From Planctomycetota bacterium (GTDB lineage: Bacteria > Planctomycetota > UBA1135): a DNA stretch of 64,000 nt. This document shows, piece after piece, positions 1-64,000 of the stretch. The notes beneath the pieces were generated by a model. It made no database searches. It was not told where the DNA came from and saw only the letters and a list, made by a program, of their open reading frames with translations. The DNA lies in NCBI GenBank assembly GCA_021776925.1, contig JAJFFB010000100.1, positions 35,894-99,893 on the forward strand. Reading direction: 5' to 3'. How positions within the stretch are numbered: the stretch's first letter is position 1; each line of letters opens with the position of its first letter. Made by a program: the position numbers and the translations under genes.

Positions 1-132
1 GACGGCAGCGAACGCCTCACCCGGCTCGTGGCCAGCCACGACGCGGCCCTCGACGGCCGCCTGCTGCTGGCTCTGTTCCTGCTGCTGGCAGCCACCGAGT
101 GGTTCCTGCGCAAGCGCTCCAACCTGTCCTGA
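1..132 (+). CDS. 3' end of a membrane-anchored protein (partial; gene starts upstream of the window)
   Basis: Frame 1 is open from base 1 to TGA at 130-132. It encodes ...DGRLLLALFLLLAATEWFLRKRSNLS, a C-terminal TM helix followed by a basic tail. The stop overlaps the next ATG (TGATG). Confidence 0.5.
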   Translation, partial: DGSERLTRLVASHDAALDGRLLLALFLLLAATEWFLRKRSNLS

Positions 133-3100
133 TGCTCTTCCACCACCTGCTCCTGCTGCTGCCTGGAATCGCCTTCCAGCGAACGGAGCCGGAACAGGAA
201 CCGGGCGTGACGGTGCCGGTGGACCGGGCCTTGGAATCGGTGCTCGAAGACGCCGAGCGCTTCTTGCAGGAGGAAGAACAGGCCGGTGCAGCGGTGGCTC
301 TCCTGCAGGAGGTGCTCGAGGCCGGGCCCCAGGTCCTGGTTCCCGGAGCGGAACCCGGTCTCTACCTCGGTGCTTCGGTGCGCGCCGAGAGTTTGCTCGC
401 CGGTCTTTCCGCGGCCGGCATTGCGCAGCGCAATGAGCTGGTCCACCGACGCGCCGCAGCCGCCCTCGCCGAGGCTCTCGATCCGCCCGATCCGGCGGCC
501 CTGCGCCAGATCGCTGCGCGCTTTCTCGCCACGCCGGTCGGCGAACGCGCGGCAATGGCGCTGGCCGAACTGGAACTGGACCGCGGCTTCCACGGCAGCC
601 AGCGGATTGCCGCGCCCTTCTTCTTGCCGGTTTACAGCGACGAAAAAGACGCGCGCCTGCCGCTGGTCGACGCGTCCGGCCTGCGCCCTTTGTGGCGCTA
701 CCACTTCCGCGATCCAAGGATCCAGCACAACACGCGCAGCCACCGTCTGGCCTTCGGTGAGGGTCTGGTGTATCTGACCAATGGCGTGGAAGTCGCCGCC
801 CTCGACCTCGGCAGCGGCAACGAGGTATGGCAGTTTCCTTATGCTCCCGGCTGGGACGACCTCGGCGAACGCGACATCCAAGAGATCTTCGCCGGCTACA
901 ACCCGGACATGCTCACCGTTCCGGTGATCGAAGACGGCATCCTGCTGGTGGTGTTGCAGGAACCGATGGCGGTCGGCCGTTTCGACGAGTTCGCGCGGGC
1001 ACCGGGCTACAGTTCGATCGCGGTGCGGCGCAAACTGCCGGCGCGGCGGCTCTACGCCTTCGCCGCGGACAGCGGCGAACTGCTGTGGCGGCAAAAGGTA
1101 CCGTGGCTGGAGAGCCAGGCCGGCGAGCCACGTGGCATGGTCGCCGCGCCGCCCGCGGCGAGCCACGGCAAAGTCTTCCTGATGGTGTACGACGCGGTCG
1201 GCACCATCGACGTGTCGATGGTGGCGCTCGACCTGTACACCGGAGAACAGCAGTGGAAGACCTTCCTGGTTTCTGGCCAGCAAGAGACCAATCTGTTCGG
1301 CAATATCCTGCGCGAGATGGCCTGCCAACCGCCGGCCGCCGACTCCGAGCGCGTGATCGTGTGTACCAACCTGGGCACCATCAGCGCGCTTGATCCCGAC
1401 AACGGCCGCAGCTTATGGACGCGGGTCTACCCGCGGACGCGCGTGCACACCTTCCAGAACGGCCTCGAGTCTTCGCGCCCGGAAACCTTCGCCAACGGAC
1501 CGCTGGCCTATCAGGACGACCTGGTGGTGTGTGCGCCGCGCGACTCGTCCACCGCGCTCGCCCTCAACGCCGAAGACGGCAGCCTGCTGACCTCCTGGCC
1601 CTACGCCGACGGCGATTACGGGCAGTTGCGCAGCCTGGTCGGAGTCACCAAGCGCGGAGTCTGGTTCCACGGCACCCATCTTGCCTTCCTGCCGTTCCCC
1701 GGATCAGGCGCACCCACACGCGTTTCCAAACCGCTCTACGGAAGCAACGGACGCGCCTCGAGCCGGTTTTCCGCAGCGCTCGCCTGGGGCGAGGCGCTGG
1801 CACCGGCAGGCAACGTCATCCGCGTGCTCGATCCGCAGAGTTGTGAGTCCACTTCCACCATCGTTGGCTTCCCTGGCAGCGGCCACGAAATGGGTCCGCT
1901 GCAGGTCGCTCCGGGCCTCGCCTTCATCCTGCGTCCGGGTGGCGTTACCGCCTACTCCTCGCCGCGCGCGATCCTCAAAACCCTGGCCCGCACCGGCGCC
2001 GACGAGGACAGCCTGGAACGCATTCTGCCCTTCCTCGAAGGGGTCGACCTTTCCGACCAGGTCACTGCAGAGCGCGTCGCCGAACGCACCGAAGAACTGA
2101 TCGACGCAGCGCCGAACGACGCATTGGCCGAGCGCCTGCGCCTGCTCGCCGCGCGCGGGCGGTTTGCACTGGCCGAGGGGGTGCGCGCTCTCGACTTGTT
2201 ACAGCCCTTGCTGCGCTCGCACGACAGCAGCCGGCGCCTCGACGCAGCCATTCTGGCCCTGGACGTGCTCGAACGCAGCGATCCTGCTCATTCTATGTTC
2301 GAGCCGGTGCTGCGCATCCTCGAGAACAGCGAGCGCAGCCTGCTGCACCGGCATGACGGGCGCATCGAACCGCGCACGGTCACCCTGGCCCGCGCCCACG
2401 TGCTGCGCAGCGGGTCGCGCCAATTCGGCAGCAACGGTCACCTCGACGCGCTCCTGCATCTGCTCGCCATGGAAAACCTGGACCGCTTCAATCAAGGCAG
2501 CCTTGACCTGGAGCACTGGGCCCGTCTGCAATTGCACGCCACGCTGAAAGACCCGCAGGCCGCCAGCCGTCTGGAGCGCAAGGCGCGCCGTGCCTTTGAT
2601 CGTGAAGCTCCCAGCGACAGTCTGATGCGTCGTTTTGCCGGCACCGACACGGCGTGGGAATGGATCCGGCAGGCGGCTTCCGCAGGCGCCGATCCGACCG
2701 ATCTGGTGCTCATCGCCGGCTGGTTGCGCAACTTCGATTGGCCCGACCCCGCTGCGGCCGAAAGCCTGATCGATCCCGCCAAGCTGCTCGACGACAAGAT
2801 GGTTGCGCGCCTGCCCAAAGGCCTCGAGGTGCAGTGGCGCTACGATCTTGAAGGGGCTCACTTGCTCGACATGCGCGTCACCGAGAACGGTGGGCGCCTA
2901 CTGGTGCTGGACAAGATCGAAGCCTTTTTGGTCGACCTCGACGCCCATGGTTCGAAGGCCGGAAGCCCGGTGCGTCTGGCTCCGGCGAGCTCCTTGCTCG
3001 AACCGATCAGCAGGCGCGCCTTCGTGCACCGCAACGGCGCCACCATCATTGCCGGCACCACCTGGTGGCAGCTCTACCCCGATGACCGGTACCAGACGCT

Positions 3101-4079
3101 GCGTCTGCCCGCGCGCCCGGTAGAGGTGCAGCGCATCGGCGGTTTCGTGGCACTATTGTTCGCCGGCGGGAGCGGCGAGATGCTGCTGCAGGTGCGCGAG
3201 CTGGCAAGTGGCACGCTGCTGCTCGAGGAAACGGTCTCGGTGCGGCCGGAAAGCCGCCACCGCATGATCGAGGCCGGGGGCGACCTCTACCTGTTCCAGT
3301 CGCAGGTGCCCAAGGTGGTGCGGGTGCCGATGTTCCGCCACCAGGACCCGGACAACCTGGCCCTGCGTACCTCGCCGACTTCGAACGAAATGCAACGGGC
3401 GCTGGCCTTCCCCGGTGGCCTGATGATCCCCTTCTCGCGGCGCCAGTCGCAGTTCCTGCACTTTCAGGAACTGGGCAAAACACGCGAGGTCGAGCTGGCC
3501 GACAAGGCGCTGCTGCGCACCTTCCACAGTCCCGGCGGCCGCGGCTGGCTGACCCAGCCGACCGGCGCTGGATTGCGCGATTCCGCCAGCCGCATCTGGT
3601 GGCAGGGCGCAGCGATGGACCGCGCCGAAAGTCTGACCTTCCGCGACCTCGAAGTGCGTTTCGCCAACTTTGAAGACTACAGCCAAGGCGCCGAAGACCT
3701 CGGCGTGGACCGCATGCTGGCTTTTGAAAAGGCCGTCGACGGCACCGTGATTCTGGTGCAGATCGATCTTCCTGCCGACGGTCCCCCACGGCGTGGATGG
3801 TCCCTGCCACTGAAAGAGCTGCGCTACGACCGCCTGTCCTCGACCATCGCCGATCCGGTGGCCACCGAAGACGGCTGGGTGCTGGCACTGAAATTGCTAC
3901 CCGATGGCGGTCGTGGGCGGCGCATGATCACCCTTCTGGTCGACACCGACGGACGTCTGCGCGACACGATCAGTTTTGACACCGACACCACCAGCAGCCT
4001 GCAGATGCGCCTCGATGTCGGCGACGGACACGTTTTGTTGCGCCACGATCACCTCATCTACCTGCTGAGCAAAGACTGA
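132..4079 (+). CDS. large exported protein with PQQ/BamB-like beta-propeller repeats
   Basis: ORF 99..4079. ATG at 132 overlaps the upstream stop and starts a hydrophobic N-terminus (MLFHHLLLLLPGIAF). Recurrent propeller-type motifs: VAALDLGSGNEVWQF, AFAADSGELLWRQ, VALDLYTGEQQWKT, ISALDPDNGRSLWTR, ALNAEDGSLL. Confidence 0.75.
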   Translation: MLFHHLLLLLPGIAFQRTEPEQEPGVTVPVDRALESVLEDAERFLQEEEQAGAAVALLQEVLEAGPQVLVPGAEPGLYLGASVRAESLLAGLSAAGIAQRNELVHRRAAAALAEALDPPDPAALRQIAARFLATPVGERAAMALAELELDRGFHGSQRIAAPFFLPVYSDEKDARLPLVDASGLRPLWRYHFRDPRIQHNTRSHRLAFGEGLVYLTNGVEVAALDLGSGNEVWQFPYAPGWDDLGERDIQEIFAGYNPDMLTVPVIEDGILLVVLQEPMAVGRFDEFARAPGYSSIAVRRKLPARRLYAFAADSGELLWRQKVPWLESQAGEPRGMVAAPPAASHGKVFLMVYDAVGTIDVSMVALDLYTGEQQWKTFLVSGQQETNLFGNILREMACQPPAADSERVIVCTNLGTISALDPDNGRSLWTRVYPRTRVHTFQNGLESSRPETFANGPLAYQDDLVVCAPRDSSTALALNAEDGSLLTSWPYADGDYGQLRSLVGVTKRGVWFHGTHLAFLPFPGSGAPTRVSKPLYGSNGRASSRFSAALAWGEALAPAGNVIRVLDPQSCESTSTIVGFPGSGHEMGPLQVAPGLAFILRPGGVTAYSSPRAILKTLARTGADEDSLERILPFLEGVDLSDQVTAERVAERTEELIDAAPNDALAERLRLLAARGRFALAEGVRALDLLQPLLRSHDSSRRLDAAILALDVLERSDPAHSMFEPVLRILENSERSLLHRHDGRIEPRTVTLARAHVLRSGSRQFGSNGHLDALLHLLAMENLDRFNQGSLDLEHWARLQLHATLKDPQAASRLERKARRAFDREAPSDSLMRRFAGTDTAWEWIRQAASAGADPTDLVLIAGWLRNFDWPDPAAAESLIDPAKLLDDKMVARLPKGLEVQWRYDLEGAHLLDMRVTENGGRLLVLDKIEAFLVDLDAHGSKAGSPVRLAPASSLLEPISRRAFVHRNGATIIAGTTWWQLYPDDRYQTLRLPARPVEVQRIGGFVALLFAGGSGEMLLQVRELASGTLLLEETVSVRPESRHRMIEAGGDLYLFQSQVPKVVRVPMFRHQDPDNLALRTSPTSNEMQRALAFPGGLMIPFSRRQSQFLHFQELGKTREVELADKALLRTFHSPGGRGWLTQPTGAGLRDSASRIWWQGAAMDRAESLTFRDLEVRFANFEDYSQGAEDLGVDRMLAFEKAVDGTVILVQIDLPADGPPRRGWSLPLKELRYDRLSSTIADPVATEDGWVLALKLLPDGGRGRRMITLLVDTDGRLRDTISFDTDTTSSLQMRLDVGDGHVLLRHDHLIYLLSKD

Positions 4080-5158
4080 TGCTGACCACCGCACTGCTGC
4101 TTCTCGCCCAGGTGGCGGTTGCCCCGCCGCAACCGTCGGTCCTGTCCCCCGAAGGCCTCGCCGCTGCCAACCGCGGACTCGCCTACCTCGCCAGCAACCA
4201 GCGCGAAAACGGCGCGTGGTCGGCCGACGTCGGTTACAAACTGGAAGACAGCTACCGCGTGTGGAATTACGATTCCGCCCACGTCGGGGTCACCGCCCTG
4301 GCCGGCATGGCTTTCCTCGCCGGTGGCCACGTGCCCGGCCGCGGGCCCTATGGCAAAGTGGTCGAGCGGGCCACCAACTATCTATTGAAGCACATCCGCA
4401 GCGACGGCTATATCACCGACAACGAAACGCGCATGTACTCGCACGCCTTCGCCACGCTGTTCCTGGCCGAGGTCTACGGCATGAACCAGCGCGACGACGT
4501 GCGTCCCACCCTGCAGAAGGCGGTCGACCTGATCGTTGCCAGCCAGAACACCCAGGGTGGCTGGCGCTACCAGCCGCACGTCGCCGACGCCGACATGTCG
4601 GTGGCGGCGTGCCAGGTGATGGCTTTGCGTGCGGCGCGCAACATCGGCATCCGGGTGCCGCGCCAGACCATTGACAAGGCGGTCAAATACGTGCGCGACA
4701 GCGCCGTGCGGGAAGAGGACAGCCTGTTTCTGTCCCCCTACACCGTGCCAGGGATGTTCCGCTACCAGCCGCAGGTGCGCTCGCGCGCCTCCGAGCCGCT
4801 GACCGCCGCAGGTATCACCATCTTGCACGGAGCCGGAGTTTACGCCGACGCTGACATCGAAAACGGCTTCCGCGTGCTCGACCGCCGTCTCGAACCCTTT
4901 TCGATGGAATACGGTCCGCGCTACAACGGCCACTACTACTTCTACTACGGCCACTACTACGCAGTCCAGGCCTACCACATTGCCGGCGGCAAGCGCTATG
5001 AGAAGTACTTCCGCTTCATTGAGCGCGTGCTGCTGCAGATGCAGAAGGAAGACGGGTCGTGGCCGAACCGCATCGGACCGGGCCCAGCCTACGGCACCGC
5101 CACCGCCTGCCTGATCCTGCAGATACCCAAGGAGTACCTGCCGATTTTCCAACGATGA
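4079..5158 (+). CDS. secreted prenyltransferase/squalene-oxidase-repeat (terpene-cyclase-like alpha/alpha toroid) protein
   Basis: Signal-like N-terminus MLTTALLLLAQVAVAPP. Repeated Q-x-x-x-G-x-W motifs (NQRENGAWS, QNTQGGWRY, QKEDGSWPN) are typical of this repeat family. ATG overlaps the upstream stop (TGATG at 4077-4081). Confidence 0.75.
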   Translation: MLTTALLLLAQVAVAPPQPSVLSPEGLAAANRGLAYLASNQRENGAWSADVGYKLEDSYRVWNYDSAHVGVTALAGMAFLAGGHVPGRGPYGKVVERATNYLLKHIRSDGYITDNETRMYSHAFATLFLAEVYGMNQRDDVRPTLQKAVDLIVASQNTQGGWRYQPHVADADMSVAACQVMALRAARNIGIRVPRQTIDKAVKYVRDSAVREEDSLFLSPYTVPGMFRYQPQVRSRASEPLTAAGITILHGAGVYADADIENGFRVLDRRLEPFSMEYGPRYNGHYYFYYGHYYAVQAYHIAGGKRYEKYFRFIERVLLQMQKEDGSWPNRIGPGPAYGTATACLILQIPKEYLPIFQR

Positions 5159-7257
5159 CCAGCAGCCTTCTGCCTGACGGTGTACGCAGCACCCTGCGCA
5201 CCTTCGAGCGCCGCATCCTCGCCTTGCTGCTGCTGTTCGGCAGCGGGCGCCTGTTGCGCGTGCTGGCCGCGCTGCTCGCCGCTCTCTATGCGATGGACCG
5301 CTTGTTCGAACCACCGCCTTGGTTCCGACTGGGCCTAGCCGCGCTCGGCGTGTTCTTCCTCGGCAGAGGCGCATTGCAGAACCTGATGCGGCCGCTGCGC
5401 GAGCGGCCGCGCAAGGCCGATCTCGCCGCCCTGCTCGAACGCACCCATCCTGGACTCGAAGACCGCCTGGCCACTGCGATCGAGATCGGTCACAGCCATC
5501 CGGGCGAATCGTCCGAGCTCAAACATGCCGCCGCGATCGAAGCTGAAATCTGGATCGAAGGCATCGACCTGCACCAGGCCGCTCCAGCCGGGAGCGCGCG
5601 GCGCAGCGCCTTGCAGGGTCTGGCCGCAGCTGCAGTCCTGCTCGGGGCTGCATGGATGCAGCCTGCCGAGGCCCGCACCTTCTTCGACCGTTTGTTCGGG
5701 GGCGCCTCGGCCTGGCCTCGCGATACCACCCTGGTCCTGCTGCCGCCCTTTGCCGCGCACAGCGCCGACCCGCTGGAACTCGATCAGACCGCGCCGGAAC
5801 GCTACCGCCTGCTGGTCGCGCAGGGCACCTCGTTGACCCTGCGCGTACGCGCCCATGGCGAGGTTCCCGACCGCATCACCGCAGCGGGGCCGCTGGGCGA
5901 ACGCGCGATGCAGCCGCTCGGCGGCGGCGAGTTCATCCTGCGCTTGCCGCCCCTGGAAGAAGCCGCCCGCTGGACCTTCCGCGGCGGCGATGACGACGAC
6001 GACCTGCCGCTCCTCGTAATGGAGCCTGGCATCGCCCCGGCGGTGACCGATTGGCTGGTTCACACCACCCCCCCCGCTTCCACCGGCCGGCCGCCGGCAG
6101 ATTCCTCCGCCACCGAATTCCGCGTGCCCAGCGGCACCCACTTCGAGGTCCGATTCGCCAGCGACCTGGCGGTCGCCGAAGCTGCACTCACCACCCTGGA
6201 TGGTCGCCGGGAGGTGCTCAGCGCCTCAGCCGACGGCAGCTGGAACTTCGCCCTGGATGCCGACCTGTCCGGGGAACGCACCATCGAACTGACCGGCCAC
6301 GACGGCTTCCGCAACGGCCAGGCTGCGGTGCTGCGCTGGCACGCCGAACCGGACCGCGCGCCGCGCGTCGACTTCGTGTTTCCAGATCAGCGCTGGAATA
6401 CGGTCGCCGGAGCGGTGGTCCCGATCACATTGGATGCCGGCGACGACTACGGACTGGCCCAGGTCGAGCTGAATTCCGGTGACGCCGACTCTGCCTGGTC
6501 CCCACAATTCCCCGCCGGAGCCCGATCGTGGCAGCACTTCGAGACCTGGAAGGTTCCCGCGCCCTCGGCCGAAGATTTCAGCATGGAATTCCGCGTGCGC
6601 ATTGAAGCCAAGGTGGTCGACGGCGCACAACCTGCAGCGCAGAGCAGCGCCGCCCAGGCGCCCTGGATCCAAGTGGTGCCGGCCGAAGTCTTCGACGAGA
6701 ATCTGGCCGATCACATGGTCCGCATCCGCGAACGGATCGAGGATCAATTGCGCCGCCTGCAACCTCTGCAGGACGATGCCACCTCGCTAAATCCGATCCC
6801 CATCGCCCGACGCCTCGACCGGGACTTGTCCGGAATGCTCCAGGACCTCGAGCGCCTGCTGCTGGAACGGGTCTATGCGGGGCTGGACCGAGGTTCGCTC
6901 GCCGTGCAACCCACCCTCAACGCCCTGCTTGCCCTGGGTGCGCCTTCGGCCGGAGAAATCACCTCTGCTCTCGGCGGCGAAGGGGTATCCACCCTTCTTG
7001 ACCGCTCCGGACTGCTGCTGGACCTTGCCCGTGCCGCCAACCAGGCGCGTACCGGCCCGGCCCAGGAACTGCGCAATTCGGCGCTCGAGGAGGGTGCTCT
7101 GGGACCCCCTGCAGCGGAATTGGCACTCCAATTACGCTCGATGCTGGATATTTTGCTCGCCTGGGAGGACTTTCAATCCGCCGTGGACCTGTTAAGGGGC
7201 TTGCTTGATCGGCAGCGTACCCTTTATCTTCGAACCCAAGAGGCTTCTGCACGATAA
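5155..7257 (+). CDS. membrane protein with two N-terminal TM helices and a large extracytoplasmic domain (DUF4175-like by recollection)
   Basis: ORF 5059..7257. ATG at 5155 forms an ATGA overlap with the upstream stop. TM segments LALLLLFGSGRLLRVLAALLAAL and LGLAALGVFFLG. No catalytic motif recognised. Confidence 0.6.
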   Translation: MTSSLLPDGVRSTLRTFERRILALLLLFGSGRLLRVLAALLAALYAMDRLFEPPPWFRLGLAALGVFFLGRGALQNLMRPLRERPRKADLAALLERTHPGLEDRLATAIEIGHSHPGESSELKHAAAIEAEIWIEGIDLHQAAPAGSARRSALQGLAAAAVLLGAAWMQPAEARTFFDRLFGGASAWPRDTTLVLLPPFAAHSADPLELDQTAPERYRLLVAQGTSLTLRVRAHGEVPDRITAAGPLGERAMQPLGGGEFILRLPPLEEAARWTFRGGDDDDDLPLLVMEPGIAPAVTDWLVHTTPPASTGRPPADSSATEFRVPSGTHFEVRFASDLAVAEAALTTLDGRREVLSASADGSWNFALDADLSGERTIELTGHDGFRNGQAAVLRWHAEPDRAPRVDFVFPDQRWNTVAGAVVPITLDAGDDYGLAQVELNSGDADSAWSPQFPAGARSWQHFETWKVPAPSAEDFSMEFRVRIEAKVVDGAQPAAQSSAAQAPWIQVVPAEVFDENLADHMVRIRERIEDQLRRLQPLQDDATSLNPIPIARRLDRDLSGMLQDLERLLLERVYAGLDRGSLAVQPTLNALLALGAPSAGEITSALGGEGVSTLLDRSGLLLDLARAANQARTGPAQELRNSALEEGALGPPAAELALQLRSMLDILLAWEDFQSAVDLLRGLLDRQRTLYLRTQEASAR

Positions 7258-7267
7258 GAACAGAGGA

Positions 7268-9061
7268 ATGCCCTTTCTGACCACCACCTTGATCCTGATG
7301 CTCCTGGCTCCGGTCCCGACCGCGGCCGCGGCCGCCGAGTTGGCCGCCGCCGCCGTTGCGCCCGTCCCGACCTCAGTCTCGAGCGCCAGGCAGGATCCGG
7401 TGGAGTTCAGCCGCCTTTCCAGCGACCAGAGGCAACTCGCACAACAAGTCAGAAGGCTTGATAAAATCCTCGAAATCCTGGAAGAGAAGCAGCGCAAGGA
7501 CGGCGACGCTTCCCAGGCCGATTTGCTCGCCGGCGCCCGCGTGCGCCTCGCCCAGGCCGGCGAAGAGGGCAGCCTGGCCTCGCTCCTGGAAGCGGTGGCC
7601 GCGGATCTGGCCGAATTGCAGGCTGGCAACGCGCTCGAGCAGCAGGCCGGGCTGGTGCGCACCTTTGAAGAGCTGCTCGACTATCTGCTCGAGAGCCAGC
7701 GCCGTGAACAGGTCGCCAGCCTGCTGGCGGAGGCGCGCGCCCGCGAAGGCGCGCTGCGCGAGTTGGCGGCTGATCAGGAGCGCCTTCTGCGCGAAACCGA
7801 AGCCCTGAATCAAAGTGAAATGGAGAGCGGCGAGCGCAACCAGGCCGCACGGGATGCTTTGGCCCAAGCGCAAGCCGAGTTGAACGCGCGCATCGAAGAA
7901 ATGGCGCAGGAACTGGCCGCCAAAGGCCGGGACTCCGAGCGCACCGAAGAGGCCGCCGCCGCAGGTGCCCAAGCCGAACGCGAGCTCAACGAACGCGAAC
8001 CCGGCGAACAAGCCGAACCCGGCGAACAAGCCGAGCCCGGCGAACAAGCCGAACCACCAGAACAGAACGAAGCTCAGCGCGGCGAGCCCCAGGAAGGCGG
8101 GCAATCCGACCCACAAGAATCCCCTCCTCCAGGGGACCGCGAGCCGCCCACCGCCGGCAACGATCGACCGCCGCCCCAGGACAGTCAGGCTGCGCCTCAA
8201 CAGGGCAGTCCACAAAACGGGCAGCCGCAGGAAAACCAGCCTCAACCCTTGGACGAGGCGATGGAGCACCAGGAGGAAGCCAAGGAGAAACTCGAAGACG
8301 CTGCCGACGAAGCCGCGCGCGAGGCCGAGCAACTGGCCGATTCGGAAGAACTGGAAACACTGCTCAACGTGCTCGAAGAGGCTGAGAAACTGGCCGCCCA
8401 GCACCAACTGGTCGACGCTGAAATGAATGCCATGGCCACCGAACTCGCCGGAGCGCGGGTTTCGCGCGGTGCGCGCGTTCAGTTGCGCCAGTGGGCCGGC
8501 GAGGAAAAGGCGATCGCCGAAGCAACGGGGGATCTCAACTTCGAGGTGCGCGAGGCCGGCGCCGACAGCTTTCCGTTCCTATTGCGTTCCTTGCAAGAAG
8601 ACCACGGCTTCCTGGCGCGCCGGCTGGGTCCGCCGAAGTACCAGCTCAGTGAGGAACAGATCGACCTTTCCGGACGCATCGCCTATCACTGGGAAAGGCT
8701 GATCGAGGCCTTGCGCACCGAGGCCGAACGGGTGCGGCGTAAACTGGAACGCGAGCAGCAGCAGGATCCAAACCAACAGGGTGGCGGCGAGGATGAGCAG
8801 GATCCGGAGCAGAAGGACCAGCCCTTGGTCGGCCTGGCTGCAGAGGTGCAATTGCTCAAGATGATGGAAGGTGACCTGTTGCACCGCCTGCAGAAAATGG
8901 CCGTACGTCACCAGAAGCTGGCGCAAACCGAACTCGGCCTCGACCTAGACGATCTGGAAGAGATCGACAGCCTGGTCGACCGCCAGAAGCGCTTGCGCGC
9001 GCTGTTCGAATCGATCCTGGAGCGGCTGCAGGAAAGTCGCAATGCCGGAGAAGAAATCTGA
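7268..9061 (+). CDS. secreted, highly acidic coiled-coil protein with EQAEPG repeats
   Basis: ORF 7205..9061. ATG at 7268 gives the signal-like MPFLTTTLILMLLAPVPTAAAA. The rest is E/Q/A/L-rich heptad-like sequence with a Pro/Gln/Glu-rich centre. The start is uncertain (7205 is also possible). Confidence 0.6.
   Translation: MPFLTTTLILMLLAPVPTAAAAAELAAAAVAPVPTSVSSARQDPVEFSRLSSDQRQLAQQVRRLDKILEILEEKQRKDGDASQADLLAGARVRLAQAGEEGSLASLLEAVAADLAELQAGNALEQQAGLVRTFEELLDYLLESQRREQVASLLAEARAREGALRELAADQERLLRETEALNQSEMESGERNQAARDALAQAQAELNARIEEMAQELAAKGRDSERTEEAAAAGAQAERELNEREPGEQAEPGEQAEPGEQAEPPEQNEAQRGEPQEGGQSDPQESPPPGDREPPTAGNDRPPPQDSQAAPQQGSPQNGQPQENQPQPLDEAMEHQEEAKEKLEDAADEAAREAEQLADSEELETLLNVLEEAEKLAAQHQLVDAEMNAMATELAGARVSRGARVQLRQWAGEEKAIAEATGDLNFEVREAGADSFPFLLRSLQEDHGFLARRLGPPKYQLSEEQIDLSGRIAYHWERLIEALRTEAERVRRKLEREQQQDPNQQGGGEDEQDPEQKDQPLVGLAAEVQLLKMMEGDLLHRLQKMAVRHQKLAQTELGLDLDDLEEIDSLVDRQKRLRALFESILERLQESRNAGEEI
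7997..8056. repeat. 18-nt in-frame tandem repeat, about 3.3 copies (gaacccggcgaacaagcc)
   Basis: Read directly: units at 7997-8014, 8015-8032 and 8033-8050 (one mismatch), then a partial unit. Encodes EPGEQA x3. Confidence 0.9.
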
Positions 9062-9753
9062 TGCTGCACCTTCTTTCCTTAATGCTGTTGCTGGCTCAGC
9101 CGCCGCTGGCCCAGGAGCCCCCCCCCAGCGAGGACCCGGTACCTCCTGCGGAACAGGAGCCCGAACGGGAAGACCAAACCCAGGACCCGCCGGAGCGCTT
9201 GAACCGGCAACAGGCGATGGCCGAGATCGCCGCTGCCATTGAGGATGTGCGCCTCGGATTCACCGACGTCGACCGCGTCCTCACCGAAGCCCGCGATCAG
9301 GCGGAAAGCGCCGCGGAAGAGGCGGGCGCCCCGGTGCATGAAGGACTGTTGGCCGCCGCCCAGCACGCCGAAGACCTGATCGCCGATATGGAACTTCTGC
9401 TTTCCCTCCTGCCCGAGGACGATTCGCAGGAATCCCAATCGCAAGCCAACAGCTCATCTCAGTCGGCCTCCGAGGGGCACCAGCAGCGCGATCCACGCGA
9501 CCGCCCGGAACCCCGTCAGGAGCCCGATCTGGCCCAGGATCGCAATCAGGGGCGCAACCACGACGCCAACGACGTGCCGCCCGACCAGCTGGCCCTGCCG
9601 GTTTTCATCCTGCCTGGGGCCAGCGGCTCCTGGGGGCATCTTCCGCCACGCCTGCAGGAAACCCTGGAAAACGCCCACGCCGAAGACCTCCCGCTGCGCT
9701 ATCGCAAGCTATTACAGCAGTTTCACGGCCGTCAGCAGCGTGTGGACGGCTGA
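9061..9753 (+). CDS. secreted acidic low-complexity protein
   Basis: ATG overlaps the upstream TGA (TGATG at 9059-9063). Signal-like MLHLLSLMLLLAQPPLAQ. The body is D/E/Q/P-rich. No domain recognised. Confidence 0.55.
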   Translation: MLHLLSLMLLLAQPPLAQEPPPSEDPVPPAEQEPEREDQTQDPPERLNRQQAMAEIAAAIEDVRLGFTDVDRVLTEARDQAESAAEEAGAPVHEGLLAAAQHAEDLIADMELLLSLLPEDDSQESQSQANSSSQSASEGHQQRDPRDRPEPRQEPDLAQDRNQGRNHDANDVPPDQLALPVFILPGASGSWGHLPPRLQETLENAHAEDLPLRYRKLLQQFHGRQQRVDG

Positions 9754-9837
9754 GCAGGGGCTCCTGTGCGCTCAGGCGGGTCCGGCCTATCACCGCGATC
9801 CCGACGACCACAACGGCCACTGGCCATTGACGTAAAA

Positions 9838-10024
9838 CCTGAAGGCATCCTCAACAATTTCGCCGGCGGCTCGGTGATCCGGGATGATCACGGGGTCGAT
9901 CTGCTCGAGGGCGTAAGCCCCCTTGGGCAAAGGCGTCATCGCGATCACTTGGTGGGATCCAAGCGCTTTCGTGGCCGGCTCTCCGCGGCGGATCTGGGTG
10001 CGTCTGGTGGTCCAGGACCTGTAG
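9838..10024 (+). pseudogene. decayed 3' fragment of a third copy of the secreted paralogue family at 10161..11579 and 11722..13131
   Basis: The plus strand reads ...GVDLLEGVSPLG. After skipping one nucleotide at about 9928 it reads KGVIAITWWDPSAFVAGSPRRIWVRLVVQDL*. Gene 11722..13131 ends MDMLEGVWPGGKDVVAISAFDPSAVVAGAPRRIWVRLIVADL*. The fragment is frameshifted and lacks the N-terminal roughly 430 codons. Confidence 0.75.
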
Positions 10025-10160
10025 GAGCAGGTGTCCGCCTGACCGAGAATCGCCCCGCGGGCCGCAGGAAGTGCATGAAGCGACCGGTGCGGAAACCAGA
10101 CGGATTAGGGGCATCCTGCAAAAAAAAACGTGTGTTATCTTGAGGTTCCATCACAAAACC

Positions 10161-11579
10161 ATGCTGCGCCACCTGCCCCCACTGTTCCTCTTCTTAGTCC
10201 TGACTCCCCTCCTGCACGCCCAAGGGGATCGGGTTTACGCCGACCGCATTCCAGTCAAGATCGAGCCTGCATCCAACGGGCTGGCGTTCGACTCCGATCA
10301 CTCTGCGGTCGCCCTGGGTCGCAACGGCGACATGCTGGTGGTCTGGCACGCCAAAAATGCCGCCGGACAGGCCACCGAGATCCAGGCCGCCTATTTCACC
10401 TTCGAGGACCACAAGAATGGACCGCGCTGGGAACCGAGTGACACCATCGTCCTCGCCGGCCTGGACGCACAGGGCCGCCGTTGTCTGCGCCCAGACATCG
10501 TCCTCACCTACGATTCCTCCTCGCAGGATTTTGAAAAGGATGCTTTTGTCGTGGTCTGGGCGCGGGCACAGAACGGCACCGCCAACGGCAAGATTGAAGC
10601 TGCGCGAATCCAGGCCCCTTCCGGAAAGGGAAAGAGCCCGAAGGTCACTTTCAGCGATGGCCGCGCGGGCTTCCCACTGGACAACGATGTCGACACCAAC
10701 CTGGCCAATGCCACTCCCGACATCGCCTGGCACCCGTTGATGGGAAATGGCCGTTTCGGAGTGGTCTACAGCCATCTGCAAAGCGATGACCAGAACGGCC
10801 ACGCCGAAGTCACGGTGCGCTGGCGCGAGGTGCGACTACCCTCCTCCGGCAGTGCCAACGTGTTTATCGGAACCCCGCTGGCGACCGGAGTCAAACTGGA
10901 GGGGGCTCTCTACGACTTTGCCGGCGGCGCCGTCGCCCCCGATGCAGTGCTGCTGCCGAGCACAGGAACCAGCCTTAATCTGGTCCTTGGTTTCGAGGAA
11001 AGCACCCAGATCCGAGGGGTCCCAGGTGCTGGCTCGCATACCCGGATCAAGGGTTTCCACGTGATTCCGGGCGGCACACCAACCTTGTTGTCCGAGGGAC
11101 TGGTACCACCGAATCCGGGTGCGCAGGAAAACCTGGTGCGCCGGCCGATGCTGTCATGGAACCGGGTCCCGTCTAACCGCAATACGGTGCAACTGGCCGT
11201 CCACGTGGTCGACGGCGAAATCGGCGCGGTGCACAGGTCACGCTCCTACACCCTCCTCATGGGTAGCCAGAATCTGGTTCTGGATCCGTGGGTGTCCGGA
11301 TTCTCTAAACAGAGGGCCCCTGCAGTCGCCGCACTTTCCTCCTCCCACATCCTGGTCTTCCATGACGAGGGCATGATCAATTTTGCGTTCGGGAACTCGG
11401 GTGGTCTGCATGATGGCCCGGTGGATCTCGGCATCGGGGCCCTTCCCGCGATCGACCTGCTTGAGGGCGTCGGCCCCGGTGGCAGGGATCTCGTGGCCAT
11501 CGTCTCCCATGATCCGAGCGGCAACGGCGGGACCTCCAGCGGCCGCATCTGGGTGCGTCTGATTCTCGAGAATCTCTAG
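10161..11579 (+). CDS. secreted protein of unknown function, tandem paralogue A (repeated strand motifs suggest a beta-propeller-like fold)
   Basis: ORF 10071..11579. ATG at 10161 gives the signal peptide MLRHLPPLFLFLVLTPLLHAQ. About two-thirds identical by eye to the next gene over the first ~130 residues (GRNGDMLVVW, TEIQAAYFTF, GLDAQGRRCLRPD, AFVVVWARA.NGTANGKIE). Confidence 0.75.
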   Translation: MLRHLPPLFLFLVLTPLLHAQGDRVYADRIPVKIEPASNGLAFDSDHSAVALGRNGDMLVVWHAKNAAGQATEIQAAYFTFEDHKNGPRWEPSDTIVLAGLDAQGRRCLRPDIVLTYDSSSQDFEKDAFVVVWARAQNGTANGKIEAARIQAPSGKGKSPKVTFSDGRAGFPLDNDVDTNLANATPDIAWHPLMGNGRFGVVYSHLQSDDQNGHAEVTVRWREVRLPSSGSANVFIGTPLATGVKLEGALYDFAGGAVAPDAVLLPSTGTSLNLVLGFEESTQIRGVPGAGSHTRIKGFHVIPGGTPTLLSEGLVPPNPGAQENLVRRPMLSWNRVPSNRNTVQLAVHVVDGEIGAVHRSRSYTLLMGSQNLVLDPWVSGFSKQRAPAVAALSSSHILVFHDEGMINFAFGNSGGLHDGPVDLGIGALPAIDLLEGVGPGGRDLVAIVSHDPSGNGGTSSGRIWVRLILENL

Positions 11580-11646
11580 CAGAAGACCGTACAGCGGAAT
11601 GACTTTGTCCACGGCCTTTCATGAGAAGGCCGCTGTAGGCTGCTCC

Positions 11647-11668
11647 AATTTCCAGGTTTTAGGAAATT
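11647..11668. promoter_or_regulatory. 7-bp inverted repeat (AATTTCC-N8-GGAAATT) in an AT-rich intergenic spacer; candidate operator
   Basis: Read directly at 11647-11653 and 11662-11668. It lies in the unusually AT-rich 11640-11720 spacer, with a TACAAT hexamer at 11679-11684 upstream of the start at 11722. Confidence 0.25.
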
Positions 11669-11721
11669 TCAAATAGCATACAATTCAGATACATGGTATC
11701 TTTTTGAGTGCTTTTAGGGTC

Positions 11722-13131
11722 ATGATCCATCATCTGTCTCCCCTCCTGTTCAGCCTGTTTTCGGCTCCCCTCCTGTGCGCCCAGGCAGGTCCGGTCTATC
11801 CTGACCGGGTTCCGGTCGAGATCGAAGTGGCCCCTCAGGGCCTCCAATTTGACGCCGACCACACCGCCCTGGCCTTCGGCCGCAATGGTGACATGCTGGT
11901 GGTCTGGTCGGTCAAAGACTCGCTCGGCAAGTCCACTGAGATCCAGGCGGCCTATTTCACCTTCGTAGCCACCCCGGTACCGCGTTGGGAGCCAAGTGAA
12001 TCCGTCGTCCTTGGCGGCTTGGACGCCCAGGGGCGACGATGTCTTCGCCCCGATGTGGAGCTGACCTATGACCCTAGTTTCCCAGACCTTGACGCCTTCG
12101 TGGTGGTCTGGGCACGGGCCGAAAACGGGACCGCAAATGGCAAGATCGAATCCGCCCTCGTTCAGGCACCAACCAATCCGGGCCAACCGCCGGTCGTTTT
12201 ACATAGTGATGGTGTTTCCGGTTTCCCCCTTGATGACCAGGTCGACACCAACCTGACCAACGGGACTCCCGACATTGCCTGGCACCCAAAAATGGGATTG
12301 GGGCGCTTCGGGGTGGTCTACAGCCACCGCCAATCGGATGACTTCAACGGCCACGCCGAGATCACCGTGCGCTGGCGCGAAGCGGTATTACCAATCACAG
12401 GTCAGGCACAAATCCTGGCATTTGACCAACTCACCACTGGGGTAAAAGTGGAGGGAGCCCTCTACGGTTTTTCCGGTGGCGCGGTCAAACCTGATGCAGT
12501 CCTCATGCCGGCCAATTCCTCCAGTTTGAATCTGATCCTTGGTTTTGAGGAAAGCGCTGCCATCAACGGAACCCCAGGTGGGGGTGCCATGATTCGGGTG
12601 CAGGTCTACAAAGTGATTCCTGGCATCCAGCCTTCCTTGCGCTTCGAAACCGCCTTGGACCCTGATCCAGCGATTCAGGAGAACCTGTTACGTCGCCCGA
12701 TGCTGTCCTGGAACCGGGTTCCTTCCAATTCCGATACCGCGCAGCTGGCGATCCACGTGGTCAATGACGCGAGCGGCACCTTGCGCAAGGCCCATTCCTA
12801 TTCCATTCATATTGCGAATCAGACCATCGTCATGGATCCATGGGTCCCTGGTTTCAGGCAGCAAAAGGCCCCCACCGTCGCCGCCTTTTCCAACTCCCAT
12901 CTCCTGGTATTCCAGAACGGCACCAAACTCCAATACGCTCATGGGGACTCGGCCGGGCTGAGCGATGGCATCGTGGACCTAGGCAGCGGGAATATCCCTG
13001 CGATGGACATGCTTGAGGGTGTCTGGCCCGGGGGCAAAGACGTTGTCGCGATCTCCGCGTTCGATCCGAGCGCGGTCGTGGCCGGTGCGCCGCGCCGGAT
13101 CTGGGTGCGCCTCATCGTCGCCGACCTGTAG
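11722..13131 (+). CDS. secreted protein of unknown function, tandem paralogue B
   Basis: ORF 11704..13131 (TTG). ATG at 11722 gives MIHHLSPLLFSLFSAPLLCAQA. Collinear similarity to 10161..11579 through to the shared C-terminus RIWVRLI..L*. Confidence 0.75.
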   Translation: MIHHLSPLLFSLFSAPLLCAQAGPVYPDRVPVEIEVAPQGLQFDADHTALAFGRNGDMLVVWSVKDSLGKSTEIQAAYFTFVATPVPRWEPSESVVLGGLDAQGRRCLRPDVELTYDPSFPDLDAFVVVWARAENGTANGKIESALVQAPTNPGQPPVVLHSDGVSGFPLDDQVDTNLTNGTPDIAWHPKMGLGRFGVVYSHRQSDDFNGHAEITVRWREAVLPITGQAQILAFDQLTTGVKVEGALYGFSGGAVKPDAVLMPANSSSLNLILGFEESAAINGTPGGGAMIRVQVYKVIPGIQPSLRFETALDPDPAIQENLLRRPMLSWNRVPSNSDTAQLAIHVVNDASGTLRKAHSYSIHIANQTIVMDPWVPGFRQQKAPTVAAFSNSHLLVFQNGTKLQYAHGDSAGLSDGIVDLGSGNIPAMDMLEGVWPGGKDVVAISAFDPSAVVAGAPRRIWVRLIVADL

Positions 13132-13159
13132 CGACCTCAACCGGGTCCTTGCACCAGGC

Positions 13160-14737
13160 CTAGCGCCCTCCATCAGGGTCCAAGACCTGCACCTGGTAAG
13201 CGCCTTGGCCTGAAACGCAGCCAACGCTCAGGGTGTAACGCCCATCGCGCGGCATGCGCAGAGCCAGCAACGCGCCCCGGTCGGCACCGGTGCCACGGTC
13301 GCTGCCGACCTGCACACCGGTCGGGTCGAATAAGGCCAGGCCCAGGTCGGCGGCGCTGGAGCGCGCCGCCAACCACAGAACCTGGCCGCGTTTTGCCTCG
13401 ACGTGCCAGTACTCGACCGCCCCGCTGCCGAGCGCACTGGTGCGCGGTTGCCCCACCTCAAGCAGCGGCACCGGAACGTCGCTCAGGACCAGGCGGTAAT
13501 CCCCGCCACCGCCGTTGCCGAAGGCCGCCACCTGGGCTCGCACCAAGCCTCCCTGGGTCACAAGCCACCCATACTGGCTGGCAAGGCCGCCCCCGCCGTC
13601 GTCGTTCTCGCCCAGCGGCGCACCCTGGGCGTCGCTCAGCCGCAACAGCGGATCGAAATCAGCGGATTGAAGATCCAGACGCAGAACCTGCCCCGGCTTG
13701 CTGGCAAAGGTATAGAAGGCATCCCCGCCGACCGGCAGAGCGCTGTTCCGGGCCGGCCCCGGCTGTATGGCAATGCCGCTGTCCCCAAAGACCATGCGGT
13801 AGGAGTTGTCCCGCGACGAGGTCGAACGGACCTGGACGCGATAGCCCGCCTCGCGCCCGAGGACAAAGGCAAAGCGACGGCTCAATCCCTTCGAGTGCGA
13901 CGGCAGCCAGCGCAACGGCGGTCGCCGTTCCAGCCCGGCGGCGGGTTCATCGCTGCGCGGAACCACCCGCACCAGCAAACCGTCGCCCTCGACGACCAGG
14001 GTGCGGAAGTCCCCGGCGTGGCCGCGGAAAACCCATTCATCGAGCCCTTGCGACGGCAGGGCCTCCTGGTGATTGGCCGCATCGGCCAGCGGACGGCGCC
14101 GCGCCGAGCGGATCTCAACCCGGAAACGTGACCCCTTGCTTCCGCGCACGCGCGCGTAGTGATCGCCATCCCTGGCCACGTCGAAACAACCAGCCCAGCC
14201 ATCCAGCACGCGCCCCGATGGCCCGATCAATTCGGCGAAGCCGCGCCCGGAGACGGCCACGGAATCACCCTTGGCGGCGGCGAAGCGGACGTGCCCGTAG
14301 CCCTCCTCGTCGAGGGTGCCTTCGGCCCAGCTGCGCGCGTCAGGAAGAGGAATACTGCTCAGCCGTTCCACGTACAAGCGGTAGTTGCCACCGCCACGAT
14401 GGCCGGGGCCGTGAACCAGGATCGAGTAGGAGCCGTCCACCTGCAGGCGCGCCAGCATGTGGCTGCGGCTGCCCGGGTCGTCGACCTCGGCCACGATGAC
14501 CTCGACCACCGCTCGATCGGCGCCGCGGCGCACCAGCGAGATCACCGGATCGAAATCAGAAGAGGAGACGTCGACGCGGATGATCTCTTCGGCGCGGGCG
14601 TCGAAGAGCCAGCGATCGACGGTGTCGGTGGTCAGATGCTTGTGGTGCTCACCCGGTTGGTCCAGGTCCCGCACCGATTCCTGAGCCACAACCGGAGCGG
14701 CCAACCACATGAGTAGCAGGAGGATCAAAGGACGCAT
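13160..14737 (-). CDS. secreted protein built from about five pre-peptidase C-terminal (PPC)-like domains
   Basis: Signal peptide MRPLILLLLMWLAAPVVAQ. Repeated modules end in G-x-Y-R-L-x-V-type strands (GGGNYRLYVERL, GGGDYRLVLSDV, GQGAYQVQVLD) with internal S-x-DFDP motifs (SSSDFDPVISL, QSADFDPLLRL). No protease catalytic domain seen. Confidence 0.7.
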   Translation of the reverse strand: MRPLILLLLMWLAAPVVAQESVRDLDQPGEHHKHLTTDTVDRWLFDARAEEIIRVDVSSSDFDPVISLVRRGADRAVVEVIVAEVDDPGSRSHMLARLQVDGSYSILVHGPGHRGGGNYRLYVERLSSIPLPDARSWAEGTLDEEGYGHVRFAAAKGDSVAVSGRGFAELIGPSGRVLDGWAGCFDVARDGDHYARVRGSKGSRFRVEIRSARRRPLADAANHQEALPSQGLDEWVFRGHAGDFRTLVVEGDGLLVRVVPRSDEPAAGLERRPPLRWLPSHSKGLSRRFAFVLGREAGYRVQVRSTSSRDNSYRMVFGDSGIAIQPGPARNSALPVGGDAFYTFASKPGQVLRLDLQSADFDPLLRLSDAQGAPLGENDDGGGGLASQYGWLVTQGGLVRAQVAAFGNGGGGDYRLVLSDVPVPLLEVGQPRTSALGSGAVEYWHVEAKRGQVLWLAARSSAADLGLALFDPTGVQVGSDRGTGADRGALLALRMPRDGRYTLSVGCVSGQGAYQVQVLDPDGGR

Positions 14738-14884
14738 GCCCCCAGGTTAGGGGGTTCCCCCTGCGCTGGATGCAGCAGATTGCCCCTGCCCCGGTCGGGC
14801 CAAAAAAAATGGGTCACCTGGCCGCCCGTTGACTCCGCTAAGGAGAAGCCTCAGGAACGAACCGCCTGCGGCCACCCTTCTTCC

Positions 14885-15901
14885 ATGCTGATCGTCACCT
14901 CTGTCCTGGCCGCAGCCCAGCTCCTAAGCCTTCCGCAAGACGCGTTGCAGCCCGCTCTGGCGCCGCGTTTTGCCGGGGTCTTCCGTCCCGGCCACGGCTT
15001 CCAGCCCTATCAACAGGGCTGGCGGACTTCCGCTGCGGAAGCCTATTCCGCCGGGGACCTGATGGCGTGGCAGGTGCTGCCTGGGGAGCAGCACCTGTTG
15101 GTTGAAGAGGGACGTATGCACGACGGCCGGGGCAGCGTGCAGGTGAACGCCGTGACCCTGCACTATGCCTCGAGCCGGGCGGATGAAAGCGGCGCGGGGG
15201 GCGAACTGCAACTCGCCCTTGAGGACCCGCGCAGCGGCGTCTGGAAGGAGTGGCGGCTCGCCGGTCTGCCGTTGGGAGGGACCGATGGCAGTGCTCGCGC
15301 GTGGACCGTGGTGGTCGATCTGCGCGGGGGGCATGAAATCGACCTGCCCGCCGGGGAAGTCTTCCGCTGGAGCGTGGCCACCGCGGACGCTGCCACCGGA
15401 CTGCTGCTGGCAATGGGTGGGCCGGGCGCCGACAACGCGCTCGACTGGCACGACCTCAGCAGCGGCACGCGGCTGGCGCGCGCACCCATCGGCATCGAAG
15501 GCGCCGCTCTCGCCCTGGAATTGCACGCCCTGCCAGCGGGCACGCGTGCGCTCTATCCGCAAGCCGGCCAAGCCATGCCCAGCCTGGCCTTGAGTTCGGA
15601 CCAGGTGGTCGCCGGCGATCTGGCGACCTGGCGCCTGGAACAGCCGCACGCGCAACGCAGCTACGCGCTGTTGATCTCGGCCGCGGCGGGGCTGGAGTCC
15701 ACCGGCGGCGGCATGCTGCTGTTGGACCGCTCGGCGCTGGTGGCGCGGCCGGTACTGATGCCATCTGGCGAGGTCACCCTGTCGATTCCACACCAGGCCG
15801 CCGGCCGCTGGTTCAGCCAGGCGGTGGAATTCGAAGGCCGCCTGGAGAGCGGAGTGTTCCGCGCGGTGTCCAACGCTTTGGAGCACGATCTGCGGCCTTG
15901 A
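14885..15901 (+). CDS. hypothetical exported protein
   Basis: ORF 14780..15901. ATG at 14885 gives the hydrophobic N-terminus MLIVTSVLAAAQLLS. No domain recognised. Confidence 0.5.
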   Translation: MLIVTSVLAAAQLLSLPQDALQPALAPRFAGVFRPGHGFQPYQQGWRTSAAEAYSAGDLMAWQVLPGEQHLLVEEGRMHDGRGSVQVNAVTLHYASSRADESGAGGELQLALEDPRSGVWKEWRLAGLPLGGTDGSARAWTVVVDLRGGHEIDLPAGEVFRWSVATADAATGLLLAMGGPGADNALDWHDLSSGTRLARAPIGIEGAALALELHALPAGTRALYPQAGQAMPSLALSSDQVVAGDLATWRLEQPHAQRSYALLISAAAGLESTGGGMLLLDRSALVARPVLMPSGEVTLSIPHQAAGRWFSQAVEFEGRLESGVFRAVSNALEHDLRP

Positions 15902-15932
15902 GCGCGGCGCTACAGTTCCGCGCAACGCCGCC

Positions 15933-16568
15933 ATGGAACTGCTCGACGCCCTCCGTTCACGCCGCTCGGTCAAAAACTTTGACCCGGACCACCGCCTCAC
16001 CGAGGAAGAACTTCATCACTTGATGAGCCACGGGCTGCTGGCGCCGACCAGCTTCAACATGCAGAACTGGCACTTCATCGCGGTCACCGACCGCGCGGTC
16101 CAGCAGCGCTTGTGCGCCGCCGCCTGGCACCAGGCGCAGCTGCGCGACGCTTCGGTGACGCTGGTGCTGGCCGGCCGCCTGCCGTGCTGGAACCAGGCGG
16201 TGCGCACACTGCGCCACGCGCCGGCCGAGGTCCAGGAGAATCTCGGCGGCCTGGCCCAGGGTTTCTATCAGGACAACCCGGCACTGCAGCGCGACGAAGC
16301 AGCGCGGTCGGTCGGGCTCGCCGCCATGGCGCTGATGCTGGTGGCCAAGGACATGGGCTACGACAGTTGTCCGATGATCGGCTTTGACGCCGGCCAGGTG
16401 GCCGAAATCGTCGGCCTGCCCGCCGACCATCCGCCCCTGCTGGCCCTGGCCATCGGCAGGGCGCTGCAGCCGGCCCGCCCGCGCATGGGTTTTCTCGACC
16501 TGGAGGAAGTGGTTTCAGTCAATCATTTCGGCAACTCTCTTCTGAGTGGCGAAATGAACCACGACTGA
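15933..16568 (+). CDS. nitroreductase family protein
   Basis: N-terminal LLDALRSRRSVKNFDP and APTSFNMQNWHF are characteristic of the NADH/FMN nitroreductase fold family. Confidence 0.85.
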   Translation: MELLDALRSRRSVKNFDPDHRLTEEELHHLMSHGLLAPTSFNMQNWHFIAVTDRAVQQRLCAAAWHQAQLRDASVTLVLAGRLPCWNQAVRTLRHAPAEVQENLGGLAQGFYQDNPALQRDEAARSVGLAAMALMLVAKDMGYDSCPMIGFDAGQVAEIVGLPADHPPLLALAIGRALQPARPRMGFLDLEEVVSVNHFGNSLLSGEMNHD

Positions 16569-16576
16569 TTATTCCA

Positions 16577-17464
16577 ATGATATCCTTGGGTGCAATGCGC
16601 ACCCTCCTTGCCATTTGTCCCTTTGTGCTTTTTGCATCTCCGAACATTGCCCAGTCTTATCTGGTGGATTTCGAAGACTTCCAATTGCAAGGTGCACTCT
16701 TCCTCGACGTCAGCGAGAACCTGGTCCTGACCGACGTCGGCGGCAGCGGCATCGACGTGACCCTGGTCGGAGGCAGCGACAGCCGGATCTACGATCTGGT
16801 CCAATTCGGTGGCTACCTTGAACCCGGGCCGCAGGCGTTCATTGATATGGACTGGAATACCTTCCAGAACTTCGCCGGGACCGACATTCTCTTCTCCAGT
16901 CCGGTTGGCGATTTCAGCGTGATCTGTGGTGATTTCGGCGGCGACGACGACAGCCCGATGGTGATTTCCGCCTATGACGGAGCCGGCAACCTGGTCGATT
17001 CTGACAGCGCCAACTGGAATCAGAATCCGCCCTTCGCCAGCCTCAGCGTGGGCGGCGGCGGCATTGTCCGCGTGCACTATTCCTCTGGTGGTTCCTTCAC
17101 CAACTCTACTTTCATCGACGATCTGCGCTTCACTCCGGACGGTCCGCGGCTGGGCGTCAGCAATCTGGTGGCGGGTGCTGTGGCCACCGCCCAGGTCGAT
17201 GGCGCCACCCCCAGCGGCATAGTGGTCATCGGCTATTCGCTGCTCGGCGCAGGACCGACCAGTGCCAGCATCGGCGCCTGCGGCCTGATCTCGGTGGCGC
17301 TGACCAATCCGCTCGTTCTGGCCATCGGCAACGCCGACGCCACTGGTGGCTTCCAGCATTCCCAGACGGTTCCTACTTCGGCCAGTGGCGTCCAGGTGTG
17401 GCTGCACGCGGCCGATCTTTCCAGCTGCGAGGTAACCAACCCCCTGGCGCTGGTGGTGCAATAG
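16577..17464 (+). CDS. hypothetical secreted protein
   Basis: Signal-like MISLGAMRTLLAICPFVLFASPNIAQ. G/S/D-rich, beta-type composition. No domain recognised. Confidence 0.55.
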   Translation: MISLGAMRTLLAICPFVLFASPNIAQSYLVDFEDFQLQGALFLDVSENLVLTDVGGSGIDVTLVGGSDSRIYDLVQFGGYLEPGPQAFIDMDWNTFQNFAGTDILFSSPVGDFSVICGDFGGDDDSPMVISAYDGAGNLVDSDSANWNQNPPFASLSVGGGGIVRVHYSSGGSFTNSTFIDDLRFTPDGPRLGVSNLVAGAVATAQVDGATPSGIVVIGYSLLGAGPTSASIGACGLISVALTNPLVLAIGNADATGGFQHSQTVPTSASGVQVWLHAADLSSCEVTNPLALVVQ

Positions 17465-17483
17465 GACCGGCGGCTAGCCGCGG

Positions 17484-18005
17484 CTAGAGGTAGCTGCGCG
17501 CGGTTTCGATGTAGTGCGGAATGGCGTGCGCCATGAAGGCGCGTTCCTTGTCCGAGATCAGGCGGACCTCGCGTGCCGGCACTCCGGCGACCAGCATGCC
17601 GGCGGGGATCTCGGCGTTTTCCTTGACCACTGCTCCAGCGGCAATGACCGCGTCGTCGCCGATCACCGCGCCACCCAGGACCACCGCTCCCATGCCCACC
17701 AGGACGCGGTCGCCGATGCGCACGCCGTGCAGGATCGCGCCGTGACCGATGGTGCAATCATCGCCGATCACCTGCGGCGCCTCGCTATCGCAGTGCACCA
17801 GGCAGTGGTCCTGAATGTTGGTGCGGGCGCCCACGCGGATCGAGGCGTCGTCTCCGCGGATGGTCACGCCGAACCAGATGCTGCTGTCGGCACCGATTTC
17901 AACGTCGCCAGTGACCACCGCGTTGTGGGCGACGAAGGCCCCCCCCGCCACGCGTCGCATCAGGCCTTGGCGGGGTGCAGGAAAGGTATCGTAGGAATCA
18001 CTCAT
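17484..18005 (-). CDS. gamma-carbonic-anhydrase-like / hexapeptide-repeat (LbH) protein
   Basis: The ATG at 18005 gives 173 aa: MSDSYDTF...IGADSSIWFGVTIRGD..IRVGARTNIQDHCLVH...GDDCTIGHGAILHG. This is the left-handed beta-helix hexapeptide pattern. The longer ORF to 18791 is an artefact that overlaps the next gene. Confidence 0.85.
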   Translation of the reverse strand: MSDSYDTFPAPRQGLMRRVAGGAFVAHNAVVTGDVEIGADSSIWFGVTIRGDDASIRVGARTNIQDHCLVHCDSEAPQVIGDDCTIGHGAILHGVRIGDRVLVGMGAVVLGGAVIGDDAVIAAGAVVKENAEIPAGMLVAGVPAREVRLISDKERAFMAHAIPHYIETARSYL

Positions 18006-18796
18006 TGCGGCAAGGTCAGCAGTGCAGCGAGCCCATTGTGGGCCACGTGCACCCCCACCGCCAGGCGCAGGCGCCCGCCGCGCCAGCGGATCCAGCCGAG
18101 GATCGCGCCGAGCACGAACAGCACCGGCCACGCCGACGGTGCGTGCATGACGGTGAACAGCAGGGTGGTGTAGAGCAGCGCGCGGCGCGGGCCGAAATCC
18201 TTGCGCCCGGCCATCGCGTGCCACAGGTAGCCGCGGAAGACGACTTCTTCGAGCAAAGGCAGCAGGAGCACGGCGAAGGTCAGCGCCAGCCACTGGTCTT
18301 GGCGATCGAGCGTAGAAAGACCGCGTACCAGGCGGTCGGGCGCCTCGCCGAGACCCACCCACGGATAGACCAGGCCGAGGAGATAGGTCAGGGCCAGAAG
18401 CAGCGGCACCACCGCCAGGTAGGAGCGCGCCGCCCACGCCGGGCTGCGGTCCGCCGGCGCCGGAACCTCTTGGCTCATGCCGCTCATGCCGCGCACGCCA
18501 GAGCGCAGCAGGAACCACAGCAGCGCGGCGCCCTCTGCGGCCGCCAGCACGCCGAACTCGGCCACGCTGATGCCATTCGCTTCGGTTCCGCCCAGCTCGC
18601 CGCGGTGCAGCCACCAGCCGACCCCGGCGAACAGGCCCAGCGCCACCAGCAGGTCCCAGCCGCCCAGGCGATTGGGGCGCGGCAGCGGCGCGGCCTTGCC
18701 CGCCAGGCGCGCCAGCACCACCGCCGCGAGCCAGCCCGTGGCGAGAACCGCGACCAGGGCAAAACCCAGGCGCATCGTGGTGGACAGCCATTCCAT
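18002..18796 (-). CDS. CPBP family intramembrane glutamic endopeptidase (CAAX protease-like)
   Basis: Multi-TM protein with EEVVFRGYLWH, FTVMHAPS and HVAHN motifs. ATG at 18796 avoids overlap with thiG. The stop overlaps the downstream ATG (ATGA at 18002-18005). Confidence 0.8.
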   Translation of the reverse strand: MEWLSTTMRLGFALVAVLATGWLAAVVLARLAGKAAPLPRPNRLGGWDLLVALGLFAGVGWWLHRGELGGTEANGISVAEFGVLAAAEGAALLWFLLRSGVRGMSGMSQEVPAPADRSPAWAARSYLAVVPLLLALTYLLGLVYPWVGLGEAPDRLVRGLSTLDRQDQWLALTFAVLLLPLLEEVVFRGYLWHAMAGRKDFGPRRALLYTTLLFTVMHAPSAWPVLFVLGAILGWIRWRGGRLRLAVGVHVAHNGLAALLTLPQ

Positions 18797-18809
18797 GCTG
18801 AGAACGACT

Positions 18810-19622
18810 CTAGACAGTAGGCTGCCGCGCCGGTGCAATCAGGCCGCCGACCGGGGAACTGGCCGCGGCCAGGTAACGGCGGTCGATGCGTCCGGCAAGG
18901 AAACTGTCCCGGCCGGCGCGGCAGGCCAGATCGACCGCACGCGCCATGCGCACCGGATCCTGGGCCTGCGCCACCGCGGTGTTGAGCAGGACCCCGTCGG
19001 CACCCAGTTCCATCGCGATGGCGACGTCGCTGGCCTGGCCGACGCCGGCGTCGACCAGCACCGGGACCGATAACTCCTCGACGATCAGGCGGATGTTGAG
19101 CGGGTTGAGGATGCCCTGTCCGGTACCGATCGGCGAACCTAGCGGCATCACCGCCGTAGCACCGGCTTCTTCCAGGCGCTTGGCCTGACGCACGTCGTCG
19201 CTGGTGTAGACCAGCACGGTGAAGTCTTCTGCCACCAATTGCTCGCACGCGCGCAGGGTGTCGACCGGATCGGGCAGCAGGGTGCGCGTGTCACCGAGGA
19301 CCTCGAGCTTGACCAGATCGGTTTCGAGCATCTCGCGCGCCAGGCGGCAGGTGCGCAGCGCGGTTTCGGCGTCGAAGCAGCCGGCGGTGTTGGGCAGCAG
19401 TGTGTAGCGGTCACGGTCGATGAAATCGAGGAAGCGTTCGCCGGGGACCTCGTCCTCGGGTATCCGCCGCACCGCCACCGTCACGCAGTCGACCGCCGCG
19501 GCCTCGAGAGCGTCGCGCATCAGCGCGTAGGTCGGGTACTTGCCGGTGCCCAGAATCAGGCGGGACTGCAGGGCAAACGCACCCAATTGCAGGGCAGGAG
19601 GATCGGTGGGGTTGGCGCTCAA
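18810..19622 (-). CDS. thiG: thiazole synthase
   Basis: [23 protein letters not shown] and [14 protein letters not shown] are conserved ThiG motifs over the full length. Confidence 0.9.
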
Positions 19623-19671
19623 GGGGATGTCGGCTCAGGCGTTGACGAGGATGTCGGCTTGGAAGTCGGGG

Positions 19672-19899
19672 TCAGCCGCCGCCGACCAGCCGCACCACTT
19701 CGATGCGGTCGCCGGGCTGCAGTTCGGTGACCGCATGCTCGGTCCGGGGAACGACGCGCTGGTTGTGTTCGACCGCGACTCCCGGCCCGTCGGCTCCCAT
19801 TTTGCACAGCATCTGCGCCAGGGTCTGACCAGCCTGCCACGGCTGCGCCGCTCCGTTAACCAGGACCGCAGCCTTTCCTTGGTCGGAAGGCGCTTCCAT
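19672..19899 (-). CDS. thiS: sulfur-carrier protein ThiS
   Basis: 75-aa ORF directly upstream of thiG, with VNG near the N-terminus and a C-terminal ...VVRLVGGG (Gly-Gly end). Confidence 0.8.
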   Translation of the reverse strand: MEAPSDQGKAAVLVNGAAQPWQAGQTLAQMLCKMGADGPGVAVEHNQRVVPRTEHAVTELQPGDRIEVVRLVGGG

Positions 19900-19960
19900 G
19901 GCATCATTCTAGGACTTTTGGCACAGTGGCAAAAGCGGACCAAAGACGCAAAGCCCGACC

Positions 19961-19988
19961 TTGCCGGCGATTGGGCGCTTGTTATGAT
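19961..19988 (+). promoter_or_regulatory. candidate sigma70-type promoter (TTGCCG-N16-TATGAT) upstream of the nusA leader
   Basis: Hexamers read at 19961-19966 and 19983-19988. Sequence pattern only. Confidence 0.3.
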
Positions 19989-20081
19989 ATGCGGCTCCTG
20001 AATCGCCTTCGGACGGTTCGCCGGCGGTTTCAGCGCCCCCGGTTCGGGAGCTCCGGTCCGCCGTGGCACACACGGTCAATC

Positions 20082-20111
20082 GGGTGTGCAGCGTGCTGCG
20101 CACCCTTTTTT
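20082..20111 (+). terminator. intrinsic-terminator-like hairpin in the nusA 5' leader
   Basis: 10-bp stem GGGTGTGCAG / CTGCGCACCC (one G-T wobble), 4-nt loop, then TTTTTT at 20106-20111. It lies 58 nt upstream of the nusA ATG. Confidence 0.55.
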
Positions 20112-20168
20112 GTTGGCCGGAGCGACCACAGGAGGCTGAAAACGCCCGTCAACCCTCCCCGAGAAATC

Positions 20169-21242
20169 ATGCGCAAAGAAGAAGTCCTTCGAATGATCGA
20201 CGCCATCCACCGCGAAAGGCAGGTGGACCGCGAGATCTTGTTCGCGGCCTTGGAAGAGGCTTTGAGCATGGCTACGCGCAAACGCATGGGGGTGGAAGAG
20301 GGTTTCGACGTGCACATCGACCGCCGCAACGGCACGATCTCGCTTGAGTTGCCCAATGGCGAGGTCGCCTTCCCCAGCGCCGAGGAACTGGGCCGCATCG
20401 CCGCCCAGACCACCAAGCAGGTCTTCATGCAGAAGATCCGCGAGGCCGAGCGCGACAAGGTCTTCGATCAGTACGAAGACCTGACCGGCACCGTCGTCGC
20501 CGCGGTGGTGCACAAAATCGAGGGCCCCAACATCATCCTGCTGCTGAACGGCAAGAACGAGGCGTTGCTGCCGCGTTCCGAGCGGGTCATGTCCGAGCGC
20601 CTGCACATCGGCGACCGCCTACGCGTGCTGATCAAAGAGGTGCGCAAAGAGGGCTCGCGCGTGGTCATCATCGCTTCGCGCCGCGACGAAGAATTCGTGC
20701 GCAAGCTGTTCGAGGTCGAGATCCCCGAGATCGGCGAAGAACTGGTGCGGGTGATGCGCGTGGCGCGCGACGCCGGCTACCGCTCCAAGGTCGCGGTCTA
20801 CTCGATGGACCCGCGCGTCGACGCGATCGGTTCGTGCCTCGGCGTGCGCGGCACCCGCATTCGCAACATCAACGACGAACTCGGCCAGGAAAAAATCGAC
20901 ATCATCGCGTGGAGCGACTCGCTCGAGGAATTGGTCCAGAACGCGTTGAAACCGGCCCGCGACATCGCCTTGGAACACATCTTCCCTGACGAAGACGCGA
21001 TGTCAGTGTTCGTGCTCGTCAGCGAGGAACAAAAGCCGCTGGCGATCGGCATGGGCGGGCGCAACGTGCGCCTGGCTTCGCAGATCGTTGGCTGGGAGAT
21101 CGAAATCAAGACTCCCGCCGAATACGAAGCCGAACTCCTCGCCGAAGGAAACTCCGGCGAAGGGACCCCGGTCGAGATCCCGCCGATTGACGGCGCGGAC
21201 GGACTGGAAACCGAACCAAATCCGGAGGGCCCGGAAGCCTGA
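20169..21242 (+). CDS. nusA: transcription termination/antitermination factor NusA (short form, no C-terminal acidic repeats)
   Basis: MRKEEVLRMIDAIHRERQVDREILFAALEEAL is a typical NusA N-terminus. S1 and KH regions follow (GVRGTRIRNINDELGQEKIDII, GMGGRNVRLASQIVGWEIEI). Located directly upstream of infB. Confidence 0.9.
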   Translation: MRKEEVLRMIDAIHRERQVDREILFAALEEALSMATRKRMGVEEGFDVHIDRRNGTISLELPNGEVAFPSAEELGRIAAQTTKQVFMQKIREAERDKVFDQYEDLTGTVVAAVVHKIEGPNIILLLNGKNEALLPRSERVMSERLHIGDRLRVLIKEVRKEGSRVVIIASRRDEEFVRKLFEVEIPEIGEELVRVMRVARDAGYRSKVAVYSMDPRVDAIGSCLGVRGTRIRNINDELGQEKIDIIAWSDSLEELVQNALKPARDIALEHIFPDEDAMSVFVLVSEEQKPLAIGMGGRNVRLASQIVGWEIEIKTPAEYEAELLAEGNSGEGTPVEIPPIDGADGLETEPNPEGPEA

Positions 21243-21262
21243 GTGCCCGCGGAGCTGCTGCA

Positions 21263-24115
21263 TTGAGCAAAGTCAAAGTCTTCACCCTGGCCAAACGATT
21301 CGGATACAAATCATCCGACTTCGTGGGGGTCTTGCGTGACATCGGTTTCCCGGTGTCTTCTTACCAGGCCTCCATCGAGGAGTGGGACGTCCCGGTCATC
21401 GAAGAGCGCCTGCGCAAAGGTGGTCTTCTGAATGCCACAGAGGACGACGCTGCCGAGGAAGGCGGTGGTGCCAAGGAAAATGGCGGCGAGGCTTCGGCGT
21501 GGGATCTGCTCAAGGCGCAGGCCACCGCAAACGCCGAGGCCGCTGAAGCCGAGGCAGCTGAAGCCGAGGCCGACCAGGATGTGGCCGAGGCTGACCTCAG
21601 CGAAGCCGAGCCCGAACCCGCAGCGACCGCCCCCATTGCCGAAGCCACCGAAGCTGAGGCCGCAGCCAAAGAAGTCGCCGTTGAAGAGCCTGCTGGCGAT
21701 GCGGCCGAAGCGCTGCCGCCCGCAGAGCCGGTGCCGACCGAGGCCGCTGCTGAGGCTGACCCGGCTGACCCGGTGGTGGCCGATCCAGCCCCCGCCGAAG
21801 CACTGGCCGCCGACGCCGCCAGCGCCGACGCCAGTGCAGCCCCCACCCCTGAAGGCGCCTCCGAGCCCGCCGAGCCCGCCGCCCCGGCTCCTAGCGGTGC
21901 TGCGGAGCCCGCCAGCGAGCCCACCGTGCAGGCTGGAGCCGAGCCGACCGCCGAATCCACCACCGAGCCCGGCACCGAGGTTCCTGCTGTGGCCGCTGCA
22001 GCCCAAGGCGAAGCCGCAGCAACACCGCCCGAGCAAAAAGAAGGCGGCGCCCGGAAACCGCGCAAAAAAGGCACCCCGACGCCCAAACCGCGCCGCGCCG
22101 CAACCAAGGTCGGCAAGATCGACCTCGCCGCGCTTGGCCTGATCAAGAGCCAGCACCAGGAAAAGAGGCGCTCCACCACCTTCTCCGACATCCGCGACCG
22201 GGTTGCCACCAACCGTCGCGAGCAGCGCACCCGCCAGCGCGAAACCATGCGCGCGCGGCGCCAGGGGCGCGTCGGGCCGAAGCACGTCTCGACGCTCGAA
22301 CGCAAAAAAGACGTCGTCCTCGATTCGCCGGTCACGGTCAAGAGTTTCTCCGTGGCCACCGGCATCTCGATCAACGACGTCATGCGCAAGCTGATGCAGA
22401 TGGGCATGATGGCCAGCATCAACGCGGTGCTCGAAGGCGAAATGGTCGAGCTGCTCGCCGAGGAGCTGGATCTCAGCATCCAGTACCGCGAAGAGGCCGA
22501 CATCGAGACCGAGCTGATGGCCGAGATCATGGCCTCGCGCAAGGCGCTCGACGAGTCCTCGATCATGCCGCGCGATCCGGTCATCGCCTTCCTCGGACAC
22601 GTCGACCACGGCAAGACCTCGCTGATCGACGCGATCCGCAAGACCCACATCGCCGACAAGGAATCGGGCGGCATCACCCAGCACATCGGCGCCTACCAGG
22701 TCAAGCTGCCCAGCGGTCAGGGCGTCACGGTGCTCGACACGCCGGGCCACGCAGCTTTCACCAGCATGCGCGCGCGCGGTGCCCAGACCACCGACATCGT
22801 GGTGCTGGTGGTCGCCGCCGACGACGGCGTCATGCCGCAGACCGAAGAGGCCGCCAACCACGCCCGCGCCGCCGGCGTGCCGGTGGTGGTGGCCATCAAC
22901 AAGGTCGACGCAACCGGCGCCAACCCGGAACAGGTCAAGTCGCAGCTCGCCGGCCTCGGCCTGCAGCCCGAGGACTGGGGTGGCGACGTCGGCATGGTCG
23001 AAGTCTCGGCGCTGCGCAAGCAGGGCGTGGAAGCGCTGCTCGAACGCGTGATGCTCGAGGCCGAAGTCCTCGACCTCCAAGCCCACGCCAAGGGCGACGC
23101 ACTTGGCACCATCATCGAGGCCAAGCTGGAGAAGGGCCGTGGCAAGATGATCACCGTGCTGGTCCAGGATGGCACCCTTAAACCGAAAGACGTGGTCCTC
23201 GCTGGGCCCACCTTCGGCAAGCTGCGCCTGATGTTCGATTCCAACGGCAAGGCGCTGAAGCAGGCCGGACCGTCGACCCCGGTCGAGATCTCCGGTCTCG
23301 AAGAACTGCCGCCGATCGGCGAGAAGTTCTACGTGGTCAAAGACGCCAAGGCGGCCAAGGCGGTCGCCGAAAAGCGCATGATGCACCGCACCGAGCTGGA
23401 CCGCGCGCGGCGGACCAAGGTTTCGATGCAGAACGTGTTCGAGAAGCTCGACGAGAGCAACGCCGAGCGTCTGCGTTTCGTCCTCAAGGGCGACGTGCAG
23501 GGTTCGGTCGAAGTCCTCAAGGCCACGCTCGAAGACATGAGCACCGAAGAGGTCATCGTCGACGTGGTGCACTCCGGCGTCGGCGCGATCAACGAGTCCG
23601 ACGTCACTTTGGCGCAGACCGCCGGCGGCGTGGTCATCGCCTTCCACGTGGCTCCCGACAACAAGGCGCGCGTCACCGCCGAGAAAGAAGGCATCGAGAT
23701 CCGTCGCTACGACGTCATCTACGACCTGATCGAAGACGTGCAGAAGGGCATCGAGGGCCTGCTCGCACCCGACCGCGTCGAAGAGGTGTGCGGCCACGCC
23801 AGCGTGCTCGAAGTGTTCCGCAGTTCGCGCTGGGGCACCATCGCCGGCTGCATGGTCGATTCCGGAGTGGTGCGGCGTTCCTGCAAGGCGCGCCTGATCC
23901 GCGACGGCAAGCCGATCTACACCGCCGCGCTGGCTTCGCTGCGGCGCTTCAAGGACGACGTGCGCGAAGTCACCGAAGGCACCGAATGCGGCCTCAAGCT
24001 GGAAGACTTCGAAGACATCAAAGCCGGCGACGAGCTGGAGTTCCTCGAGATCACCGAAAAGGCCCGCTCCCTGGAAGAGGCGCAGGCGAGCACTTCCGAT
24101 AAGTCCGGCGACTGA
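21263..24115 (+). CDS. infB: translation initiation factor IF-2
   Basis: TTG start. The N-terminal domain is MSKVKVFTLAKRFGYKSSDFV. G-domain motifs GHVDHGKTSLID, DTPGHAAF and NKVD are present. A long Ala/Glu/Pro-rich linker sits between them. Confidence 0.95.
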   Translation: MSKVKVFTLAKRFGYKSSDFVGVLRDIGFPVSSYQASIEEWDVPVIEERLRKGGLLNATEDDAAEEGGGAKENGGEASAWDLLKAQATANAEAAEAEAAEAEADQDVAEADLSEAEPEPAATAPIAEATEAEAAAKEVAVEEPAGDAAEALPPAEPVPTEAAAEADPADPVVADPAPAEALAADAASADASAAPTPEGASEPAEPAAPAPSGAAEPASEPTVQAGAEPTAESTTEPGTEVPAVAAAAQGEAAATPPEQKEGGARKPRKKGTPTPKPRRAATKVGKIDLAALGLIKSQHQEKRRSTTFSDIRDRVATNRREQRTRQRETMRARRQGRVGPKHVSTLERKKDVVLDSPVTVKSFSVATGISINDVMRKLMQMGMMASINAVLEGEMVELLAEELDLSIQYREEADIETELMAEIMASRKALDESSIMPRDPVIAFLGHVDHGKTSLIDAIRKTHIADKESGGITQHIGAYQVKLPSGQGVTVLDTPGHAAFTSMRARGAQTTDIVVLVVAADDGVMPQTEEAANHARAAGVPVVVAINKVDATGANPEQVKSQLAGLGLQPEDWGGDVGMVEVSALRKQGVEALLERVMLEAEVLDLQAHAKGDALGTIIEAKLEKGRGKMITVLVQDGTLKPKDVVLAGPTFGKLRLMFDSNGKALKQAGPSTPVEISGLEELPPIGEKFYVVKDAKAAKAVAEKRMMHRTELDRARRTKVSMQNVFEKLDESNAERLRFVLKGDVQGSVEVLKATLEDMSTEEVIVDVVHSGVGAINESDVTLAQTAGGVVIAFHVAPDNKARVTAEKEGIEIRRYDVIYDLIEDVQKGIEGLLAPDRVEEVCGHASVLEVFRSSRWGTIAGCMVDSGVVRRSCKARLIRDGKPIYTAALASLRRFKDDVREVTEGTECGLKLEDFEDIKAGDELEFLEITEKARSLEEAQASTSDKSGD

Positions 24116-24134
24116 GCGCCGGCACGCTGCTCCG

Positions 24135-24485
24135 ATGGCCAACGAACGCCGCCGCAAGCAGATCGCCCGCCGCGTGCAAGCGCGGCTGGCGCAGATCCTT
24201 CTGTATGAAATGAAGGATCCGCGCGCCTCCTTCCTCACCATCACCGAGGTCGAGATGAACCGCGACCTTTCGATTGCCAGGGTGCGCTGGTCGACGCTGG
24301 ATCCGTCTGCGCGCTCGCGCATTGCGCACATGCTTGAGCACGCCCATGGCTTCCTGCGCCGCGAGGTGGCGCAGGAGGTGCAGTTGCGCTCGGCGCCGCA
24401 GGTCGTTTTCGAGTACGACGAACGCATCGAGCGCGCCGATCGCATCGAATCGATCCTGCGCGACCTGCGGCCGAAAGATGACTGA
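24135..24485 (+). CDS. rbfA: ribosome-binding factor A
   Basis: 116 aa with RRVQARLAQILLYEMKDPR...LTITEVEMNRDLSIARV, in the conserved position after infB. Confidence 0.9.
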   Translation: MANERRRKQIARRVQARLAQILLYEMKDPRASFLTITEVEMNRDLSIARVRWSTLDPSARSRIAHMLEHAHGFLRREVAQEVQLRSAPQVVFEYDERIERADRIESILRDLRPKDD

Positions 24486-25212
24486 GGCGCCGCGCCGCTT
24501 GCGCCGGGCGGAAAGCGTCCTGCGCCAGCGCACCGGCCGCCTGCTGCTGGTGCTCGAGCGACCCGCCGACAACCACAACATCCAAGCGGTTCTGCGCACC
24601 GCCGAGGCCTACGGAATTCAACACGTCTGGGTGGTCGACCACGCCGTGCCGCCGCAGAAGATCAACAAATCGGTGACCAAGGGCAGCTATCTGTGGCTCA
24701 GTATGCGCCATTTCCAACGCCCGCAGGACTGCATCCAGGCCTTGCACGACGGCGGCTGGAGCATATGGAGCACGGATCTGTCGCCGGGCGCGGTGGCGGT
24801 CCATTCGCCCTCCGACCTGCTCCCCTTCCCGCAGCGCGTGGCCTTGGTGGTGGGGCGCGAATCCGACGGCGTCACCGAAGAAATGCTCGCCGCCAGCGAC
24901 CGCCGCCTATTCCTGCCGATGGCTGGATTCACCGAGAGTTTCAATCTGTCGGTAGCCACCGCCCTGGTGCTACAGCGCTGCTTCGACGCCTGCCCTGAGT
25001 TGCGCGGCGCGATGAGCGAGGACGAGCGCGCGCAAATCCGCCGCGAGTGGTATGAGCGGCTGGCCGGCTCGGCGCGCCACCTGCACGAATTCCAGCAGTG
25101 GCTCGACCAGCCGCCGCCGCCACTCGAAAGTCTGCGCCCGGCGGAAGAGTTCCGCCGCCCGCGCATTCCCAAGAAGATCCGCCGCCGTTTAGGGCTCGGC
25201 GGAGACGTGTAA
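24478..25212 (+). CDS. SpoU/TrmH-family RNA 2'-O-methyltransferase
   Basis: ATG at 24478 overlaps the rbfA 3' end by 8 nt. LVLERPADNHNIQAVLRTAEAYG and LVVGRESDGVTEEML...LPMAGFTESFNLSVATALVL are SPOUT-family motifs. Confidence 0.85.
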   Translation: MTEAPRRLRRAESVLRQRTGRLLLVLERPADNHNIQAVLRTAEAYGIQHVWVVDHAVPPQKINKSVTKGSYLWLSMRHFQRPQDCIQALHDGGWSIWSTDLSPGAVAVHSPSDLLPFPQRVALVVGRESDGVTEEMLAASDRRLFLPMAGFTESFNLSVATALVLQRCFDACPELRGAMSEDERAQIRREWYERLAGSARHLHEFQQWLDQPPPPLESLRPAEEFRRPRIPKKIRRRLGLGGDV

Positions 25213-25224
25213 CCGTCGGCAGCT

Positions 25225-26688
25225 CTACTCGCCGCGGTGCCAGCGCACCCCGTCGAATTTGTCCTCGAGCACGATCCCGGCCGCATGCAGCTGATCGCGC
25301 AACTGGTCGGCGCGCGCCCAATCCTTTTCCTGGCGCGCCAGGTTGCGCTCGGCGATCAGGGTTTCGACCTCGGCGTCGGCGAGTCCTGGGGCAGCGCCGT
25401 CGGCGGTCATCTCGAACAGACCGAGGATCTCATCGGCGCGTGCCAACAACTGCATAGCGGCGACGGCCGCCTGCTGGCTGAGTCCGTGATGCATGAAGTG
25501 GTTGCGTAGTTGGAAGATGGCAGCCACCGCCTCGGAGGTATTGAGATCGTCTTCGAGCGCCCGGTCGAAGGCGGCGCCGGCCTGGCGCACCTCGGCCTGG
25601 CCTTGCCCGTGGCCGTTGCGCTCGGCGGCCTGCAGACGGCCGCGCCAGTCAAGCAGGGAGCGGCGCGCTTCGGCGGCGCCGCGCAAGGCTTCCCAGGTGA
25701 AATTGAGCTGAGTGCGGTAATGGCCACGCAGCACCAGGAAACGGAAATCCCACGGGCTGAAGCCGCGTTCGATCAGATCATCGAGCGTATAGACATTGCC
25801 CAGGGATTTGGACATCTTGCCGCCGTCGACCTGCAGGAACTTGGTGTGCATCCATAACCGCACGAAGGGCTTGCCAGTGGCGCACTCGCTCTGCGCGATC
25901 TCGCATTCATGGTGCGGGAACACGTTGTCCTCGCCACCGGTATGAATGTCAAAGCTGTCGCCCAGATATTTCATCGACATCGCCGAGCATTCGATGTGCC
26001 AGCCAGGGAAACCATGCGGACCCAAAGCGGTCTCCCACTTCATCAGGTGATTCGGATCGGACTTCCACAGAGCGAAATCGGCCGGATGACGCTTCTCTTC
26101 ATTGACCTCGAGGCGTGCGCCGGATTCCAGTTCGGCGATGCGGTTGCCGGACAGCCGGCCGTAGGCCGCAAAAGCGTGCACGTCGAAATAATAGTTGTCG
26201 CCAACGCGGTAAGCGTGACCGCTGTCGACCAGCAGCTCGACCAGGCGCACCATCTCAGGGATGTGATCGGTGGCTTTCGGATAGTGGTGTGCCGGACGCA
26301 CGCCGAGCGCATCGAGGTCGGCGAAGAACTGCGCGCTGACCTGTTCGACGATCTTCCAGGGGTCGAGCTTGGCACGGCGCGCCTCGGCGAGCAGTTTGTC
26401 TTCGCCGTCATCGGCGTCGTCGACCAGGTGGCCGACGTCGGTCAAGTTCATCACCTGGGTGACCTGATAGCCCTCGAGATCGAACAGCCGGCGCAACAGG
26501 TCGGCGAAGAGGAAGGCGCGGTAGTTGCCGATGTGCGGCCGCTTGTAGACCGTCGGTCCGCAGTGATACATGCGCACGCGGCCCTCTTCCAACGGAGCGA
26601 AGGCCTCGATCTGGCGGCTGAAACTGTTGTAGAAGCGCAGTTCCACGGCGCGGATTCTATCCTCCCCCGGGCACCCGGGCTGCTCCAA
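25225..26688 (-). CDS. cysS: cysteine--tRNA ligase
   Basis: MYHCGPTVYKRPHIGNYR (HIGH-type motif), KMSKSLGN (KMSKS) and full-length class I architecture. The exact start is uncertain (a GTG a few codons in is possible). Confidence 0.95.
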   Translation of the reverse strand: MEQPGCPGEDRIRAVELRFYNSFSRQIEAFAPLEEGRVRMYHCGPTVYKRPHIGNYRAFLFADLLRRLFDLEGYQVTQVMNLTDVGHLVDDADDGEDKLLAEARRAKLDPWKIVEQVSAQFFADLDALGVRPAHHYPKATDHIPEMVRLVELLVDSGHAYRVGDNYYFDVHAFAAYGRLSGNRIAELESGARLEVNEEKRHPADFALWKSDPNHLMKWETALGPHGFPGWHIECSAMSMKYLGDSFDIHTGGEDNVFPHHECEIAQSECATGKPFVRLWMHTKFLQVDGGKMSKSLGNVYTLDDLIERGFSPWDFRFLVLRGHYRTQLNFTWEALRGAAEARRSLLDWRGRLQAAERNGHGQGQAEVRQAGAAFDRALEDDLNTSEAVAAIFQLRNHFMHHGLSQQAAVAAMQLLARADEILGLFEMTADGAAPGLADAEVETLIAERNLARQEKDWARADQLRDQLHAAGIVLEDKFDGVRWHRGE

Positions 26689-26758
26689 GCACGCGGCGGG
26701 CGCGGGGCTGGTCCGGTGCTGCGGGGGCCGCCCGGAGCCGGGGCCGGGCGGAGCCGGA

Positions 26759-27457
26759 CTAAACGCGGAAGGGCGCCGGCACCTCGCCGGCGTGCTTGCG
26801 GAAATAGCGAGCGAAACGCCGCCGACGTGCTCGCCGTTCGGCTTCGGTCAGCGGACGCGGCTTGAGCACCGCCCCGGCAAGGTCGATCACCCAGCAGCGG
26901 CCGCAGTCTTCTTGCCACAGCATGTTGCCAGGATGAAGGTCGGTGGCCCACAGGCCGGCGGCACACAGCTGGTCGAGCAAGGCGTCGGCGGCGGCGAGTG
27001 CGCCCGGGTTGTCACGGGCCTCGAACACGGTGACCGCGTCCTCGACCTCTTCGGTGATCAGGTGCTGCACCCAGAAAATGCCAGCCAGGGCCAGACCCAC
27101 CAGGACCAGGGGAGTGGGCAGACCGCGGGCGCGCAGCGCGTTGCTGACCGTGATCTCCTCGCCGAGGCGCGTCGGCCGGCGGAAGCGCTCGCCCAGCAAA
27201 CGGCCAACGACTCCGCCGTGGCGGTTGGTGCGCCACACCCCACGGCGTCCGGCGATCACCACCCGGCGCGCGGCACCGCGGCCGTAGCCGAGGACCGCGT
27301 CGGCGTCGCGCGCGTGTTCTTCCAGCTTGGCCACGCCGAGGCAGCGCCATAGATCCAGGTCTTCGGCGAAATCGAGCTCTGCCGGGTCGATTTCAGCCGC
27401 CACCCACAGCCGCACGTCACGTCCGCGCGACAATCGGTGGGGAGATCCAACGGACAT
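26759..27457 (-). CDS. lipopolysaccharide kinase (Kdo/WaaP) family protein
   Basis: TDLHPGNMLWQ and WVIDLAG are kinase catalytic-loop/DxG-type motifs. Divergent from a GT9 heptosyltransferase. Confidence 0.7.
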   Translation of the reverse strand: MSVGSPHRLSRGRDVRLWVAAEIDPAELDFAEDLDLWRCLGVAKLEEHARDADAVLGYGRGAARRVVIAGRRGVWRTNRHGGVVGRLLGERFRRPTRLGEEITVSNALRARGLPTPLVLVGLALAGIFWVQHLITEEVEDAVTVFEARDNPGALAAADALLDQLCAAGLWATDLHPGNMLWQEDCGRCWVIDLAGAVLKPRPLTEAERRARRRRFARYFRKHAGEVPAPFRV

Positions 27458-27480
27458 GCGGCAATGGTATCTTTCCCGCC

Positions 27481-28569
27481 ATGCCGGACACTGATTGCGC
27501 GTCCCTGCCCGCCGACGCCCGCATCCTGGTGGTCCGGCTCAGCGCCCTCGGCGATCTGGTGTTCGCACTGCCGGCGGTAACTGCGCTGCGTCAGCTCCTG
27601 CCTCACGCGCACATCGACTGGCTGGTCGAAGACCGCCATGCATCCTTGGTGCGCACCCTGCCGGGACTGGACCGGGTGCGCGTCTTTCCGCGCCGCGGCT
27701 GGAAGTCGCCGGCCGGCCTGCGCCGGATGTGGCGCCACTGGCGCGAGCTGCGTGGCGACCGACGCTATGACTGCGTCCTCGACCTGCAGGGCAATTTGAA
27801 GAGTGCCTTACAGGCGCGGCGGGTGCGCTCGCCTTTGCGCATCGGCTTCGCCCGCGGCACCGCCAAGGAAGGCGCCCATCGCCTCTATCACCGGGCCGTT
27901 GCCACGCCGGCGCGCTGTCACCGAGCGGATCGTGATCTTGCCCTGCTGGCGCCGTTGGGTTGGCATGGACCCGCACCCGCCGTCGAGCCCTGGGCTCTGG
28001 ATTCCGCCATCGTCAAGGAAATGGAAACCGCCTGGCCACGGGTCACTGCCGGGGCTCGGCGCATCCTGCTGCACCATGCCGTCACCGATTATGGGCGCGA
28101 CAAGGAGTGGCTGCCCGAGCGCTGGGCAGGGCTGGCGCGGGCGCTGGCGCTGGCCGACGCCGGCGACCAGGTCTTCCTGTTGTGGACCCCCGCCGAAAAG
28201 GAGCGCGCGCTCGGCATCGCCGCCTCCAGTGAAGGTGCTGCGCGTCTTGCGCCCGCCACGCCCAGCCTCGCGCACCTGATGGCCCTGCTCGACCAGGCCG
28301 ACCTGGTCATCGGCACCGACAGCGGCCCGGTCCATCTCGCCGCGGTGCGCGGGCAGCAGGTGGTGGCGCTCTTCGGCCCGACCGACCCGCTGCGCTTCCG
28401 CCCACCAGGCCCTCACTGCGAGCTGGTCTGCGCGCTGCCCATGGATCAGCCCCCCCCCAAACGCGAGCGCAGCCGCCGCTCGCCGCTGATGGACCAGATC
28501 ACCGTAGAGACGGTGCTTGCGGCTGCAAGGGGAAATGAGCCGCGGCACCCAACAGGGCCAGCGTCCTAA
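27481..28569 (+). CDS. glycosyltransferase family 9 (ADP-heptose:LPS heptosyltransferase-like)
   Basis: ILVVRLSALGDLVFALPAVTALR...HIDWLVE at the N-terminus and IGTDSGPVHLAA near the C-terminus are GT9 hallmarks. Confidence 0.85.
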   Translation: MPDTDCASLPADARILVVRLSALGDLVFALPAVTALRQLLPHAHIDWLVEDRHASLVRTLPGLDRVRVFPRRGWKSPAGLRRMWRHWRELRGDRRYDCVLDLQGNLKSALQARRVRSPLRIGFARGTAKEGAHRLYHRAVATPARCHRADRDLALLAPLGWHGPAPAVEPWALDSAIVKEMETAWPRVTAGARRILLHHAVTDYGRDKEWLPERWAGLARALALADAGDQVFLLWTPAEKERALGIAASSEGAARLAPATPSLAHLMALLDQADLVIGTDSGPVHLAAVRGQQVVALFGPTDPLRFRPPGPHCELVCALPMDQPPPKRERSRRSPLMDQITVETVLAAARGNEPRHPTGPAS

Positions 28570-28662
28570 TGGGTCGGGTTTCTGGATTTCCTGTAACTGA
28601 GGGCCAGAAAGAGCGCCCTGGCAAGGGAAGCCATTCCTTCTTACCTCAGTTTCCCAGAAACC

Positions 28663-30606
28663 ATGATAAACCATTCCCAAAGAGCATGGCTGGGTGCCAT
28701 CGTCCTCATGCTACTCCCCCTCCAGGCCGCCCAGGCCCAGGTGCAGGACAACTCCTCGCGAGCCACCCTGACCGTCACTGGACGGGCACAAGACGGCTTT
28801 CTGGACGCCCCCCCCCAGGACATCATCCCTGGCACCCGGGTGATCTTCGAGATCACCGGGGAACCCTTCCAGCCGGTGGTTCTCGCGGTCGGCACCGCGC
28901 GCGAGCCGGGTGTGCCGCTCTCGACCTACGGGTTGCTCAACCTGCAGAACTACACCATCGTTCTCAATGGACTTGACCTGGGAGGTCCGGGCCGATTCGC
29001 CTGGACCGGTGCCGACGGCACCTTGTCGCTGGTTGCGGCGCTTTCGGTGGACACACCTCTCGACACCGAATTCACCTTCCAGGCTGCGGTCGGCACCGAC
29101 GGACCGGAGGGCATGATCCTGAGCGCCCCAGAGCGCCTGCGCGTGCGCCTCGCGCGCATGGCATACCTTGCCAATGAAGAGTCGAGCTGGACCGAGTTGT
29201 ACGGCAACAGCACCTTCGGCACCTCGCACGTCAAGTTCCACGAGGATCTGGATGACAATGAGTCCGTCAGTGCCTACGCCTGGTCGCCCGATGGCAGCAT
29301 GGTTGCCTACATCGCCGACCAGAACTATGACACCCTCAATGAACTCTTCGTGTCCGACGGCAACAGTCTCAACAACCGCAAGGTCAGCGGCAACCTCATC
29401 GTCAAGGGCAGCGTGACAGACTTCCAGTGGTCTCCGGACAGCAGCATGCTGGCCTACCGCGCCGACCAAGATGCCGATGAAGACTATGAGCTTTATGTGG
29501 CCCAAGCCGATGGCAGTGGCAGCATTAAGGTCAGTGGTAGCTTGGCTGGCTTCGGAGATGTAGAGGAATTCTCCTGGAGCCCCGATAGTGCGCGCATCGC
29601 CTACCGTGCGGACGCTGATTCCGACGGGGTTTTTGAGATGTACGCGGCTTGGGCAGACGGCAGCGGCCAGGTCAAAATCAGCGGAACGATGCCGAGCGGT
29701 GGATCTGCCAACTCCGGCCAACCGGTGTGGTCGCTGGACAGCACCACAGTGATCTACCTCGCGTCTGAGTTCACCGCCTACAAACCGGAGGTCATCGGCG
29801 CGTTTGCCAGTGGCGCAGGCAGTTGGGCGCTCAATTCCACCACGATTTCCGCAATCATTGAATTTCAGCTTGCCCCAGACGGTAGCCGTGTGGCTTATCA
29901 AGGCGGCGTCAACACCGGCAACGTTCAAGAGGCCTTCGCCTGCAACCTGGACGGCAGCGGTAATGTCCAGATCAGTGCGCCCCTGGTGCTCTACGGGGAC
30001 GTTATCGAGATGCAGTGGTCTCCGGACAGCTCCTCCATCGCCTATCTTGCCGACCAGGAATTCGACGGCTACTTCGAACTCTACGTGGAAGACGCGGACG
30101 CTCCCACCGGGGCGGTCAAGATCAATGGCTTCCTGGCACCATCCGGCAACGTCACCGACTTCGGCTGGTCGCCGGACAGTTCACGGCTCGCCTATCGCGC
30201 CGACCAGTATGTGAACGAGGTCTACGAATTGTTCACCAGCATGGCTGACGGAACTTCGAACACGTTGATCAACGGCCCACTGATCACGGGCGGAGACGTT
30301 TACGACTTCCTCTGGTCGCCAGCGACCGACCTTTTGCGTCTGGCGTACCGCTCTGATGAGGATCCGGATTCCGGGGCTGAGCTCTACTGCTCGGACCCTG
30401 AGGGATTGACCCAAGCGCGCCTCAACGATACGGCTTCCTATTTGGGCTCTTCCAACTACCGCTGGGACCCAAGTGGAGTCTGGTGCGCGTTCCAGGACCA
30501 GGGCAACAACCTGATGGTCAATGACCGCACAGGCAAGGAACAACACCAGCTGGACATCCCCGGAGGCAACTGGATCATGTCCTTCGCCTGGTCACCGATC
30601 GAGTAG
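28663..30606 (+). CDS. secreted protein with many PD40/TolB-like beta-propeller repeats
   Basis: Signal peptide MINHSQRAWLGAIVLMLLPLQAAQAQ. At least 8 units contain W-S-P-D-x-S-x-(I/L)-A-Y-x-A-D (WSPDGSMVAYIADQ, WSPDSSMLAYRADQ, WSPDSARIAYRADA, WSPDSSSIAYLADQ, WSPDSSRLAYRADQ ...). Confidence 0.75.
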   Translation: MINHSQRAWLGAIVLMLLPLQAAQAQVQDNSSRATLTVTGRAQDGFLDAPPQDIIPGTRVIFEITGEPFQPVVLAVGTAREPGVPLSTYGLLNLQNYTIVLNGLDLGGPGRFAWTGADGTLSLVAALSVDTPLDTEFTFQAAVGTDGPEGMILSAPERLRVRLARMAYLANEESSWTELYGNSTFGTSHVKFHEDLDDNESVSAYAWSPDGSMVAYIADQNYDTLNELFVSDGNSLNNRKVSGNLIVKGSVTDFQWSPDSSMLAYRADQDADEDYELYVAQADGSGSIKVSGSLAGFGDVEEFSWSPDSARIAYRADADSDGVFEMYAAWADGSGQVKISGTMPSGGSANSGQPVWSLDSTTVIYLASEFTAYKPEVIGAFASGAGSWALNSTTISAIIEFQLAPDGSRVAYQGGVNTGNVQEAFACNLDGSGNVQISAPLVLYGDVIEMQWSPDSSSIAYLADQEFDGYFELYVEDADAPTGAVKINGFLAPSGNVTDFGWSPDSSRLAYRADQYVNEVYELFTSMADGTSNTLINGPLITGGDVYDFLWSPATDLLRLAYRSDEDPDSGAELYCSDPEGLTQARLNDTASYLGSSNYRWDPSGVWCAFQDQGNNLMVNDRTGKEQHQLDIPGGNWIMSFAWSPIE

Positions 30607-30615
30607 CCCAACTCC

Positions 30616-32370
30616 CTAGCGCAGCTCCAGGTCCCACGGCATGCGGGCCTGGAGCCCGCGCGCCTGCAGCAGGCGGCGTGCGCGTTGCAGGGCGTGCTGC
30701 ACTTCGGCCGGCAGCGGGGAACCGCTGTGGATCTGGCCAATGCCGTTCATCGCCAGTTCGGCCAGGATCTGCTCCCACAGCTCGGGTTCGTGATTGCGGT
30801 AGGAAACGCCGAAACCCTCTTTCAGGCCAGCACGGTCGGCGGCGCGCTCGACCGCCTCTTGAAGGCTGCCCAATTGGTCGACCAGCCCCAGCTCCAAGGC
30901 GCGTTTCCCGGACCACACCCGCCCTTGGGCGATCTGGTGCACCGCGTCACGCTCCAGGGCCCGCCCGCGGCTGACCCGCTCGAGAAAGGCGTCGTAGACC
31001 TCGTCGACCGAGGCCTGCAGCCCGGCAAGAGTGGCATCGCTCTTGCTCTGCCACATCGACCACAGGTTGGCGTGCGGAGCGGTCTGCACGGTTTCGATCT
31101 TGATTCCGTGGGCGGCAGCGAGCCCGGCAACGTTGGGCAGCATGCCGAAGACGCCGATGGATCCGGTGATGGTGCTGGGTTGAGCATAGATCTCGCTGGC
31201 CTGGCTGGAGATCCAATAGCCGCCCGAAGCGGCCACGTCACCCATCGATACGATCACCGGTTTGACCTGCGCGCACAATTCCACTTCGCGCAGGATAACT
31301 TCGCTGGCGGCGGCACTGCCGCCCGGGCTGTTGACGCGCAGCACCAGCGCAGCAACCTCATCGTCAAGGCGCACCGCGCGGATCTTGGCCGCCATGCTGT
31401 CACCGCCGACTTCAATCTCGGAGCGGCCGTCGACGATCTCGCCCTCGGCAAATAGCACCACCACCATGCCCCCGCCGGTCCACGGGTCGTCCTCCCATTC
31501 GGCAGCCAGATAGTCTTCGAGCCAGATCGAGCGGAAGCCCTGGTCGGCGTCTTCCTCGCCGGTCAGCTGGCGCAGTTCGGCTTCCATTTCGTCTCGGTGC
31601 AGGACCGCGGTGATCAACGCGGCGTCCACCGCCTGCGCCCCGGTCAACAGCCCGCTCTCCTGGGCGACGCGGTCGAGGTCGGAGCGTTGGGGCTCGATCT
31701 CAGCGGCCGACTCGGCGCTACGCACATCTTCCAGATCGCCCAACAGCAGCGCCACCTGCTCGCGGTTTTCGGCGCTCATCTGGTCAAGCATGTAGGGCTC
31801 GACGGCCGACTTATACTTGCCGACGCGGGTGACCTGGACCTCGACGCCATAGCGACGGAAGGCACCGCCGTAGTACTGAGATTCAGCCTGGAATCCGTTC
31901 CATTCGAAGCCGCCGAAGGGCGCCAGCCAGATCAGGTCGCCGGCACTGGCCAGGTAGTAACTGGCTTCGTCGATCGATGGGAACCAGGCGCTGACCTGCT
32001 TGCCGCTGGCACGAAAGCGCAGGATCGCCTGGCGCAGTTCGCGCAACCCGGCCCAGCCCCCGGCGGCGACGCTGCCGGTCAGATGCAGGCCGACAATGCG
32101 CGGATCGGCGGCGGCCTGGTCGAGAACACCGATGAAACGGTGCAGCGGCGTCGGATCGTGGCCGAAGGAACCCTGCACCACCTCGCTCACCGACGGCGGC
32201 ACTGGATCGTCAGCCAGGGGCATCGCCAGAATCAAGGTCAGAATGCTGTCCTTCTGCACCACCGGTAGGTCGGTTGCCTTCAGCGCATTCATCAACCAGA
32301 ACAGCACCAGGGTGCCAAGCAGGAAGACCCCGACCATGCTGGCCAGGACCTGGCGGAGAAAGGTACCCAT
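30616..32370 (-). CDS. sppA: signal peptide peptidase SppA, 67K type (peptidase S49, tandem domains)
   Basis: N-terminal TM helix and two S49 halves. Motifs VNSPGGSAAASE and MGDVAASGGYWISS. Confidence 0.9.
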   Translation of the reverse strand: MGTFLRQVLASMVGVFLLGTLVLFWLMNALKATDLPVVQKDSILTLILAMPLADDPVPPSVSEVVQGSFGHDPTPLHRFIGVLDQAAADPRIVGLHLTGSVAAGGWAGLRELRQAILRFRASGKQVSAWFPSIDEASYYLASAGDLIWLAPFGGFEWNGFQAESQYYGGAFRRYGVEVQVTRVGKYKSAVEPYMLDQMSAENREQVALLLGDLEDVRSAESAAEIEPQRSDLDRVAQESGLLTGAQAVDAALITAVLHRDEMEAELRQLTGEEDADQGFRSIWLEDYLAAEWEDDPWTGGGMVVVLFAEGEIVDGRSEIEVGGDSMAAKIRAVRLDDEVAALVLRVNSPGGSAAASEVILREVELCAQVKPVIVSMGDVAASGGYWISSQASEIYAQPSTITGSIGVFGMLPNVAGLAAAHGIKIETVQTAPHANLWSMWQSKSDATLAGLQASVDEVYDAFLERVSRGRALERDAVHQIAQGRVWSGKRALELGLVDQLGSLQEAVERAADRAGLKEGFGVSYRNHEPELWEQILAELAMNGIGQIHSGSPLPAEVQHALQRARRLLQARGLQARMPWDLELR

Positions 32371-32377
32371 GCGCGGA

Positions 32378-33760
32378 TTATGGCACGGCCTGCCATTCCG
32401 CTACGCCCCCCCTGACCCACAGGCGCAGGCGCAACGGCCAGTCCAGTCCGGCTTCACCCAGGTCGAGGACGCGGCGGTATTCCCCGCTGCGGAAAACCAG
32501 CCGCTGACCCTCGCGACGGAGATGCAATAGACGCCAGCGCGCTGCGCGGGCGGGTTGCGGACGGCTCTCGTAAGCGTGCGGCGGGGCGCTCCCGCCGGCA
32601 TGCAACAGAAACACGCCCGCCCCGAAAGTGTTCTGCCGCCACACCACGCGCGCATCGCGGCCGCCAGCGACCAGACTGAAGCCGGCCACCGCGTCGCCGC
32701 TGCTGCCGACGCGTTGCCGCCAGCGCAACGGCTCGCTGCCATCCCAGTGCAGCAGATCCAAGGTGACGGTCTGCGCCGGCCAGCTGGCCAGCAGCACCGG
32801 CTCGAAGGGGGAATGGAAGTCGGCGTCGCGACCGCGCAAGAAGGGCGGCGCATCGACCTCCGCCACCCCGAAATCCGCGGGCATGCGCGCCACCAGGGCA
32901 CCGGCCGGGCCGTGAATCCAATCCTGCTGCCACAGGTCGGCACGATCGCTTTCCTCCAGCAGCATTTGCACCAGCGTCGCCCAGGCCGAATAACGGAATT
33001 CACTGGGTAGCGCCTGCAGGGTGGGCAGCAACCCGGCCTCGGGTGCGTCAGCACAGGCATCGCGCACCAGGCGGCCCCAGCCCGGACCGTGCGCCGACCC
33101 CGCGGCGTTGGGCCACGATCCCGCCCCCCTGGGCCACCAGTTGGAGACGGTAGGCCACGGGTCGGCGCCATCGTGGACCATGGTTTCTGCCAGGCCTTCC
33201 TGAAACCACAGCGGCGCGACGCGCAGACTCGGGCGGTCGAGGCACAGCAAGTGGCCGATCTCGTGGCGGAAACTTTCCAGCCATGTGCGTGGGGGCAGCG
33301 GGCGCCTCAGCAGCAGGCCATCCTGCCAGGGCAGGGGTACCAGCGCGGTGCGCAGATGCGGCAGGGTGCGCGCGATCTGCCAGCCATCGCTCAATCCGGC
33401 AGCGGAGGCCACCGCCACGGTTGCATCCAGGCCGGCGACCAATTGCACCGACATACCGCGATAGGCACCCGAACTGCGCTCGACCGGCCAGCGGGCGGCG
33501 AGCTGCTGCAAACGCATGCCCACCTTTTCGACCTCAGCCTGCAACGGCCCGCGCCAGTGCTCGAAGGCCGGTGGAAGATCGATGCGGATGCCTTGAGGCC
33601 GCCGCCGGCTGTCTGGATTTTGCAGCGGAGCGGGGCTGCTACACGCGACGAGCAACAGCAGAATGGTCAGGCCATGGACCCTGCGACCCCCCTTCCGGCG
33701 CGCATCGACGCGGTGCTGTTCGACCTCGATGGCACCCTGGTCGAGAGCGAGGACTGGCAC
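32378..33760 (-). CDS. putative zinc metallopeptidase (MA-clan, Peptidase_MA_2/DUF1570-like), probable lipoprotein; start unresolved
   Basis: FRHEIGHLL (HExxH) is followed by PLWFQEGLAE, as in MA-like peptidases. A lipobox-like LLLLVACSS lies near residue 145 of the ORF. The codons just upstream of the signal are GTC and not starts. The nearest in-frame GTG is at 33760; ATG 34090 would overlap the HAD gene by >400 nt. Confidence 0.55.
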   Translation of the reverse strand: MPVLALDQGAIEVEQHRVDARRKGGRRVHGLTILLLLVACSSPAPLQNPDSRRRPQGIRIDLPPAFEHWRGPLQAEVEKVGMRLQQLAARWPVERSSGAYRGMSVQLVAGLDATVAVASAAGLSDGWQIARTLPHLRTALVPLPWQDGLLLRRPLPPRTWLESFRHEIGHLLCLDRPSLRVAPLWFQEGLAETMVHDGADPWPTVSNWWPRGAGSWPNAAGSAHGPGWGRLVRDACADAPEAGLLPTLQALPSEFRYSAWATLVQMLLEESDRADLWQQDWIHGPAGALVARMPADFGVAEVDAPPFLRGRDADFHSPFEPVLLASWPAQTVTLDLLHWDGSEPLRWRQRVGSSGDAVAGFSLVAGGRDARVVWRQNTFGAGVFLLHAGGSAPPHAYESRPQPARAARWRLLHLRREGQRLVFRSGEYRRVLDLGEAGLDWPLRLRLWVRGGVAEWQAVP

Positions 33761-34348
33761 ATGGAAAGCACCGTGCGCATGCTCGCCGGCATGGGGGTGG
33801 CAGTCAGTGGCAGCGACCTGCGCCGCTTTCTGGGCTGGGCCGAAGAGCCCTACTACCTGGAACTGAAGCGTCTCTACGGAATTCCGGGAGACCCTCAGAG
33901 CCTGTCGCAGCAACGCGCGGCCGAGTTCCAGCAGCTCCTTCACGAGGTCAGCATAGAGCCGCTGCCCGGGGTATTGCACACCCTCCAACAACTGGAACGC
34001 CTGGCTGTCCCGTGCGCCGTGGCAAGTTCGTCGGTGCGCACGGTGATCGCCGCCACCCTCGAGGCCGCCGGACTGGATGCGCGGATCCATGCGGTGCGCT
34101 CAGGCCACGACGACGTTGACCACGGCAAACCTGCCGCCGACGTCTATCACTCTGCCGCCGCCGCTGTGGGAGTGGAAGCCCGCCATTGCGTCGCGGTGGA
34201 AGACTCCCCCACCGGGTTGGCCGCCGCCCACGCGAGCGGCGCCTTTACCGTGCTGGTGCCGAACCTGCGCCTGAGCGGGAACCTGCCGCCAGCCGACCTG
34301 ACCCTGCCGACCCTGGATGGCTTCGCCGAGCTGCTGGCCAGGCGTTGA
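33674..34348 (+). CDS. HAD-superfamily hydrolase, subfamily IA (beta-phosphoglucomutase-like)
   Basis: ATG at 33674. Motifs VLFDLDGTLVES (DxDGT), VASSS, GKPAADVY and VEDSPTGLAAAHASG. Confidence 0.85.
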   Translation: MDPATPLPARIDAVLFDLDGTLVESEDWHMESTVRMLAGMGVAVSGSDLRRFLGWAEEPYYLELKRLYGIPGDPQSLSQQRAAEFQQLLHEVSIEPLPGVLHTLQQLERLAVPCAVASSSVRTVIAATLEAAGLDARIHAVRSGHDDVDHGKPAADVYHSAAAAVGVEARHCVAVEDSPTGLAAAHASGAFTVLVPNLRLSGNLPPADLTLPTLDGFAELLARR

Positions 34349-34414
34349 TCGCGGTGCCGCCTGGCGCTGATTGCGAGGCCGGCTGGCGTTGATCCGCAGT
34401 GAGGCCGAGCGGGG

Positions 34415-36856
34415 CTACTCACGCCCGGCGAAGACCGCGCCGAAGACCTGATCGTAATGGCTGACGAAGTGGAACTTGAGGCCGCCAGTCCAGTTCGGGT
34501 CGAGCAGTTTCACGTCGCGGCGGTTTTCCTCCGGCACCACCACCTGACGCATTCCGTAGCGCTTTGCCGCGAGCACCTTTTCACGGATGCCGCCGACGGG
34601 GAGCACCTCGCCGGTCAAGGTGATTTCGCCGGTCATGGCCAGGCGTGGTTTCAGGCGCCTCCCGGTCAGCTGCGACAGCATCGCAGAGGCGATGGTGATC
34701 CCCGCAGAGGGGCCGTCCTTGGGTACCGCGCCGGCCGGGAAGTGCAGGTGCAGGTCGCACTGGTGGATGGCGCAGGCGTCGATGCCGAATTCATCGCAGC
34801 GCGAACGCAGGAAACTGTGCGCAATGCGGCAGGATTCGGACATCACCTCGCCCAGCGAACCGGTGACGCGGACCTCGCCGCTGCCCTCAGCCTTGACCGT
34901 GACGCATTCGATTTCGAGGACGTCGCCGCCGTAGCCGGTATAGGCGAGCCCGAGCGCGATGCCACTGGCCGGACGCAGCCGCACCGGATCATCGGAGTAG
35001 CGCGGCGGGCCGAGGTATTTTTCGAGATGTGCGCTGGTGACGGTCACCGGCGGGCGCTTGCGCCGAGCAACCTCGAGGGTGCGTTTGCGACACACCGATG
35101 CGATCGCCTTTTCCAGACCGCGCACCCCTGCTTCGCGGGTGTAGTGGTTGACGATGGTGCGCAGGGTGGCCACCGGTATCTTGAGCCGCTTCGGTTCCAG
35201 GCCGTGCTCGGTCAGCTGCCGCGGCAGCAGGTGGCGGCGCCCGATCTGCACTTTTTCGGCGGTGACGTAACCGGGCAGCCGGATGATCTCCATGCGGTCG
35301 CGCAACGGCCCGGGAATTTCTTCGAGGACGTTGGCGGTGGAGATGAACATCACCCGTGACAGGTCGAAAGAGAGGTCCAGATAGAGATCGAGGAAGGCGC
35401 TGTTCTGCGCCGGATCCAGCACTTCCAGCAAGGCGCTGGAAGGATCGCCGCGGAAGTCCTTGCCGAGTTTGTCGATCTCGTCGAGGACGATGACCGGGTT
35501 GTTGGTGCCAGCGCGGCGCACCATCTGCAGGATACGGCCGGGCAGGGCGCCTACGTAGGTGCGGCGGTGGCCCTTGATCTCGGCCTCGTCGCGCATGCCA
35601 CCGAGGCTCATGCGTTCGAGGCTGCGCCCCATCGATTCAGCGATCGCCATCGCCAGCGAGGTCTTGCCCACTCCTGGAGGCCCAACAAAACACAACAGCG
35701 CGCCGCGGTGGCCGGGCCGCATTTTGCGCACCCCAAGGAATTCGAGGATGCGCTCTTTGGCGTCTTTGAGCCCGTAGTGATCGCGCTCAAGAATTTTCTC
35801 GGCGTGATCGAGATCGATCTGGTCCTCGCTGGACACACACCAGGGCATTTCCAGCAGCCAGTCAATGTAATTGCGCGCGACCGGATACTCCGCCGACATC
35901 GGCGGGATCATGCCCAGCCGCTCGACCTCGTCGCGCACCTTCTCCTCGACCTCCTGAGGGAATTCACCCGCCTCGAGCTTGCCCAGGAAGAGCTCGCGAT
36001 CGCGTTCGGTGGGTTCCTTTTCTTCGCCCAGTTCGCGGCGGATGATCTTGATCTGCTCGCGCAGGAAGAACTCCTTCTGTTGCTCCTCGATGCGCTCGCG
36101 GATCTCCTTCTGGATGCGGTCGCCAAGCTCCAGGGTGACCAGCTCGCGGGTGAGCGCTTCGTCGACCATGCGCAGGCGTTCGCGCACGTCGAGCTGTTCG
36201 AGGATCGGCTGCTTCTCGCCCGATTCCTTGAGCAGGTAGGCGGCGGCGAAGTCGGCCAGGCTGCCGCTGGCATCGATGTTCATCGCCGCCAGATTGAAAC
36301 CGTCGCCGAGGCTGGGATTGTGTGAAGCGACCTGCTGCGCCAGGCTGAGTACGTTGCGGCTGAGCGCCTCGGTCTCGTCGCTGGCGGGGTAGATGTCTTC
36401 GGGATAGGAAACCCGCGCCACCGGCACGCCCTTAACCTTGACGAAGCGGTCGACGTGAAAGCGGCGCACCCCGCGGCAGACGTAGTTCGAGTTGCCGTCG
36501 GGCAGACGAATGCGCTTGTGCACCTCGACCAGCACCCCGGTGCGGGCGAAATCGCGCGCCCGCGTGGGGCCGCCCTCGCCCATGCCGGGGGCGTAGAGCA
36601 GACCGACCTGACGGCCCTGCGCCATGGCCTTTTCCATGATCTCGACTTCGTGCCCCATTTCGGCGAGCACCGGCATGATCAAGGCAGGGAAGGGCACCGA
36701 GCGGCGCAGCGGGAAGACCACCAGCACCGTCGGCGGCAAGCTCTCCTTGACCGCGGGCAGGCTGGCAATTTCCTCGGCAGCGCGTTGTACGGCCTCTTCG
36801 TTGCCGTTTTCGTCGGTTTCTTCGAGCACGCTGAGCTCGTCGGGCAGTTCGTTCAT
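34415..36856 (-). CDS. lon: ATP-dependent Lon protease (endopeptidase La)
   Basis: Walker [16 protein letters not shown], the catalytic serine region [17 protein letters not shown], and full-length LonA architecture. Confidence 0.95.
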
Positions 36857-38196
36857 CAGGTTTCACCGGGTGGAGCCCCGGCCTCGACAGCGAGGATGTT
36901 ATCTCCTTCCGACTTGCCAATGATGGCCGCTCCGCAAGAGTCTGACCAGACATTGACCCCGGTGCGCAGCATGTCGAGCGGACGGTCGATCGCCAGCAGC
37001 AGCAGCACGCCGTCGTCGGGCAGGCCAAGTGATTTGAGGATAATCGCATTCAGCACCAGCCCGGCGCTGGGGATCCCGGCCGCCCCCACCGACGCCAGCA
37101 GCGCGGTGATGACGACGAAGATCTGCACGCCCAGGGTGAGGTCAAAGGCGGCCGAATGGGCGCTGTAATACTGGGCCAGGAAGATCACTCCAACGCACTC
37201 GTACAGCGCGGTGCCGTCCATATTGATGGTCGCACCCAGCGGCAGCACAAAGGAGGTGACGCGGTTGCTGACCCCGCCGCGGTGTTCGGCGGACTCCATC
37301 GAGACCGGCAGCGTCATCGACGAGGAACTGCTGCTGAACGCGGTCATCAGCGCCGGCGACATCGCCTTGCCCCAGCGCACCGGGTTGATCCCGCCGAGGA
37401 AGCGCAGCAACAGCGGCAGGGTCACCAGCGAGTGGAACAGCAGCGTGCCGAAGATGATCAGCATGAACAGGCCCAGGTCCTTGAAGGGTTCCAGACCGGT
37501 CTCGCCCACCACCTTGACCATCAGCGCGAAGACGCCATAAGGGATCAGAGACAGCACCCAGGCCGCCACCCGCATCATCACCTCGAATGCGTCCTGGAAG
37601 AACTGAAGCAGCCGCGGCCCGTTCGGTGCCTGCGTCCGCGCCAGGAAGAAACCGAAGATCAGCGCGAAGATGATGACCTGCAGCATGGCGCCGTTCTCGG
37701 ACAGCGCGGCGAACACGTTGGACGGCACCATGCGCGTCAGGATGTCGCCGAAACCGGAACCCGCCACCTTGTCGAAGTTCTGCGGGATCTCGAGGCCGAG
37801 GTTGGCGCCCTTGCCCGGCTCAATCAGGTTGACCGCGACCAGGCCGGTGGCGATGGCCAGCATCGAGGTGCACATGTAATAGATCAGGGTCTTGCCGCCG
37901 AGGCGCCCGAAATCCTTGCCGCCGCCGAGGCTGGCCACGCCGGTGACGATGCTGGTCAGGATCAGCGGCACGATCAGCATCTTCAGCAGGCTCATGAAGA
38001 TCTGCGCCACCATCGCGAAGGGAGCGATCCAGCGCGCCCGCAGGCTGTCCGGATCCAGCACATCTTTGGTGAACTCCAGCCCCTCCTGGAGCTGCACCGA
38101 GGAGGGGATAAATTCCTCTGGGGTCGTCGCCTGCAGGATCAGGCCGACCCCAACGCCCAGGAGCATGCTCAGGAGGATCTTGGTGTGGAGCTTCAC
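36856..38196 (-). CDS. dicarboxylate/amino acid:cation symporter (DAACS/GltP family)
   Basis: GTG at 38196 gives VKLHTKILLSMLLGVGVG. Family motifs SSSSSMTLPV and GATINMDGTALYE are present. The stop overlaps the lon ATG by 1 nt (TGATG). Confidence 0.85.
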   Translation of the reverse strand: MKLHTKILLSMLLGVGVGLILQATTPEEFIPSSVQLQEGLEFTKDVLDPDSLRARWIAPFAMVAQIFMSLLKMLIVPLILTSIVTGVASLGGGKDFGRLGGKTLIYYMCTSMLAIATGLVAVNLIEPGKGANLGLEIPQNFDKVAGSGFGDILTRMVPSNVFAALSENGAMLQVIIFALIFGFFLARTQAPNGPRLLQFFQDAFEVMMRVAAWVLSLIPYGVFALMVKVVGETGLEPFKDLGLFMLIIFGTLLFHSLVTLPLLLRFLGGINPVRWGKAMSPALMTAFSSSSSSMTLPVSMESAEHRGGVSNRVTSFVLPLGATINMDGTALYECVGVIFLAQYYSAHSAAFDLTLGVQIFVVITALLASVGAAGIPSAGLVLNAIILKSLGLPDDGVLLLLAIDRPLDMLRTGVNVWSDSCGAAIIGKSEGDNILAVEAGAPPGET

Positions 38197-38326
38197 TACG
38201 TGGAGGGTACTGGCGCGGATGGGATTTGGGCCCAGGCTAATTAAATGGGGAATGGCCGATCCTATTCTTGATAGAATGTGGCGTGCCTCAACCTCCACGA
38301 GCAGGCATGAAGAAGTGCATAAGAAT

Positions 38327-38899
38327 ATGATTGCCACTACCAATAACGCATGGTCGGAGTCTCAAATGAACCAGACTCTGGCCGACCTGAAACAGGATTT
38401 CCCTCGCTACACGGATAACGAGTTGTACGCCATCTGGTGCCATCAACACGGTTTGATTCCGATTGATAGCGAGGGCAAATTGAACCTGGAACAATGGAAG
38501 ATCCACGCCTCCCAGGACGGCGAATTCTTCCAGGAGGGCGGTTTCCGCGTCTCCCGTGCGCTCTACGGCCGCGCCCTTAAAGCACAGAAGGGCAAGCCCA
38601 AGCCGCCGCGCCAGGTGAAGAAGAAGAAGGAGCTGGCGCCGATATTCCCCGACGCCCCCGCCCAACCGCCGGACATCACCTTTGCCCGCGATTACCACCG
38701 GGCCGCGACCACGATCTACACCATTCTGGAAAAGCGCGCAGAGGTCACTGCCCTATTGCGCAGCCTTGAAGATCTGGACAACCGCATCGTCGCCGACCTC
38801 TGCGACAACGACCCGCGCGTCGCCGCAGTCCTGCATGAGGCTCGCAATCTGGCCGTGACCTCGCGTGTGGCTCCGCTCGAGCCTCCGGCCGAGTACTGA
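38327..38899 (+). CDS. hypothetical protein (190 aa) with a basic KGKPKPPRQVKKKK patch
   Basis: ATG at 38327 within ORF 37892..38899; upstream of it the opposite strand holds the transporter gene. The 5' half is clearly lower in GC than its surroundings. No domain recognised. Confidence 0.45.
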   Translation: MIATTNNAWSESQMNQTLADLKQDFPRYTDNELYAIWCHQHGLIPIDSEGKLNLEQWKIHASQDGEFFQEGGFRVSRALYGRALKAQKGKPKPPRQVKKKKELAPIFPDAPAQPPDITFARDYHRAATTIYTILEKRAEVTALLRSLEDLDNRIVADLCDNDPRVAAVLHEARNLAVTSRVAPLEPPAEY

Positions 38900-38947
38900 G
38901 CAGTCCGGCTGGTGGGATCAGCGTTGGCACCAACGCCGCGGCAGAGC

Positions 38948-39832
38948 CTAGAATTCGACGCCGAAGCGTGATTTCAGGGCGAAGCCGAGGACCAGCGATA
39001 CGACTACGAACCACAACATGATGCCGATCTCGCCTCCGGGCAGAAATGCCAAGGGGGCTGCGGCGTAGGGCACGGTGATCGTGGTGACGAAGGAGCCGGC
39101 GTCGATCACCGGATCGCCGAAGAACAGGATCGGGTCCTTGGCGGCGGCGAACTTGGCAAAGGGCGTCGCGGTGCGCAGGCGCGCCAGGCGGCGCGGATCG
39201 GTACCGACCTCGACCGTTTTGGTGACCGTTTCGCCGGCGTAGCGGAGGCCCAGCTGGTGGGAGCCGTTGGTGGTCGCGTCGACCACCAGGACCAAGCGGT
39301 CGCTGGTGTTGCCACGCTGGACCAGATCGAGTCCGGCTGGCACATCCAGGTCGATTTCGTTGGCTTTGACCTTGTCAGCGAGTTCGACCACGATGGTGAC
39401 CTTTTCCTGGCCGACTTCCAGTGGCTGATAGGCGTAAAGCGAATTGAGCTGGAACCAGATCACCATGAAAGGCGCCGCCAGCACGATCATCGGCAATACG
39501 TTAAGGCCCAGATACGCCATGTTCCAGGAAAGGGATCCGAACACTCCCTTGCCGACGGTGGGCATGTCGTCCTGAAAAATGCGGATGCCGAGCAGGTTGT
39601 GCTTGATCTTGTCCTTGACCGCGACGATGGCCCCTTGGGCGGACACGTGCGGGAAGGCCAGCAAGAACAATATGCCGGTCCCGGCGCTGACCAGGGTGAC
39701 CACGCCGAAACCGCCGAGCCAGCCAAAGGCCACGTCGAAGCCGGTGAACAGACCGTTGAGGAGCGCGGGAACGAAGACCCCCGCCGCGGCAATCACGCCG
39801 CAGATGGCAATGGTAAGCAGGGTTGCGATCAT
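38948..39832 (-). CDS. orphan membrane protein (3 N-terminal TM helices, extracytoplasmic domain, C-terminal TM helix)
   Basis: ATG at 39832 gives MIATLLTIAICGVIAAAGVFVPALL. The C-terminal helix is IGIMLWFVVVSLVLGFAL. It is the last gene of the minus-strand sat/cysC/NPP cluster. Confidence 0.6.
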   Translation of the reverse strand: MIATLLTIAICGVIAAAGVFVPALLNGLFTGFDVAFGWLGGFGVVTLVSAGTGILFLLAFPHVSAQGAIVAVKDKIKHNLLGIRIFQDDMPTVGKGVFGSLSWNMAYLGLNVLPMIVLAAPFMVIWFQLNSLYAYQPLEVGQEKVTIVVELADKVKANEIDLDVPAGLDLVQRGNTSDRLVLVVDATTNGSHQLGLRYAGETVTKTVEVGTDPRRLARLRTATPFAKFAAAKDPILFFGDPVIDAGSFVTTITVPYAAAPLAFLPGGEIGIMLWFVVVSLVLGFALKSRFGVEF

Positions 39833-39872
39833 GTTCGGTGGGTCGCAGACGTCGGCACGGAAGCACTCAGCC

Positions 39873-40070
39873 TTAGCTGATGTAGCCGAGACCGCGCAGC
39901 GATTCGGTGATGTCCTGGTCAGAGCTACCCTGTCCTTCGATCTCCTTGAGTTCCTTTTCCAGAACGTGCTCGACGAATTCCTCAACCGAGGAATAGCCAG
40001 CGACCTCGGCGACCTTCTTGCAGCGCTCGAGGATGTCTTTGTTGAGCTTGAGCTTGGGTCCTCCAAACAT
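39873..40070 (-). CDS. small ribbon-helix-helix (CopG/Arc/MetJ-like) protein, paralogue 1, C-terminal LRGLGYIS
   Basis: 65 aa. KLKLNKDILERCKKVAEVAGYSSVEEFVEHVLEKEL fits the strand-helix-helix pattern. It aligns with 47356..47577 (VTVKIPRPLYRRIQQVIENTGFSSPTDFIVFVLRDLM). GC is lower than in flanking genes. Confidence 0.65.
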   Translation of the reverse strand: MFGGPKLKLNKDILERCKKVAEVAGYSSVEEFVEHVLEKELKEIEGQGSSDQDITESLRGLGYIS

Positions 40071-40105
40071 CGTCTTTCTCCGTAATCAGGGTTGGGTGGT
40101 TCGCC

Positions 40106-42298
40106 CTAGAACAAGGGCTTGCCGTCGACGCCGGCCGGTGGCTCGACATCGAAAAGGTGGTAAAGGGTTGCAGTGATGTCTTCCAGGGCCGGATCTTTGC
40201 TCAGACCCTGCCCGTTGCGCACGATGATCGTGCCGCGCACCACTTCCGGGTCCATCAGATGGGAACCCGACCAGCGGCTTAGATTGTCCTCCATCACCGT
40301 GGTGCCGGTGATCTTGCCCGAAGCGGCGTCATCCGAGGCACCATAGCCGTAGCTGAAGCCGAGCTGCAGGTCAGGCGCGAATTCGGTCATCTCGCCTTCG
40401 AAGACCTCGGTCGCGAGCAACACGCGGCGGAACACGGCCTCGCCGTTGTCGTCGTGCAGAGCCAGCAGCTTGTTGCGGATTTCTTCGAGCAGAGGTTCGG
40501 CCTGCTGATCGCTGACGATTCCCTTCGGCTCACGTTCGACCCGATTGAGGATGACCCCGTTGAAACCGACCGTGTAGGCCTGGGTCTGCGACCAGTCCAC
40601 AACCGAACTGTCCCAGTCGATGCCGCCCTCGGCATCGATACCCATGGCGCCGACGTCCCCGCTGGTTTTGCCTTCGCGCAGGACCATGTATCCCTCCTGC
40701 ACCAGCCAGTCGTTGACATTCATGCGCCGGTAGAAGGGTGCAAAGCCATGGTCGGACATAATGATCAGCTTGACCGCTTCGCCATCGGCTTCCATGGCTT
40801 CGAGGCGATGCATCAAGTGCCCGAGCATGTCGTCGACCTGTTTGTAAATACGATCCAGCTGCTGTGAGTAGCCGGGAAGGTCGGGGTCGTCGATCGATCC
40901 TGTCTCTTCCTGGTAGGGATGGCGAAGGTCCTGCGCGTGCCACAGCATGTGCGACCGCAGGTCCAGCGACCCGGTGTAGAAGAACAACAGGCCGCCCGAC
41001 TCATCGAGCTGGTCACATGCGTAATCAAGCATGTGCCGACGCTCTTCGATCACGGTGTCGGATTGCGATACAAACTCTGCGGTGTTCAGCAACTTGGCCT
41101 TGTACGCCTTGTACGCGTCGGGAAAGCCCTGGGTGTGGTAAGGCCCGATCACCGCGGCCATTTCGGCGGAAGCATCGTCGGGAGTGCTGACCGGAGTGGC
41201 CGGGTCGTAAGGATCGATCTGGATCGGCGCGGCGTAAAGTTCGAAGGGCTGATGCGACTTGAACAGGAAACGCGTCCAGCCCTTCATGGCAACCATGCCG
41301 TGCACCATGGAAAATTCGACCGGCACCCAATCGGTCCATTCCCCTACCTTGGCGATCCCGTAATGGTCCTCGACCTCGATCGTCACAACCGGCTCAGGCC
41401 CGGTGTAATCCAGGTAGGTGGTAAACGGCAGGAAGGTCTCGCGCTCGTCGGCGATTTCGCGTTTGATCTCTGCGATGCGGTTGCCGTATTCGCGTGCACG
41501 GGCGGTTTCGCCAGCGGAATTGGCTTCACGCGCGCGGACGTTGAGGACGGCCATCTCGTGTTCTAGATCGTCAAGATCGCGCGCCGAATCCTCCGGTCCG
41601 TAGAGCTGCGCTGGAATCGGAATGATGCCCTTGCCGCCCTCGACCTCAAGGCGCAATCGGTTCACCGAAACCCGACGGATGTAATAAGAGGTGCCGTCTT
41701 TATCCTGCTTGGAAGGATCCTCCGTCCACAGAAAGGCCTTGCCCGCCTGTTCGCCGGTGATGTCACCAAAACCCATGTCGGGGAAGGTGACCGCGTTGGT
41801 GTCGACCAGGGGATAGTTGGCCGGCATGCGGTGTACGAAGACCGGAACCCCCGCCTCGTCGAGCACTTCCCAAAAAGCGGGCATGCGCCGCATCACGCGG
41901 GTGTCGCCACCGGTGACCGGAATCTTGTAGCCGGCCAGACTGATCTCGAAACCGACCGGGTCGGTCTCGCTCATCGAATTGAGCAGTCCGTAGTTGTGTC
42001 GGTCGACGTGGATGAAGTCGTACAGTCCGTGGCGACCGGGATTGGAACCGGTGGTGAAGTTGGTCCACGCCACCGGCGATTGTGGCGGCCACGAGGTCTG
42101 CAGCGGCTGGAAAACAGAGGTGTCGACCAGCTTGGCGAAATTAGGCAGTAGACCTCGATCGATGCGTTCTTGAAGCATCTCGGGGTCCAGCCCATCGACG
42201 CCGAATACGACCACGCGCTGGTCGCTCTGCTTCTCATTGCCGCCACATGCGGGCAGCAAGACGGCACACAAGGAAACCAGGAGGAGTCGGCTGCGCAT
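40106..42298 (-). CDS. alkaline-phosphatase-superfamily protein, type I phosphodiesterase/nucleotide pyrophosphatase (NPP)-like, lipoprotein
   Basis: ATG at 42298 gives MRSRLLLVSLCAVLLPACGG (lipobox). Motifs VVVFGVDGLDP, SWPPQSPVAWTNFTTG, IIMSDHGF and WSGSH. Paralogous to 42298..44532. Confidence 0.8.
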   Translation of the reverse strand: MRSRLLLVSLCAVLLPACGGNEKQSDQRVVVFGVDGLDPEMLQERIDRGLLPNFAKLVDTSVFQPLQTSWPPQSPVAWTNFTTGSNPGRHGLYDFIHVDRHNYGLLNSMSETDPVGFEISLAGYKIPVTGGDTRVMRRMPAFWEVLDEAGVPVFVHRMPANYPLVDTNAVTFPDMGFGDITGEQAGKAFLWTEDPSKQDKDGTSYYIRRVSVNRLRLEVEGGKGIIPIPAQLYGPEDSARDLDDLEHEMAVLNVRAREANSAGETARAREYGNRIAEIKREIADERETFLPFTTYLDYTGPEPVVTIEVEDHYGIAKVGEWTDWVPVEFSMVHGMVAMKGWTRFLFKSHQPFELYAAPIQIDPYDPATPVSTPDDASAEMAAVIGPYHTQGFPDAYKAYKAKLLNTAEFVSQSDTVIEERRHMLDYACDQLDESGGLLFFYTGSLDLRSHMLWHAQDLRHPYQEETGSIDDPDLPGYSQQLDRIYKQVDDMLGHLMHRLEAMEADGEAVKLIIMSDHGFAPFYRRMNVNDWLVQEGYMVLREGKTSGDVGAMGIDAEGGIDWDSSVVDWSQTQAYTVGFNGVILNRVEREPKGIVSDQQAEPLLEEIRNKLLALHDDNGEAVFRRVLLATEVFEGEMTEFAPDLQLGFSYGYGASDDAASGKITGTTVMEDNLSRWSGSHLMDPEVVRGTIIVRNGQGLSKDPALEDITATLYHLFDVEPPAGVDGKPLF

Positions 42299-44532
42299 CA
42301 GGCGACCACCTTGCTCTCGCTGGGTTCGGGATTGGCTTCGCTCTGGACCGTGGGAGCTTCCGGCCCACGCGGTCCGAACAGCGGCTGGCCTTGCATGTAG
42401 CCCGGGATCGGCAGACCAAAGAGGCGCAGCACGGTGGGTCCGAGGTCCATCAGGTTGGGCGCCTGGGTGTTGATCGGGGTATCGCTGAAAACCACCCCGG
42501 GCACCTCGCGCGGATCGATGCAGTGATCGCCCGACCACGATTTTGTGTTATCGGAGAACACCTCGGCCGGGCACGCGCCGGTGGCGCAGTTCCAGGCATT
42601 GCGGTAGCCACGCACGTATCCGGCAAACAGGTCCGGAGCCTCGAAGACGTAAGGACCGGTGAAGATCTCGTCGGCGTCGAATACGTCGCGGAACACGCGT
42701 TCGCCGGTCTTGGGGTCCTCGAGTTTCATCAGGCCGGCCTTGATCTCGGCCTTGACCTGGTGCAGTTCCTCGCCTTCTTCGACGATGCCGTTGCGCTCCC
42801 GCCCCTTGCGGTTGATAAACAGGCCGGTGAGGCCGAGCGAGAAGGCCTTGGTCTGCTCCCAGTCGACGTCTTGCAGCCAGTCGCGCGACACCGGAACGCC
42901 GCTTTCCTCGTCGACCGGAGCATCGGCCTTGAGCACCAGGAAGCCGTTGTCCCGCAGCCAAGCGTTGAGATTGACACCGCGCTTGAACTGGCAGAAACCG
43001 TGGTCGGAGATGATCAGCAGCTGATCACGCTTGGGATTCAGCTTGCCCTTGACCTCGCCGATCAGGCGATCGGCGGTGGCGTAGATCTCGGCGACCTTGT
43101 CCTTGCCCCACTCGGTGTCCTTGCCCTCGTTGGCAGGGTGGTCGGCATCAAGATAGCGGTGGAACATATGCGACACCCGGTCGGTGCCGTCGAAGACGCA
43201 CACCACCGATCCCTTGCGGGTGTTCTTCAGCGCGTCGAACAATTGCGCGCGACGTTCGTTCCAAATGTTGAGCGACTGCTTCCAAAAGGCCTCTTCGTCG
43301 ATCACCCGCTCGTTCAGAGCCCAGGTGTCCTCGGCAAGGCCGAGGGTGGCGAAAGGGCCGAGCTTCTTGGCCAGATAGATCGAGTACACCGTCGGATGCG
43401 AGATCGGCATCGCCGGGTTGGCGGGGTCGATCTGAATCGGCGTCATGTAGAGGCCGAACTCCGGCGCGGTGCCCATGCAGTAGAAGCGCGCGATGCCCGA
43501 AGCCTTGACCTTGGAGAACTTGGACACGAACTCGAGCGTGACCCAGTCGCTGTAGTCCTTGACCCCGATCTCGACCACCTGCTCGGAACCCTTGGTGCCG
43601 ATCGACAGGCGCACCCGGCCCTTGTTGCCCTCGCTGCCGTCGCCGTCCTCGAGCACCTCGATCTTCATCGGGATGCGCATCGGTTCGGGCTTGCTCGCGC
43701 CCGGATCGGCAGGCCCGGTGATCGGGCAGCGCAGGACGTTGCGGTCGCGGGCCACCATCAGCACGTCGCCGCCGGCCTCAGGGCCGGCGAGAGCCTTGTC
43801 GGTGGTCCAGAAGGTAAAGGAACCCTGGGTGCCCTTGAGGTCGGGAACACACATTCCCGACAGGCACGCGCCGTGAAATTTTTCCGGCGGGAAGGTGATC
43901 GGCACGCGGATGATATTGGAGAAGATCTTCTTCTCGCCCAGAATCGCCCACCACGGCTTGCCCTTGCGCAGCAGCCGGATGCTCGAAGTCGACTTCTTCA
44001 AGAATTCGAACTTGCCGATCTTGAGCAGTGCCTTTTCACCCTGGCGGATCTCGGTCGAGGACAGGATCGGCAGATAGGTGCAAGGATCGCGGGTGATGAA
44101 ATCAAAAATGTTGTGGCGGCTGGCGTCGACTCCGGTGGTGAAGGAGGACCACGCCACCGGCGACATCGACGGATAGGAGGTCGCCAAAGGGCCAAAACTG
44201 CCGTGCTCGGACATCGCCTTCATGTTGGGCATGCGCCCCTCGTCCATGAAACGCTGCGCGAGCTGCGGGTCCATGCCATCGAAACCGATGATGACCACGC
44301 GCTTGGTCTTGCCCTTGATGCGTCCGGCTCCGGTGAGCAGACGCATGGCCATCTTGATCGGATAGGCGAAAACGATGGCGACCGCCAGGAACAGCGCACC
44401 GACCAGGACCAGTCCGCCGGACAAAACGGCAAAACCGGCGCCAGGTCCGATGTAGGCCTGGGCCGGATCCGGCGCTGCGAGCATGAAAGCGCAGGCCAGG
44501 AAGATGGCGAGAAGAGTGCGGTTGCGCGGCAT
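42298..44532 (-). CDS. alkaline-phosphatase-superfamily protein, NPP-like, membrane-anchored
   Basis: The N-terminus is MPRNRTLLAIFLACAFMLAAPDPAQAYIGPGAGF followed by a TM helix. Motifs VVIIGFDGMDP, SYPSMSPVAWSSFTTG, LIISDHGF and WSGDH. The stop overlaps the next ATG by 1 nt. Confidence 0.8.
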   Translation of the reverse strand: MPRNRTLLAIFLACAFMLAAPDPAQAYIGPGAGFAVLSGGLVLVGALFLAVAIVFAYPIKMAMRLLTGAGRIKGKTKRVVIIGFDGMDPQLAQRFMDEGRMPNMKAMSEHGSFGPLATSYPSMSPVAWSSFTTGVDASRHNIFDFITRDPCTYLPILSSTEIRQGEKALLKIGKFEFLKKSTSSIRLLRKGKPWWAILGEKKIFSNIIRVPITFPPEKFHGACLSGMCVPDLKGTQGSFTFWTTDKALAGPEAGGDVLMVARDRNVLRCPITGPADPGASKPEPMRIPMKIEVLEDGDGSEGNKGRVRLSIGTKGSEQVVEIGVKDYSDWVTLEFVSKFSKVKASGIARFYCMGTAPEFGLYMTPIQIDPANPAMPISHPTVYSIYLAKKLGPFATLGLAEDTWALNERVIDEEAFWKQSLNIWNERRAQLFDALKNTRKGSVVCVFDGTDRVSHMFHRYLDADHPANEGKDTEWGKDKVAEIYATADRLIGEVKGKLNPKRDQLLIISDHGFCQFKRGVNLNAWLRDNGFLVLKADAPVDEESGVPVSRDWLQDVDWEQTKAFSLGLTGLFINRKGRERNGIVEEGEELHQVKAEIKAGLMKLEDPKTGERVFRDVFDADEIFTGPYVFEAPDLFAGYVRGYRNAWNCATGACPAEVFSDNTKSWSGDHCIDPREVPGVVFSDTPINTQAPNLMDLGPTVLRLFGLPIPGYMQGQPLFGPRGPEAPTVQSEANPEPSESKVVA

Positions 44533-44558
44533 GGGTTGTGGTGCAGGGCGCGCCGGAA

Positions 44559-44586
44559 GGGCCAGAGAGGTTACCCCCTCTGGCCC
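44559..44586. other. intercistronic stem-loop between cysC and the NPP-like gene
   Basis: 9-bp stem GGGCCAGAG / CTCTGGCCC with a 10-nt loop, read directly. No U-tract follows on the transcribed (minus) strand. Confidence 0.3.
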
Positions 44587-44592
44587 AGCATT

Positions 44593-45147
44593 CTAGGCGT
44601 TGGCCGGTGCGGCGGCCGGGATCAGACCGTTGGTCTCGAGGTAACCGAGGATTTCCTTGAGGCTCTCCTCGGGATCCTGGCTCTCGGAGTTGACGGTGAT
44701 CTCGGCGTGCTCGGGAACTTCGTATGGATCGGAAATCCCGGTGAAGTTCTTGATCTCGCCAGACAGGGCCTTGGCGTAAAGACCCTTGACGTCGCGCCGT
44801 GTCAGCTCTTCGATCGAGCACTCGGCGTAGACTTCGACGAAGCTGCCCATCATGCCGCGGCACTGGCGGCGCACTTCGGCGTAGGGCGAGATCGCCGCGG
44901 TCATGACGATGGCGCCATTACGGGAGAGCAGCTTGGCAACGTAGCCGATGCGGCGGATGTTGGTGTCCCGGTCTTCTTTGGAGAAGCCGAGTCCTTTGGA
45001 CAGGTTCTCACGAACTTCGTCGCCGTCGAGAATCTCGACCTTGCAGCCGCGCTTGCGCAACTCCGGCTCAAGCATGCGGGACAGGGTGGATTTGCCCGAT
45101 CCGGACAGTCCGGTGAACCAGAGGCAGAAACCTTTTTGATTGGTCAT
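44593..45147 (-). CDS. cysC: adenylylsulfate (APS) kinase
   Basis: GFCLWFTGLSGSGKSTLS (P-loop), LDGDEVR and full-length similarity to CysC. Confidence 0.95.
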   Translation of the reverse strand: MTNQKGFCLWFTGLSGSGKSTLSRMLEPELRKRGCKVEILDGDEVRENLSKGLGFSKEDRDTNIRRIGYVAKLLSRNGAIVMTAAISPYAEVRRQCRGMMGSFVEVYAECSIEELTRRDVKGLYAKALSGEIKNFTGISDPYEVPEHAEITVNSESQDPEESLKEILGYLETNGLIPAAAPANA

Positions 45148-45186
45148 GGGTCTAGGTGAGTGTGCGGAAGAGTCGCAGGGGATGGG

Positions 45187-46101
45187 TTACTTGAGCTTGC
45201 CCTCTAGGAAGGGAACCTCGAAACACTTGTCGTGCATGATCGGGCCGTGCCCGAAGTAGCCCGCTTCGCCGAACAATTCGCCGTGGTCTGCGGTCACGAT
45301 GACCCAGGAGTCCTTTGGCAGCATGTCGTAGAAGCGAGGGAAGACCTCTTGGTCGAGGTAGCGCACCGTTTCGATCTGACGCGCGCGGCATTTTTGGATC
45401 ATCTCCATGTCCATGAACTCGCCCGACTCGTTGTCGGAGATCAGGTTGCCGGTCTCGTCAATCTGGTTGTCGAGCTTGCGGAAGATGCCGTTGACGCCGG
45501 AGATGTGCGGCAGGTCGTTCTTGTCCTCGTCAGGGAGCCCGTAGGGGTAGTGGGTCTCGCCCACGTTCATCAGGTAGAACTGCGGCTTGTTGCCGCCGAT
45601 GCCCTTGGACTCGCGCTTGGTGTGCGCTTCGATCTCGTCCAACATCAGGTTCATGTCGTTGTGCTTCGGCATGAGCTTGAAGGTGTCGAAATCGCGATTG
45701 ATCCCGGTGGCCGGGTTGAGCACCGGCAAGGACACCAGCGCGTGGGTCTCGTAGCTCTTGTTCTTGAGATACTTGGGCAGCCACAGGTGCGGGATCATCG
45801 CCTCGAAGCCGGCCTCGTCCACGCCCAGCCTTTCGGTGAACTTGTACAGGTCGTGCTTGTAATACTCCGAGGCGTAGACCTTTTCCGGACTGGTGTGCGG
45901 AACCAGTCCGGTGAGCAGGTTGTAGTGAGAAGGAGCGGTCCACGACGCGTAGCTGTAGCGGGCTTCGACGTTCTCGAGGCCGCCGACCAGCTTGGCGATG
46001 TTCTCGGGCTGTGCCTCCATGAAGGTGTCATAGCGGCATGAATCCAGGGTGATGACGAACAGATGGTTCAGTTCGCGCTTCTTTCCGAACAGTCCGAACA
46101 T
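45187..46101 (-). CDS. small cytoplasmic alkaline-phosphatase-superfamily protein (NPP/sulfatase-like core)
   Basis: No signal peptide (MFGLFGKKRELNHL). VITLDSCRYD is a metal-binding Asp region. SWTAPSHYNLLTGLVPH resembles the NPP nucleophile motif T-F-P-N-H-Y-x-x-x-TG-L-x-P. VIVTADHGELFGE is also present. AAGGAG SD about 6 nt upstream of the ATG. Confidence 0.7.
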   Translation of the reverse strand: MFGLFGKKRELNHLFVITLDSCRYDTFMEAQPENIAKLVGGLENVEARYSYASWTAPSHYNLLTGLVPHTSPEKVYASEYYKHDLYKFTERLGVDEAGFEAMIPHLWLPKYLKNKSYETHALVSLPVLNPATGINRDFDTFKLMPKHNDMNLMLDEIEAHTKRESKGIGGNKPQFYLMNVGETHYPYGLPDEDKNDLPHISGVNGIFRKLDNQIDETGNLISDNESGEFMDMEMIQKCRARQIETVRYLDQEVFPRFYDMLPKDSWVIVTADHGELFGEAGYFGHGPIMHDKCFEVPFLEGKLK

Positions 46102-46130
46102 GGATCAGCTCCTTCGCTCTTGGGGACAGA

Positions 46131-47306
46131 TCAGGCGCTGGCGGTCGCCGAGCCTGCGTAGGAAGCGATCAGGATGTCAGCGACCTCGGGGCGGGTGAAC
46201 TCGGCCGGCGGACGTTCGCCGTTGCTGAGCATCTCGCGCACCTTGGTGCCGCTGAGGAAGATCTTGTCCTCGGGGCCGGCCGGGCTCGACTTGGTCGAAG
46301 CCATGCCGCCGGTGAGCTTGCAGTAGAAGGCGTGCTCGAACAACAGGGTGTTGATCTGGAGTTCGCCGTCTTCGAATTGGTCGAAGATCTGTTGCGCGTC
46401 GAAAGTGCCGTAGTAGGCGCCCACACCGGCGTGGTCGCGGCCGATGATGATGTGGGTGCAGCCGTAGTTCTGACGGCAGATCGCGTGCAGAATCGCCTCG
46501 CGCGGGCCGCCGTAGCGCATCGCCTGCGGGTAGACGCCGAGCATGGTGCGGTCGAGCGGGTAGTACTTGTTGAGCAGCGCGTGGTAGCACGCCATGCGCA
46601 CGTCGGACGGGATGTCGTCCGACTTGGTGTCGCCCACCAAGGGGTGCACCAGCAGGCCGTCGGTCTGCTCGAGCGCGACCTTGGTCAGGTACTCGTGGGC
46701 GCGGTGGATCGGGTTGCGCGTCTGGAAGGCAACCACCGTTTCCCAGCCCTTCTCGGCGAAGGCGGCACGGCTCTGCTCCGGTGTGAAGCGGTAGTCGTTG
46801 TGCTTGGCGTGGCTCGGCAGGTCGGCGACCTCGAAGCTGCCGCCCACGTTCCAGGAACCCAGAGTGGACAGATAACCCCACGCCGGATGGTCGTGGTCGG
46901 CCTTGGCGCCGGTCCCGCTGAAGCACCGATCCAGTTCGATCTCGCGATCGGGCTGCCACACGTCGCCCACGGTCAGGATGCCGTAGACGCTTCCGTCTTC
47001 ACCCTGTAGGGCGACTTCGGCGCCTGCTTCCGGAGCGGCTTCGCCGTCCTTCAGAGCCAGGGTCACCGGCAGCGGCCACGGGGTGCCGTTGGCCAGGCGC
47101 AGGTTGGCGACCACGTTGTCGTAGTCGGCCTGCCCCATGAAGCCCTCGAGGGGGCTCATCGCGCCGACCGCGATCATTTCCAGATCGCTGCTTTCACGCG
47201 AGTTGAGGACCAGGACGGGAAGTTGGGCAGCGCGGGCCAGGAGCGCTTCGCGCTCGGCTCCAGTCACCATCCGGTTCACGAGTTTGCCACCGTGGGGAGC
47301 GATCAT
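46131..47306 (-). CDS. sat: sulfate adenylyltransferase (ATP sulfurylase, Sat type)
   Basis: ATG at 47306 gives MIAPHGGKLVNRMV. Motifs FQTRNPIHRAHEYL and IIGRDHAGVG. Confidence 0.9.
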   Translation of the reverse strand: MIAPHGGKLVNRMVTGAEREALLARAAQLPVLVLNSRESSDLEMIAVGAMSPLEGFMGQADYDNVVANLRLANGTPWPLPVTLALKDGEAAPEAGAEVALQGEDGSVYGILTVGDVWQPDREIELDRCFSGTGAKADHDHPAWGYLSTLGSWNVGGSFEVADLPSHAKHNDYRFTPEQSRAAFAEKGWETVVAFQTRNPIHRAHEYLTKVALEQTDGLLVHPLVGDTKSDDIPSDVRMACYHALLNKYYPLDRTMLGVYPQAMRYGGPREAILHAICRQNYGCTHIIIGRDHAGVGAYYGTFDAQQIFDQFEDGELQINTLLFEHAFYCKLTGGMASTKSSPAGPEDKIFLSGTKVREMLSNGERPPAEFTRPEVADILIASYAGSATASA

Positions 47307-47355
47307 CGTTCCAGTTATGAAGGTTGAATCCGAAGACAGGTTGGGTTGCGAACTC

Positions 47356-47577
47356 CTAGAGGTAGCCCAAATTTTTGAGCTTTTGCTTGATGACCTGGAG
47401 TTCATCTGGGCTGAAATCGTCGGAATCGGCCTTGGTTTCCACCTCGCCCATCAGGTCGCGCAAAACGAACACGATGAAGTCAGTGGGTGAGGAAAAACCG
47501 GTGTTCTCGATCACCTGCTGAATCCTCCGGTACAGAGGGCGGGGGATCTTGACGGTAACCCGGGTTTCCTTTTGCAT
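47356..47577 (-). CDS. small ribbon-helix-helix protein, paralogue 2, C-terminal LKNLGYL
   Basis: ATG at 47577 gives MQKETRVTVKIPRPLYRRIQQVIENTGFSSPTDFIVFVLRDLM...VIKQKLKNLGYL. It is the first gene of the minus-strand cluster, 49 nt upstream of sat. Lower GC than neighbours. Confidence 0.65.
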   Translation of the reverse strand: MQKETRVTVKIPRPLYRRIQQVIENTGFSSPTDFIVFVLRDLMGEVETKADSDDFSPDELQVIKQKLKNLGYL

Positions 47578-47616
47578 GGCTTTCCTACGAAATCGCGTCG
47601 CCCATTGTACACGGAA

Positions 47617-47669
47617 TGGAGTGCCAAGGGAGCCTACCTGGAGTGCAATTTGAGTCTCACCGCACTCCA
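47617..47669. promoter_or_regulatory. three copies of TGGAGTGC (two direct, one inverted) with 22-23-nt left-edge offsets; candidate RHH operator
   Basis: Read directly: TGGAGTGC at 47617-47624 and 47639-47646, and GCACTCCA at 47662-47669. This is 40-92 nt upstream of the RHH start at 47577, in the divergent intergenic region. Confidence 0.4.
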
Positions 47670-47836
47670 ATGAGCAGAATCCCCTGCCAACGCGCGTTCC
47701 TAACCCCCTCCTGGAGGAGGATTAGCCGCTTATCGGCAGGCTCCTAGAAGAGCCTGAACCGGAATGTGATCCGACCCCAAAGGCCCTTTCCTGGTAGGCT
47801 TTGAAGGATCCGGCGCGGACCCACGAACACGCTTCC

Positions 47837-48445
47837 ATGCGATTTCACCTGTTTCCGCCCTTTCTGACCCTGCTCTTCCTGACCCTGCCCCTGCCCGGCT
47901 GTGGCAGCGACGACCCCGAGGCGGTCCGCTATGCCGATGCCCTGGACGCCCTGGACCTGGGCCATGCAGCCTACGCCCAGGGTGATCTGCAGGCAGCTCG
48001 CCTGGCCTTTCAGTACGCAGCCGACCACGGCCGTCTGCCGGCCGTGCGCGCCACCGGGACCGAGTTCCTGATGCGCTCCTGTGCAGTATCGCGGGACACC
48101 CTTGGCGCGCTCACAGCCTTGGAGCGGCTAAAAGCGGATTTCCCCGAGACCCTGGACGCCGCCAAGCTCAATGACATGGCTCAATTCATGTGGGAAGTGG
48201 TCCAAAGCCCGGGGTTGAGCGAGGCCGTCATCGATTACGCCGAGGACCTTGGCGTGGTCGGCTTCTCGGTCCTCAAACACCGGCGGAAAGTCGCTGGATT
48301 GCGCCAGGCGGACGACCCGAAACTGGGTTTCTTGGGCTATCTGGACCCAGACGCTTTGAAAGAAGCCCCTATTCCCTCTCCTCTCTCACCCGAAACCACC
48401 TCCGAGCCAGGAAAGTCCGCGGACGAGGATCCACTCCCCTGGTAG
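47837..48445 (+). CDS. small helical lipoprotein, paralogue 1
   Basis: ATG at 47837 gives MRFHLFPPFLTLLFLTLPLPGCGSDDPE (lipobox). Collinear with 48482..49000. Contains KLGFLGYLD. Confidence 0.65.
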   Translation: MRFHLFPPFLTLLFLTLPLPGCGSDDPEAVRYADALDALDLGHAAYAQGDLQAARLAFQYAADHGRLPAVRATGTEFLMRSCAVSRDTLGALTALERLKADFPETLDAAKLNDMAQFMWEVVQSPGLSEAVIDYAEDLGVVGFSVLKHRRKVAGLRQADDPKLGFLGYLDPDALKEAPIPSPLSPETTSEPGKSADEDPLPW

Positions 48446-48481
48446 AATTCGGCGCTTCGGCGCGTTCCACAAGCACTCATC

Positions 48482-49000
48482 ATGCGCATCCACCTGTTCC
48501 TGCTCCTCTTCGCCCTGCCGGTCCTGTCCCTGCCCGCCTGCGGCAACGGAGAGTCCGACGACCCCGCACCGGTCACCTTCGCCGACGACATGGAAGCCCT
48601 CGAGAAGGGCGACGCCGCGGTCGCGCGCAAAGACTTTGGGGTGGCCCGCCAGGCCTATAGCTTCGCCGCCCTCGAGGGCAGCAGCGACGCGGTCAAGGCC
48701 AGCGCCACCGAGAAATTGGTGCGCGCCTGTGCCCAGGGCAACGACACCATCGCCGCCCTCGGCTCATTGGAAACGCTGAAGAGCGATCACCCCGCCACTC
48801 TTGACACCGCCAAGCTCACCGAGCTCGCCGAGTTCATGGTCACCGTGGCCAAGAATCCCGATCTGTGCGAGTTTCTGATCGACACCGCCAAGGAGCTGGG
48901 CGCCACCGATTTCCGCGAGGAGCACTTCCGCAATACGGTCACCGCCATGCGCAGCGGCGACACAGAGGCCATGGCGGCCCTCGGCTACGTCGGCGATTGA
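48482..49000 (+). CDS. small helical lipoprotein, paralogue 2
   Basis: MRIHLFLLLFALPVLSLPACGNGESDDP (lipobox). Shares ...LE.LK.D.P.TLD.AKL...A.FM... with the preceding gene. Ends ...AMAALGYVGD. Confidence 0.65.
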   Translation: MRIHLFLLLFALPVLSLPACGNGESDDPAPVTFADDMEALEKGDAAVARKDFGVARQAYSFAALEGSSDAVKASATEKLVRACAQGNDTIAALGSLETLKSDHPATLDTAKLTELAEFMVTVAKNPDLCEFLIDTAKELGATDFREEHFRNTVTAMRSGDTEAMAALGYVGD

Positions 49001-49040
49001 ATCAGAACTGGCCGGCCGTGCCGCGCGATTGAATCAGAAC
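48993..49040. repeat. 16-nt perfect direct repeat (gcgattgaatcagaac) at 48993-49008 and 49025-49040
   Basis: Read directly. The first copy contains the stop codon of 48482..49000. Confidence 0.85.
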
Positions 49041-49070
49041 CGGCTGGCGGTGGCGAGCTAGGATGGAGGA

Positions 49071-50132
49071 ATGGCCGCTACGCCCCGGTCCGCGCGCGGT
49101 TACGCCGCGTTGGTGATGGTCCTGGCCGGCTTGGTGCTGGCCGGCCTCGCCTCCTGGGTGCTGTTCAGCCCGGAAGAGGCGTTGCCGCCCTACGCGGGCA
49201 GCGACGGCACCGGGACCGCCGCCGCCCCCTCCACGCCCTTCGTGCCGGTGGAGGCAGAGTCAGGCGGGGTACCCGTGCGTCCGCAAGCCACCCAGACGCA
49301 CTCACCCTACGTCAAGGCCTCGGTCACGGTCCTGCTGTCGGTCCCCAAGTGGATGGGATTCCCTGCCACTACGCGCCTGGAACTGCAGCCCCGCGCCGAC
49401 AACCAGGCCGCGCCGCTGATCCTGTGGGCGACCCCTGAAAAGCGCAGCGTGCGTTTCGACGACGTGCCTTTCGGCCCCTGGACCCTGCGTGCCGAACCCC
49501 TCGACTGCCAGGTGGTCGAAATCCCCTTCAGCCTGTCCGAGGCCAATCCGGCGCCGCGGCAGGTGGTGCCGGTGCAGGCCGCGCGACGCATCCACGGGCG
49601 CGTGCGTGATAGCGCCGGCGAAGCCGTGGCGGGAATCACCGTCAGCGCCTCGCCGGTGATCGCGGTGGCCGGCTTCACCGTCAGCCGCGCCAGTGGCACC
49701 ACCGACGCTGAAGGCATGTTCGAAATCCCAGGCCTGCCCGAGGGTGAGTTCCGCGTGCACGCGGGAACCCATCAGAACCCGGTCGGCGAAGCGGTCCACT
49801 GCGTGGTCGTCGGTCCTGAGGGATGGGCCGATCTGATCGTCCCGCGCATGTCCTCGGCCCAGGTGACCCTGCTCGACGCCACCAGTGAGAAACCGCTGGC
49901 CGCGCTGCGCGTGCAGGCCTTGCGCGCCTCGGGCGCCGACGAGCCAGGCTTCAGCAGCGTGGTCGACAGCGATGAACTCGGGGTGGCGCAATTCCTCCAC
50001 CTGCCGCCCGGCGAGTATCACTTCACCGCCTGGGGTCGCGGCTACAAACGACTCGCCCGGCGCTGGATGGTCGGAGCCGACCGGCCCGCCACCCTCGAGC
50101 TCAAACTCTCGCCGCTGAGCCGCGGCCAGTGA
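49071..50132 (+). CDS. membrane-anchored protein with carboxypeptidase-regulatory-like (CarboxypepD_reg) domains
   Basis: N-terminal TM helix YAALVMVLAGLVLAGLASWVLF. HGRVRDSAGEAVAGITVSA...TTDAEGMFEIPGLPEGEFRVHA is the typical CarboxypepD_reg pattern. Confidence 0.65.
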   Translation: MAATPRSARGYAALVMVLAGLVLAGLASWVLFSPEEALPPYAGSDGTGTAAAPSTPFVPVEAESGGVPVRPQATQTHSPYVKASVTVLLSVPKWMGFPATTRLELQPRADNQAAPLILWATPEKRSVRFDDVPFGPWTLRAEPLDCQVVEIPFSLSEANPAPRQVVPVQAARRIHGRVRDSAGEAVAGITVSASPVIAVAGFTVSRASGTTDAEGMFEIPGLPEGEFRVHAGTHQNPVGEAVHCVVVGPEGWADLIVPRMSSAQVTLLDATSEKPLAALRVQALRASGADEPGFSSVVDSDELGVAQFLHLPPGEYHFTAWGRGYKRLARRWMVGADRPATLELKLSPLSRGQ

Positions 50133-51505
50133 AGCCGCAAACGCTGCGGCTGGAGGCGGCGGAGAGCCCATGGCGCGAGGCGTGGCGGCTGTCTCTGCCG
50201 GCCACGCTGTCCTTGCTGCTGCACGCGGGCTACCGAGTCAATGACCAGTACTGGATCGGGCCGCTCGGCCCCGCCGCACAGGCCGCCCTCGGCGTTACCT
50301 CTTTCCTGCTGATCCTGAATTTCGCCTTCATCGCGCTGGTGCAGTCGGGGACGCTGGCGCGCATTGCCCTGCACACCGGAGCGCGCGATGCCGAGGCGCG
50401 CCAGCGCTGCTTCCAGACCTCGCTGCGCTTGTCCTTCGCCTGCACCGTCGTCGTGGCGCTGGTCGGCTGGGCCACCACCCCCTTCTGGGTGCGCCTGCTC
50501 GGCGCCGAGGGCGAAGTGGCCGAACTCGCCCAGGCCTATCTCAAGCCGATCTACCTGACCCTGCCGTTGATCGCGGTCAAACCGTGGACAGATGGCGTCT
50601 TTCTTGGCATTGGCAACACCATGGTGCCGATGCTGCTGGCCGGCCTGGCGGTCGGACTCAACTTCGTCCTCAATCCGCTGCTGATTTTTGGCTGGGGCCC
50701 CGCACCCGAGATGGGCATCGCCGGCGCGGCGTGGGCGACCGGCATCTCGCGCGGCATCGCCGGCGGTCTCGGTTTGTGGATCCTGAACCGCGGTGCCGGC
50801 CTGCGCTGGCGTGGCTTGCCCTTCGATCGCCACGAGATGGCGCGCATCCTGCGCATCGGCACCCCGGTGGCCCTGACCCACGCCGCCTATGCGCTGGTCT
50901 TCGTCGGGGTGCTCAAGACCAGCGTGGCGCGCTTCGGGGAATCGGTGCAGGCCGGTCTCGGAGTGGCCTTCAATGGCATCGAATCGATCAGTTACTGCGG
51001 CTTGATGGGCCCGGCGATCGCCTGCTCTTCGATCGTCGGCCGGCGGCTGGGCGCACAAGACCACGCCGGCGCGCGCACCGCGGTCGGAGCCTGTCTGACC
51101 CTGTCGTTGTCGATCGCCTTGCTCGCCAGCTTGCTCTTCGGCTTGCTGCCGGAGCGACTGGTTTCCTTCTACAGCGATGACCCGACCGTGCTGCGCGAAG
51201 CGGCGCTGTATCTGGCGGTGGTCGCCTGGAGCCAGACCGCGACCTCGGCCGACTCGGTACTGCAGCAAGCCCTCGCCGGTGCCGGCCGCACCACGGTGAT
51301 GTCGTTGACCACCACCCTCGGCTTGAGCTTGCGCATACCACTGGCCTTCTTTCTCGCCCACTCCATGGCCTGGGGGCCGCATGGCATCTGGTGGGCGTTC
51401 AACCTGACCAACTGGCTCAAACTGGTCGCTATAGTCCTGGTCTTCCGCGCAGCCCGCATCACCACCCCCCCCACTCCACCCTCATGGCGGCCGTCCAACC
51501 CCTGA
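50129..51505 (+). CDS. MATE family efflux transporter
   Basis: GTG start overlapping the upstream stop (GTGA). About 12 predicted TM segments and a MATE-like N-terminal box (LSLPATLSLLLHAGYRVNDQYWIGPLG). Confidence 0.85.
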   Translation: MKPQTLRLEAAESPWREAWRLSLPATLSLLLHAGYRVNDQYWIGPLGPAAQAALGVTSFLLILNFAFIALVQSGTLARIALHTGARDAEARQRCFQTSLRLSFACTVVVALVGWATTPFWVRLLGAEGEVAELAQAYLKPIYLTLPLIAVKPWTDGVFLGIGNTMVPMLLAGLAVGLNFVLNPLLIFGWGPAPEMGIAGAAWATGISRGIAGGLGLWILNRGAGLRWRGLPFDRHEMARILRIGTPVALTHAAYALVFVGVLKTSVARFGESVQAGLGVAFNGIESISYCGLMGPAIACSSIVGRRLGAQDHAGARTAVGACLTLSLSIALLASLLFGLLPERLVSFYSDDPTVLREAALYLAVVAWSQTATSADSVLQQALAGAGRTTVMSLTTTLGLSLRIPLAFFLAHSMAWGPHGIWWAFNLTNWLKLVAIVLVFRAARITTPPTPPSWRPSNP

Positions 51506-51981
51506 TCGATCCCCAGGACTATCCACCGGACCAGGCGGTACTCGATACCGACAAGATCCGGCACTACCTTCCTCACCGTTACGAGTTCGCCCAGCTCACC
51601 TCCTTCCTCGGCTTCGATCACGATCGCATGCTGGGCGTGGGTTTTCGCAAGGCCGGCGAAGACGGCGAATTCTGGGCGCGCGGCCACATCCCTGGGCGGC
51701 CGATCTTTCCCGGAGTTCTATTGGTCGAAGCGATGGCCCACTCCGGCATGATCTACACCCATGCCTATCACGGCATGTACGAACATCATCCGTGGATCGG
51801 TTTCGCCGCGATCGACAAGGCGCGGTTCATGGACGTGGTCGAACCCGGCGAGGATCTGTGGCTGCCCGGCATTCTGACCAGAGTTGACGTGCGCCGCGGC
51901 TTCAACCGTTGGGAAGGGCAGGCGGTACGCGCCAACGGCCAGGTGGTGGCCACCGCCACGGTCACCGGCCTGGCCTTCTGA
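51484..51981 (+). CDS. FabA/FabZ-like hot-dog fold dehydratase
   Basis: ATG at 51484 overlaps the MATE gene by 22 nt. IRHYLPHRYEF and HIPGRPIFPGVLLVEAMAHSG match the FabZ active-site region (H..P..PGVL..EA.AQ). Confidence 0.75.
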   Translation: MAAVQPLIDPQDYPPDQAVLDTDKIRHYLPHRYEFAQLTSFLGFDHDRMLGVGFRKAGEDGEFWARGHIPGRPIFPGVLLVEAMAHSGMIYTHAYHGMYEHHPWIGFAAIDKARFMDVVEPGEDLWLPGILTRVDVRRGFNRWEGQAVRANGQVVATATVTGLAF

Positions 51982-52010
51982 CCCACCCCGCGCCGGAGCC
52001 TCGCGGAGGG

Positions 52011-52841
52011 TCAGGTTTCGACCGCAACGGCGCTTTCCTCTTCCGGAGGCAGGATCGCCATCACGTCCAGTTCCAGGCACTCGCAGGGGCTGCCGAGGAG
52101 TTGCGCGATCGAAGGACGGGTGCGCCCCTCATCGCCGGAGATGACTTCCTTGATATAGGTGCCGTGCTGGCTGCGGATGGTCACGCGCCAGCCGGGCGCT
52201 TCGGGAGTCGCCTGCAAAACCTCGATCCAGCGTTCGCGGTCGAGACGCGCGCGGCGATGCTCCACCCGGCTCGGGGTCGACTGCACCACGTCGATTCGCC
52301 CGGCCTGCACCCACCCTTGCAGCAGTTCGGCGGCACGCTCCTGGCCGGGACCATCCTCGGCGCCAAAACCGATCAGCGCGCGATACTCCTTGGGGCAGCG
52401 CGTTTCCTTGATCTCGACCACGCGGCGGCGGTTGGAATAGTGCAGGTCGAGAATCTCCAGCCGCCCCGGGTTGCGCCGGTTGACCTCGGCGGCGAACTCG
52501 TCGAGATCGACCACCGGCCGTTTGGCCTTGATCAGTTCCAGCACGAAGGGGCGGCCGTCGCCGAGCATGCGCACGTTCATGTCCTCGCGCCCGGCGCCGT
52601 GGAACTTGTTGCGCCGCGCCTTGAAACGCGGTAACGCCACCCAGGCGATCAGTTCCTGCACCGAATCACGGGTCAGCTTGCCGAAGCCCTCGCAGTGCTC
52701 ACAGCCGCGCCCCTTGCACTGCGGACAGTAAAAATAGGTTTGCGGCAGGTCGCGGCTCAGCTTGCGGTAGCGGCCTTCGATGTACACCTTGACCGCCGGC
52801 TGGGACGGCGGGATCTGGGCGGGTCGGGGGGAGTCGGGCAA
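52011..52841 (-). CDS. Pus10-like tRNA pseudouridine synthase catalytic domain (no THUMP domain)
   Basis: YIEGRYRKLSRDLPQTYFYCPQCKGRGCEHCEGFG (zinc ribbon), HGAGREDMNVRMLGDGRPFVLEL (catalytic Asp motif) and GTYIKEVISGDEGRTRPSI all match my recollection of conserved Pus10 blocks. TTG start at 52841, uncertain. Confidence 0.6.
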   Translation of the reverse strand: MPDSPRPAQIPPSQPAVKVYIEGRYRKLSRDLPQTYFYCPQCKGRGCEHCEGFGKLTRDSVQELIAWVALPRFKARRNKFHGAGREDMNVRMLGDGRPFVLELIKAKRPVVDLDEFAAEVNRRNPGRLEILDLHYSNRRRVVEIKETRCPKEYRALIGFGAEDGPGQERAAELLQGWVQAGRIDVVQSTPSRVEHRRARLDRERWIEVLQATPEAPGWRVTIRSQHGTYIKEVISGDEGRTRPSIAQLLGSPCECLELDVMAILPPEEESAVAVET

Positions 52842-52856
52842 CAGTAGAATGCGGCG

Positions 52857-53840
52857 GTGTGGCCGGAAATCTTCAGGTTGGAACTGGGCGGATTCTCGTT
52901 GCCCTTGCGGAGCTTCGGCTTCTTTGTGGCACTCGGTTTCCTGATCGGCGTGCAGGTCGCCGGACGGCTGTCACGGCGTTATGGCACCGACCCCGAAAAT
53001 GAGCTGCAGAAGGTACCGGAGGTCAGTTGGAGCGTTCTTCTGGGAGTGATCCTGGGCGCACGGCTGGCGTACGTACTGGTCAACATCGGCCATTTCTCCG
53101 CCCACCCGGTCGAGATCCTGAAGATCTGGGAAGGCGGCCTGGTGATGTACGGCGGGCTCATTTTAGCCCTGTTCATGGGCATCCGGAAGGCGCGCAAGCT
53201 GGGCATGAATGTGTGGCGCACCGCCGACTATTTCCTCGTCGCCGGCTTCCTCGGCCAGGCCATCGGGCGCCTCGGCTGCCTGTCGGTGGGTGACGACTAC
53301 GGCCGTCCGCTTGAGCGGGCCGCCGACGGCAGCGCGCCGTGGTTTGCGATTACCTTCCCGGATCCACTCCCCTTCGGCTCTGCCTTCCCGCCCGAGCTGG
53401 CTGGTATCCCGGTCCATCCGACCCAGCTGTACATGGCGGCCAAGGCGCTGCTGCTATTCGTCTTCGGCCTGTGGCTGCTGCGGCGCAAGCGCTTCGACGG
53501 CCAGGTCATGGCGCTGCTGATGATGGGCTACGCCGGCCTGCGCTTCCTCATCGAGTACTTCCGCTACGACGCCGAAGCGCGCGGCGGTATCTTCCGCGCC
53601 GGCGCCAGCCCGGCCGACACCCACGTGCGCCTGCACGAGCTCGGCGTCGCCACCGCCGACGGCCGCATCACCGACTTTGCCGCCTACCGGCGGCTGATCG
53701 CCGAAGGCGCCGAGGGCATCCATCCGCAGCTGCTCTTGTCGACCTCGCAGATGGCGGCGATCGCCACCTTCGTGGTGGCGCTGTTAATTTACCGGCGTCT
53801 GCGCGGTCAGCAGAGCCCGCCCCTACCCACGGACGGCTAG
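52857..53840 (+). CDS. lgt: prolipoprotein diacylglyceryl transferase
   Basis: GTG start. Polytopic membrane protein with GGLVMYGGLI, GQAIGRLGC and HPTQLY motifs. Confidence 0.9.
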   Translation: MWPEIFRLELGGFSLPLRSFGFFVALGFLIGVQVAGRLSRRYGTDPENELQKVPEVSWSVLLGVILGARLAYVLVNIGHFSAHPVEILKIWEGGLVMYGGLILALFMGIRKARKLGMNVWRTADYFLVAGFLGQAIGRLGCLSVGDDYGRPLERAADGSAPWFAITFPDPLPFGSAFPPELAGIPVHPTQLYMAAKALLLFVFGLWLLRRKRFDGQVMALLMMGYAGLRFLIEYFRYDAEARGGIFRAGASPADTHVRLHELGVATADGRITDFAAYRRLIAEGAEGIHPQLLLSTSQMAAIATFVVALLIYRRLRGQQSPPLPTDG

Positions 53841-54797
53841 ATGGTCTTCCTCGCCGGCGTCGATGAAGCGGGTTACGGCCCCTTCGTCGGGCCCTTCACG
53901 GTCGGCTTCAGTCTCTTCCGCGTGCCGGAATTCGACACCGATCTGTGGCCGTTGCTGAACGGTCCGGTGGTGCGCAAGGCCGCGCGCGGGGATCCGCGCG
54001 TGCGCGTCGACGACTCCAAACGGGTGCATCAGGGGCGGCTCGGCCGCGGCCGCCTTGAGCGCAGCGTCGCCGCCTTCCGCGAGGTGCTGCACCCTGGCGA
54101 AGACGACGTGCACGCGTGGCTCGAAGCGGCGCCGGCCGGACCGGGTAGCTGGGTGGCGCGCTCTCCGTGGTTGAGCCAGCTCAGCGGCCGGCTGTGCCCC
54201 TCGGTCAGCCGCGAACGCACGCGCCTCGACGCCGCAGCAATCGGCCGCGCGCTACGCATCGGCGGCTGCACCCTCGACGCCTTCGGCAGTCGCGCGGTTC
54301 CGGCCGGCGAATGGAACGACTGGATCGAACGCACCCGCAACAAGGGCGAAACCCTCTTCCATCTGACCATGGAAGTCGTGCGTCATCTGCTCGAGCGCAC
54401 CGGCGATGCGCCGTTGCGCATCGAGCTCGACCGCCACGGCGGCCGCCGTTCCTATGGCAGCCGTTTGCAGAAAGCGCTGCAACCGCAACGCCTGATCCGC
54501 CACGGCGAAACCGGCGGCGGTTCGACCTACACCCTGGTGTTCGCCGATCGCGAGGTGCAACTGCGCTTTTCAGAGGGCGCCGATCAGAAATTCTTCTGCG
54601 TGTCCCTCGCTTCCCTGGCCGCCAAACAGACACGTGAGCGCTGCATGGATGCCTTCAACCAATGGTGGCTGGAGCGCCTTCCCCAGGTCGCTGCCACCAA
54701 GGGTTATGGCGTCGACGGCAAGCGCTGGCTGGCGGAAACCGCCGAACTCGCCGCCGCCTTCGGCGTCGACGAGGCAGTTCTGCGCAGAACTCGTTGA
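53841..54797 (+). CDS. rnhB: ribonuclease HII-family protein with extended C-terminal region
   Basis: GVDEAGYGPFVGPF (DEAG motif), VDDSKRV and SLASLAAKQTRERCM. At 318 aa it is about 100 aa longer than typical RNase HII. Confidence 0.65.
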   Translation: MVFLAGVDEAGYGPFVGPFTVGFSLFRVPEFDTDLWPLLNGPVVRKAARGDPRVRVDDSKRVHQGRLGRGRLERSVAAFREVLHPGEDDVHAWLEAAPAGPGSWVARSPWLSQLSGRLCPSVSRERTRLDAAAIGRALRIGGCTLDAFGSRAVPAGEWNDWIERTRNKGETLFHLTMEVVRHLLERTGDAPLRIELDRHGGRRSYGSRLQKALQPQRLIRHGETGGGSTYTLVFADREVQLRFSEGADQKFFCVSLASLAAKQTRERCMDAFNQWWLERLPQVAATKGYGVDGKRWLAETAELAAAFGVDEAVLRRTR

Positions 54798-54859
54798 GTT
54801 GCGCGATCCTGCTGGCCGAAGATAGAGTGCCCCCGTCCGGTGCCGCCGGGCCACCCCAG

Positions 54860-54931
54860 ATGCGCTCCTCCTTCCACTTCTACGCCTACGCGGGCCGCTT
54901 TTACGGCTACCGCGGGCGGGTGGTTGGCTAG
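54860..54931 (+). CDS. candidate aromatic-rich leader peptide (23 aa: [23 protein letters not shown])
   Basis: ATG at 54860, TAG at 54929-54931. It has 3 Phe and 4 Tyr codons. It lies 22 nt upstream of a terminator hairpin and 80 nt upstream of the CM-PDT-DAHPS gene. Confidence 0.55.
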
Positions 54932-54953
54932 GCAGCGCGATTTGCCGAATCCA

Positions 54954-54980
54954 CCACCCGCCGACTGCGGGTGGTTTTTT
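54954..54980 (+). terminator. intrinsic terminator / attenuator hairpin upstream of the pheA-aroF fusion
   Basis: 8-bp GC-rich stem CCACCCGC (54954-54961) / GCGGGTGG (54967-54974), 5-nt loop, then TTTTTT at 54975-54980. An exact second copy of GCGGGTGG at 54916-54923 could pair with the 5' arm instead. Confidence 0.65.
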
Positions 54981-55010
54981 CATTCCATCCGCTCCGCACC
55001 CAGCAGAGGA

Positions 55011-57086
55011 ATGAAAGACTCCGACCCACTCGAAGATCCGCGCCCGCAGATCGACGGCAGCGACCCGCTCGAAGATCCGCGCCTGCAGATCGACGGCATC
55101 GATCAGGCCCTGATCGACCTGATCGCGCAGCGCATGAACGCGGTGCGTTCGATCGCCGAGATCAAGGACGCCGACCCGCACCAGCCGCTGCGCGATGAGT
55201 CGCGCGAACGCCAGGTGCACCAGACCTGGCGCCGGCGTGGTGCCGCAGCCGGTCTATCCTCCTACTTCCTCGGCCGCATCCTGCGCGAGATTGTGCACTA
55301 CTCGCGGCGCGATCAGGAACGGCGTCTGCGCGGTTTGGACCCAGCTGCCGGGGTCGGCGACAAAGTGGTCGGATTTCAAGGCATCGTCGGCGCCCACAGC
55401 CAGCTGGCGGTGGCCAAGCTCTACACCTCGCGCTGCGGGGTGACCCCGCGCAGCCGCGGCTACGCCGGTTTCGAGGAAGTGGTCGAGGCTCTGGAGCGCG
55501 GCGAGATCGACGCCGGCCTGCTGCCGATCGAGAATACCACCGCCGGCAGCATCAACGAGGTCTACACCCTGCTCGGCAAGCGCCGCCTGCATATCGTCGA
55601 CGAAGAGTACTGGGAGGTGCGTCACGTTCTCGCCGCCAAGCACGCAATTCCGGTCGACGAGCTGCGCGTGATCCGTTCGCACCCGGTGGCGCTGCGCCAG
55701 TGCGGCCACTTCCTCAGCCGGCTGCGCGAAGTCGAGGTCGAGCACGCCTTCGATACCGCCGGCGCGGCGCGCGAAATCGCCAGCGGCGACAGCCTGACCA
55801 CCGCCGCGATCTGTTCCGAAGAAGCGGCGCGCGAATACGGCCTCGAGGTGCTGGCGCGCGATCTCGCCGATCAGCCCGACAACATCACCCGCTTCGTGCT
55901 GGTGCGGCTGCAAGCCGAATCTCCCGACCCGCGCCTGCGCTGCCGCACTTCGATGGTGCTGACCACCGATCACCGCCAGGGTTCGCTGGCGCGCTGCCTC
56001 GACATCTTTTCCGAACGCCGCATCAATCTGTGCAAGCTGGAGAGCAGGCCGCAGCCGGAAACGCCCTGGCAGTACCTCTTCTACCTCGACATCGAGGGAC
56101 GCCTGGCGCACCCGCAGGTGGCTGCCGCGATCGAGGAGGTGCGCAGCCACTGCAACTCCTTGCGCATCCTCGGCTGCTACCCGATGCGCAACCTGGTCGA
56201 AGCCCTGCCGACCGAGGAAACTGAACCGGCTGCAGAGGCGCCCGCGGGTGGCAAGGTGGTCGCCGAACCCGCCGCGGCGGCGCGGCCCCATCCGCGCCGC
56301 ATCGCGGTGGGAACGGCGCTGTTCGGACCCGATCAATTCACCGTGATCGCGGGGCCGTGTGCAGTGGAAAGCCGTTCCCAGATCCTGCAAGGAGCAGAGA
56401 TGGTGCGCGCCGCCGGCGCCACGCTGCTGCGCGGCGGAGCCTTCAAACCGCGCTCCTCTCCTTACTCCTTCCAGGGACTCGGCTTCGAGGGCCTCGAACT
56501 GCTGCACCAGGCCGGCCGCGCCTACGAACTGCCTATAGTCACCGAGGTCCTGCGCCCGGAAGACGTCGCCGCGGTGGCCGCAAAGGCCGACATGCTCCAG
56601 GTCGGGGCGCGCAACATGCAGAACTTCGCCCTGCTGCAGGAACTCGGGCGCATCGATCGTCCGGTGCTGCTCAAACGCGGCATGAGCGCGACCTTGGACG
56701 AGATGCTGCTGGCCGCCGAGTACATCATGGCCGGGGGCAACCACGAGATCATCCTGTGCGAACGCGGCATCCGTACTTTCGAGCCGGCCACGCGCGCCAC
56801 CCTCGACCTCAGCGCGGTGCCGGTGTTGAAGGAACGCAGCCCACTGCCGGTGATCGTCGACCCCTCACACGCCGCCGGGCGGCGCGAATTGGTGATTCCT
56901 CTGGCGCTGGCCGCGGCCGCTGCCGGCGCCGACGGCCTGATCGTCGAGTGTCACCCCGACCCGGCGGCGGCGCGCTGTGACAAAGAGCAGGCGCTCACCG
57001 GCGAGGACCTGCAGCGCTTGATGCGCGCGCTGGTGCCGATCCTGGAAGGAGCAGGCAAACGCCCGGGGCAGCGCGGCGTGGCCTGA
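55011..57086 (+). CDS. fused chorismate mutase / prephenate dehydratase / ACT domain / DAHP synthase (type I-beta)
   Basis: ATG at 55011 with AGAGGA upstream. CM helix: [29 protein letters not shown]: [15 protein letters not shown]...[18 protein letters not shown]: [40 protein letters not shown]: [45 protein letters not shown]. Confidence 0.85.
55023..55100. repeat. 39-nt in-frame tandem duplication (2 copies, 3 mismatches)
   Basis: 55023-55061 and 55062-55100 encode [13 protein letters not shown] / [13 protein letters not shown] at the start of the chorismate mutase domain. Confidence 0.9.
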
Positions 57087-57100
57087 TCGAATTGGGGAAT

Positions 57101-59956
57101 TCAGTCTGAGCCTTGCTCCTTCTGCTCTTCTTCATCCTTGTTCTGGTTGAAGAAGACGTAGAAGGGGTTGGTCGGATCAAATTCTTCCTTCTCGTGGGCG
57201 CGTGGATCCTTCTCGATGCGCTCGCCCTTGCCCGGGCGACCGCCTTTGCCGCGGCCTCCGCCTGGGCCATCGCGGAATCCTCCGCGACCGCCGCCGCCGC
57301 CACGGCCACCACCACCACCACCACCACGGCCACCTCCGCCGCCTCCGCTACCACCACGGCCGCCGCCGCCGCCACGGCCACCGCCGAAGCCGCCGCCTTG
57401 GCCGCGCGGCCGCGTGCTGCGCACGTAGGCAGGACCGCTGCTCACCGCTTCGGCTTCGACCTCGCTGCGCAAGCTGAGCCGGATCTGCTGTTTCTCGAGG
57501 TCTATCGACAAAATGCGTGCCTCGACTTCCTGGCCCGGTTCCACCACGGTGGTCGGGTCTTTGACGAAGTCGTTGCTCAGCTCGCTGACATGGACCAAGC
57601 CCTCGGTACGCGCGCCGATGTCGACAAAGGCGCCGTAGTCGCGCACCGAAGTGATGCGCCCCTTGATCATCGAGCCGACCTCGAGGGTGTCGAGGCCCTT
57701 GCCGCTGCGCCGCGCCGGATGACGCGCCGGGCGCGGTTTGCGGAAGTGGCGCAGCAGGCCGTGACGCACCAGTTCGACGACGCTGTGCGGCCACTGCCGT
57801 TCCTTGAGCACCTCGTCCCAGGGCAGGTTGTTGACCAGCCCGGGTTCGCGCAGCAACTGGCTGATCTCGACTTCGGCGACCGCGGCGAGCTGGTGCAGAG
57901 GCCCGTAATAGACCGGGTGCAGCGGTCGCGCATCCACAGGATCGAGGCCGCCGCGCACCCGCAGCAAACAGGTCGAGGCGCGCCAGTCGCGGTCACTCGG
58001 CCCCATGCGGCTACGGTAGTCCTCGAGAGAAAGGAATGCTCCGGTAGAGCGTTCGACGACCACGCCCTCGGCGTCGACGCCGGGCACCATGCGCAGAATC
58101 AGCGCCGGCGCGGTGTTCACGTCGACCCCTTTTTCGGCCAGCATCGAGCGCAGGAAAGTGGTCTCGAATTCTTCCAGGCGGCGGTGGTTGATCTCGCCGC
58201 GGTAGGAGATGAAGGCCCGCACCACGTGCGGAGTCTGGACCGCGATGGCGCGTGGATCGTGGGCGAAGCGGCCGACCAGGTAGGCCATGCGCTCGTCCTG
58301 GCTGAGCAGGGTTTCGGCTCCGCGCCGGGCCACGTCGCGCTGCAGGGTACGCGCCACCGACAAGGGCACGTGTACCAGCCGCGCCTTGCTCCCCTTGGGC
58401 TTGCTCCCCTTGGGCTGGCTCCCCTTGGGCTGGCTCCCCTTGGGTTGGCTCTTGCGCGCCGGCGCCGAAGCCGCGTGAGTCGGGGCAGCCCGCTCGACGG
58501 CGGGTGCTGGGGCTGCGGGCGTCTCGGTTTCGGTCGCTGCGGCCGCCGGGGTTTCCGCGGTGGGAGCGTCAGCAGCGGGCTCTTCAGCGGTCGGCGCGAC
58601 AGCAGCGGTGGTCTCGTTGGCCGGCGTTTCGGCGGTCGGCGCGTCAGCAGCGGTGGCCTCGTTGGCCGGCGTTTCGGCGGTCGGCGCGTCAGCAGCGGGT
58701 GCTTCGCCTGCCGGGGTATCGGCTGCCGGTGCGTCAGCGGCGGGCGCTGCGGCGGTTGGGACGTCAGCGGGGGGCGCTTCGGCGGTCGGCGTATCGGCGG
58801 CGGGCGGCGGGGAAGCCTTGGCAGGTTTGGGAACCGGAGGCGTTCGCAGCGCAGCCGGCGCCGGAGCGGGGGCGGCGGCAGTGGGCTCTGCAAGCCGGCC
58901 CGAACCCAGCCAGCGGGTCACTTTCTGGCCCACCGTGCGCGCCAGATTGTCGCCCAGGAAGGCGACCATGCCGGGCATTTCTCCGTCGAGGAAACGCGCC
59001 AGCTTGTTGGCCAGATCATCCGACCTGGAAGAAGCCAGCATCGAGCGCTGGTACTCACCGTCGCGGTCGAGCAACGCGAACTGCACCTTGCTGCCACGCG
59101 AGCCGCACAGCGCGAGGATGGTGCCCTGGAAGCGCCCGCGGTCGATGGCGAAGTGCAACTGGTCCCACGCGTTTTGCAAGGCGGCGGTTTCCGCCTTGTG
59201 CTTGAGCGAGGCACGACACTCCTGCACCAGTCGCGGCAGGCGCTCGTCCTGGACGAAGGCCTGGAACAGCTTCAGATAGCTTTCGCGTTCTTGCGGCGGG
59301 CCGGCAGCGTGTTGTTGGAAGGCCGCCTTGGTCTCGGCCAGTGGCAATTCGAAGCGCGCGCTGATCGCGTGCGCGCGTTCTCCGCGGCGCAGCAGCAGGT
59401 ACTTGGCCGGCGGCAGAGTGGCGACCTTGGAGGTGCTGCCCACCAGTTCAGCGAAGGGCTTGACGTCGACGCCTTCTTTGCCGGTGGCCTCGACCGACAG
59501 CGTGCCGTGTTCGCGGAAGGCGGCGCGCAGGGCGGTGGCGAGGCGGTGGTTGCCACGCAGACTCTCGACCCAGGTGACCTGGGCTTCGTTGTCGGGAGGC
59601 TGGTAGCCCTCGGGGGCGCGGCTCGCCTCGATGGCGAAGGACAGGTCTTCCAGTTCACCCTCGTCGATGGCGTCGGCCAGCGCCTCGGCCAGTTCGGGGG
59701 CTTCCTTCTCCTCGAGATTTCGCTCAAGGTTGTGGCGCCGCCGCTGCAGCGATAGGTGCTGCTCGAGCCGCTCACACAGGCATTCAAAGGCAAATGCATC
59801 GGGCACCGCGCCGGCCGCCAGCGGATCGGCGGTGCGCAGCCATACGGGATACTCGCCTTGTTCAAGCGCGTCGCGCAAATGCACGAACACCGAGGGCTTC
59901 AGCCCCAGTGTCTGTGCGACGCGGCGCACATCGCCGCGGGTCGTAGAAGTCGCCAT
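57101..59956 (-). CDS. Tex-like (transcription accessory protein family) S1-domain RNA-binding protein with low-complexity insert and C-terminal RGG tail
   Basis: S1 domain GSMIKGRITSVRDYGAFVDIGARTEGLVHVSELSNDFVKDP...ARILSIDLEKQQIRLSL. HhH-like GVDVNTAPALILRMVPGVD. YqgF-like ILALCGSRGSKVQFALLDRDGE. A roughly 170-aa P/A/T/E repeat insert plus KGSQP repeats. The RGG-rich tail is GGGRGGGGGRGGSGGGGGGRGG.... Confidence 0.7.
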   Translation of the reverse strand: MATSTTRGDVRRVAQTLGLKPSVFVHLRDALEQGEYPVWLRTADPLAAGAVPDAFAFECLCERLEQHLSLQRRRHNLERNLEEKEAPELAEALADAIDEGELEDLSFAIEASRAPEGYQPPDNEAQVTWVESLRGNHRLATALRAAFREHGTLSVEATGKEGVDVKPFAELVGSTSKVATLPPAKYLLLRRGERAHAISARFELPLAETKAAFQQHAAGPPQERESYLKLFQAFVQDERLPRLVQECRASLKHKAETAALQNAWDQLHFAIDRGRFQGTILALCGSRGSKVQFALLDRDGEYQRSMLASSRSDDLANKLARFLDGEMPGMVAFLGDNLARTVGQKVTRWLGSGRLAEPTAAAPAPAPAALRTPPVPKPAKASPPPAADTPTAEAPPADVPTAAAPAADAPAADTPAGEAPAADAPTAETPANEATAADAPTAETPANETTAAVAPTAEEPAADAPTAETPAAAATETETPAAPAPAVERAAPTHAASAPARKSQPKGSQPKGSQPKGSKPKGSKARLVHVPLSVARTLQRDVARRGAETLLSQDERMAYLVGRFAHDPRAIAVQTPHVVRAFISYRGEINHRRLEEFETTFLRSMLAEKGVDVNTAPALILRMVPGVDAEGVVVERSTGAFLSLEDYRSRMGPSDRDWRASTCLLRVRGGLDPVDARPLHPVYYGPLHQLAAVAEVEISQLLREPGLVNNLPWDEVLKERQWPHSVVELVRHGLLRHFRKPRPARHPARRSGKGLDTLEVGSMIKGRITSVRDYGAFVDIGARTEGLVHVSELSNDFVKDPTTVVEPGQEVEARILSIDLEKQQIRLSLRSEVEAEAVSSGPAYVRSTRPRGQGGGFGGGRGGGGGRGGSGGGGGGRGGGGGGGRGGGGGRGGFRDGPGGGRGKGGRPGKGERIEKDPRAHEKEEFDPTNPFYVFFNQNKDEEEQKEQGSD
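58385..58450. repeat. 15-nt in-frame tandem repeat, about 4.3 copies (cttgctccccttggg)
   Basis: Read directly. Encodes (P/Q)KGS(Q/K) repeats (SQPKGSQPKGSQPKGSKPKGSK) on the minus strand. Confidence 0.9.
58591..58702. repeat. 45-nt in-frame tandem repeat, about 2.5 copies
   Basis: Units at 58591-58635 and 58636-58680, then a partial unit. Encodes the repeats DAPTAETPANEATAA / DAPTAETPANETTAA on the minus strand. Confidence 0.9.
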
Positions 59957-59991
59957 GGCGCGAATTCTACCAGCGTTCTAGGAAACGGGTC

Positions 59992-62118
<2,127 letters not shown>

Positions 62119-62298
62119 GGATCTGGATGCGTCAGAATGGACGGGTAGCGCGGACGGAGGACCGGGAGCCGACGCCGGAACATTGCCGCTGGAGTATTGA
62201 TCTCCTTGTCCCGGAATCTTGAGCCCCGGATTTTACGGTATTCAGAGGGGCGTGGCTAGTGCTAGATTCCCGCTCGGGCCTCCGCCCCCTTCCCTGCC

Positions 62299-63243
62299 AT
62301 GGCCATCGCGCGGAAATCCCCCCGTCCGATCCGCCTTCGTGTCCCTGGTTCAACGTCCAACGTAGGCCCGGGATTCGACTGCTTTTCGGTTGCCGTCGAC
62401 CTCGACCTGTCGCTGTCGTGGGAGCCTGCGGCGAGCAACAGCCTGGAGCGCACCGGCGCCCTGGCGGAAAGCACCCTGCCGCGTGGCAGCGACCCGGTGG
62501 TGCGCGGTATGCGCCGCGCCGCGATGCTCGCCGGCAAGGAGCTGCCCGCGGGCAAGCTGGTGGTCGATGCCCAGTTTCCGGCCGGGCGCGGCCTGGGGGC
62601 CAGCGGCGCCGGCCTCGCCGCCGGCCTGGTGCTGGGCAACCGCCTCAGCGGCGGCGGACTGGATCTGGAACGCCTGCACGCCGAGGCCATCGCCCTCGAA
62701 GGACATCCCGAAAACGCCACCGCCAGCCTGCTCGGCGGCGCCCACTGGTCGCTGCCGGTGGGGCGCAGCGGCCAGCCGCCGCGGGTCGACTGGCATCACT
62801 TACCGGTCAGCCTGCACAAGGATCTGCGCTTCCTGGTCGTGGTGCCGCCCTACACCCTGGAAACGCGGCGCGCGCGCGAGGTGCTGCCGACTTCGGTGTC
62901 GTTCCAGCGCGCGGTGATGCAGGCGCGGCGCACGCCGGTGCTGCTCGAGGGGTTGCGCCAATTGAATCCGGAGCTGATCCGCATCGGCGTGCAGGACGAA
63001 CTGCACGTCGCCCCGCGCCTCAAGCTGATGCCCGCCGCCCGCTCCATGCTCGACTTCGCCGACCGCGCCGGAGCGCTGGGCACCACTTTGTCCGGTGCCG
63101 GTTCGGCGTTGCTGGTGATCACCCGCACCGGCGCCATGCGCGCGCTCGAAGAAAAGCTCGCCGGCCGCGTGCGCCGCTTGTGGGGAGAAGACGGCGCGGT
63201 GCTGCAAGCACGCGTGGCCGCCAAAGGCGCGGCCTTCGTCTAG
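62299..63243 (+). CDS. thrB: homoserine kinase
   Basis: VPGSTSNVGPGFDCF and the GHMP-kinase motif PAGRGLGASGAGLAAG. Confidence 0.9.
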   Translation: MAIARKSPRPIRLRVPGSTSNVGPGFDCFSVAVDLDLSLSWEPAASNSLERTGALAESTLPRGSDPVVRGMRRAAMLAGKELPAGKLVVDAQFPAGRGLGASGAGLAAGLVLGNRLSGGGLDLERLHAEAIALEGHPENATASLLGGAHWSLPVGRSGQPPRVDWHHLPVSLHKDLRFLVVVPPYTLETRRAREVLPTSVSFQRAVMQARRTPVLLEGLRQLNPELIRIGVQDELHVAPRLKLMPAARSMLDFADRAGALGTTLSGAGSALLVITRTGAMRALEEKLAGRVRRLWGEDGAVLQARVAAKGAAFV

Positions 63244-63246
63244 CTG

Positions 63247-63319
63247 CAGTCGGCGGGCAGCGCGGCGACGACCAAAGGGAACCGGGCGCGCTCAGCTCCA
63301 GTCGGCGGGCAGCGCGGCG
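63247..63319. repeat. 21-nt perfect direct repeat (cagtcggcgggcagcgcggcg) at 63247-63267 and 63299-63319
   Basis: Read directly. The second copy encodes the last residues (..AALPADW) of the minus-strand ptsI-like gene. The first lies in the 48-nt spacer next to the thrB stop. Confidence 0.85.
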
Positions 63320-64000
63320 GCGAGACCGGCGGGCGAGGTCGCGCGGCAGGCGCGTTCGCTGACGCGTTCGACCAGATCGAGGTCGAGGCCGTGCAGGGTG
63401 GCCTGGGCATCGTTGAGCAGACCGGGGCGCAGCGCGATGTGGCGCACCCCCACCCCGACCAGCAGCAGCAGGTAGGCACTCTGGCCGATGCACTCGCCAT
63501 AAACGCGCAGCTCTTTGTCCAGGCCCTCGGCCATCTGCACCAACTTGCGCACCGCGCGCAGCACCACCGGGTGCGGCTTGATGGCGAGGTTGGCGACCTT
63601 GGGTTCGCCGTGGCTGGCGTCGGCCGACAACAAGTGCTGCGCCAGGGTGTCGAGGCCGATCACGGCGAAGTCGGCCACCGCCAGCATCTCGCGGCCGAGC
63701 AGCGCCGCCGCCGGGGTTTCCAGCACCACGCCGAGCTGGATCGGGTTGGAGACATCGATGCCCTCGAGGCGCAGCTCCTCACGCGCGTTGTCGATGGCGT
63801 CGCGCAGATCGGCGATCTCGCCGAGGTCGGTGACGAAGGGCGCCGCCACCTGCACCGGCCGGCCCTCGCTGGCGCGCAGGATCGCGCGCAGCTGCACGCC
63901 GAGCATCGCCGGTTCGTTGAGCAGCAGACGCACGCCGCGGCAGCCGAGCATCGGGTTGGCTTCGGGTCCGGGGCACAGCTTGTCGAGACCGAGGGTGGAA
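63292..64000 (-). CDS. PEP-utilising enzyme, C-terminal TIM-barrel domain (PtsI/enzyme I-like); partial, continues beyond the window
   Basis: MLGCRGVRLLL, QLRAILRAS and ADFAVIGLDTLAQHLL resemble the PtsI/PpsA PEP-binding domain. The reading frame is open to the window edge. Confidence 0.65.
   Translation of the reverse strand, partial: STLGLDKLCPGPEANPMLGCRGVRLLLNEPAMLGVQLRAILRASEGRPVQVAAPFVTDLGEIADLRDAIDNAREELRLEGIDVSNPIQLGVVLETPAAALLGREMLAVADFAVIGLDTLAQHLLSADASHGEPKVANLAIKPHPVVLRAVRKLVQMAEGLDKELRVYGECIGQSAYLLLLVGVGVRHIALRPGLLNDAQATLHGLDLDLVERVSERACRATSPAGLAAALPADWS

What the first reader, a model, noticed from the sequence alone, without database searches (positions are those of the whole stretch)
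38948..47577. PAPS-synthesis genes embedded among three alkaline-phosphatase-superfamily (NPP-like) paralogues, two RHH regulators and an orphan membrane protein
Eight co-directional, tightly spaced minus-strand genes run in this order: RHH, sat, small cytoplasmic NPP/sulfatase-like protein (304 aa, TAPSHYNLLTGLVPH nucleophile-type motif), cysC, TM-anchored NPP-like protein (744 aa), NPP-like lipoprotein (730 aa, 1-nt stop/start overlap), RHH, orphan 4-TM protein. Sat plus CysC make APS/PAPS, yet the cluster has no PAPS reductase, sulfite reductase or canonical PAPS sulfotransferase motif. Two readings are plausible. In the first, the exported AP-superfamily hydrolases release sulfate from organic sulfate or phosphosulfate esters for assimilation. 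In the second, this is a sulfation or nucleotide-phosphosulfate-handling pathway in which AP-superfamily enzymes act on APS/PAPS or transfer sulfate (vertebrate NPPs are known to cleave phosphosulfate bonds). I do not recognise this combination as a described system.
Basis: partly seen in the sequence, partly recalled or inferred. Interest (0 to 1): 0.75.

Follow-up and report, generated by a model that had tools for sequence, protein, structure and literature searches.

The report
Conserved sulfate-activation-linked membrane enzyme module
A marine Planctomycetota genome joins genes that make activated sulfate (PAPS) to an undescribed four-gene membrane module found across many bacterial phyla, and the comparisons suggest it uses activated sulfate at the cell envelope and is not for sulfur nutrition.

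Summary
The eight minus-strand genes are real and sit at the stated coordinates. Two divergent lipoprotein genes (47837-49000) also belong to the locus.

Comparison with 80 loci from other genomes splits it into two parts:
- A core conserved across phyla: a hairpin-anchored NPP-type enzyme whose catalytic domain probably faces the cytoplasm (744 aa), an exported NPP-type paralogue (730 aa), a 65-aa RHH-like protein ending ...GLGYIS, and a membrane protein.
- A variable accessory set for activated sulfate.

The "orphan" membrane protein is a bacterial relative of archaeal DUF106/Ylp1 (Oxa1/YidC/EMC3 superfamily) with an Ig-like periplasmic insert.

In 26 of 37 well-flanked loci the core lies within 10 kb of a PAPS-pathway gene, or of the 304-aa enzyme that sits between sat and cysC. 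Planctomycetota have sat-AP304-cysC, with or without a CysQ-like gene. Myxococcota and Acidobacteriota have an adjacent PF13469 sulfotransferase. One locus has a Sat::NPP fusion.

A C-terminal ...L-x-x-L-G-Y-[ILV] tail marks several unrelated proteins of these loci.

No cysH, cysIJ or formylglycine motif was found. The sulfation or phosphosulfate-handling reading is supported. The sulfate-scavenging reading is not. The acceptor and the chemistry remain unknown. I found no description of the system in the literature.

The parts
48482..49000 (+). Helical lipoprotein (172 aa, lipobox LPAC) ending ...AMAALGYVGD. It belongs to the lipoprotein family encoded divergently upstream of the core in other phyla.
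   Evidence: It matches the profile of the upstream lipoprotein family over its full length, LGY tail included (E 2e-7). It is 45% identical to its neighbour at 47837-48445.
47837..48445 (+). Paralogous helical lipoprotein (202 aa, lipobox LPGC). The motif ...KLGFLGYLD is followed by a roughly 40-aa extension.
   Evidence: E 1.6e-6 to the same profile. No Pfam family.
47618..47668 (.). Three copies of the 7-mer GCACTCC/GGAGTGC, spaced exactly 22 bp apart, just upstream of RHH1. This is a candidate operator for an RHH-type regulator.
   Evidence: Only 5 other copies occur in the 64-kb window. Function is inferred, not tested.
47356..47577 (-). RHH1: a 73-aa RHH-like protein ending ...KLKNLGYL.
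   Evidence: The tail is present in all 15 of 15 tblastn matches to RHH1. The RHH fold is weakly supported.
46131..47306 (-). sat: homo-oligomeric-type ATP sulfurylase (PUA_2 + ATP-sulfurylase domains).
   Evidence: TIGR00339 scores 415 bits against a cutoff of 323. NF003166 scores 491 against 387.
45187..46101 (-). AP304: a small sulfatase-fold metalloenzyme with no signal peptide and a threonine nucleophile (W-T55-A-P-S-H). D20, D272/H273 and H285 are invariant.
   Evidence: It always lies next to cysC in Planctomycetota loci.
44593..45147 (-). cysC: APS kinase.
   Evidence: PF01583, E 1e-60; NF002059 above its cutoff.
44559..44586 (-). G+C-rich hairpin (GGGCCAGAGGGG...CCTCTCTGGCCC) in the 60-nt gap between cysC and AP744. 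It has no T-run. It may mark an RNA processing or stability site at the boundary between the two modules.
   Evidence: Read directly from the sequence. Coordinates are approximate. It is not among the terminator-like sites.
42298..44532 (-). AP744: an NPP-type binuclear metalloenzyme. The N-terminus has a signal-like helix, an invariant AYIGPGAG turn, a second helix and a K/R-rich segment. This hairpin anchor predicts a cytoplasmic catalytic domain. A beta-rich insertion spans residues ~205-365.
   Evidence: D85, S124, D451, H455, D510, H511 and H670 are invariant. The best structural matches are Xanthomonas NPP, ENPP1/3/6/7 and phosphonoacetate hydrolase.
40106..42298 (-). AP730: the exported (lipoprotein) paralogue of AP744, with the same catalytic residues.
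   Evidence: Counterparts in other phyla carry lipoprotein, Sec or twin-arginine signals.
39873..40070 (-). RHH2: a 65-aa RHH-like protein. The N-terminus is MFG in every RHH2 row of the alignment. An acidic linker leads to the tail ...L-[KR]-G-L-G-Y-I-S at the C-terminus.
   Evidence: The tail is present in 67 of 68 loci.
38948..39832 (-). TM294: a bacterial DUF106/Ylp1-like (Oxa1 superfamily) membrane protein. It has a cytoplasmic helical hairpin after the first core TM helix and an Ig-like periplasmic domain inserted before the last TM helix.

Best explanation
**What it is.** The locus combines two functionally linked modules.

**Module A (RHH1-sat-AP304-cysC).** This module makes PAPS.
- AP304 is a cytoplasmic AP-superfamily enzyme wedged between ATP sulfurylase and APS kinase.
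- It most likely works directly on a product of sulfate activation.
- My preferred guess is hydrolysis of pyrophosphate to pull the unfavourable ATP sulfurylase reaction. Action on APS, PAPS or PAP is the alternative.

**Module B (AP744-AP730-RHH2-TM294, plus the two divergent lipoproteins).** This is a widespread, undescribed envelope module.
- An NPP-type enzyme is held at the cytoplasmic face of the inner membrane by a helical hairpin.
- A paralogous NPP-type enzyme works in the periplasm.
- A DUF106/Oxa1-like membrane protein either inserts the hairpin anchor or moves an intermediate across the membrane.

**How the modules relate.** In other phyla the same core is partnered by a dedicated cytoplasmic PAPS sulfotransferase and a CysQ-like PAP phosphatase. 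The system as a whole therefore consumes activated sulfate for a membrane- or envelope-associated product, not for cysteine synthesis.

**The LGY tail.** The tail ...L-x-x-L-G-Y-[ILV]-COOH is carried by the RHH proteins, the lipoproteins, extra sulfatase-fold enzymes, some CysC proteins and DUF2061 proteins. I read it as a docking or recognition motif that ties these proteins to the core. On the RHH proteins it would couple transcription to the state of the system.

**Shown:** gene content, conservation, linkage, domain families, catalytic residues and the tail motif.

**Inferred:** topology, the role of AP304, the role of TM294, the role of the tail, and the use of PAPS for sulfation.

**Unknown:** the acceptor molecule.
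For: **Core conservation.**
- AP-AP-RHH2-TM294 is conserved in order and strand in about 65 of 80 loci. These are labelled Planctomycetota, Myxococcota, Acidobacteriota, Dadabacteria, Binatota, Gemmatimonadota, Eiseniibacteriota and others.

**Linkage to PAPS genes.**
- 26 of 37 well-flanked loci have a PAPS-pathway gene or AP304 within 10 kb.
- The linkage appears in at least four arrangements.
- The sulfotransferase has an intact GLPRSGTS 5'-PSB loop. It lies directly next to the core in 22 loci, in two orientations.
- A CysQ-like gene is present in 9 loci.

**AP-superfamily genes tied to sulfate activation.**
- sat-AP304-cysC occurs in Planctomycetota.
- sat-NPP(459 aa)-cysC occurs in L046.
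- An 878-aa Sat::PF01663 fusion occurs in L059.
- As a precedent for coupling ATP sulfurylase to pyrophosphate removal, stramenopiles and haptophytes have ATP sulfurylase-pyrophosphatase fusions (PMC2275785).

**Catalytic competence.**
- The metal ligands and the nucleophile are invariant in AP744 and AP730 and in AP304.
- The AP744 model is NPP-like.

**Topology.**
- The AxA-YIGPGAG-helix-K/R pattern is present in nearly all full-length AP744 orthologues.
- The second paralogue carries export signals.

**TM294.**
- Its family profile hits MJ0480 (PDB 5C8J) at E 1.6e-7. The match is collinear over TM1, the coiled coil and TM2, with a weak match to TM3.
- Pfam EMC3_TMCO1 gives weak hits.
- JGI names one homologue "DUF106 family".
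- The AlphaFold model has a mean pLDDT of 88.9.
- Known Oxa1-family substrates have few TM helices and small translocated regions (PMC5868721). This fits the AP744 hairpin.

**LGY tail.**
- It is present in 67 of 68 RHH2 and 15 of 15 RHH1 proteins, and in lipoproteins, sulfatase-fold proteins, some CysC and DUF2061 proteins.
- In the window an LGY lies in the last 60 residues of five proteins, all in this locus. These are RHH1, both lipoproteins and CysC, and RHH2.

**No reductive pathway.** No reductive sulfur genes were found among the ORFs scanned between 24 and 62 kb.
Against:
- Eleven of 37 well-flanked loci, including the Terriglobia, carry the core with no PAPS gene nearby. The core may therefore have a function that does not need sulfate.
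- The window has no canonical sulfotransferase. One may lie elsewhere in the genome, or PAPS may feed assimilation through a cysH outside the window.
- NPP-type sites normally transfer phosphoryl groups, not sulfuryl groups.
- The cytoplasmic location of the AP744 domain rests on the positive-inside rule alone.
- Foldseek matched only the Ig domain of TM294 and did not confirm the Oxa1 fold.
- Nearly all related loci come from metagenome-assembled genomes, and some taxon labels are unreliable.
- The fact that AP304 and the sulfotransferase never co-occur is confounded by phylogeny.
Confidence: 0.5

Rival explanations
1. The two modules are independent neighbours. RHH1-sat-AP304-cysC is part of ordinary assimilatory sulfate activation, with cysH and cysIJ elsewhere in the genome and AP304 acting as a helper such as a pyrophosphatase. 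The AP744-AP730-RHH2-TM294 module is an unrelated envelope phosphodiesterase system, for example for phospholipid head-group turnover or phosphate scavenging.
For: - A hairpin and a 60-nt gap separate cysC from AP744.
- The core stands alone in Terriglobia and some other loci.
- The nearest structural relatives include the lipid phosphodiesterases ENPP6 and ENPP7 and alkaline phosphatases.
- The AP744 and AP730 active sites are typical phosphoryl-transfer sites.
Against: - Linkage to PAPS genes recurs in several non-homologous arrangements across phyla (26 of 37 loci).
- A dedicated sulfotransferase abuts the core in 22 loci.
- The same LGY tail is shared by proteins of both modules: RHH1, some CysC and DUF2061 on one side, RHH2 and the lipoproteins on the other.
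- PF01663 paralogues of the core enzymes are sandwiched between sat and cysC, or fused to Sat.
Confidence: 0.17
2. The exported AP-superfamily enzymes act as sulfatases or phosphosulfatases that release sulfate from organic esters outside the cell. Sat and CysC then activate that sulfate for assimilation.
For: - AP730 and the extra sulfatase-fold proteins in related loci are exported.
- AP304 passes the Pfam Sulfatase threshold, marginally.
- The organism is a marine planctomycete. From general knowledge, this group is rich in sulfatases.
Against: - None of the AP proteins has a C/S-x-P-x-R formylglycine motif. The nucleophiles are Ser124 and Thr55.
- No formylglycine-generating enzyme, cysH or cysIJ was found among the ORFs scanned between 24 and 62 kb.
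- AP304 has no signal peptide, and the AP744 domain is predicted to be cytoplasmic.
- From general knowledge, sulfate is about 28 mM in sea water, so scavenging it would give little benefit.
- The partners in other phyla are a sulfotransferase and a PAP phosphatase-like gene, which consume PAPS.
Confidence: 0.06
3. This is a protein tyrosine-sulfation system. The invariant tyrosine of the LGY tails is O-sulfated by the neighbouring sulfotransferase, or in Planctomycetota by AP304 or a sulfotransferase encoded elsewhere. The NPP-type enzymes read, remove or pass on that modification on both sides of the membrane.
For: - The tails carry an invariant Tyr preceded by an acidic stretch.
- The best solved relatives of the sulfotransferase family are human tyrosylprotein sulfotransferases 2 and 1 (E 1e-5). 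The match covers only the PAPS-binding loop.
- Its best Pfam family is PF13469.
- From general knowledge, bacterial tyrosine sulfation has a precedent in RaxST and RaxX.
Against: - The match to the tyrosylprotein sulfotransferases covers only the cofactor loop.
- Residues next to the Tyr are Gly, Leu and basic residues, not acidic ones.
- Tails occur both on cytoplasmic and on exported proteins.
- Tails occur in loci with no sulfotransferase, including this window.
- A similar ...GY[FM] ending is a normal feature of CysD. A binding role for the tail is therefore at least as likely.
Confidence: 0.1

Closest known systems
Dedicated PAPS-synthesis plus sulfotransferase clusters for sulfated envelope or signal molecules (NodPQ-NodH in rhizobia, RaxPQ-RaxST in Xanthomonas, the mycobacterial CysDNC-Stf systems). 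These comparisons rest on general knowledge.
   Same: A sulfate-activation pair lies next to non-reductive tailoring genes, without cysH or cysIJ. In related phyla the same core lies next to a PAPS-type sulfotransferase and a CysQ-like phosphatase.
   Different: - The window has no P-loop sulfotransferase.
- The conserved partners are two NPP-type enzymes on opposite faces of the membrane, a DUF106-like protein and tail-bearing RHH proteins. None of these occurs in the known clusters.
- The acceptor is unknown.
ATP sulfurylase-inorganic pyrophosphatase fusions of stramenopiles and haptophytes (PMC2275785)
   Same: An ATP sulfurylase is physically coupled to a phosphoanhydride or phosphoester hydrolase. 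The comparable cases here are the Sat::PF01663 fusion in L059 and the sat-AP-cysC sandwiches.
   Different: The partner here belongs to the alkaline-phosphatase superfamily, either sulfatase-type (AP304) or NPP-type, and not to the family I or II pyrophosphatases. Pyrophosphatase activity is only inferred.
Nucleotide pyrophosphatase/phosphodiesterases (Xanthomonas NPP, ENPP1/3/6/7) and phosphonoacetate hydrolase
   Same: The fold is shared (Foldseek E 2e-10, target TM-score about 0.6). The full set of binuclear metal ligands and the nucleophile position are also shared.
   Different: - The nucleophile is Ser, not Thr.
- There is a beta-rich insertion of about 160 residues.
- The N-terminal hairpin anchor with its AYIGPGAG turn has no counterpart.
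- The location is predicted to be cytoplasmic, whereas classical NPPs are extracytoplasmic.
- There is no sequence hit to any PDB chain with the single sequence.
Archaeal DUF106/Ylp1 (MJ0480) and the Oxa1/YidC/EMC3/Get1/TMCO1 superfamily of membrane protein insertases
   Same: The profile match is collinear across TM1, the cytosolic coiled coil and TM2, with a weak match to TM3. The three-TM core topology is shared (PMC5868721).
   Different: - TM294 is bacterial, whereas DUF106 is described as an archaeal and eukaryotic family.
- It carries an Ig-like domain of about 110 residues in the TM2-TM3 loop.
- It is encoded in an operon with enzymes, not as a housekeeping gene.
- Pfam PF01956 is not reached at its curated threshold.
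Periplasmic sulfatase-fold head-group transferases with a threonine nucleophile (LtaS, EptA/MCR-1, OpgB). This comparison rests on general knowledge.
   Same: AP304 and the extra sulfatase-fold membrane proteins of related loci have Thr in place of formylglycine, and the same metal ligands.
   Different: AP304 is small (304 aa), soluble and cytoplasmic, and has no membrane domain. It has no significant sequence match to any solved structure.

Membership tests
NPP / type I phosphodiesterase (Pfam PF01663), tested on AP744 and AP730 | Pfam score above the gathering threshold | tested here: met
   90.2 and 98.1 bits against a cutoff of 23
NPP / type I phosphodiesterase (Pfam PF01663), tested on AP744 and AP730 | Binuclear metal ligands (D, D-x3-H, D-H, H) and a hydroxyl nucleophile | tested here: met
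   D85, S124, D451, H455, D510, H511 and H670 are invariant in 41 sequences, AP730 included. The nucleophile is Ser, not the usual Thr.
NPP / type I phosphodiesterase (Pfam PF01663), tested on AP744 and AP730 | NPP-like three-dimensional core | tested here: met
   AlphaFold model, mean pLDDT 84.4. The best Foldseek hits are Xanthomonas NPP and the ENPPs (E 2e-10 to 1e-7).
NPP / type I phosphodiesterase (Pfam PF01663), tested on AP744 and AP730 | Phosphodiesterase or pyrophosphatase activity | not testable with these tools
   Needs enzyme assays
Formylglycine (S1) sulfatases, tested on AP304, AP744 and AP730 | C/S-x-P-x-R formylglycine motif at the nucleophile position | tested here: not met
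   AP304 has W-T-A-P-S-H. AP744 has P-S-M-S-P-V.
Formylglycine (S1) sulfatases, tested on AP304, AP744 and AP730 | A maturation enzyme (FGE or anSME) encoded nearby | tested here: not met
   None among the ORFs scanned between 24 and 62 kb of the window. The rest of the genome was not seen.
STM4013/SEN3800 hydrolase family (NCBIfam NF038075), tested on AP304 | Score above the curated cutoff | tested here: not met
   56.6 bits against a cutoff of 250. AP304 is only a distant relative.
Assimilatory sulfate reduction cluster | PAPS or APS reductase and sulfite reductase linked to sat and cysC | tested here: not met
   No such Pfam domains among the ORFs scanned at 24-38 kb and 47.8-62 kb. Presence elsewhere in the genome cannot be excluded.
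PAPS-dependent sulfotransferase cluster | A P-loop sulfotransferase (PF00685, PF13469 or PF03567) in the locus | tested here: not met
   Absent from the window (tblastn). Present next to the orthologous core in 22 other loci.
DUF106 / Oxa1 superfamily, tested on TM294 | Sequence relationship to a bona fide member | tested here: met
   Family profile against MJ0480 (PDB 5C8J): E 1.6e-7, positions 11-122 aligned to 11-126, plus a weak match to TM3
DUF106 / Oxa1 superfamily, tested on TM294 | [quoted passage not shown] | tested here: met
   The model has helices 2-63, 66-85, 90-133 and 267-286, and the alignment agrees. The window's clade has one extra N-terminal helix.
DUF106 / Oxa1 superfamily, tested on TM294 | Pfam PF01956 at the curated threshold, and fold confirmation | tested here: inconclusive
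   PF01956 gives only weak hits, in 3 of 15 members, best E 0.002. Foldseek matched only the Ig domain.
Ribbon-helix-helix (CopG/Arc/MetJ) regulators, tested on RHH1 and RHH2 | Match to RHH profiles or structures | tested here: inconclusive
   RHH_1 hits 6 of 18 members, best E 4.8e-4. Arc and NikR match at E 0.1 to 0.35. The strand-helix-helix pattern is visible in the alignment.

The most novel reading that the evidence does not exclude
The module is a pathway for sulfation outside the cytoplasm, built from alkaline-phosphatase-superfamily enzymes. Activated sulfate from APS or PAPS would be loaded at the cytoplasmic face. The carrier could be the tyrosine of an LGY tail or a lipid. Loading would be done by the sulfotransferase, AP304 or AP744. 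A bacterial DUF106/Oxa1-type protein would pass the carrier across the membrane, and the periplasmic paralogue would deliver the sulfate. This would make AP-superfamily enzymes sulfuryl carriers or transferases, and would give a first function to a bacterial DUF106 protein.
Probability: 0.12. Interest if true: 0.95.

Novelty: categorically new. Interest (0 to 1): 0.8.

Why it matters
**If the linkage reflects function.** Many environmental bacteria, including Planctomycetota, Acidobacteriota, Myxococcota and Gemmatimonadota, would share an unrecognised use of activated sulfate at the cell envelope. The enzymes involved belong to a superfamily known for hydrolysis, not for biosynthetic sulfation.

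**Two further findings stand independently of that.**
- A large bacterial family is related to archaeal and eukaryotic DUF106/EMC3-type insertases (3148 representative clusters). Each member examined is encoded next to a candidate client with a hairpin anchor. This offers a simple genetic system for studying this class of membrane protein.
- A short C-terminal LGY tail marks regulators, enzymes and lipoproteins of one system. This looks like a new docking or modification motif.

**A testable idea about sulfate activation.** The Sat::NPP fusion and the sat-AP-cysC sandwiches suggest how these bacteria drive the unfavourable ATP sulfurylase step.

Tried and rejected
- **Apparent AP730-RHH2 fusion ORFs.** These are artefacts. 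Long ORFs in another frame of G+C-rich DNA run into the RHH2 gene (checked).
- **Single-sequence PDB searches.** AP744 and AP304 found nothing. Only family profiles gave hits.
- **Foldseek on the TM294 model.** It returned only Ig-domain matches and did not test the membrane core.
- **Rfam scan of 38.0-49.5 kb.** No RNA family.
- **Consensus promoter and terminator scan.** No sigma-70-like promoter. Terminator-like sites were not above the shuffled expectation.
- **Look-up of the window's own contig.** It returned only a 5.8-kb copy, so the flanks were annotated with Pfam directly.
- **Literature searches.** I searched for AP-superfamily sulfotransferases, COG3379, STM4013, DUF2061, bacterial DUF106 and planctomycete sulfation. 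No description of this system turned up.
- **AP304 as a replacement for CysQ.** Rejected, because both occur together in L014, L023, L041 and L045.
- **AP304 as a replacement for the sulfotransferase.** Considered, because the two never co-occur (15 loci against 22). The pattern follows phylogeny, so I give it little weight.

Full report
**1. The observation**

The region holds eight co-directional minus-strand genes:
- RHH1, 47356-47577
- sat, 46131-47306
- AP304, 45187-46101
- cysC, 44593-45147
- AP744, 42298-44532
- AP730, 40106-42298 (its start overlaps the AP744 stop by 1 nt)
- RHH2, 39873-40070
- TM294, 38948-39832

Family assignments:
- Sat and CysC pass curated thresholds.
- AP744 and AP730 are PF01663 proteins and are paralogues (29% identity).
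- AP304 only just passes the Pfam Sulfatase threshold. It is a distant relative of the NCBIfam STM4013 model (56.6 bits against a cutoff of 250).
- RHH1, RHH2 and TM294 have no family hit as single sequences.

The best protein hits are annotated as planctomycete genomes, some from marine surveys such as Tara. G+C content is 60-63% in the locus and about 66% around it.

**2. The flanks**

Pfam scans of the main ORFs at 24-38 kb and 47.8-62 kb found only unrelated housekeeping genes:
- CysS, an LPS-core glycosyltransferase, an S49 peptidase, Lon and a dicarboxylate symporter on one side
- MatE, Lgt, RNase HII and EF-G on the other

There is no PAPS reductase, sulfite reductase, sulfotransferase, CysQ or formylglycine-generating enzyme. 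A tblastn of the window with sulfotransferase and CysQ-like proteins from related loci also found nothing.

**3. The conserved unit**

A degenerate-pattern scan of one genome per species matched 587 relatives of AP744, and the best 80 loci were fetched. I mapped the eight window proteins onto these loci.
- The conserved unit is the four-gene core AP744, AP730-like, RHH2, TM294. Order and strand are the same in about 65 loci.
- These loci are labelled Planctomycetota, Myxococcota, Acidobacteriota (Terriglobia, Vicinamibacteria), Dadabacteria, Binatota, Gemmatimonadota, Eiseniibacteriota and others.
- The full eight-gene arrangement is confined to planctomycete relatives. It holds down to 54% AP744 identity in L001.

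**4. What else sits next to the core**

I clustered all ORFs of the loci and ran Pfam on cluster representatives. This showed:
- A sulfotransferase of about 205 aa (PF13469/PF00685) with an invariant GLPRSGTS PAPS loop. It occurs in 22 loci. It lies either directly downstream of TM294 or divergently upstream of AP744.
- A CysQ-like inositol-monophosphatase-family gene in 9 loci.
- sat and cysC in further arrangements: upstream, downstream, or on the opposite strand.
- Membrane-anchored, exported sulfatase-fold proteins with a Thr nucleophile, in 15 loci.
- A small helical lipoprotein encoded divergently upstream, in 10 loci.

Of the 37 loci with at least 7.5 kb upstream and 4 kb downstream, 26 carry at least one of sat, cysC, the CysQ-like gene, the sulfotransferase or AP304. 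Each of these genes is normally present in one or a few copies per genome of several megabases. This linkage is therefore far above chance, and it has arisen in several different gene orders.

Eleven loci, including three Terriglobia chromosomes, have the core alone.

**5. AP-superfamily genes are tied directly to sulfate activation**
- In Planctomycetota, AP304 (sulfatase-type) lies between sat and cysC.
- In L046 a 459-aa PF01663 protein with no signal peptide occupies the same position. It is followed by cysC, a DUF2061 protein, another 436-aa PF01663 protein and the AP744 orthologue.
- In L059 a single 878-aa ORF joins PUA_2, ATP-sulfurylase and PF01663 domains in one frame.

So two different AP subfamilies have been recruited to the same place, once as a fusion. 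The ATP sulfurylase reaction is strongly unfavourable and is pulled by pyrophosphate removal. Stramenopiles and haptophytes fuse ATP sulfurylase to inorganic pyrophosphatase for this reason (PMC2275785).

I therefore rank pyrophosphate hydrolysis as the most likely job of AP304 and the short NPP proteins. Action on APS, PAPS or PAP is the alternative. AP304 is not a CysQ substitute, because both occur together in four loci.

**6. The enzymes**

AP744 and AP730:
- The full NPP metal-ligand set and the nucleophile are invariant across 41 sequences: D85, S124, D451, H455, D510, H511 and H670.
- The AP744 model (mean pLDDT 84.4) is closest to Xanthomonas NPP, ENPP1/3/6/7, phosphonoacetate hydrolase and the SPAP and PafA phosphatases.
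- A beta-rich insertion of about 160 residues has no match.

AP304:
- It has D20, T55 (in W-T-A-P-S-H), D272/H273 and H285 invariant.
- It has no significant relative among solved structures.

None of the three has a formylglycine motif.

**7. Topology**
- Nearly all full-length AP744 orthologues start with a short signal-like helix ending A-x-A. An almost invariant YIGPGAGFA turn follows, then a second helix and a K/R-rich stretch.
- By the positive-inside rule the catalytic domain is cytoplasmic, whether or not the first helix is cleaved.
- The second paralogue carries a lipoprotein, Sec or twin-arginine signal and is periplasmic.

The core thus places the same kind of active site on both faces of the inner membrane. 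This is inferred, not shown.

**8. TM294**
- Family profiles hit PDB 5C8J, Methanocaldococcus MJ0480, at E 1.6e-7 to 2.5e-7. MJ0480 is the archaeal DUF106/Ylp1 YidC-like protein.
- The match is collinear over TM1, the cytosolic helical hairpin and TM2, with a weak match to TM3.
- Three of 15 members give weak EMC3_TMCO1 hits. JGI names one homologue "DUF106 family".
- The model (mean pLDDT 88.9) shows the helices plus an Ig-like beta domain (residues 145-253) inserted before the last helix. Foldseek picked up only this Ig domain.
- The family has 3148 representative clusters.
- DUF106 is described as an archaeal and eukaryotic family. Its relatives insert proteins with few TM helices and small translocated regions (PMC5868721).

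The AP744 hairpin is such a client. A dedicated insertase role is therefore the simplest reading. A role in moving a charged intermediate across the membrane is the more adventurous one.

**9. The LGY tail**
- RHH2 ends ...L-[KRQ]-G-L-G-Y-I-[SE] in 67 of 68 loci. RHH1 ends ...KLKNLGYL in 15 of 15 tblastn matches. Both tails follow an acidic linker.
- The same ending occurs on several other proteins: the upstream lipoproteins, the exported sulfatase-fold proteins, an extra PF01663 protein, some CysC proteins and DUF2061 proteins.
- In the window an LGY lies in the last 60 residues of five proteins, all in this locus. These are RHH1, both lipoproteins and CysC, and RHH2.
- The two lipoproteins at 47837-49000 are paralogues. 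They match the profile of the upstream lipoprotein family, so the locus extends to 49000.

The motif is too well conserved across unrelated folds to be a generic amphipathic helix. I read it as a docking or modification site recognised by a core component. It occurs on both cytoplasmic and periplasmic proteins, which matches the two-sided arrangement of the paralogous enzymes. No test of binding was possible.

Canonical CysD also ends ...KKRQGY(F) (PDB 1ZUN), and a CysD in L067 ends ...LRSLGYM. This hints that the tail is an old feature of sulfate-activation proteins.

**10. Regulation**
- The RHH fold is weakly supported.
- Three copies of GCACTCC/GGAGTGC lie exactly 22 bp apart just upstream of RHH1. 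They are a plausible operator.
- A G+C-rich hairpin without a T-run lies in the 60-nt gap between cysC and AP744. The two modules may therefore be expressed at different levels.
- No riboswitch or other Rfam family was found.

**11. Verdict**

The sulfate-scavenging reading is not supported. The reading that AP-superfamily enzymes work with activated sulfate is supported by conserved linkage, by convergent gene order and by a gene fusion.

The most likely model is a PAPS-consuming, membrane-associated system. Its core is two NPP-type enzymes on opposite membrane faces, a DUF106-like membrane protein and tail-bearing regulators. The acceptor and the actual chemistry are unknown.

I put about 0.5 on this general model. 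Independent neighbours get about 0.17, tyrosine sulfation of the tails about 0.1, and scavenging about 0.06. I found no published description of the system.

Noticed in passing
L059 16119-18755: A single 878-aa ORF fuses PUA_2 and ATP-sulfurylase domains to a PF01663 (NPP-type) domain. It is followed by a cysC with an LGY tail and another 448-aa PF01663 gene.
   Followed up: yes
L046 6185-6478; L059 9611-9910: Small DUF2061 membrane proteins next to cysC or the core also end ...LKSLGYL or ...LKELGYL.
   Followed up: partly
L067 12240-13052 (minus strand): A CysD-type ATP sulfurylase subunit ends ...QKLRSLGYM. Canonical Pseudomonas CysD (PDB 1ZUN) ends ...KKRQGY(F). The LGY tail may derive from, or mimic, the CysD C-terminus.
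   Followed up: partly
window 42298-44532 (AP744 residues C151, C228, C649, C671): Four cysteines are nearly invariant in AP744 orthologues and absent from the AP730 paralogue. They could form a structural metal site or disulfides. The second option would argue against a cytoplasmic location.
   Followed up: no
window 39873-40070 and 45187-46101: RHH2 starts with MFG in every RHH2 row of the alignment, and the AP304 family starts MFG(L/I)FGKK or MGLFD..KKK. These are conserved N-termini of unknown meaning.
   Followed up: no
window 38330-38899 (+): A 189-aa ORF convergent with the end of the locus has no Pfam family. I did not determine whether it is a real gene.
   Followed up: no
window 52011-52841 (-): A 276-aa protein matches the Pus10 C-terminal domain strongly (E 1.9e-59). 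From general knowledge, Pus10 is best known as an archaeal and eukaryotic tRNA pseudouridine synthase, so a bacterial copy is unusual.
   Followed up: no
window 54840-57086 (+): A 748-aa protein combines chorismate mutase, prephenate dehydratase and DAHP synthase domains in one chain.
   Followed up: no
L083 and L084 (Terriglobia chromosomes): Here the gene order is AP(690-701 aa), RHH2, TM294, then a short 458-aa PF01663 protein. No PAPS genes lie within 10 kb. Ergothioneine-type genes (EgtB-like and EgtD-like) lie about 2-6 kb downstream.
   Followed up: partly
L075 22-9295; L073 6-7482: Up to four tandem exported sulfatase-fold proteins (600-860 aa, Thr nucleophile) lie next to the core. 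Each ends ...LRALGYIR.
   Followed up: partly

Follow-up and report, generated by a model that had tools for sequence, protein, structure and literature searches.

Gene organization at the locus

The window (the whole 64-kb stretch of DNA that was analyzed) carries a minus-strand reading frame for a Pus10-type protein of 276 amino acids that has no THUMP domain. The features of the window on which our analysis draws are as follows.

19926..24482, plus strand: nusA-infB-rbfA, an operon that continues with truB in many bacteria
24454..25212, plus strand: SpoU-family (TrmH-like) RNA 2'-O-methyltransferase, after rbfA at the usual truB position; start approximate
52011..52841, minus strand: THUMP-less pus10 coding sequence, 276 aa plus stop; TTG start at 52841 favoured
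52788..52841, minus strand: N-terminal tail, aa 1-18, rich in Pro, Ser, Ala and Gln, of varying length in relatives and of low model confidence
52857..53840, plus strand: lgt (prolipoprotein diacylglyceryl transferase), divergent from pus10; a bacterial marker and conserved neighbour

Other genes in the window encode RNase HII-like and FabA/FabZ-like proteins, a MatE transporter, ATP sulfurylase, EF-G, an S1-domain protein, CysS, a heptosyltransferase, a Kdo-kinase-like protein, Lon and a peptidase of family S49. No tRNA genes or Rfam matches were found in the 64 kb.

The pus10 reading frame, with its TTG start, is present as an earlier note on this DNA had claimed, and all of the sequence blocks quoted there (YIEGRYRKLSRDLPQT, CPQCKGRGCEHC, HGAGREDMNVRMLGDGRPF and GTYIKEVISGDEGRTRPS) can be found in its translation. 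At the three codon positions its GC content (0.70/0.47/0.83) resembles that of the adjacent genes. The gap of 15 nt between pus10 and the divergent lgt is likewise real; the two start codons, TTG 52841 and the lgt GTG at 52857, lie head to head, and this spacing is conserved in relatives. The earlier note regarded the pus10 start as uncertain, and the public gene call for the contig does differ, with a GTG start at 52787 and a product of 258 aa. Comparison with relatives nevertheless makes TTG 52841 the better-supported prediction, since the TTG-encoded 'LPE/D' N-terminus is kept in close relatives (L007-L012), some of which are without any alternative start, and since the distance between this start and the lgt start codon on the other strand is the same in close relatives. 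An in-frame 'FRPH.RIL.LPE' that is conserved upstream is the lgt N-terminus with its start codon, read in antisense. Promoter and terminator scans detected no sigma-70-like promoter or intrinsic terminator around pus10, and a search for RNA-seq runs holding the locus found none, the matching runs being DNA biofilm metagenomes only.

Family assignment and catalytic core

The encoded protein is a complete catalytic domain of the Pus10 family, which bears out what had been proposed from sequence blocks alone. Residues 20-263 match positions 1-231 of the 232 positions of the Pfam model PF21238 (Pus10_C) with an E-value of 1.9e-59 and 201.5 bits, against a cut-off of 27 bits. The NCBIfam Pus10 equivalog model TIGR01213 is matched with 257.3 bits (cut-off 200 bits), although the alignment is confined to model positions 161-401 of 402. 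Membership of the TruB family was rejected, as there is no match to the TruB_N profiles (PF01509/TIGR00431) and the structural likeness to TruB is at the superfamily level only. A weak Pfam match to DUF7895 (E 0.008) was disregarded because it merely reflects the Cys cluster described below.

The only solved structure matched by sequence was human PUS10 (2v9k; E 2.9e-28). An AlphaFold2 model of the 276-aa protein, built with 30 relatives, has a pLDDT of 87 and a pTM of 0.81, with lower values in the first block, which is the N-terminal tail (pLDDT 61), and in the forefinger region (67-76). The earlier note had suggested superposition on archaeal Pus10; the comparison was made against the human structure, the catalytic domain of which is the top Foldseek match of the model (E 1.5e-22, TM 0.75, rmsd 2.3 Å). 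TruA, Pus3, Cbf5 and TruB follow far behind, with superfamily-level likeness only.

Conservation was assessed in 120 relatives whose overall divergence reaches about 45% and one of which is truncated. R85, Y153, H195, R196 and the four cysteines C39, C42, C47 and C50 occur in all 120. The same is true of D87, which lies opposite the human catalytic Asp in the 2v9k alignment, where R85-E-D87 pairs with the human GRED motif, and the invariance of the R-x-D motif that it forms with R85 upholds the catalytic Asp named in the earlier note. K231 and L258 are found in 119 of the 120, the exception being the truncated sequence; Y229 is also invariant apart from one truncated sequence, while position 230 is either Ile or Val.

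We inferred how these residues map onto the well-studied Pus10 of Methanocaldococcus jannaschii (MjPus10) from conserved offsets and motifs. The predicted correspondences are listed here; the further pairs are Mj Cys227 with C39 and Mj Cys238 with C50.

52692..52727, minus strand: forefinger-loop Cys cluster C39-x2-C42-x4-C47-x2-C50, conserved in 120/120 relatives; by spacing, the ffl1/ffl2 region of MjPus10
52560..52601, minus strand: catalytic motif HGAGREDMNVRMLG; R85 for Mj Arg273, N89 at the position of Mj Asp277
52581..52583, minus strand: catalytic Asp D87; for Mj Asp275 and human Asp344
52383..52385, minus strand: Y153 in KEYRAL; for Mj Tyr339
52242..52268, minus strand: thumb loop RVEHRRARL; H195-R196 for the Mj His376-Arg377 'hook'
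52146..52163, minus strand: GTYIKE motif; I230/K231 for Mj Ile412/Lys413
52062..52070, minus strand: L258-D259-V260; L258 for Mj Leu440

The offsets to the catalytic Asp are equal in our protein and in full-length archaeal Pus10 for the first Cys (-48) and the fourth Cys (-37), and the thumb His lies at about +104 to +108 in our protein and in the archaeal full-length sequences. In MjPus10, functional residues comprise the catalytic Asp275 together with Arg273, Lys413, which forms a salt bridge to the catalytic Asp, Tyr339, which packs on the target ribose and is required for Psi54, Ile412, and Leu440, which is essential for activity (Joardar et al., PMC3753934). The same work describes the forefinger segments ffl1 (Cys227-Arg231) and ffl2 (Cys238-Val249) and the thumb hook His376-Arg377. 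It also describes Asp277 as conserved in all Pus10, with the D277A mutant of MjPus10 retaining partial activity (PMC3753934). At the equivalent position 89, our protein has Asn, and the 120 relatives have either Asp (81) or Asn (39); the replacement by N89 of an Asp otherwise reported to be universal was counted as a point against the explanation favoured below.

The CxxC-x4-CxxC cluster, which is probably a zinc knuckle, had been singled out as a ribbon in this protein. It is present but not peculiar to this copy. The four-Cys segment is invariant in 22 of 22 sequences in a mixed alignment of short and full-length proteins. Given its invariance in archaeal full-length Pus10, we take it to be the ordinary archaeal forefinger loop. 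Human PUS10 is without the cluster and shows an 11-residue gap exactly opposite CPQCKGRGCEHC in the 2v9k alignment. Both the forefinger and thumb loops align with those of the archaeal proteins, and matching loops can be seen in the AlphaFold2 model, with lower confidence for the forefinger.

Absence of the N-terminal zinc-ribbon/THUMP half

The claim that this protein lacks the N-terminal THUMP domain was substantiated. Positions 1-160 of TIGR01213 are unmatched, and no accessory domain (PF22023, PF02926) is encoded nearby. The catalytic domain is preceded by only 18 residues of low complexity, rich in Pro, Ser and Ala, which leaves no room for a zinc-ribbon/THUMP half; upstream lies lgt on the opposite strand. 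A profile of the archaeal N-terminal domain, constructed from 162 such domains and recovering 122 sequences in a positive control, had no match in the six-frame open reading frames of the window and related loci. This search ruled out, for the local neighbourhood, a split gene with a separate THUMP/zinc domain.

Catalytic-domain-only proteins also occur elsewhere. One THUMP-less Pus10_C protein of 244 aa (P0210) has an archaeal context (S19e, Rpr2, diphthamide synthase) and the same Cys cluster. A further group of THUMP-less Pus10_C proteins of 260-263 aa (P0232, P0295 and P0353), again with the same Cys cluster, has full-length Thermoplasmata Pus10 as its nearest relatives at about 53% identity, and it grouped with the Planctomycetota clade in 0 of 100 bootstraps. 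The neighbours of P0295 are bacterial and include FliG and a sigma-70 factor; a TGT gene is one gene away. These other proteins have the catalytic-domain-only form and the Cys cluster in common with the Planctomycetota clade but differ from it in origin, which is independent, and loss of the N-terminal domain after entry into bacteria appears to have occurred at least twice. Many archaeal relatives carry only 66-125 N-terminal residues. The simplest reading is that the domain was lost at or after the transfer, or that the donor already had it in reduced form.

Host, synteny and distribution

The gene resides in a bacterium, as the earlier note had it, and what that note presented as an oddity of one bacterium is a feature of a whole clade. 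When one genome per GTDB species was scanned, at least 582 species genomes proved to contain relatives of pus10. In the best 80 loci, which were examined for neighbours, pus10 is accompanied by lgt in 68, by the RNase HII-like gene in 67 and by the FabZ-like gene in 70, and this synteny persists where the neighbouring proteins are only 30-45% identical. The genomes of these loci are nearly all Planctomycetota metagenome-assembled genomes (MAGs) from marine, lake, groundwater and engineered habitats. A protein database held 4992 homologues. The best 120 of them are all 239-339 aa long, have Pus10_C as their sole domain, and belong to Planctomycetota MAGs wherever a source is named.

The nearest relatives outside the clade are archaeal, which is the one point that could speak for archaeal contamination or a chimeric assembly, the circumstance that the earlier note had named as a ground for refutation. 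We regard this as extremely improbable. The gene lies beside the bacterial-specific lgt, 15 nt away, and nusA-infB-rbfA, lipopolysaccharide genes such as the heptosyltransferase, and EF-G are found on the same contig. The GC content and codon-position bias of the gene match those of its neighbours, and dozens of MAGs obtained in separate studies independently show the same gene arrangement, on contigs of up to 3.2 Mb. The locus is also present in four separate biofilm metagenome runs, with 0.76-0.97 of the sampled words in three of them and 0.41 in the fourth. An attempt to extend the contig beyond the window retrieved only Logan contigs of 3.8 kb. The conserved synteny and bacterial context exclude contamination or a chimera and argue for long vertical inheritance in a bacterial clade.

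Origin

We searched 1.84 billion cluster representatives exhaustively and obtained 2361 hits. A few Planctomycetota-type representatives rank first, followed by proteins of 320-460 aa with 41-46% identity, which are matched from residue ~70-200 onward and so have N-terminal domains. Where one of these next-best proteins has a label, it is archaeal (Candidatus Diapherotrites and unclassified archaeon MAGs), and one of these next-best relatives sits among exosome, proteasome, SBDS and Nop genes. In neighbour-joining trees of catalytic domains, the Planctomycetota-type clade is monophyletic in 100 of 100 bootstraps. The horizontal origin that the earlier note proposed to test by phylogeny is, by the nearest relatives outside the clade, archaeal, but the sister group of the clade is unstable in the bootstraps and we therefore name no donor lineage. 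The simplest reading of these sequences is that there was one ancient transfer from Archaea to Bacteria, which would have been followed by vertical descent.

The truB position

Pus10 makes tRNA Psi54 and Psi55 in archaea and eukaryotes, while bacteria normally use TruB. In the window, rbfA is followed by the SpoU-family methyltransferase (best NCBIfam match TrmH at 94 bits, below cut-off), after which comes the convergent cysS. The rbfA-SpoU junction, with its overlapping stop and start codons, recurs in relatives whose RbfA is 60-70% identical. RbfA matches fall on contigs that agree in length with Pus10-bearing contigs. In two outgroup contexts on short contigs (P0348 and P0349), a DHH protein or RNase PH is found after rbfA.

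We used E. coli TruB, RbfA, InfB, NusA, RpsO and PNPase as tblastn queries against the window and 80 related loci, and nusA-infB-rbfA were found. TruB was detected neither in the window, by tblastn and by Pfam scans of about 40 open reading frames (most of the larger ones), nor by tblastn in the 1.3 Mb of the 80 related loci. A truB gene could be located elsewhere in the genome, for instance beside ribF or rpsO, genes that the window does not contain. Given that this lineage has no truB at its customary site behind rbfA, Pus10 is probably a functional replacement of TruB. The window and the related loci together suggest that Pus10 may have taken over the role of TruB, as in Archaea.

Proposed function and alternatives

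The explanation that we favour, and that we consider likely, is that the protein is an active stand-alone Pus10 of the T-loop, predicted to make Psi55 and possibly Psi54, that was acquired from Archaea and probably replaces TruB. Its single catalytic domain would pinch the T stem-loop between forefinger and thumb, the T-arm alone being enough for recognition. The target uridine would be flipped out, and D87 would catalyze C-glycoside isomerization as in other pseudouridine synthases, converting U55, and possibly U54, in the T-loop of tRNA. The ancestor of a large Planctomycetota clade would have gained pus10 from an archaeon and passed it on vertically since then, beside lgt, and TruB would probably have been functionally replaced.

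The invariance of every catalytic-core residue suggests that the enzyme is active. Full-length MjPus10 modifies a 17-nt T stem-loop, and mutations of its N-terminal cysteines lower only the Psi54 activity (PMC3753934, PMC9957541), which together make a T-loop enzyme consisting of the catalytic domain only plausible. The Psi54-competent MjPus10 is distinguished from the Psi55-only PfuPus10 by a full-size forefinger loop and the His-Arg thumb hook (PMC3753934); since our protein has both, it may have retained Psi54 activity. A more far-reaching proposal is that the Planctomycetota clade discarded TruB (and perhaps TrmA/TrmFO) and that its THUMP-less Pus10 makes both Psi55 and Psi54, giving an archaeal-style T-loop; we put this forward tentatively, as a possibility that we ourselves hold doubtful.

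The enzyme might instead be active beside TruB in a specialized role, making Psi54 only, in some or all tRNAs, or modifying a T-loop-like site in rRNA, tmRNA or mRNA, which we judge to be unlikely but worth serious consideration. All of the Psi54 features of MjPus10 are present, including the forefinger loop, the His-Arg hook and the counterparts of Tyr339 and Leu440; human cells contain both PUS10 and TRUB1, with cytoplasmic PUS10 making Psi54 (PMC9957541); and the absence of TruB applies to one operon position and to the window and related loci. Set against such coexistence are the lineage-wide lack of truB at the site behind rbfA where it is commonly found and the failure to find any sign of a non-tRNA target. 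Moreover, no MjPus10 mutant keeps Psi54 while losing Psi55 (PMC3753934), so enzymes of the archaeal type do not by default make Psi54 alone.

That the gene encodes a dead RNA-binding protein or tRNA chaperone, or is the decaying remnant of a transferred archaeal gene, could be argued from the loss of a whole domain, which might signal decay, from the Asn at the Mj Asp277 position and from the non-catalytic roles of human nuclear PUS10 (PMC9957541). Its conservation makes this very unlikely. Every complete sequence among the 120 relatives keeps the catalytic core, at an overall divergence of as much as about 45%; the frame is intact with a gene-like GC3; and at least 582 species preserve both length and synteny.

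Novelty and comparison with known enzymes

The family assignment is not in itself new, since the NCBI and JGI annotation pipelines already label many of the homologues 'tRNA pseudouridine(54/55) synthase Pus10'. The pipelines give the correct family name, and the gap is one of recognition and experiment rather than of annotation. According to reviews of 2017, 2021 and August 2025, Bacteria have no Pus10, and our literature searches, in full text and covering Planctomycetes/Planctomycetota and bacterial horizontal transfer, found no description of a bacterial Pus10. Contrary to the reviews, at least 582 bacterial species genomes hold an archaeal-type Pus10 that is stably inherited and stripped of its THUMP domain. 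The new elements are the recognition of a large bacterial clade carrying Pus10, its THUMP-less architecture and its probable link to the vacant truB position.

If Pus10 does replace TruB, an archaeal enzyme would have displaced a nearly universal tRNA-modification enzyme of Bacteria, and the clade would constitute a natural experiment in which the catalytic domain of Pus10 alone is enough for T-loop recognition. Should TruB indeed have been discarded, the loss of the N-terminal half in two lineages would mark the catalytic domain as a sufficient, minimal T-loop pseudouridine synthase. Planctomycetota that carry the gene are predicted possibly to hold Psi54 in place of m5U54. An RNA-bound structure of Pus10 is still missing, and the small (~30 kDa), probably soluble 276-aa protein is a candidate for obtaining one.

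Archaeal Pus10 (TIGR01213, COG1258), known from M. jannaschii and Pyrococcus furiosus, shares with our protein the catalytic domain, at 41-46% identity to the archaeal MAG proteins, along with the R-x-D motif, the Lys/Tyr/Ile/Leu core, the four-Cys forefinger loop and the His-Arg thumb hook. Our protein differs in its bacterial host, in the Asn at the Mj Asp277 position and in being without the N-terminal zinc-ribbon and THUMP-containing domain of about 150-200 aa. Human PUS10 is the best structural match, with the TM-score of 0.75 extending over 253 columns at 32% identity and with the catalytic Asp and GTYIKE aligned, but it has a large N-terminal accessory domain and no 11-residue forefinger Cys cluster. 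TruB belongs to a different family (Foldseek TM ~0.37-0.45, 11-13% identity to the 276-aa protein) and carries a C-terminal PUA domain and no forefinger loop, yet it shares with our protein the presumed product, Psi55, and the superfamily fold, including the thumb loop.

Genetic context of pus10 and lgt

Features of the window at the pus10-lgt locus
52842-52856: pus10-lgt intergenic gap, between head-to-head genes
53841-54797, + strand: weakly RNase HII-like protein, 318 aa, immediately 3' of lgt
51391-51981, + strand: FabA/FabZ-like hotdog protein, convergent with pus10

The claim of the earlier note that pus10 lies 15 nt from the divergent lgt is confirmed, the two genes starting head to head at TTG 52841 (- strand) and GTG 52857 (+ strand), and this start-codon spacing is kept in close relatives. 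We found no sigma-70-like promoter at the junction; each promoter must lie within the opposite gene, or the mRNAs must be leaderless.

Both flanking genes recur among the 80 related loci. The gene for the 318-aa protein, whose similarity to RNase HII is no more than weak and is split into N- and C-terminal pieces by a long insert, adjoins lgt in 67 of them, and the FabA/FabZ-like gene is present near pus10 in 70. The latter, whose stop codon is 29 nt from that of pus10, encodes a protein scoring under the FabZ equivalog cut-offs. Its real start is probably later than listed, since the listed start overlaps the MatE gene.

nusA-infB-rbfA operon and other ORFs

Further features of the window
19926-25212, + strand: nusA-infB-rbfA and a SpoU-family 2'-O-methyltransferase
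54840-57086, + strand: putative aromatic amino acid enzyme ORF, 748 aa
5059-13131 and 14780-15901, + strand: large ORFs of 732, 618, 230, 502, 475 and 373 aa

The operon is continued by the SpoU-family gene, not by truB; the start of this gene and the stop of rbfA overlap. Relatives (L083-L086) share this arrangement. The top match of the methyltransferase is TrmH (Gm18), with a score under the cut-off. A T-loop/D-loop modification link is conceivable, because Psi55 pairs with G18 in the tRNA elbow.

Elsewhere, the 748-aa ORF brings together domains of chorismate mutase, prephenate dehydratase and DAHP synthase, and it resembles a fusion of three aromatic amino acid enzymes. The large ORFs had no Pfam match at E 1e-5, and codon bias is gene-like for some of them.

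Comparison with other Pus10 proteins

Pus10 features compared
Window 52575-52577: codon N89 of pus10
L087 8001-8783 and L088 1979-2761: THUMP-less Pus10, 260 aa, second bacterial lineage
L089 1876-2610: Pus10 without N-terminal domain, 244 aa

The second Asp of the R-x-D-x-D motif has been reported as conserved in all Pus10 (PMC3753934); it is replaced by Asn (N89) in the window's protein, and Asn occupies this position in 39 of the 120 clade members.

The THUMP-less Pus10 of the second, small bacterial lineage is an independent acquisition. Its nearest relative is Thermoplasmata Pus10. Genes for a sigma-70 factor and FliG are among its surroundings, and a gene for tRNA-guanine transglycosylase is located one gene away from it. 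The neighbours of the L089 gene are archaeal (ribosomal S19e, RNase P Rpr2 and diphthamide synthase). In many archaeal relatives the N-terminal part comprises just 66-125 residues, and the Pus10 accessory domain is therefore variable within Archaea too.

Follow-up and report, generated by a model that had tools for sequence, protein, structure and literature searches.

A putative Phe/Tyr leader-peptide attenuator upstream of a chorismate mutase-prephenate dehydratase-DAHP synthase fusion gene in a member of the Planctomycetota

Introduction

How is a gene controlled whose single product catalyses the entry step of aromatic amino acid synthesis as well as steps of the Phe branch? This question is raised by a stretch of 64,000 nucleotides from a Planctomycetota bacterium, which will be referred to as the window and to which all positions refer. 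It carries a gene encoding chorismate mutase, prephenate dehydratase (together CM-PDT) and a type I-beta DAHP synthase (DAHPS) in one protein. An earlier reading made from the letters alone (the sequence-only reading) had proposed that a Phe/Tyr-rich short open reading frame (ORF) and a hairpin upstream of this gene act together, a ribosome stalled at the aromatic codons favouring an antiterminator and a ribosome at the stop codon favouring the terminator. Judging from modelled folds and from the occurrence of similar elements elsewhere, we conclude that 54860-54980 is probably a ribosome-mediated (leader-peptide) transcription attenuator of the fusion gene. Because the enzymes are fused here, one leader can act on the entry into the pathway (DAHP synthase) as well as on the Phe branch (CM-PDT).

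The Fusion Gene and Its Surroundings

The coordinates of all features are compiled in Table 1. The fusion protein is a singleton, its nearest homologue being 58-59% identical, and genome and metagenome scans yielded best identities of 41-55%. Among solved structures, the closest are DAH7PS of the Thermotoga, Pyrococcus and Listeria types as well as prephenate dehydratases. A GAGG motif is located 1 nt 5′ of the structural ATG. Owing to a tandem duplication near its start, the gene encodes 13 extra residues that are missing from homologues; the duplication lies beside the switch described below and is not part of it. Two co-directional genes are located upstream, lgt (52857-53840) and an RNase HII-like gene (53841-54797). 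A neighbouring Tex-like protein shows a full-length identity of at most about 50%, and no tRNA or rRNA was found in the window.

Table 1: Features of the leader region and the fusion gene (positions in the window).
Feature	Position	Strand	Basis or remarks
Candidate sigma-70-like promoter, -35 TTGCGC (54799-54804), 18-nt spacer, -10 TAGAGT (54823-54828)	54799-54828	+	By eye
1:2 anti-antiterminator hairpin	54857-54944	+	MFE and centroid structure of the free RNA; alone -44.7 kcal/mol
Candidate leader peptide ORF, 23 codons and TAG (54929-54931)	54860-54931	+	Read from sequence; Phe/Tyr outlier
First regulatory-codon cluster (F5, F7, Y8, Y10)	54872-54889	+	Constrained folds; stall predicted to give read-through
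21-nt (7-codon) tandem duplication within the leader, FYAYAGR / FYGYRGR	54877-54917	+	Tandem Repeats Finder
Second aromatic cluster (F14, Y15, Y17)	54899-54910	+	Near antiterminator strand, which a stalled ribosome mostly covers
Antiterminator (2:3), GGCGGGUGGU (54915-54924) with ACCACCCGCC (54953-54962)	54915-54962	+	-31.2 kcal/mol
Intrinsic terminator (3:4), 9-bp stem ACCACCCGC/GCGGGUGGU, 5-nt loop, T6	54953-54980	+	-16.8 kcal/mol
Fusion gene: chorismate mutase, prephenate dehydratase and type I-beta DAHP synthase, 691 aa	55011-57086	+	Pfam CM_2, PDT, DAHP_synth_1
39-nt tandem duplication near the start of the fusion gene	55022-55102	+	Tandem Repeats Finder; 2.1 copies, 92%

The Candidate Leader ORF and Its Phe/Tyr Codons

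The candidate leader ORF starts with ATG and ends 79 nt 5′ of the structural gene. The 23 codons with three Phe and four Tyr codons described in the sequence-only reading were found as described, the Phe codons at 54872, 54878 and 54899 and the Tyr codons at 54881, 54887, 54902 and 54908, and their density exceeded chance. With seven Phe/Tyr codons (3 Phe and 4 Tyr) per 13 codons, the leader represents the maximum of the 457 ATG-started short ORFs on both strands of the window, the runner-up reaching four. When all six frames of the window were considered, at least six Phe/Tyr codons per 13 occurred at two sites only, the leader itself and a site inside a 359-aa ORF. The ORF at 54860-54931 thus shows the clustering of Phe and Tyr codons that characterizes classical leader-peptide attenuators. 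The duplication within the leader has a period of 21, with 1.9 copies and 85% matches.

Inspection of the sequence upstream of the leader ATG showed no Shine-Dalgarno motif. The candidate promoter is weak, with 3/6 (-35) and 4/6 (-10) consensus matches, and a sigma-70 consensus scan called no promoter, this candidate included. The missing Shine-Dalgarno motif and the weak promoter count against an attenuator. The promoter-like elements would place a transcription start near 54835 as predicted from sequence. Similarly placed elements precede the leaders of two other loci, TTGACC-N17-TAGCTT in L165 and TTGACA-N18-TATAAT in L164.

Mutually Exclusive RNA Structures

The terminator core consists of CCACCCGC (54954-54961), the loop CGACT and GCGGGTGG (54967-54974). 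The hairpin followed by T6 was thus present as first read, 30 nt before the structural ATG (55011), the stem however being extended from 8 to 9 bp by the pair A54953-U54975; T6 runs to 54980. The terminator begins 21 nt past the leader stop codon and is one of two clean hairpin-plus-T6 terminators on the plus strand of the 64-kb window. A second copy of GCGGGTGG is located at 54916-54923, inside the last codons of the leader. Seven copies of the 8-mer are present in 128,000 strand positions, which is about the frequency in shuffled sequence, and three of them fall within 60 nt at this locus.

The leader copy can indeed pair with the 5′ arm of the terminator, the computed antiterminator being larger than the 8 bp originally noticed: it comprises 10 bp, two further pairs and an inner hairpin (54931-54946), the duplex alone amounting to -20.2 kcal/mol. 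Pairing between the leader 3′ end and the 5′ arm of the terminator gained -11.4 kcal/mol compared to -3.7 ± 2.7 kcal/mol for shuffled sequences (p ~0.01). As in classical attenuators, an antiterminator helix and an intrinsic terminator are therefore present that exclude each other. Beyond these two competing structures, which had been recognized before, folding revealed a third one that the sequence-only reading lacked. In this 1:2 hairpin, the 5′ half of the leader (AUG and the first Phe/Tyr codons) pairs with the 3′ half including the GCGGGUGG copy. The fold of the region is better than that of 200/200 dinucleotide shuffles (z = -3.4).

Constrained folding with a ribosome placed along the leader allowed the competing folds to be compared. 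The free RNA folds into the 1:2 hairpin and the terminator, with P(terminator) of 0.99; it is predicted to terminate because the 1:2 hairpin forms. With the ribosomal A-site at codons 1-13, all 10 pairs of the antiterminator were obtained, whereas all 9 pairs of the terminator were obtained with the A-site at codon 14 through the stop codon. For a ribosome at Y8, the probability of the antiterminator was 0.9997 and that of the terminator 0.0002; at the stop codon, P(terminator) was 0.9997. The switch point between codons 13 and 14 was robust to 3′ footprint edges from +9 to +16. In these models, the position of the ribosome decides the fold, as is the case for classical attenuators, and stalling at Phe/Tyr codons of the first cluster favours the antiterminator just as had been proposed. 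F14 led to the antiterminator only if the 3′ footprint edge was at most +12, and Y15 and Y17 led to the terminator. The simple footprint model predicts read-through only from F5, F7, Y8 and Y10 (and F14 if the footprint is short), stalls at Y15 and Y17 giving none because these codons are too near the antiterminator strand. For three aromatic codons out of seven, F14, Y15 and Y17, a stall is thus predicted to favour termination, which counts against an attenuator.

From these structures, the following sequence of events can be proposed. RNA polymerase would enter the region 5′ of 54860, having started at the weak candidate promoter (54799-54828) or having read through from the upstream gene, and the 23 codons of the leader would be translated by a ribosome while polymerase proceeds. 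If Phe-tRNA and Tyr-tRNA are ample, the ribosome should reach the stop codon, thereby covering segment 2 (54915-54927); if no ribosome is loaded, segment 1 would pair with segment 2. With segment 2 covered or paired, the terminator formed by segments 3 and 4 (54953-54980) would end transcription 30 nt before the gene. With little charged Phe-tRNA or Tyr-tRNA available, the ribosome may stall at F5, F7, Y8 or Y10, so that the 1:2 hairpin would melt and segment 2 become free. Free segment 2 would then form the antiterminator (54915-54962) with segment 3, the terminator would be blocked, and polymerase could enter the gene. Shortage of Phe or Tyr would thus very probably raise expression of the fusion gene. 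We infer where transcription starts, that the leader is translated and that the switch responds to Phe and Tyr.

Recurrence at Related Loci

The sequence-only reading held that a genuine element should recur in relatives. An aromatic short ORF followed by a hairpin is indeed found before the PDT-containing fusion genes at L165, L170, L082 and L085, although these relatives are only 44-58% identical and the helix sequences differ while the layout is kept. The leaders read MRATFTSSFFFFADASPKSGAATG (L165), (V)NPTATTRAFFFAGFSRKGGAFVG (L170), MNGNMRNRCSLFFTFSAGESLPGG (L082) and MAISTVSYFSYFFTPPIRGRG (L085). Among the related PDT-fusion leaders, the spacing from stop codon to stem is 21-30 nt, the antiterminator strand lies within codons 17-23, and each leader carries a copy of the 3′ arm of its own terminator. 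The leader and switch thus recur before related genes, as they do for classical attenuators. The constrained folds and this recurrence at related and analogous genes together support the originally proposed attenuation logic. A MAFFT alignment of five leaders brought the start codons, TTT codons, stop codons and terminators roughly into register. Since the stems were gapped in this alignment, column-wise pair counts are meaningless, and helices were therefore mapped locus by locus. About half of the related trifunctional loci that were inspected lack a leader (L162, L166, L167, L169, L001, L002, L005, L006, L010), a point against the proposed mechanism. L164, the terminator loop of which exceeds 9 nt and is thus beyond the terminator finder, was counted as a possible member only.

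In a wider survey, an aromatic short ORF with terminator was detected upstream on the sense strand in 43 of 154 DAHPS loci (27.9%). The same module was found at 1.3% on the antisense strand and at 1.3% in other windows, corresponding to a ~21-fold enrichment upstream of DAHPS genes. In most of 44 other leaders, the terminator persisted in equilibrium MFE folds with a masked ribosome, whatever the position of the latter. Equilibrium folding was discarded as a test for these loci, because the 3′ arm should be absent when the antiterminator forms, and the pairing gain in truncated transcripts was compared with shuffles instead. Antiterminator potential was obtained with p < 0.05 in 16 of the 44 leaders (Fisher combined p = 1.7e-12). 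At most of the other loci, the predicted switch rests on kinetic arguments. Trp codons were present in 1/8 leaders of PDT-containing fusions compared to 26/38 leaders of DAHPS-only genes (p = 0.0055, 46 loci). The codon mix of the leader therefore appears to be tuned to enzyme architecture, with Trp codons where DAHPS stands alone and none where it is fused to the Phe branch.

These data bear on a simpler explanation, according to which the hairpin with T6 is the plain terminator of the upstream operon (lgt and the RNase HII-like gene), with the short ORF and the repeated 8-mer being coincidental. The upstream genes share the strand, as do those at L165 and L170, and no other terminator was found from the stop codon of the upstream gene (54797) up to 54953. 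One terminator can do both jobs, ending the upstream operon and serving attenuation. We nevertheless consider a plain terminator most unlikely: no other short ORF of the window is comparably rich in Phe/Tyr codons, a position-dependent switch results from the 8-mer copy together with the 1:2 hairpin, the short ORF with terminator is strongly enriched before DAHPS genes, and the module accompanies the fusion gene despite unrelated genes upstream (DUF2878 in L165, an SSF transporter in L170).

Alternatively, the switch might be real and set by an RNA-binding protein, by uncharged tRNA in a T-box-like manner or by a small molecule as in riboswitches, with the short ORF remaining untranslated. The missing Shine-Dalgarno motif would fit such a mechanism, as would the frequent control of aromatic genes by T-boxes or by a protein (TRAP) in Firmicutes. 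However, Rfam searches yielded no leader, T-box or riboswitch family in 54000-55600 at E ≤ 10, and at the gathering threshold nothing relevant in the whole window or in 20 related loci; weak matches (mir-1905, and rsmX on the minus strand) reflect the hairpin only. Moreover, the leader of ~150 nt is too short for a T-box, the specifier-loop architecture of which requires about 200 nt or more, and the bias towards codons for pathway products as well as the Trp-codon pattern tracking enzyme architecture are hard to explain without translation. A leader lacking a ribosome binding site is on record, the ilvB leader of C. glutamicum as cited in PMC4046766. A non-ribosomal switch is thus highly improbable. 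A third reading takes the region for coding sequence of the fusion gene, forming an N-terminal extension from GTG 54840 in the frame that is open from 54840 to 57086. Its probability is negligible and it was rejected: homologues (671-695 aa), which begin 8-10 residues ahead of the conserved IDxID helix, align from ATG 55011 (allowing for the 13-residue duplication), a strong terminator with T6 would fall inside the coding sequence, and the leader ORF is in a different frame.

Wider Meaning

The leader set spans Acidobacteriota, Gemmatimonadota and Clostridia besides the lineage of the window. On balance, we favour the view that the leader-peptide attenuator proposed here is one of a large cross-phylum set of Phe/Tyr/Trp leader attenuators before type I-beta DAHP synthase genes, largely uncatalogued and with a codon mix tuned to fusion architecture. 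The set is absent from Rfam 15, and no description was found in the searchable literature. About a quarter of the sampled type I-beta DAHP synthase genes, from several phyla, are preceded by an aromatic leader ORF and terminator for which there is no Rfam model, which suggests that leader-peptide attenuation is under-annotated outside the model phyla. If this holds true, classical attenuation would be a common gate of shikimate entry well beyond Proteobacteria and Actinobacteria. The survey result is possibly of more use than the single case. There is also on offer a set of natural switches predicted to respond to Phe, Tyr and Trp for comparative or synthetic-biology work. For the committed step of aromatic amino acid synthesis, the element itself provides a regulatory annotation that is concrete and can be tested.

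Comparison with Known Systems

The kind of attenuator is already known from pheL-pheA and aroR-aroF; new is this instance, which is absent from Rfam. The element is predicted to act like Phe_leader (RF01859) and Trp_leader (RF00513) and is not a member of either family by homology. The comparison with E. coli pheL and trpL drawn in the sequence-only reading therefore applies to the logic and not to descent. E. coli pheL-pheA likewise has a short leader ORF rich in codons for the end product, downstream of which antiterminator and terminator hairpins compete. The gene controlled there encodes chorismate mutase-prephenate dehydratase, and stalling leads to read-through, as is predicted for the element described here. 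A run of Phe codons is present there in contrast to four Tyr and three Phe codons mixed here, and the protein regulated here additionally includes DAHP synthase and thus the pathway entry step. The leader described here furthermore lacks a Shine-Dalgarno motif, its host is not a gammaproteobacterium, and homology in sequence or structure was not detectable (Rfam, E ≤ 10).

A predicted motif of Acholeplasma aroF, uORFC-13-1, comprises an upstream ORF with at least one Phe residue followed by an intrinsic terminator (PMC8632094). As in our element, a Phe-codon ORF directly precedes an intrinsic terminator and a DAHP synthase gene follows, but the motif belongs to another lineage with AT-rich sequences, and no dense Phe/Tyr cluster is described for it. 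No form of uORFC-13-1 in Rfam 15 matched the leader region (54000-55600) or the 20 related loci.

With respect to the enzyme controlled, the leader peptide of C. glutamicum aroR-aroF is similar, since it likewise carries Phe and Tyr codons upstream of a DAHP synthase gene. To our knowledge, AroF of C. glutamicum is not of the type I-beta class, unlike the DAHP synthase of the window; the two genes show no sequence relationship, AroF lacks a CM-PDT fusion, and the regulatory codons are more numerous here, forming two clusters that stem from the 21-nt duplication. For the Phe-Tyr-Phe leader of aroR, read-through was experimentally found to increase under Phe limitation (Neshat et al. 2014, as cited in PMC11802643 and PMC4046766), whereas Tyr supply had no effect according to the account of that work in PMC11802643.

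A structural parallel is provided by E. coli trpL, which has the same four segments forming the 1:2 protector/pause, 2:3 antiterminator and 3:4 terminator structures, with the regulatory codons within segment 1 and a stop codon that is situated immediately ahead of segment 2 or within it. There, a different amino acid is sensed and no homology exists, whereas in the leader described here the antiterminator strand is located within the last five codons.

Leader ORF and terminator

A Phe/Tyr-rich short ORF, a hairpin followed by T6 and a second copy of the terminator 3′-arm octamer GCGGGTGG (54916-54923) had been described at 54860-55013 by the sequence-only reading, upstream of a gene encoding a CM-PDT-DAHPS fusion. 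All were confirmed by reading the sequence; the terminator stem starts 21 nt past the leader stop codon. The two aromatic clusters of the leader result from a 21-nt (7-codon) tandem duplication (54877-54917, + strand; FYAYAGR followed by FYGYRGR). This duplication gave the leader twice as many aromatic codons and contributes to the 1:2 hairpin, formed by leader segments 1 and 2.

Features of the leader region and the structural gene
Feature	Position	Strand	Description
Candidate promoter	54799-54828	+	TTGCGC-N18-TAGAGT; weak, found by eye
1:2 hairpin	54857-54944	+	-44.7 kcal/mol, folding
Leader ORF	ATG 54860 to TAG 54929-54931	+	23 codons, read from sequence
Leader Phe codons	54872, 54878, 54899	+	read from sequence
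Leader Tyr codons	54881, 54887, 54902, 54908	+	read from sequence
Antiterminator 2:3	54915-54924 with 54953-54962	+	GGCGGGUGGU with ACCACCCGCC; -31.2 kcal/mol
Intrinsic terminator	54953-54975, T6 to 54980	+	stem ACCACCCGC/GCGGGUGGU; 9 bp, 5-nt loop
Structural gene	ATG 55011, 30 nt past T6	+	691 aa; CM_2, PDT, DAHP_synth_1 domains

Chance occurrence was evaluated within the window. Of the 457 short ORFs of 8-45 codons that start with ATG on either strand, only the leader reached at least five Phe and Tyr residues per 13 codons, with seven compared to four for the runner-up. In all six frames, at least six per 13 codons occurred at only two places; the other one (4907-4980, + strand) was rejected as a leader, being a Tyr-rich protein segment (...YNGHYYFYYGHYYAVQAYH...) close to the C-terminal end of ORF 4079-5158 (359 aa). 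The frequency of GCGGGTGG is close to chance (7 observed, 6.4 expected from shuffles); three of the seven copies cluster within 60 nt at the leader and terminator. The 151-nt region folded better than 200 out of 200 dinucleotide shuffles (z = -3.4).

The hairpin at 54953-54980 was called by a terminator scan and is one of only two clean hairpins with T6 detected by our own scan of the + strand of the 64-kb window. The second, GC-rich and with -19.1 kcal/mol, is located at 20082-20105 (+); 64 nt separate it from the nusA-like gene that follows (start 20170; protein MRKEEVLRMIDAIHRERQVDREILF...). NusA is autoregulated through a leader terminator in other bacteria, and by analogy this hairpin may be a leader terminator of that kind.

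No Shine-Dalgarno sequence was found before the leader ATG, neither in the window nor in L165, L170 and L082 (L-numbers denote compared loci encoding related DAHP synthases). A promoter scan upstream of the leader yielded no match; at the equivalent relative position, L165 and L164 carry promoter-like elements matching better than the candidate in the table. We infer that the leader is translated and responds to Phe and Tyr, and place a putative transcription start upstream of it.

Structural gene and neighbours

The gene product combines chorismate mutase (CM_2), prephenate dehydratase (PDT) and DAHP synthase (DAHP_synth_1) domains, the nearest solved structures for the latter being Thermotoga-, Pyrococcus- and Listeria-type (type I-beta) enzymes. 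Alignment with homologues excluded the reading that the protein is extended N-terminally from GTG 54840. At its extreme 5′ end the gene carries a 39-nt tandem duplication (55022-55102, + strand; 2.1 copies, 92% identical), adding 13 residues directly before the first chorismate mutase helix that are absent from homologues. Its sole Shine-Dalgarno-like element, GAGG (55006-55009), lies unusually near, 1 nt from the ATG; the relatives' structural genes have AAGGAG-like elements at normal spacing.

Upstream and co-directional are lgt and an RNase HII-like gene (53841-54797, + strand; 318 aa), which abuts lgt (end 53840) and matches RNase HII only weakly and over part of its length (residues 240-293, E = 4e-8). 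No terminator lies between these genes and the leader. Transcripts reading through from them probably reach the leader as well, and the terminator at 54953-54980 may at the same time end the upstream operon.

Predicted ribosome-dependent folding of the leader RNA

Folding of the free RNA yielded two elements, the terminator (3:4; -16.8 kcal/mol) and a long 1:2 hairpin, in which the 5′ half of the leader (AUG and first Phe/Tyr codons) forms segment 1 and the 3′ half containing GCGGGUGG segment 2. The sequence-only reading had recognised the terminator and the antiterminator but missed the 1:2 hairpin. The antiterminator includes two extra pairs and an inner hairpin.

To model the ribosome, a block of bases surrounding each A-site codon was kept unpaired. 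For A-site positions at codons 1-13, including F5, F7, Y8 and Y10, the MFE fold was the full antiterminator without terminator; from codon 14 through the stop codon it was the full terminator. Varying the 3′ footprint edge from +9 to +16 shifted this boundary by at most one codon. The central terminator base pair had a probability of 0.99 in free RNA, 0.0002 with the ribosome at Y8 and 0.9997 at the stop codon. The proposed effects of stalling and of reaching the stop codon were thus reproduced. In this footprint model F5, F7, Y8 and Y10 would act as sensors and F14 is borderline, whereas a stall at Y15 or Y17 would be too near segment 2 for read-through. The switch of fold with ribosome position argues that the leader anatomy, as modelled, would implement the complete four-segment logic of a classical attenuator.

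Recurrence at related loci

The window lacks close relatives; its protein is a singleton, present in a Logan assembly of SRR15505519, and the nearest homologues are 58-59% identical. Related loci were compared, as had been suggested as a check. The architecture recurs upstream of related PDT-containing genes at four clear loci, L165 (58% identity to the window protein; leader MRATFTSSFFFFADASPKSGAATG), L170 (57%; (V)NPTATTRAFFFAGFSRKGGAFVG), L082 (49%; MNGNMRNRCSLFFTFSAGESLPGG) and L085 (44%; MAISTVSYFSYFFTPPIRGRG). Roughly one in two of the related loci with a trifunctional gene lacks a leader (L162, L166, L167, L169, L001, L002, L005, L006 and L010). L164, L004 and L007 are possible additional cases. 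Each of the four has a strong terminator 22-30 nt past the leader stop codon, and codons 17-23 hold a strand complementary to its own terminator 5′ arm; the helix sequences differ among them. A MAFFT alignment of the leaders was out of structural register. In five loci, 70-81 nt lie between the stop codon and the gene.

A wider sample comprised 154 loci, taken from genomes and metagenomes, with genes for related DAHP synthases. In 43 of them (27.9%) the gene is preceded, in sense orientation, by an aromatic-rich short ORF with a terminator after it, compared to 1.3% for the antisense strand of these regions and 1.3% for windows elsewhere in these loci. When the peptide threshold was raised (at least 6/13), the figures were 20/78 loci versus 1.6% of controls. 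Leader peptides are conserved within clades, for example as MT(R/N)FWFSATYYYGFFGYNRWG in Gemmatimonadaceae, MKFxxYSYxWRFT in Terriglobia and xAAEYFYFxF in Clostridia. Leader ORFs with Phe, Tyr or Trp codons and terminators precede type I-beta DAHP synthase genes of Gemmatimonadota, Acidobacteriota/Terriglobia and Clostridia (L013-L154); examples of aromatic leader ORFs are L016 722-805, L028 2609-2680, L071 2635-2730 and L125 1667-1744.

In a truncated-transcript test, the pairing-energy gain of the terminator 5′ arm with the real upstream sequence exceeded that with shuffles at p < 0.05 in 16 of 44 loci (Fisher combined p = 1.7e-12; window p ~ 0.01). Trp codons occur in one of eight leaders of PDT-containing fusions versus 26 of 38 of stand-alone DAHP synthases (p = 0.0055). 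Because Trp-codon content follows enzyme function, we read the short ORFs as translated sensors; such tracking would be hard to explain otherwise.

That the hairpin is a plain terminator of the upstream operon and the short ORF coincidental is unlikely, as the chance tests, the ribosome-dependent fold and the comparative recurrence speak against it. A switch set by a non-ribosome agent (T-box, riboswitch or protein) found no supporting match and leaves the leader codon patterns unexplained. The interpretation as an attenuator is thus supported, with the refinements described.

Comparison with known systems

No Rfam model (Rfam 15) matched the window element or 20 related loci, and the element is not homologous to any curated family. 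It is a well-formed case of an already known kind of regulator, with the predicted mechanism of E. coli trpL and pheL. Of somewhat greater interest than this single element is that it points to a widespread set of putative attenuators with aromatic leaders at type I-beta DAHP synthase genes, a set that appears largely uncatalogued. In C. glutamicum, attenuation of a DAHP synthase gene was experimentally shown for aroR-aroF (leader Phe-Tyr-Phe), where Phe limitation induces read-through and Tyr has no effect (PMC11802643); this leader was first noted in PMC4046766. For Acholeplasma aroF, leader control was predicted (uORFC-13-1; PMC8632094). The window element differs from these precedents in that it precedes a gene for a trifunctional CM-PDT-DAHPS fusion, the leader has an internal duplication, and its Tyr codons outnumber its Phe codons; leaders of the other fusion genes compared were more often Phe-dominated or Phe-only, with L039 and L149 also Tyr-rich.
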